Assembly: GCA_964475435.1 (NCBI GenBank)
Contig: CAYYWT010000021.1
Span: 1-17,635, forward strand
Direction of reading: 5' to 3'
DNA: 17,635 nt
DNA from: an uncultured Eubacteriales bacterium
GTDB taxonomy: Bacteria; Bacillota; Clostridia; TANB77; RGIG9151
Below are positions 1 to 17,635 of the stretch, one piece after another. Both the position numbers and the translations under genes were made by a program. The first letter of the stretch is position 1; each line of letters starts with the position of its first letter. The notes below the pieces were generated by a model, which saw nothing but the letters and a program-made list of their open reading frames with translations, did not search any database and had not been told where the DNA came from.

Positions 1-17
1 TTTATATATCTACGCAT
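1..17 (-). CDS. 5' end (first ~5 codons, ATG CGT AGA TAT ATA..) of an unidentified gene running off the left edge
   Basis: ATG at 17-15 on the minus strand. It is preceded by GAGGTG (24-29 on plus as cacctc) at 6-nt spacing and by a near-consensus promoter. The product cannot be determined. Confidence 0.3.
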
Positions 18-56
18 TATAATCACCTCTTCATATTATATGTGCATCTACATAAC

Positions 57-85
57 ATTATACAATTAAAATCACGCTTTTGCAA
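57..85 (-). promoter_or_regulatory. Sigma-A-type promoter: TTGCAA (80-85) - 17 nt - TATAAT (57-62) with extended -10 TG (63-64)
   Basis: Minus strand reads TTGCAAaagcgtgattttaatTGTATAAT, about 40 nt upstream of the ATG at 17. The -35 hexamer lies inside copy 1 of the 32-bp tandem repeat. Confidence 0.55.
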
Positions 86-198
86 CTTATTTTTGAAGTT
101 TTATCACACTTTTGTAACCTCTCTACCTTGTTTTATCACACTTTTGCAACCTCTCCACCTTGTTTTTTCACATTTTTGTAACAACTTTAGACTATTTT
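71..198. repeat. Four direct tandem 32-bp repeats (starts 71, 103, 135, 167), core aTCACaCTTTTGyAAC
   Basis: Copies 103-134 and 135-166 are identical at 30/32 positions. The outer copies keep only the 16-nt core. Spacing is exactly 32 bp, about 3 helical turns. Confidence 0.85.
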
Positions 199-284
199 TA
201 TCCCATTAATCCTTCCGCAAGTCCCAACATCGCGATACCAACTATAGCCAAAGCAACTAAATTCTACCATATTTTTGAGAAAAA

Positions 285-320
285 ACAAAGGTATGAATAT
301 TTTTTTATTCATACCTTTGT
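285..320 (-). terminator. Rho-independent terminator of the SLH surface-protein gene
   Basis: Perfect 15-bp stem: acaaaggtatgaata (285-299) / tattcatacctttgt (306-320). On the minus strand it is followed by TTTT. It sits 45 nt after the stop at 365. Confidence 0.75.
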
Positions 321-364
321 TATCATGTGAACTCTTGAACTATAACGTTCATTATTCATATTGA

Positions 365-3300
365 TTATAACATTTCTTCATTTCCATCTAATGTTCTTAC
401 ATATCTGTGATCATTTACAGCTTCCATAATATGGCCATATGCCCAATGACTTGGTGTTAAATCTGTGAATTGTAAAACATAATTGCTTCCGCCATAATTA
501 TAATTTGTATTATAGTTATATGAGTAGTTGTAACTTCTTGTATATAACTCTCCTCTAAATAAGTAATTATTAATAATAGTTACAGCTTCTGCTCTTGTAA
601 TATTTTTATCAGGCTTAGATGTTCCATCACTATATCCATCCATAATTCCAAGTCTTAATAATTGTTCCATAGCACATCTTGCATCACTATAAGCTAAATC
701 AGAAGAATATATAAAGATTGGTTCTAAATCTTCTACATCTAAAATCGCCGCAATTGCATAAGCTAAGTCAGCTCTTGTTGCATATTGTTCAGCTCCGAAA
801 TAGTTATATCCTAAAGGATTTACATATCCTCTTTCAACACAAGCTTGAATCTTATCTGCTGCCCAGTGACCTTCTACGTCTGTAAATTGTCCTCTGTATG
901 TTGAAGTAATTCCTTCAATGTTTGCAACCATAGTAGCAAGTTCAGCTCTTGTAATGTTTCCGTTAGGTCTAAACGCTCCACTCGGATAACCTACGCAATA
1001 TGCTGCGTGTGAACCGCTACCTGAACCATCATCACAATAAATTAAGTTTCTTACTGTTGATGTATCTTTTAATGAAGAACCTGAATAAATTTTAGCAGGT
1101 ACAGTGATTATCTTTTCATTGTATTTATCACTTGTATATTGTGCTGTAAAAGATACTCTACCGTATTCACCTTTATTTAATGTTCCCAAATTCCAAGTTA
1201 CTTTCTTAGATGTAACTTTTCCGCTATCACTAGCTTCAATTCCTTCTAAGTATGTAGGTAAATCAACAACAATTTTTGCGTTTGTTACTTTTGAAGAAGA
1301 ACCGTTATAGTAGTCGATATAATATAAGATTTCTTCTTCCGGTTCAAACTTAATCTTGTCATCACCATTTCTTATTTCAACTCTTAAATCTTTTACTTTT
1401 TTATTAAGGTCACCTGTAATATCAGGATTTCCAGGATAATTATTTTTTTCTATTGTATATGTAAATCTTTCATAACTACATCTATTACCTAATTCATCAG
1501 TAGCTCTTACGTATAAATAATGTTTACCTTCTTCTGATGGAACTCTTACTGTAAATTCATCGCTATATTTCTTTTTAGCATCGTCATCATCCCAGTAATA
1601 TTCAACATAATCTATGCCATCATCATCTTCAGCAGTAATTGTAATTTTATCGCCATATTCTAATGTACCTTTACTTGGGTCTGCATCTACTGTCGGAATG
1701 TCGCCTTCATCATCATTATCGTCATCTTCTACGTAATATGTATATATTCCACTTGTACTATTGCCGGTAGCATCAGTTACCGTGATATACATATAATATG
1801 TTCCCGCTTTTGAAGAAATTGCAGGTAATTCAATTACTTCATATGTTCCGGAAATAGTTTCTTTTGTAACTGTTTTACCTTTCCAGTTATACTCTACCTT
1901 TGCAAGTTCTGAGTCATCTCTTAATGTTGCTTTTATTACTTTACCTCCAACTACTGTTGAACCACTTTTTGGGTTCACAGAAATCGTAGGTTTTTCATTG
2001 TCAAGTACATTATATGTAAAATCTTTTTTGGTTTCGTTTCCAGATTTATCGTATGCAAATGTGTATAAAATGTGCTTTCCAACAGTTGAAGGCGCATCAA
2101 CAGTTATACTATATGTTTTTCCTGAAATGGTCTTAGTTGTTGCCTCTTCATCGTCCCAATAATATCCAACAGTCATTAAGCTTACATCGTCTGTCGCTGT
2201 AATTGTAATATTAGCTGAAGGCTCAATATTACCCGAACTTGGATTAGCTTTTATTGTAGGAGCATTATTATCTACTTCTTCTGTAGCTTTTACGTAGTAA
2301 ACAAATGTTTTTACTCCGCTTTCGTTTCCGGCTTGGTCTGTTGCTAATACTCTTAATGTATGTGTTCCTACTGTTGATGGAACTGTTACATCAAATGTTT
2401 TACTTGTTCCGCTTACGTTTGACACTGTTTTATAGCTTGTTGTGCTATCCCAACTGTATTTTCCGCTCTTTAATGCTTTATTATCTTTTAAGATTACTGT
2501 TATCGTTTGTCCAGCCGATACATTACTTCCTCCAGCAACGCTTACACCAACTTGAGGAGCTTCTGTATCTACTTCTTCATTACCCCTTACGTAGTAAATA
2601 AAAGTTTTAGATGTTTCAACTCCGGCTTCGTTTTTAGCTGTTATTACTACTGTATATTTTTGAACTAAATTAAAGTTAGTTAATCTAATTTCCCAAGTAC
2701 GATTTGCTACTTTTCCGTCTTTTTCTGTAATCTTTTGATAAATTCCATTACAATCATAAGACGCTTCTACTATATCGTTTCCGCTATCTTTTATTGTAAA
2801 AGTTACCGTTGTTAATAAATCTATTGTACTTCCACTAGCATAATCCGCTGTAATTACAGGAGTCGTAATAACTTTTTCTTCTACTTCTATTGTATATTCA
2901 AAAGTCGTTTCATTTCCAGAAGTATCTTTGGCAATAACTCTTAATACTTGTGTTTTTGTTGTTGAAGGCAATTCTAATTCAAAAGTTTTGCTCTTTCCGC
3001 TTACACCGGATACTGCTTTATAATTTGTTGTACTATTCCAACTATATTTTATACTTGCTAATTCTATATTATCTGTTACTTTTACTGTCACTGTTTCATC
3101 TTTTACAGATGCTGTTACCTTAGGAACTTCTGTATCTTTTACAGTTGTATCTTTTACATAGTATATCAATCTTTTGGTTGCTTCAACGCCATCAGCATTT
3201 TTAGCCTTAACATCAATTATATATGTTTTTTCTAAATTAAAGTTTTTAATATTAAATATTACCTTTTTATTGGCATTATTTGTAACTTTATCAGAAATAC

Positions 3301-3829
3301 CGTTATTTATTGTATATGAAGCTTCTACGATATTGCTCTCATCTTCTGTAATTGTTACAACTACAGTAGAATTAAGTTCAATCGTACTTCCGCTTTTAAT
3401 ACTTGCAGTAATTTCAGGAGCTGATGTATCTCCTTGTATATAATATGTATACTCATCAATTGTAGATAATCCAGCACCATTTTTTACTTCTATATGGAAC
3501 TTATATTCTCCCGGTTTTGATGGCGCAGCAGGAGTCATACCATAATAAGGATTTCTATTAACTAAGTTAGAAAATTCAATTTTCTTCGTACCGTCAACCA
3601 TTGTACGAGCTGAGTCATTATTAGCCCAATAATAGCTTATATCCTTTATATAACTTTCATCATCCTTAACTGTAAATGTAAAAGTAGACTTTGCTTCAAT
3701 TATACTACCTGAACTTTTTCCCATCGAAATCGAAGGAGCGGTAGTATCTGTTACAGCCATCGCATTACCTGTAAACAATACCGTTGCTACCAACATTATT
3801 AAAAATACTTTACTAATAAATGTTTTCAT
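365..3829 (-). CDS. Large secreted cell-surface protein: signal peptide, 8 Ig-like ~95-aa repeats, DUF11-like beta domain, C-terminal SLH (S-layer homology) repeats
   Basis: N-terminus MKTFISKVFLIMLVATVLFTGNAMA is signal-peptide-like. AGGAGG lies 8 nt upstream of the ATG. The recurring module is D(T/N)xAPxI..SGS..(T/K)DD..I....Y.W....G.H.L.V.A.D..GN. SLH motifs are FTDVEGHWA, ITRAELA, ITRAEAV and FTDLTPSHWA. Confidence 0.9.
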   Translation of the reverse strand: MKTFISKVFLIMLVATVLFTGNAMAVTDTTAPSISMGKSSGSIIEAKSTFTFTVKDDESYIKDISYYWANNDSARTMVDGTKKIEFSNLVNRNPYYGMTPAAPSKPGEYKFHIEVKNGAGLSTIDEYTYYIQGDTSAPEITASIKSGSTIELNSTVVVTITEDESNIVEASYTINNGISDKVTNNANKKVIFNIKNFNLEKTYIIDVKAKNADGVEATKRLIYYVKDTTVKDTEVPKVTASVKDETVTVKVTDNIELASIKYSWNSTTNYKAVSGVSGKSKTFELELPSTTKTQVLRVIAKDTSGNETTFEYTIEVEEKVITTPVITADYASGSTIDLLTTVTFTIKDSGNDIVEASYDCNGIYQKITEKDGKVANRTWEIRLTNFNLVQKYTVVITAKNEAGVETSKTFIYYVRGNEEVDTEAPQVGVSVAGGSNVSAGQTITVILKDNKALKSGKYSWDSTTSYKTVSNVSGTSKTFDVTVPSTVGTHTLRVLATDQAGNESGVKTFVYYVKATEEVDNNAPTIKANPSSGNIEPSANITITATDDVSLMTVGYYWDDEEATTKTISGKTYSITVDAPSTVGKHILYTFAYDKSGNETKKDFTYNVLDNEKPTISVNPKSGSTVVGGKVIKATLRDDSELAKVEYNWKGKTVTKETISGTYEVIELPAISSKAGTYYMYITVTDATGNSTSGIYTYYVEDDDNDDEGDIPTVDADPSKGTLEYGDKITITAEDDDGIDYVEYYWDDDDAKKKYSDEFTVRVPSEEGKHYLYVRATDELGNRCSYERFTYTIEKNNYPGNPDITGDLNKKVKDLRVEIRNGDDKIKFEPEEEILYYIDYYNGSSSKVTNAKIVVDLPTYLEGIEASDSGKVTSKKVTWNLGTLNKGEYGRVSFTAQYTSDKYNEKIITVPAKIYSGSSLKDTSTVRNLIYCDDGSGSGSHAAYCVGYPSGAFRPNGNITRAELATMVANIEGITSTYRGQFTDVEGHWAADKIQACVERGYVNPLGYNYFGAEQYATRADLAYAIAAILDVEDLEPIFIYSSDLAYSDARCAMEQLLRLGIMDGYSDGTSKPDKNITRAEAVTIINNYLFRGELYTRSYNYSYNYNTNYNYGGSNYVLQFTDLTPSHWAYGHIMEAVNDHRYVRTLDGNEEML

Positions 3830-3869
3830 TTTTTTACCTCCTAAATAGAATTCACATAATTACTTTATT

Positions 3870-3898
3870 AGTTTAACACATATTATAATTTTTTGCAA
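3870..3898 (-). promoter_or_regulatory. Candidate sigma-A promoter of the surface-protein gene: TTGCAA (3893-3898) - 17 nt - TAAACT (3870-3875)
   Basis: Hexamers and spacing read from the minus strand. This would give a ~35-nt 5' UTR. Confidence 0.4.
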
Positions 3899-4015
3899 CA
3901 CTTTTATGTAAACTTATTTAAAATTAAATCCATAATTACTAAATATCTATTTTTTATTAAAATCATTACTAATTATACTATTCTATTAAAGTTTTAATTT
4001 ACACAACTAAATTTA

Positions 4016-5335
4016 TTATTGCTTTATTAACGAAATCGCATCAGTCGCAGTTACTAACTTTTGTTTACCGGAAATCATATTTTTTACCGTAACCATTCCA
4101 TTTTTTCTCTCATCCTCACCTATAATTACAACAAAAGGAATTTGAAGTTTATCTGCATATTTCATCTTAGCCTTCATTTTCTTATCTTGTAAATAAACCT
4201 CGGCGTTTATACCATTCTCTCTAAACAAAGTCGCAACCCTCAAGCAGTCACTTATCTCATTATCCATAGAGATAATCAAAACATCAGCAATCGACTTTTT
4301 ATCACAATTTATTAAACCAGCTTCATTCAATTGGTAAAACAACCTAGTAAGACCAATCGAAATTCCGACACCCGGCAATTTTTTATTGGTATAATATTCA
4401 GCTAAATTATCATACCTTCCGCCCGAACAAACACTTCCTAAACTGCGATAATTAGTTAAAAATGTTTCATATACCGTACCCGTATAATAATCAAGACCTC
4501 TTGCAATTTTTAAATCAATAGTAAAATGAGTATCAGGCACATTCAAAACTCTAATATACTTTACTACTTCTTTTAATTCATTTAATCCTTCTGTAAAAAG
4601 TTCATCTTCTACGCCTAAATTATCTAACGCAAGTAGCTTTTCGTCCGTCGTTCCCTCAATAAGCACAAAATCTTTTATAGTATTTATAGCTTCTTTACCT
4701 ATATTAAGTTTTTCAAGTTCTTCACATACAGCCTCTACTCCGATTTTATCTAATTTATCTATAATTCTCATAACATCCATGGAAACATCAGATAAACCAA
4801 GGTGTCTAAAAATACCGTTTAAAATTTTTCTATTATTTATACAAATAACAAACTCAGAAAAGCCAAGTTCTCTAAAAGTATTATAAATAACACTAGGCAT
4901 TTCGGCATCATTAATAATAGAAAGCTCGCCGTCTCCGATAATATCAATATCACATTGATAGAACTCCCTAAAACGCCCCTTTTGAGGTCTCTCTCCTCTA
5001 TATACCTTACCGATTTGGTATCTTCTAAACGGAAATCCAAGCTCACCATAATGCTCCGCAACAAACTTAGCCAAAGGCACAGTTAAATCAAACCTCATAA
5101 CTAAATCATTATCTCCCTTAGAAAATTTATAAATTTGTTTCTCCGTTTCACCGCCAGCTTTAGCAAGTAATACTTCTCCAAGCTCTAAGATAGGCGTATC
5201 AAGCGGTAAAAAGCCAAATCTTTCATATGATTTTTGAATTTTTTCTTTCATTTGATTAAATAAAATTTGCTCATTAGGAAGTAATTCCATAAATCCGGGC
5301 AAAGTTCTCGGTTCAATCCTCTTTACATCGCTCAT
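4016..5335 (-). CDS. hisS: Histidine--tRNA ligase (class II aaRS, with C-terminal anticodon-binding domain)
   Basis: Motifs: KQIYKFSKGDNDLVMRFDLTVP, RRYQIGKVYRGERPQKGRFREFYQCDIDIIG, and GGRYD (in SVCSGGRYDNLAEYY). Start chosen at MSDVKR (ATG 5335) because AAGGAG lies 7 nt upstream. The longer ORF to 5398 would swallow its own promoter. Confidence 0.95.
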   Translation of the reverse strand: MSDVKRIEPRTLPGFMELLPNEQILFNQMKEKIQKSYERFGFLPLDTPILELGEVLLAKAGGETEKQIYKFSKGDNDLVMRFDLTVPLAKFVAEHYGELGFPFRRYQIGKVYRGERPQKGRFREFYQCDIDIIGDGELSIINDAEMPSVIYNTFRELGFSEFVICINNRKILNGIFRHLGLSDVSMDVMRIIDKLDKIGVEAVCEELEKLNIGKEAINTIKDFVLIEGTTDEKLLALDNLGVEDELFTEGLNELKEVVKYIRVLNVPDTHFTIDLKIARGLDYYTGTVYETFLTNYRSLGSVCSGGRYDNLAEYYTNKKLPGVGISIGLTRLFYQLNEAGLINCDKKSIADVLIISMDNEISDCLRVATLFRENGINAEVYLQDKKMKAKMKYADKLQIPFVVIIGEDERKNGMVTVKNMISGKQKLVTATDAISLIKQ

Positions 5336-5369
5336 AAAAAAATCTCCTTTGCTAAAAATATACATATTA

Positions 5370-5398
5370 TTTATACCACATTTGGCAATGTCCGTCAA
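5370..5398 (-). promoter_or_regulatory. hisS promoter: TTGACG (5393-5398) - 17 nt - TATAAA (5370-5375)
   Basis: Read directly on the minus strand. This leaves only a ~30-nt leader. Confidence 0.55.
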
Positions 5399-5599
5399 TG
5401 TAACCGATTTATATTCTAGCCAAAAATTGTAAAATTCAAAATTTATCGTTGCTAAATCTAAAAAAGGGGGCTGTAAAAAAATAAGTTGTAACTTAACAAA
5501 TCTAATAATAAATTCTTCAAATTCGTTCTAAAACTAACATCTCCATCATAAATTGCATTAGAAAAAACAAGCCGAATATCGGCAGAATGGAGATGACTT

Positions 5600-7117
5600 A
5601 TGATAGACTTAACCCATAACTCAATTACACTAAATCAAACTTATCCGGAAGTAAATGACTCATTCTTTATCGAAGGAGACGTCATAATTCCGGACGTAAA
5701 ACCGGATGTCGATTCGGTACTTTTTGTAGACGCTTTACCTGTCATAAATGACTACTCGGTAAACTCCGGACAAATAACATTTTCCGGTGATTGTGAATTT
5801 AACATTCTATATGTTTCAAATGAAACGCCAAGCGAAATAATTCGAATTTCAACATCAATACCGTTCAAAAATACATTTGCGGCCAAAAATCTAACTTCAG
5901 ACTCTTGTGTAAACTTAACCATAACTCCTCAAAAAGTATCTTCCTTAATTTTAAACGGTAGAAAACTAAGTGTTTCCTCAGAACTAAATGCAAATCTAAA
6001 ATATTCAAATCAAAATAATATAACCTACATTGAGTCCGCAGGAGATAATGAAACAATTAAAGTACTTAATTCAACCAAAACAATTCCCACTTTCTTAGGA
6101 GAAACATCAAGCAAAACAACATTAAAAGATACTGCAATGTTACCAACAGACTTGCCAAACATAAAAGACATAATAAAATACGACAGTACCGTAAGTAACG
6201 AAGAAAATGTAATATCTGACGGAAAAATAATTATAAAAGCTGACTTTAATATAAAAATCTATTATACAACTGATAATTCAAACGAAATATCAATATTTGA
6301 AACTACTATTCCGTTTTCAACCTTTATAGATATAAACGGAATTAACGAAGACGATTTTACAGAAGTAATCAACACTATTAAAAATGTAGGATTAAAAATA
6401 CTTCCTGACTCTGACGAACTAATGAGAGTAATTGAAGTTGACACAGAAATAGAAACAAACGCAAAAGCATTTCAAAACTCAGATATAAATGTAATAGAAG
6501 ATATATACGATACAACTAGAAATTTATTACCTCAAAGAGACGAAATATTCTATGAAACAAATAGTCCACTTCAAAGTGAAGACATATCTTTAAGAGACTC
6601 CATATCCATTCCGGAAGATGAAGAAATAAAAATTCTTTCATCTTTTGCAAGAATAAAAAGTCTAAACTTAGAAAAAGAAAACAATAATAATATGTTAAAA
6701 GGAGTAATAGACGTAACAATACTATATTCTGTTCCATCAAGCGGAAGAATAAACAGTGTTACATTAGATATGCCATTAGAACATGTCCTATCCTCTGATA
6801 TAGACATATTGTCAAACGCTTCGATAACAAGCATTGAAGTTACTCCAAACGGGCAAGATAAATATGACATAAAAATATCAATGACAATTTCCGGATATAA
6901 AAACTCGTCAAACCAGCTTTCATTGCTACGTGACGTAATAGAAATGGAAGAATTACCACTTATAAATTCGGGTATAACAATATATTTCGTAAAACCCGGA
7001 GACACACTTTGGAAAATAGCAAAGCGCTTTTATACAACAATAGATAAATTGGTAAAAATAAACAACATTCAAAATCCTGACGTATTAGACGTAGGAAAAG
7101 CATTAGTAATCAGCTAA
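5600..7117 (+). CDS. DUF3794 (SPOCS) repeat protein with C-terminal LysM domain, SipL/SpoVID-like
   Basis: The N-terminus (..IEGDVIIPDVKPDVDSVLFVDALPVINDYSV..GQITFSGDCEFNILY) fits the DUF3794 pattern. The C-terminus YFVKPGDTLWKIAKRFYTTIDKLVKINNIQNPDVLDVGKALVI is a LysM domain. GGAG lies 7 nt upstream of the ATG. Confidence 0.85.
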   Translation: MIDLTHNSITLNQTYPEVNDSFFIEGDVIIPDVKPDVDSVLFVDALPVINDYSVNSGQITFSGDCEFNILYVSNETPSEIIRISTSIPFKNTFAAKNLTSDSCVNLTITPQKVSSLILNGRKLSVSSELNANLKYSNQNNITYIESAGDNETIKVLNSTKTIPTFLGETSSKTTLKDTAMLPTDLPNIKDIIKYDSTVSNEENVISDGKIIIKADFNIKIYYTTDNSNEISIFETTIPFSTFIDINGINEDDFTEVINTIKNVGLKILPDSDELMRVIEVDTEIETNAKAFQNSDINVIEDIYDTTRNLLPQRDEIFYETNSPLQSEDISLRDSISIPEDEEIKILSSFARIKSLNLEKENNNNMLKGVIDVTILYSVPSSGRINSVTLDMPLEHVLSSDIDILSNASITSIEVTPNGQDKYDIKISMTISGYKNSSNQLSLLRDVIEMEELPLINSGITIYFVKPGDTLWKIAKRFYTTIDKLVKINNIQNPDVLDVGKALVIS

Positions 7118-7122
7118 AAAAT

Positions 7123-7360
7123 AAAAGAGGCTGTAAAAAAATCATAAAATTCATAACGTATTGTACTGTACCTCGCTCACCAAAAATATTTTTTGTGGAA
7201 AGTGTAGAGTTAATTTAAAGTACGGAACGGAGCTTACGCTCACATCCTGGGCAACTTTAAAATGTGTTCTACATAGAGGGACAAAAAAGCAATTTTTGTT
7301 TCGCTTGGTACAGTACAATACGTTATTTAAATGATAACCGATTTTTTTACAGCCTCTTTT
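7123..7360. repeat. 238-bp long palindromic intergenic element (repeat family copy a), probable bidirectional terminator between convergent genes
   Basis: Perfect 21-bp outer arms: aaaagaggctgtaaaaaaatc (7123-7143) / gatttttttacagcctctttt (7340-7360). Perfect 20-bp inner arms: ataacgtattgtactgtacc (7153-7172) / ggtacagtacaatacgttat (7307-7326). Further imperfect pairing occurs inside. Confidence 0.8.
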
Positions 7361-7686
7361 TATGCCACTTTTATTCCTGTATCAATAACCTCTCTAATAA
7401 AAGGCGTTCTCGCTTCTTTATAATCTTGTATTCTTATTAAATGTGGCTCAATCCTTGTATCTATACTTCGTCTTAAGCGCATCAAATTTAATTCTTCATC
7501 AATTATATCATTATTAAAATCGTCTGTTATAACAGCAATATCAATATCACTATCATCGTTACTTGTTCCTTTAGCATAAGAGCCAAACAAAATAATTGCA
7601 TACACATTATAATTTTCACAAATCGTTTCAACATATTTTTGAACTATTTCCATTATCATTCCGTCAGTATTAACTTTTTCAGCCAT
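7360..7686 (-). CDS. Minimal nucleotidyltransferase (MNT, pol-beta superfamily), partner of the adjacent HEPN protein
   Basis: Contains the GSxxxG..DxD signature: ILFGSYAKGTSNDDSDIDIAVI. GGAGGT lies 6 nt upstream of ATG 7686. An alternative ATG at 7659 forms an ATGA overlap with the HEPN stop. Confidence 0.85.
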   Translation of the reverse strand: MAEKVNTDGMIMEIVQKYVETICENYNVYAIILFGSYAKGTSNDDSDIDIAVITDDFNNDIIDEELNLMRLRRSIDTRIEPHLIRIQDYKEARTPFIREVIDTGIKVA

Positions 7687-8057
7687 ATTCTTACCTCCTC
7701 AATATTTTTTATTTGTTCTAATGTGTATTCATCAGTACATTTTACATAGAATTCTCGTTTATAATCATCATATCTTGCACTCATATTAAATTTGGTAATT
7801 ATATCCAATAAATCTTCTTGCTTTTCAGTCAATTTTAGTCCAATTTTCCCGGCTAAATACAGTAAATCATGGCTTTTGGGGGCATATGCAGCATTTTTAT
7901 TTTGCTTAGCATAAAGAGCTTTTAATAACTTTTCTATTACTAAATGTCCAAAAAATAAACAATAGCTATTCTTCTTATTATTATACAATACTCTCATTAC
8001 ATTATAATCTTCTTCTGAACTTTCAAGCCAAAAATTCATCAAATCAATATTGTTCAT
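7656..8057 (-). CDS. HEPN domain protein (PF05168-like)
   Basis: Contains ..GHLVIEKLLKALYAKQ..KSHDLLYLAGKIGL..ARYDDY.., which is typical of HEPN helices. Start chosen at MNNIDLMNFW (ATG 8057), which has GGGGGAG just upstream. It overlaps the MNT gene by 31 nt. Confidence 0.75.
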   Translation of the reverse strand: MNNIDLMNFWLESSEEDYNVMRVLYNNKKNSYCLFFGHLVIEKLLKALYAKQNKNAAYAPKSHDLLYLAGKIGLKLTEKQEDLLDIITKFNMSARYDDYKREFYVKCTDEYTLEQIKNIEEVRIWLKKLILTE

Positions 8058-8191
8058 AACGCTCCCCCAACTTATTATATAATTAACTCGATAAAACAAT
8101 TATATCATAAAAGTTAATACTTTCACACTAATTTGAATAATTTTTTACCACATATTAAAAATATCATCCCAAAACAAAATTAAATTTAACT

Positions 8192-8518
8192 TTACTCAAC
8201 TTCTTCAGATATAACATTAAGCATTTTAATTATCATCTCATACTTTTCAGGCTTAATTCTTCTAATTAAAAATTGTATTTCTTCTTCCATAGCTTTTCTA
8301 TCATCAGAATTAGCTCCTTCAATAAAGTACGCAACCGGCTTCCCAAGTACAGTAGATAACTCCTCTAATCTTTGAAGATTAAAACACTTATCGCCCGACT
8401 CAACTTGACTAATATAGCCAATTGAAACATTTAATTTATCCGCTAACGCCTTTTGATTCATACCTTTTTCAATTCTTAAATCCTTTATCTTTTTGCCTAT
8501 AACCTCGTAATTTAACAT
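8192..8518 (-). CDS. XRE-family helix-turn-helix transcriptional regulator
   Basis: IGKKIKDLRIEKGMNQKALADKLNVSIGYISQVESG is a Cro/C1 HTH. Start chosen at MLNYEV (ATG 8518), which has GGGGGGA upstream. Confidence 0.85.
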   Translation of the reverse strand: MLNYEVIGKKIKDLRIEKGMNQKALADKLNVSIGYISQVESGDKCFNLQRLEELSTVLGKPVAYFIEGANSDDRKAMEEEIQFLIRRIKPEKYEMIIKMLNVISEEVE

Positions 8519-8638
8519 ATATATCCCCCCATATAACCTAATTTCATTATATGTAGGCAAATTAATGTTATACAGAAACTTTGATGTATATTTTTTAAGT
8601 TTAGAGTGAGAAATATACTACTCCATAGTAAAAAAAAG

Positions 8639-8730
8639 CTGTAAAAAAACTCATCCATCATTAATATAAAGCATTGCACTATACCCAGCGAAACAAAGTA
8701 CAGTGCAATGCTTTATGAGTTTGTTTACAG
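8639..8730. repeat. 92-bp palindromic element (repeat family copy b, internally deleted relative of 7123-7360), terminator of the upstream operon
   Basis: Perfect 15-bp stem: ataaagcattgcact (8666-8680) / agtgcaatgctttat (8702-8716). Outer arms ctgtaaaaaaactcat (8639-8654) / atgagtttgtttacag (8715-8730) have 1 mismatch. The left end and the loop (cccagcgaaacaaagtac) align with copy a. Confidence 0.75.
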
Positions 8731-9597
8731 TCCTTTCAAAAAATCAATATATTGCTTAATCAACTCTTTTTCCTTACCATGGTAAGAATGATCTGCTCCA
8801 TCTATATATCCAACATCTAATTTCGCATTTTTAACAAGCTTTTTTATAAGATTAACAGTCTCATCGGCAGTTTTAGTCGTCGTTTCATTTACTGTTCCGT
8901 ACCTCATAAATAAAGGCTCTTCAATTACATTAAGCGAATCAGCTTTCCATTCTTTATCCTCATAAAATACAGTATTAAATTCACTTTCACAATTAAAAAT
9001 CGTATTAAACGTGCCGGCTGAAATAGGTTTCGGATAAAACTCAGGTCTTAGTAACTCCTTACCTTTTCCCTTCTTAATCTTAGCCTCCGCAATCGCCATC
9101 GCAATTTTATAAGCTTTTTCTCCGGCAATTTGGCGATACTTATCCGACAAAGCAGTAAGCGATAAAAGCCCAACACTCGCAACATTTACTTTTTTCTTCG
9201 GATACCAATTCAATATTTTACTGCACCCTAAACTATGGCCGACAATATTTATTTCTTTAAATCCACGTTTCTCCATAGCTTTTATAGCCGCCTCAATATC
9301 GTAATAAGCATCATATGGATTTTCAAAAGCAGTTCCGTACAAATTATCCATATTTAAATTACCCATTTGAGCTCCTCTATTGTTAAAAGTAAAATACGCA
9401 TATCCGGCTTTATTCAATTCTTCTCCGAAAATATCATCTCGCCTTTTCAAACAATCACTATACATTCCGTGTAAAAAAATAACAACTTTATCACATTTTC
9501 TTATTTGCCTAAATATACCTTTGCTTTCAGGCAAATATAGCAAACCTACCAATTTTAAATTATCCTCGGTAGTAAAAAAAACTTTAGAAATATTCAT
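8725..9597 (-). CDS. Alpha/beta-fold hydrolase (serine hydrolase, unknown substrate)
   Basis: Nucleophile elbow GHSLG (IVGHSLGCS). HG oxyanion region VIFLHGMYSD. C-terminal DGADHSYHG, with a likely catalytic His. The start ATG shares a base with the truA stop (TAATG). Confidence 0.8.
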   Translation of the reverse strand: MNISKVFFTTEDNLKLVGLLYLPESKGIFRQIRKCDKVVIFLHGMYSDCLKRRDDIFGEELNKAGYAYFTFNNRGAQMGNLNMDNLYGTAFENPYDAYYDIEAAIKAMEKRGFKEINIVGHSLGCSKILNWYPKKKVNVASVGLLSLTALSDKYRQIAGEKAYKIAMAIAEAKIKKGKGKELLRPEFYPKPISAGTFNTIFNCESEFNTVFYEDKEWKADSLNVIEEPLFMRYGTVNETTTKTADETVNLIKKLVKNAKLDVGYIDGADHSYHGKEKELIKQYIDFLKGL

Positions 9598-10334
9598 TAG
9601 TAATAAACCTCCACTAAATATAATCCTTGTGCCGGAACAGTCTTCCCCGCACGTGACCTATCTTTAGACTTTATAATATCCGTAATTTCCTCAGGTTTTA
9701 TTTTCCCAAATCCAACTTCAACAAGCGTTCCGACAATAATCCTAACCATATTATACAAAAATCCATCGCCGGTAAACAAAAAAATAATTCTTCCGTCATC
9801 ACGTTTTTTCATTTGAACCTTAGTAATAGTCCTTATCGTATCTTTTACAGAACTTCCGGATGCCATAAATCCTTTAAAATCATATGTACCCTCAAAATAT
9901 TCAGACGCTTTTTTCATCTTTTTATAATCAAGTTCTTGGTTAATATGATACTCTCTGTAAAAATCAAGCGCAGAACGTGTTTTAGAGTTATTTATGATAT
10001 ACATATATTTTTTCCCTTTTACACTATACCTTGCGTGAAACTTTTCATCCATTTCTTCCGCACTTTTTATAACAATATCTTTCGGCAAAAAGGAATTCAC
10101 GGCAATCGGTAACTTTTCAACAGGAATAGTAGAATCCGTTTTAAAATTAGCCGTTTGACCTATCGCATGAACTCCGGCATCTGTCCTTCCCGAACCATTT
10201 AACTTAATTTCCTCTCCCGTAACCTGATGAATGGCATTAGTAATCATCTCTTGAATACCAATGCCATTTTTTTGAGATTGCCAACCATTATACTTTGTAC
10301 CGTCATATTCAATAATAAACTTAATATTTCTCAA
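9597..10334 (-). CDS. truA: tRNA pseudouridine(38-40) synthase TruA
   Basis: Contains IEYDGTKYNGWQ and the catalytic GSGRTDAGVHA motif. The ORF track starts at TTG 10343, but GGAGGA abuts that codon with no spacer. TTG 10334 (MRNIKF..) has 9-nt spacing, so it is preferred. The start is uncertain by 9 nt. Confidence 0.92.
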   Translation of the reverse strand: MRNIKFIIEYDGTKYNGWQSQKNGIGIQEMITNAIHQVTGEEIKLNGSGRTDAGVHAIGQTANFKTDSTIPVEKLPIAVNSFLPKDIVIKSAEEMDEKFHARYSVKGKKYMYIINNSKTRSALDFYREYHINQELDYKKMKKASEYFEGTYDFKGFMASGSSVKDTIRTITKVQMKKRDDGRIIFLFTGDGFLYNMVRIIVGTLVEVGFGKIKPEEITDIIKSKDRSRAGKTVPAQGLYLVEVYY

Positions 10335-10336
10335 AA

Positions 10337-10957
10337 CTAACAATCCTCCAATTTCAATACATCTTTATTTTTCACAATATAATCATAACCGGAAAATATA
10401 GTCGCAACAGTCGCAACAGCAACCATAATTATAGCTAAAATTCCAACAACTCCTTCAACCGGAGCAACATTAAAATTAGCAATTAAATTTTGGAACTTTT
10501 GAACCATAAATATATCTGATTCATCAGCAGGAAGTCTGTAATTATCTATCAACAATAAAGAAATCGCAATAATTTGAGTAACTGTTTTCATTTTTCCCCA
10601 AATACTTGCAGCAATTACTCTACCTTCGTTACTGGCAATTAATCTAATTCCTGTAACAATAAACTCCCTTGCTATAATCACAGTAGCAATCCAAGAAGGC
10701 AATTTATCTTGACCAACTAAAGCAATTAACGCCGCAGCAACTAAAAGTTTATCAGCCAAAGGGTCTAAAAATTTACCAAAGTTCGTAACTAAATTTTTAG
10801 AACGAGCCAATCTACCATCAATAAAATCCGTAAGCGATGCAACAATAAATATAAAAAAGGCAATTAAATTAGCATACGGAACAGGTAAAAACATAACTAT
10901 CATAAAAATAGGCACTAAAAAAATTCTAACTAACGTTATTTTGTTTGGTAAATTCAT
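10337..10957 (-). CDS. pgsA: CDP-diacylglycerol--glycerol-3-phosphate 3-phosphatidyltransferase (CDP-alcohol phosphatidyltransferase family)
   Basis: Signature DGx2ARx8Gx3Dx3D: DFIDGRLARSKNLVTNFGKFLDPLADK. Multiple TM helices. Start chosen at MNLPNK (ATG 10957), which has GGAGGA 7 nt upstream. Confidence 0.9.
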   Translation of the reverse strand: MNLPNKITLVRIFLVPIFMIVMFLPVPYANLIAFFIFIVASLTDFIDGRLARSKNLVTNFGKFLDPLADKLLVAAALIALVGQDKLPSWIATVIIAREFIVTGIRLIASNEGRVIAASIWGKMKTVTQIIAISLLLIDNYRLPADESDIFMVQKFQNLIANFNVAPVEGVVGILAIIMVAVATVATIFSGYDYIVKNKDVLKLEDC

Positions 10958-10975
10958 AAAAATTTCCTCCATTCT

Positions 10976-11665
10976 TTAATTTCTAATTAAAATAGGCATA
11001 AAATTAAGCAAATCACAAGATGTACATAAAAATTTAATTCCTTCTTTATCATACTCCATATAATCAGACTTACCGTGAAGATGTCCGAAAATACACAACT
11101 TTACACCATATCTTTTTAATATATCAACATATTCCGCATTAATCCCTAAGTTGTAATGAAGCATAACAATAAATTCACTGTACCCCGCCTTTATCGCTTC
11201 CTCAAGCGAGCGAATTAATCTCATTTTTTCACGCTCATAAGCCTTTTTATCAGTTTCTTCATCTACATCCGTACTACCAAGTTCCCAACCTCTTGTACCA
11301 CAAACAGCGACGTTATCCAACCCTACAAAAGAATTATGAATAAACTCAACAGAATCAAACTCATTTTCCTTTTTAAATAATTTAAGTTTATTTTGAGTTT
11401 CCCACCAATAATCGTGATTACCTTTAATCATAATTTTTTTCCCCGGTAATGACTCTAAAAACTTAAAATCCGGAATAGTTTCCTCTAAATACATTCCCCA
11501 TGAAAAATCGCCGGCAAGCAAGACTACATCTTCCGGCTTTATATTTTTTAGCCAATTTTCTTTTATTTTTTCTTCATACGCCACCCAATTTTTCCCGAAT
11601 ACATCCATAGGCTTATCTTTTACTCCAAAAGATAAATGGAAATCGGAAATCGCCCAAATTGCCAT
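10976..11665 (-). CDS. Metallophosphoesterase (calcineurin-like phosphoesterase family)
   Basis: Metal-binding motifs: SDFH (AISDFHL), GDFSW, GNHDYWW, GHLHG. Confidence 0.85.
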   Translation of the reverse strand: MAIWAISDFHLSFGVKDKPMDVFGKNWVAYEEKIKENWLKNIKPEDVVLLAGDFSWGMYLEETIPDFKFLESLPGKKIMIKGNHDYWWETQNKLKLFKKENEFDSVEFIHNSFVGLDNVAVCGTRGWELGSTDVDEETDKKAYEREKMRLIRSLEEAIKAGYSEFIVMLHYNLGINAEYVDILKRYGVKLCIFGHLHGKSDYMEYDKEGIKFLCTSCDLLNFMPILIRN

Positions 11666-11680
11666 ATTTATTACTTCTCC

Positions 11681-12451
11681 TTATTCATATCTTTTCAACT
11701 CATAATTTAGCTCATTAAAATACTCTATAATTTCAGCCACAGCATCCGCAGTCTTTTGCTTTCCATAAGTATCATGCATTATAACAGTAACATCTTTTCT
11801 AGTTCCCATAGTATCCTTTACAGCCTTTACCAAGTCTTCGGCTTTCGTCGTAAAAGTTCTCGAATCATAACTTTCGCAATTCCAACCTATTACGCTAAGT
11901 CCCTTCTCAGTTAAGTACTCTTTATATGAGCTTCCTATTTTTGTTCCATATGGAATTCTAAAAAACTTAGGAGCCTCACCTATAATATCATATACCACAT
12001 CGTATGTCTTGTCCACCTCTTCTTTAAAAGCTGTTAACGAATTAAACATACTTTTTTTATGAGTATAAGAATGAAGTCCTATGGTATGCCCTTCATCATA
12101 AGCTCTTTTAACAAGTTCAGGATGACTCTTTGCATAGCTTCCTATTACAAAAAACGTAGCCTTCACATTTTTTTCTTTTAACGTATCTAAAATTTGAGGC
12201 GTAATTGTAGTAGAAGGGCCATCATCAAAAGTAAGATATGCAACTCCGTCATAAATGTGTTCTTCTATCGGTTCATCAATTATCGGCTCCGGTTCAGGTT
12301 CTACCAATAATTTATCCATAGTATCATCTGACGTAATTATACCGGGATTAAAAACATCCGCATATACCGCTTGACGTTCCGACGTAGTCATCGCCACACA
12401 TACAGTCGCCAAAACCGCAAAACACAAAAACAAAGTTGTAACCTTTTTCAT
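11681..12451 (-). CDS. Secreted polysaccharide/peptidoglycan deacetylase (NodB homology domain, CE4)
   Basis: N-terminal signal sequence MKKVTTLFLCFAVLATVCVA. CE4 motifs TFDDGP, HSYTH, RIPYG. Confidence 0.9.
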   Translation of the reverse strand: MKKVTTLFLCFAVLATVCVAMTTSERQAVYADVFNPGIITSDDTMDKLLVEPEPEPIIDEPIEEHIYDGVAYLTFDDGPSTTITPQILDTLKEKNVKATFFVIGSYAKSHPELVKRAYDEGHTIGLHSYTHKKSMFNSLTAFKEEVDKTYDVVYDIIGEAPKFFRIPYGTKIGSSYKEYLTEKGLSVIGWNCESYDSRTFTTKAEDLVKAVKDTMGTRKDVTVIMHDTYGKQKTADAVAEIIEYFNELNYELKRYE

Positions 12452-12463
12452 TTAACTTTCCTC

Positions 12464-13159
12464 CTAATTTTGTTCTTTTAACGTCTTTCTCCATGCAAAC
12501 ATCCCATAAATCGAATTTATTAAATATATAGCCCACATAATCAACAATTCTACATCATTCATATTATTAAAATTAATCACTATAAACATTACAAGTCCGA
12601 AGAAATCCGAAATTATAAATAAAACCCACTGTTCAATATACTTTTTAGTCATTAAAAACGTAGCAACACATACCGAAACAGAAACAATCGCATCTAACCA
12701 TACATTACTTCCGTTAAAAAAATTATCGGAAATAATAGCAAAAGCACAAACAGCCCCAATCATCGCACCACTTAAAATTATTCGTCCCGATTTACTAAGT
12801 CGCTTTATTCCGGATTTTTCTTTACCATCTTTTCTACTCCAATTAATGTAACCGTAAATCAAAATCGGGAAACTATAAAATAAATTATAGCTCATACTAA
12901 GATATAATTCTTTAGAATAACAAACAATCGCATATAGTATAACATTAGCAATACCGAAAAAATACGCGAATTTTGACTGCTTCGCTATTCCGAAAACATA
13001 AGTTACGCCACATATAGCTAAAACTCCCGAAATCAACTCTATAACAACATTAGAATCAGAATTTACTATAAATAAAAATTTATATATACTTCCTAAAAGA
13101 ATTAGTACTACCGAAAAAGCCACCCATAATTTATCATATTTACTCCATTTAGTTCCCAT
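12464..13159 (-). CDS. pnuC: PnuC-family nicotinamide riboside (vitamin) transporter
   Basis: Polytopic membrane protein containing ..AKQSKFAYFFGIANVILYAIVCYSKELYLSMSYNLFYSFPILIYGYINW.., typical of PF04973. The start is uncertain. ATG 13159 (MGTKWSKYDKLW) is preferred. The ORF track's GTG 13225 has no SD. Confidence 0.8.
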   Translation of the reverse strand: MGTKWSKYDKLWVAFSVVLILLGSIYKFLFIVNSDSNVVIELISGVLAICGVTYVFGIAKQSKFAYFFGIANVILYAIVCYSKELYLSMSYNLFYSFPILIYGYINWSRKDGKEKSGIKRLSKSGRIILSGAMIGAVCAFAIISDNFFNGSNVWLDAIVSVSVCVATFLMTKKYIEQWVLFIISDFFGLVMFIVINFNNMNDVELLIMWAIYLINSIYGMFAWRKTLKEQN

Positions 13160-13261
13160 ATCATCAAAATCCCTTCCTACGATATTTTCATCGACATTTA
13201 AAATAAAAAATTTATATATTTTCACATTAAATTTTCGTTACTATTCAGTCTACTTGTTTCA

Positions 13262-13381
13262 AAAAGATAATATCATTAGTTTAAAGAGCGAGTTCCACAG
13301 TTGAAAAATTCAAAATAAGAATTTAATCGAATTTTTCAACGAGGACGTGTTTGAGCGGGAAAACTAATGATATTATCTTTT
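13262..13381. repeat. 120-bp palindromic element in the pnuC-operon leader (element c)
   Basis: Perfect 21-bp outer stem: aaaagataatatcattagttt (13262-13282) / aaactaatgatattatctttt (13361-13381). Perfect 12-bp inner stem: gttgaaaaattc (13300-13311) / gaatttttcaac (13329-13340). Confidence 0.8.
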
Positions 13382-13421
13382 GATAAGTAATTAAGTCTGA
13401 CCTGTAACAAATTTTAAAGAC

Positions 13422-13460
13422 AAAAAGAAAAACGTATAATTATTGATAAACTTTTATACG
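13422..13460 (-). terminator. Weak intrinsic terminator after rsmI
   Basis: 7-bp stem cgtataa (13433-13439) / ttatacg (13454-13460) with a 14-nt loop. On the minus strand it is followed by TTTTTCTTTTT. Confidence 0.4.
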
Positions 13461-13480
13461 CTTTTCAAAACGAAAACTAT

Positions 13481-14311
13481 TTACACATTCAATTCCCCAT
13501 ATATCTCTCTTTTAGAAACGCCTCTGTCTGATGCAACTTTTTTCGTAGCATCCATTCTAGCCAATCCCTTAGCCAAATAATACTCATAATGTTCATCTAT
13601 CGTCATATCTTGCCAAAACGTTTCTTTTATAGACTCTCCTTTATATCCTTCAACCACAACAACAAATTCACCTTTAGGCGGTTCATCATTATATTTTTCT
13701 ATCGCTTCGTCTAAAGTACATCTTATAATTTCTTCGTGAATTTTAGTCATCTCACGCGCTAAGGCGATGTTCCTGTTTCCAAAATACTCTCTCATATCTT
13801 TTAGGGTACTTTTTAACTTATGCGGAGCTTCATAAAAAATCATAGTTCTTTGTTCACGCTCTAAATCTCCAAGCCTGTCCTTTCTGTTTTTCTTATTCAT
13901 AGGAAGAAAACCTTCAAACGAAAACCTACCCGTAGTTAAACCTGAAACAATAAGAGCAGAAGTCGCAGCAACAGGTCCCGGAACCGGAACAACAGTTATA
14001 TTTTCATCTATCGCCATTCTTACCAATTCTTCACCCGGATCAGAAATCGCAGGAGTTCCGGCATCAGATACAAGAGCTATATTTTTCCCTTCTTTTAGCA
14101 AAGAAACTATATACTCGCCTTTTTTATCTTCATTATGTCTAAAAAAACTCGTAAGAGGCTTTGAAATTTCAAAATGATTTAATAATTTAATAGTTTGCCT
14201 GGTATCTTCAGCCGCGATAATATCTACTTCTTTCAATACTCTAATCGCCCTTAAAGTAATATCTTCTAAATTACCAATCGGCGTAGAAACCAAATATAAA
14301 ATTCCGCTCAT
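13481..14311 (-). CDS. rsmI: 16S rRNA (cytidine1402-2'-O)-methyltransferase RsmI
   Basis: The N-terminus GILYLVSTPIGNLEDITLRAIRVLKEVDIIAAEDTR is the RsmI/tetrapyrrole-methylase fold. Start chosen at MSGILY (ATG 14311), which has GGAGGA 7 nt upstream. Confidence 0.93.
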   Translation of the reverse strand: MSGILYLVSTPIGNLEDITLRAIRVLKEVDIIAAEDTRQTIKLLNHFEISKPLTSFFRHNEDKKGEYIVSLLKEGKNIALVSDAGTPAISDPGEELVRMAIDENITVVPVPGPVAATSALIVSGLTTGRFSFEGFLPMNKKNRKDRLGDLEREQRTMIFYEAPHKLKSTLKDMREYFGNRNIALAREMTKIHEEIIRCTLDEAIEKYNDEPPKGEFVVVVEGYKGESIKETFWQDMTIDEHYEYYLAKGLARMDATKKVASDRGVSKREIYGELNV

Positions 14312-14338
14312 AAAAATATCCTCCAATATGTATAACTA

Positions 14339-14421
14339 TTGAGATTGTAAAAAGCAATTTTTATTTCTCGTGGCAAAGCACAACATTTTATTTAACAAAA
14401 AATAATTTCCTACAATCTCAA
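14339..14421. repeat. 83-bp inverted-repeat element between lysC and rsmI (element d), related to the 7123-7360 family
   Basis: 11-bp arms: ttgagattgta (14339-14349) / tacaatctcaa (14411-14421). The internal gtaaaaagcaatttttatttctcgtggca resembles gacaaaaaagcaatttttgtttcgcttggta at 7280-7310. Confidence 0.6.
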
Positions 14422-14431
14422 CAGAAAAAAT

Positions 14432-15592
14432 TTAATTTACCATTTTATTATGAATCGAATTAAGTGCTGTGTCAACATCTTTATTATCAACTATAACAGA
14501 AAACTTTATCTCAGAACTGCTTATTAATTTAATCTCTACATTGCTTTCAACAAGAGCTTCGTACAATTTTTTAACAACTTCCGGTTTATCGATCATTCCA
14601 CATCCTACCAAAGAAACTTTCCCACAATTCGGTATAAACTCAACTCGGTAATCATCAGCTAAAATCTCCTTTATTTTTTCCACTTTTTCATTTTTAACAG
14701 TAAAAGAAATCTCATTCATTCCAATACTTTGACCAATCACATCAACATTAATTCCATTATCAGCTAACTTAGTAAATACAGAATACGATTTATCTAAATC
14801 GTAAACAGTGACAATAGTTACATCTCTATCAGCAGTAAAACCTGTAACTAAAGCATTTTCAAAACCACTATTTTCTATTTTTGTTCCCTCCTCATCCGAA
14901 AAACTTCCCGAAGAAGTTAATTTAACATTATATTTTTTCGCCAATTCAACTGCCCTGTTATTAAGTACCTTCGCTCCTAAACTCGCTAATTCAAGCATAG
15001 TATCATATTGAATAGAATTTAGCTTTACCGCATTTTTTACAACCCGCGGATCAGCTGTATAAATTCCGTCAACATCACTATATATCTCACATCTATCCGC
15101 TTTAAGAGCGTGTGCCAAAGCAACAGCAGTAGTATCAGAACCGCCTCTACCCAAAGTCGTAATATCGCCAAATTCGTCTACACCTTGAAATCCGGCAACA
15201 ATAACAACATTTCCTTTAGCCAACTCGTCAAAAATCCTATATGGTCTAATTTTATCTATACGAGCATTAAGATGTCCGTTATCAGTAAAAATTCCTGCCT
15301 GTTCACCGGTAAGTGAAACGGCAGGAACACCTATTTTATTTAAAGTCATAACTAAAAGCGTCATAGACTGCATTTCTCCGGTAGATAATAAAACATCCAT
15401 TTCCCTATCAGAAACATAATTACTAATAGAACGTGCTTTTTCAATTAATAAATCAGTAGTTTTTCCCTGCGCCGAAACGACAACAACAACGTCATTTCCA
15501 GTATCTTTACTCTTCTTTATCCTATATGCAACATTCATTAATTTTTCATTATCCGCAACAGAACTGCCACCGTATTTTTGTACAATTATCAT
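14432..15592 (-). CDS. lysC: Aspartate kinase (aspartokinase with C-terminal ACT domains)
   Basis: Contains IIVQKYGGSSV, GRGGSDTTAVALA and DVDGIYTADPR, plus two ACT-like C-terminal repeats. Start chosen at MIIVQKYGG (ATG 15592), 9 nt after AAAGGA. Confidence 0.93.
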   Translation of the reverse strand: MIIVQKYGGSSVADNEKLMNVAYRIKKSKDTGNDVVVVVSAQGKTTDLLIEKARSISNYVSDREMDVLLSTGEMQSMTLLVMTLNKIGVPAVSLTGEQAGIFTDNGHLNARIDKIRPYRIFDELAKGNVVIVAGFQGVDEFGDITTLGRGGSDTTAVALAHALKADRCEIYSDVDGIYTADPRVVKNAVKLNSIQYDTMLELASLGAKVLNNRAVELAKKYNVKLTSSGSFSDEEGTKIENSGFENALVTGFTADRDVTIVTVYDLDKSYSVFTKLADNGINVDVIGQSIGMNEISFTVKNEKVEKIKEILADDYRVEFIPNCGKVSLVGCGMIDKPEVVKKLYEALVESNVEIKLISSSEIKFSVIVDNKDVDTALNSIHNKMVN

Positions 15593-15650
15593 GTTATTCA
15601 TTCCTTTCAATCGGCATAACTTGGTAAGTACACGCCTACAATAACATAAT

Positions 15651-15658
15651 ATTATACA
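15651..15658 (-). promoter_or_regulatory. Extended -10 element TGTATAAT upstream of lysC
   Basis: Minus strand reads ..catttgTATAATatt.. about 55 nt upstream of the start. No good -35 was found. Confidence 0.4.
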
Positions 15659-15674
15659 AATGTTTATTTTGACA

Positions 15675-16688
15675 CTACTTTCTTTGAAGTCTTAAATCAT
15701 TTCCAAAAAATCTGCAAATTTCAAAATTTCCCAAAATTCTCGACATAATTCTTTGATCGTAATAATTCACTAAATCTTTTAAATCCTTATTTGTAGAAAT
15801 TAAAGTCTTCGTCCCCTTTTTATAAGCATTTAAAAGACGAGTATTTAAAATATTAAACAACTCAGAACGTCTGGCTTCAGTCATATTTTCCGAACCTAAA
15901 TCATCAATAATCAGTAAATCAACATTGAATAACTCATCATATTGAGACTCATCAAAATTCTCCGTATCTCCCTTTCTATAATCCATAACTAAATCCATAA
16001 GTCTTCCGGAAGTTTGGTATAAAACTGTTTTTCCGCTATCTAGAACAGCTTTAGCAATGGAATTACTTAAAAACGTTTTACCAAGACCTGTCCCCCCTGT
16101 AAAAAGTAAACTCTTCGTATCTTTTTTATCAAAATTCTTAACAAAATTCTCAGAAATCTCTTTTATTCTCAAAATATTCTCCCTAGGAGACTTTGAACTT
16201 CCATAAGCCTTTTCATTAACCTCATCCGAAAAAATATTCGCGTTAAATGTATCAAAATTCTCTTTATCTATATTATATATTTGAGACTGATTATATGTAT
16301 AATCAATTAATTTTTGTCTAAAGCAAGAACAATTTTTAGCTCCGGTTATACTTCCTATAATACCTGTATCTTCACATATTTTACAAACGAAATTAGGCTT
16401 TAAATATTCCTCATCAACGCCCATATTTTTTAAGATAACAGCTTTTTGGTTCTTCAACGCCTCTATCTTCTCGTTTAACTCATTTACAGCTTCAATTCTT
16501 TTAGAATCGTCATCAATAAAAATAATCGACTTAGTAACTTCCATACCTATCTTTTTAATCTTATCATCTATCTCTAAAATTTGAGGCTCTTTTTCATAAA
16601 TTTCCTTCTTCTTTCTTTCAACTTCAGCCAAAGCCGAATTACGATTATTTTCGTACTCCTGTTGAATTTTTCTATATATATCTTGCAT
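15675..16688 (-). CDS. DnaC/DnaI/IstB-like AAA+ ATPase (putative helicase loader) with N-terminal coiled coil and Cys-rich zinc-ribbon-like motif
   Basis: Walker A GGTGLGKTFL. Walker B LLIIDDLG. CKICEDTG..(x13)..CSC. Start chosen at MQDIYRK (ATG 16688), which has GGAGGT 6 nt upstream. Confidence 0.8.
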   Translation of the reverse strand: MQDIYRKIQQEYENNRNSALAEVERKKKEIYEKEPQILEIDDKIKKIGMEVTKSIIFIDDDSKRIEAVNELNEKIEALKNQKAVILKNMGVDEEYLKPNFVCKICEDTGIIGSITGAKNCSCFRQKLIDYTYNQSQIYNIDKENFDTFNANIFSDEVNEKAYGSSKSPRENILRIKEISENFVKNFDKKDTKSLLFTGGTGLGKTFLSNSIAKAVLDSGKTVLYQTSGRLMDLVMDYRKGDTENFDESQYDELFNVDLLIIDDLGSENMTEARRSELFNILNTRLLNAYKKGTKTLISTNKDLKDLVNYYDQRIMSRILGNFEICRFFGNDLRLQRK

Positions 16689-16763
16689 AAGTTTACCTCC
16701 CATATAAATTACCTACGTTCATTATAACACAAAAACCGTAATTTTTCATATTTTCTATTCCTC

Positions 16764-16792
16764 ATTTTACTATATATAAATTACTTTTACAA
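16764..16792 (-). promoter_or_regulatory. Candidate sigma-A promoter of the DnaC-like gene: TTGTAA (16787-16792) - 17 nt - TAAAAT (16764-16769)
   Basis: Hexamers and spacing read on the minus strand. Confidence 0.4.
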
Positions 16793-16843
16793 TTACCTTT
16801 ATCTATTAATTTGTAAACTAATTCATTCCCTTTAAAGTGCATT

Positions 16844-16872
16844 CCGGGGAAGATACAATGTATCTCCCCCGG
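16844..16872. other. GC-rich hairpin downstream of the lectin-fold gene (terminator-like, or a DGR VR-flanking hairpin)
   Basis: ccggggaagata (16844-16855) pairs with tatctcccccgg (16861-16872): 11 bp plus one A/C mismatch, with a 5-nt loop. The T-tract (ttttatcttctttttt) lies on the plus-strand side only. Confidence 0.6.
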
Positions 16873-16939
16873 TTTTATCTTCTTTTTTATTCTTTTAATT
16901 TCCTACTCCATAATTAGTTTGCATAATCAAACAACCTTT

Positions 16940-17119
16940 GCAACACCGCTCCAGGGTCCAGATTTACCGTATCGCGAGAACGGGACGGAACCCGTAGCTG
17001 CTGTAGCCACCGGCGCTGCCGAAGCCGAATACACCGGCGTTAGACGCACTGTTGTAGAGACCACCGCGTTTGAAAACAGGGCCGTTGGAATTCGGCGCGT
17101 ACGAGCCATCTCCACCCCA
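16940..17119 (-). other. Candidate DGR variable region (VR): GC-rich, NNC-codon-rich 3' end of the lectin/FGE-fold ORF plus ~25 nt past the stop
   Basis: Hand count gives 95/160 G+C over 16961-17120, against about 30% in the rest of the window. Codons: TGG GGT GGA GAT GGC TCG TAC GCG CCG AAT TCC AAC .. CTC TAC AAC AGT GCG TCT AAC GCC GGT GTA TTC GGC TTC GGC AGC GCC GGT GGC TAC AGC AGC TAC GGG TTC CGT. The exact boundaries cannot be set without the template repeat. Confidence 0.6.
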
Positions 17120-17635
17120 TGAGGTAGAACTTGAGCCACTGCTACTTGTCTCATAAACTGCATCGCCTTTTATGTTACTCCATGCCGCATAGTTATTAGC
17201 TGAGCTATCGCTTGTTCCAATTGGATATACATCTACATATTTACTTCCAGAGTCACTATACGAATTCACTAAACTACTTGCATAACTAGTTAAACTACTA
17301 TTATCATTGTCTACATATGCTGCTACATATTCATATGCTCCACCGGACAAGTCATATATTCCATATACATTATGGGTTGTACTTGCTTTAACTCCTCCGG
17401 CTGTATTCCAGGCGTTTGTTACTCCAGAGGCATAACCTGCATCTTGACTTCCGCCTGCGTTTCCAGTTATATAACTACTACTGTTATTTATATACGGTAT
17501 TCGTCCTATTGCGTTAGTTAAATACGCTACTGCTCCCCATTCTACGTTTTTCATTAAATGCGAATCTAAAGACCTATTTAAGTTATATGAGTAATCAAAC
17601 ATATCGCTTACGCTTAAACTTCTCCAAGATACTAC
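16964..17635 (-). CDS. C-terminal part of an FGE-sulfatase / C-type-lectin-fold protein (5' end outside window), candidate DGR target
   Basis: The frame is open to the window edge (..VVSWRSLSVSDMFDY..). Motifs: HLMKNVEWGAVAYL, NVYGIYDLSGGAYEYVA (compare GxYDMxGNVWEW), and RGGLYNSASNAGVF..GFRPVL at the C-terminus. Confidence 0.8.
   Translation of the reverse strand, partial: VVSWRSLSVSDMFDYSYNLNRSLDSHLMKNVEWGAVAYLTNAIGRIPYINNSSSYITGNAGGSQDAGYASGVTNAWNTAGGVKASTTHNVYGIYDLSGGAYEYVAAYVDNDNSSLTSYASSLVNSYSDSGSKYVDVYPIGTSDSSANNYAAWSNIKGDAVYETSSSGSSSTSWGGDGSYAPNSNGPVFKRGGLYNSASNAGVFGFGSAGGYSSYGFRPVLAIR

Follow-up and report, generated by a model that had tools for sequence, protein, structure and literature searches.

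In a diversity-generating retroelement (DGR), an error-prone reverse transcriptase (RT) rewrites the sequence of a variable repeat (VR). In Bordetella phage BPP-1, where the cassette runs target-avd-template repeat (TR)-RT, the target protein Mtd has a 3'-terminal VR on a C-type-lectin fold, with AAY variable sites and a G+C-rich 3' end. The Thermus aquaticus variable protein TaqVP (PDB 5vf4) is a C-type-lectin DGR protein of the FGE type, with variable residues at its C-terminus and an RGG...G.RP-type scaffold at its end. The DGR of Treponema denticola, which is chromosomal and non-phage, has TvpA as a target, along with up to seven others that are non-adjacent (Wu et al. 2018, PMC5758913); these are C-type-lectin/FGE-type proteins whose genes are scattered and rewritten in trans from the TR. 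Non-adjacent targets have been reported for 45 of 372 DGRs, and in ten DGRs they lie more than 100 kb away (PMC5758913). Large metagenomic DGR surveys seek repeats in the vicinity of an RT and state that they miss such remote targets (PMC8144416). Isolates of T. denticola that lack the core DGR have also been reported; they keep target genes with A-type VR differences, which are described as leftovers of DGR loss (Nimkulrat et al. 2016, PMC4891356).

The window (the whole 17,635-nt stretch of DNA that was analysed) is chromosomal DNA from a low-G+C, spore-forming Clostridia-type bacterium. It contains genes for SipL, histidyl-tRNA synthetase, aspartokinase, a large SLH-domain protein and a HEPN/nucleotidyltransferase pair, and the best named relatives of a neighbouring protein are 'Clostridia bacterium' MAGs. 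Scanning it against Rfam and for tRNAs returned nothing. The gene of interest runs in from the right-hand edge, its 5' end lying past 17635, and its features are collected in Table 1. On its 3' side, a 260-nt AT-rich spacer is followed by an IstB/DnaC-type AAA+ gene (15675-16703), in agreement with the spacer and DnaC-like gene read there in an earlier note that worked from the letters of the sequence.

Table 1. Coordinates of the target gene and of the elements at its 3' end
Feature	Position	Strand	Basis or location
Probable DGR target gene, 3' part: 223 codons + stop	16964..17635	minus	frame open from window edge to TAA
Probable variable repeat (VR): last 52 codons (SWGGDGSYAPNSNGPVFKRGGLYNSASNAGVFGFGSAGGYSSYGFRPVLAIR) + stop	16964..17122	minus	composition (~60% G+C), family variation
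24-nt G+C-rich tract directly after stop, ATCTGGACCCTGGAGCGGTGTTGC	16940..16963	minus	inside G+C maximum
Hairpin, perfect 13-bp stem + 3-nt loop, CCGGGGGAGATAC ATT GTATCTTCCCCGG	16844..16872	minus	~90 nt past stop

For the surroundings of the gene, the closest available relatives (L125-L128) proved informative: their DnaC-like protein is 93% identical at the amino acid level and the region 83% identical at the nucleotide level. Synteny with these contigs spans 13482-16707 and breaks exactly upstream of the DnaC-like gene (16704-16707); here the relatives have a DnaB_2 (DnaD-like) gene 53 nt upstream of the DnaC-like gene, whereas the window has the 260-nt spacer and the target gene. The position of the target gene at this breakpoint therefore indicates an accessory insertion or rearrangement. 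A second break in synteny lies below 13482, with an NMN transporter gene in the window versus a Lactamase_B gene in the relatives. A phage origin of the target gene was considered and rejected, as there were no viral or phage matches and the neighbours are housekeeping genes; tblastn of the target protein against phage genomes likewise gave no match.

A recount of the letters gave 95 G+C of 160 at 16961-17120, in a window of 32% G+C. When 160-nt segments were taken along the whole stretch, G+C averaged 0.320 (sd 0.053) and peaked at 0.606 in the segment starting at 16940, approximately 5.4 sd over the mean and the strongest compositional outlier of the window; the next-highest value outside the block was 0.456, at 13918. 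Third-position G+C climbs from ~0.05-0.35 in the upstream ~170 codons to 0.6-0.75 in the last ~55 codons. Third-position C accounts for 49% in the block, versus 15% in the remaining gene and 7% in the other genes of the window, third-position A falls to 11% versus 33-37% elsewhere, and A on the coding strand is halved (17% in the block versus 35%). From the W codon to the last sense codon, 26 of 51 codons end in C and 39 of 51 in C or T. Gly, Ser and Ala are abundant in the block peptide; amino-acid bias was nevertheless ruled out as the cause of the G+C anomaly, because synonymous third positions show the shift most strongly. These measurements reproduce exactly the counts and positions that the earlier note had reported here, namely the count of 95 of 160, a TGG (W) at 17117-17119, a TAA at 16964-16966, about half of 51 codons ending in C, and a G+C-rich tract continuing past the TAA into what is now the G+C maximum of the window. 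The figure of 32-43% G+C that it gave for the remaining gene was too narrow, the measured range being 30-50% in 90-nt bins.

Downstream of the stop codon, the G+C-rich 24-nt tract may represent the 3' boundary of the VR or an element resembling an IMH; its role is uncertain, since in the sister clade described below TR-VR homology ends at the stop codon, and fixing the limits of an IMH needs the TR. DNA folding of 16840-16990 gave z = -2.6 overall, and the 13-bp stem of the hairpin that lies beyond this tract was present in both the MFE and centroid structures. No T-run follows the hairpin, which may be terminator-like or a DGR target-site cruciform, both being putative assignments.

Searching the protein collection with the translated fragment gave 410 homologues, the best 72% identical and none identical. 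In their alignment, the upstream domain is conserved, including HLMKN.EWGAVAYL, GVKASTT.N.YGIYD.SGGA.EYV and GDAVYETS, and variation is confined to the last ~52 residues, where it falls at fixed columns between the invariant scaffold residues SW.GD..P..F.RGG......AG.F.F....G.....FRPVL. The proposal that a VR sits at the extreme C-terminus on an RGG-type scaffold is supported by this alignment, with the variation of the homologues restricted to the G+C-rich block. 

For the fold of the domain, profile searches and structure prediction were combined. In the HMM check put forward in the earlier note, PF03781 (FGE-sulfatase) scored 15.9 bits on the window protein (E 0.011), under the Pfam gathering threshold of 23.3, and it matched 26 of 28 family members weakly, the best at 3.7e-6. 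The family profile searched against the PDB matched 5vf4 at E 5e-4. AlphaFold applied to the window fragment (28 sequences) gave an unusable model with a pLDDT of 36, and the fold was instead assessed on a full-length homologue, P0004, which is 61-66% identical to the window protein; with 121 sequences, P0004 first, the model reached a pLDDT of 86 and a pTM of 0.90. A Foldseek search with this model returned TaqVP (5vf4) first (E 4e-8), then formylglycine-generating enzymes, then Mtd. From this ranking the claim of a lectin/FGE fold holds at the level of fold, and the target domain of the window gene is predicted to be C-type-lectin/FGE-like, its similarity to PF03781 likewise being at fold level only.

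One relative, P0002 (L001:10001-11110), has a more elaborate architecture. Its VR-like G+C-rich block is internal, at about 10470-10630, and the frame runs on without a stop into Flg_new (Listeria-Bacteroides repeat) domains, followed by a second family domain, of which the N-terminal part is present, as in a tandem multi-domain protein, the contig ending shortly after. The Flg_new repeats of one relative, together with a hydrophobic N-terminus in another, point to a surface location.

Compared with the described systems, TaqVP is the best structural and profile match to the family, which shares with it the FGE-type C-type-lectin domain, the C-terminal variable residues and the terminal scaffold; the resemblance amounts to ~16-18% identity and a TM-score of ~0.46, values that refer to the P0004 model rather than to the window protein. 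The window gene resembles the gene of BPP-1 Mtd in that its probable VR is 3'-terminal and belongs to a domain predicted to have a C-type-lectin fold, that its variable sites would be AAY codons, and that its 3' end is G+C-rich. Unlike the BPP-1 cassette, it lies in a non-phage setting with no TR, Avd or RT adjoining its VR, and its relatives show the order target-TR-avd-RT, or a core convergent with the target, in place of target-avd-TR-RT. A parallel in organization is the T. denticola DGR, with its chromosomal, non-phage location and its scattered targets of the same fold type. The differences are that the host here is an uncultured spore-forming Clostridia member, that the core is known from relatives only, that the accessory gene in these relatives is bAvd (for the Treponema type, HRDC is reported; Wu et al., PMC5758913), and that the target domain forms a separate family with N-terminal WVWIPRY...HPAF...AKFEAS motifs. 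The window gene would join those known DGR systems in which a target has its core not adjacent on the usual side.

The compositional patch recurs in dispersed relatives of the gene. In L002, L003 and L004, third-position G+C is 0.60 in the last 55 codons versus 0.18-0.25 in the remaining gene. No RT was found near the target gene within 10 kb on each side in L003 and L004, or within 10 kb downstream in L002, whose target gene is 122 nt from the contig end. Three paralogues from a sister clade (P0014, P0066 and P0015) share one contig of 1.52 Mb, on which they were located at 0.72, 0.85 and 1.27 Mb, with distances of 0.12-0.55 Mb between them, among housekeeping neighbours and with no RT within 10 kb of any. 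When the 3' ends of these paralogues and of L002 were aligned, the backbone was identical from the S-W codons to the stop, third positions included. Differences occurred only at the first and second positions of particular codons, at sites that can be inferred to be A in a template, and differences at third positions were limited to codons for which AAA or GGA can be inferred in that template.

A template peptide was inferred from this paralogue pattern, and four synthetic Asn-rich TR peptides were searched against the protein collection. They retrieved 41 short ORFs (49-99 aa), for example MTNSNNPFFKRGGNYNNGTNAGVFNFNNNNGNDNSNNSFRPVLAVSVAL, which are ORFs called across TRs. One of these ORFs lies on the 38.6-kb contig L037 (ena:ERZ27241628:k141_700252), where a 622-aa family target (3451-5319) is followed by TR-like units, bAvd (PF22296) and an RT (PF00078); its VR is 91% identical to the unit at 10809-10930, and 11 of 11 mismatches fall at TR adenines. 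A survey of metagenomes with a degenerate TR-specific DNA motif then gave 83 loci, 48 of which contain a homologue of the L037 RT and 31 a family target; an RT or Avd is present in 27 of the 32 loci that span 5 kb or more. In at least 15 TR-VR pairs, 100% of the mismatches are at TR A, including those of L046 (25/25), L078 (30/30), L065 and L112 (22/22 each), L117 (22/22), and L048, L068 and L087 (21/21 each). The adenine-restricted mismatches that had been expected between TR and VR are therefore seen in relatives, whose TRs adjoin bAvd and RT. Tallied from coordinates, TR and RT are on the 3' side of the VR in ~13 of the 15 relatives that have both target and RT; in two, the RT is upstream of the target on the same strand, adjacent in L069 and ~8 kb off in L049.

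These templates also account for family members with no RT nearby. The TR in L084, L044 and L053 has exactly the same backbone as the dispersed VRs of the 1.52-Mb contig, and in L084 it lies ~1.5-2.8 kb from bAvd and RT. Homology between TR and VR in the sister clade begins ~5 codons past S-W and, like the backbone identity of the paralogue VRs, runs to the stop. When the remote VRs of L002, L003, L035 and L036 were compared with the L084-type TR, 80 of 86 mismatches were at TR adenines (Fisher p = 2e-41), a signature measured in these relatives and not in the window VR itself. It follows that family members without a nearby RT are written from a TR elsewhere, which fits the earlier suggestion that the TR and RT of the window gene lie at another site or act in trans.

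For the window itself, the absence of a core noted earlier stands: a repeat search found no second copy of the block and no TR inside the window, and the 15 larger ORFs scanned besides the target fragment gave no match to RT or Avd families. None of the three components was thus found in the 16.9 kb that extends 3' of the target. Exact patterns taken from the window VR (18-mer and 24-mer) gave no matches in viral contigs or metagenomes; in species-representative genome contigs an exact pattern gave 30 matches, all by chance in high-G+C genomes. A 20-mer from the sister-clade VR was also absent from the viral contigs. Among the TRs recovered, those nearest to the window VR are ~70% identical, with mismatches at all four bases. 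Two candidates were rejected as templates on this ground, the TR of P0135, which starts SWGGD as does the window VR, and that of L046/L078; in both cases mismatches occur at all bases and the TR is not cognate.

Taken together, the last 52 codons and stop, perhaps with the 24-nt tract, are probably the VR of a DGR target gene whose TR, Avd and RT are outside the window. The assignment rests on homology, fold, position and composition and is supported at the family level; the proposal of the earlier note that this is a DGR variable region gains from the composition, from the block-confined variation of the family and from the TRs that relatives carry beside bAvd-RT. That the window VR has a living cognate TR and RT, and is active at present, we infer from the family. 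According to this reading, the gene would encode a ligand-binding domain of the C-type-lectin/FGE-like kind, with the last ~50 residues as its variable face. A TR elsewhere in the genome would be transcribed and copied into cDNA by a bAvd-RT complex, with misincorporation opposite template adenines, and the cDNA would then replace the VR. Only Asn-type AAY codons would be randomised, at their first two positions. Scaffold codons would be copied faithfully, so that the A-poor, C-ending usage of the template is kept although it is foreign to a 32% G+C genome; the survival of this usage, together with the intact frame, suggests that the last rewriting was recent.

A live alternative, if an unlikely one, is that the VR is an orphan or fossil, written by a past DGR whose core (TR, Avd and RT) has since been lost, and now a fixed allele. 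The coreless window is consistent with this, as is the failure to find a cognate TR in the viral, genome and metagenome collections searched, which in combination with the T. denticola isolates that keep targets without a core (PMC4891356) is what keeps the alternative alive; given the break in synteny, the gene could moreover have come by transfer without its core. Against such a history, long neglect should have eroded both the foreign codon usage of the scaffold and the reading frame, each of which is preserved, and the remote copies of the sister clade that have no RT nearby find a clear counterpart in a living type of TR.

With regard to the location of a living core, relatives mostly have theirs on the 3' side of the VR, where the window has none, which leaves a core that is either remote or upstream as in L069 and L049. 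The core is most likely remote, with the window gene as a trans target, and less likely just upstream, beyond 17635. In its strictest form the upstream reading, an ordinary adjacent cassette in the order TR-avd-RT-target with nothing acting at a distance, appears somewhat less probable still than an orphan VR. The 5' end of the gene and the DNA upstream of it are outside the window, which leaves room for such a cassette, and the two relatives with an upstream RT provide a model for it. The prevailing 3' location of TR and RT speaks against it, given that the window has a spacer and housekeeping genes there, as do the several family members that are demonstrably far from any RT. 

That the block is not retroelement-derived at all, and reflects instead a Gly/Ala/Arg-rich protein, a horizontally acquired exon-like segment or RT-independent gene conversion between paralogues, is very improbable: the peptide is indeed rich in Gly, Ser and Ala and a single copy is visible in the window, but it is at synonymous third positions that the shift is greatest, the patch recurs in homologues from differing AT-rich genomes, and the differences among paralogues and against TRs are at template adenines, which gene conversion leaves unexplained.

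Two points extend past this locus. Sequence alone is enough to pick out a VR that is remote or orphaned in an AT-rich genome, through its patch of A-poor, C-ending codons, and a whole family of dispersed DGR targets exists in uncultured Clostridia. For the source organism, the patch would mark a protein with a binding face that is hypervariable or was so until recently.

It was also observed that TRs in the relatives can be arrayed. In L037, the interval between target and bAvd-RT (12313-13661) contains 13 TR-like units of 122-171 nt at 5559-12118, spaced 310-1830 nt. All 13 have invariant ends (CCTTGGGT..CGTGGTGGC and TCGTTCCGCTCCGTGCTTTC) and a conserved ~150-nt 3' element, after which several have terminator-like and promoter-like sequences. 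Their backbones differ, at 60-93% identity, some units have few Asn codons, and only the unit at 10809-10930 is cognate to the adjacent VR. Smaller arrays of 3-6 differing TR-like units were found in L055, L058, L072, L097, L106, L114 and L123, which are independent contigs with the same RT lineage. L109, L116 and L118, with an RT 97% identical in amino acid sequence to that of L037, have two units only, so that strains differ in the size of the array. In the sequenced loci examined, a cognate VR was found for a single unit per array and for none of the extra units.

Published DGRs include some that have two TRs and an atypical locus that has six (PMC6642488), and the literature searched yielded no description of arrays such as these. 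They are the most unusual thing met in this analysis and may matter more than the window itself. A tentative extension, which we regard as unlikely on present evidence, is that a single bAvd-RT, supplied with an array of differing TRs, rewrites many dispersed targets in trans, the window gene among them. If the other units did each serve a remote paralogue, the lineage would have a hypermutation system with many templates and many loci, far exceeding the one or two TRs of published cases.

A related observation was made in L038 (310-3410), where two TR-like units (~91% mutual identity) are duplicated at 100% identity on either side of a PDDEXK_2 nuclease/transposase-like gene (1524-2621). From this arrangement, recombination seems able to move or duplicate TR units.

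Several further elements were noted elsewhere in the window. An intergenic repeat element at 7124-7352 consists of nested inverted repeats, with perfect 21-nt arms at 7123-7143/7340-7360 and 45-nt arms at 7153-7197/7282-7326, and has no Rfam match. A partial copy (81%) lies at 14336-14424, between the aspartokinase and methylase genes, and in relatives the element fills this intergenic space too, at ~80% identity. At 71-182, a 32-nt tandem repeat (3.5 copies, 81% matches, consensus ATCACACTTTTGCAACCTATCTACCAAGTTTT) sits downstream of a gene for a 1154-aa SLH/PKD/Big surface protein (365-3829, minus strand). Lastly, the overlapping HEPN (7656-8099) and Pol-beta-type nucleotidyltransferase (7360-7686) genes on the minus strand (7360-8099) look like a HEPN/MNT toxin-antitoxin-type pair, and an HTH_3 regulator is encoded at 8192-8560.
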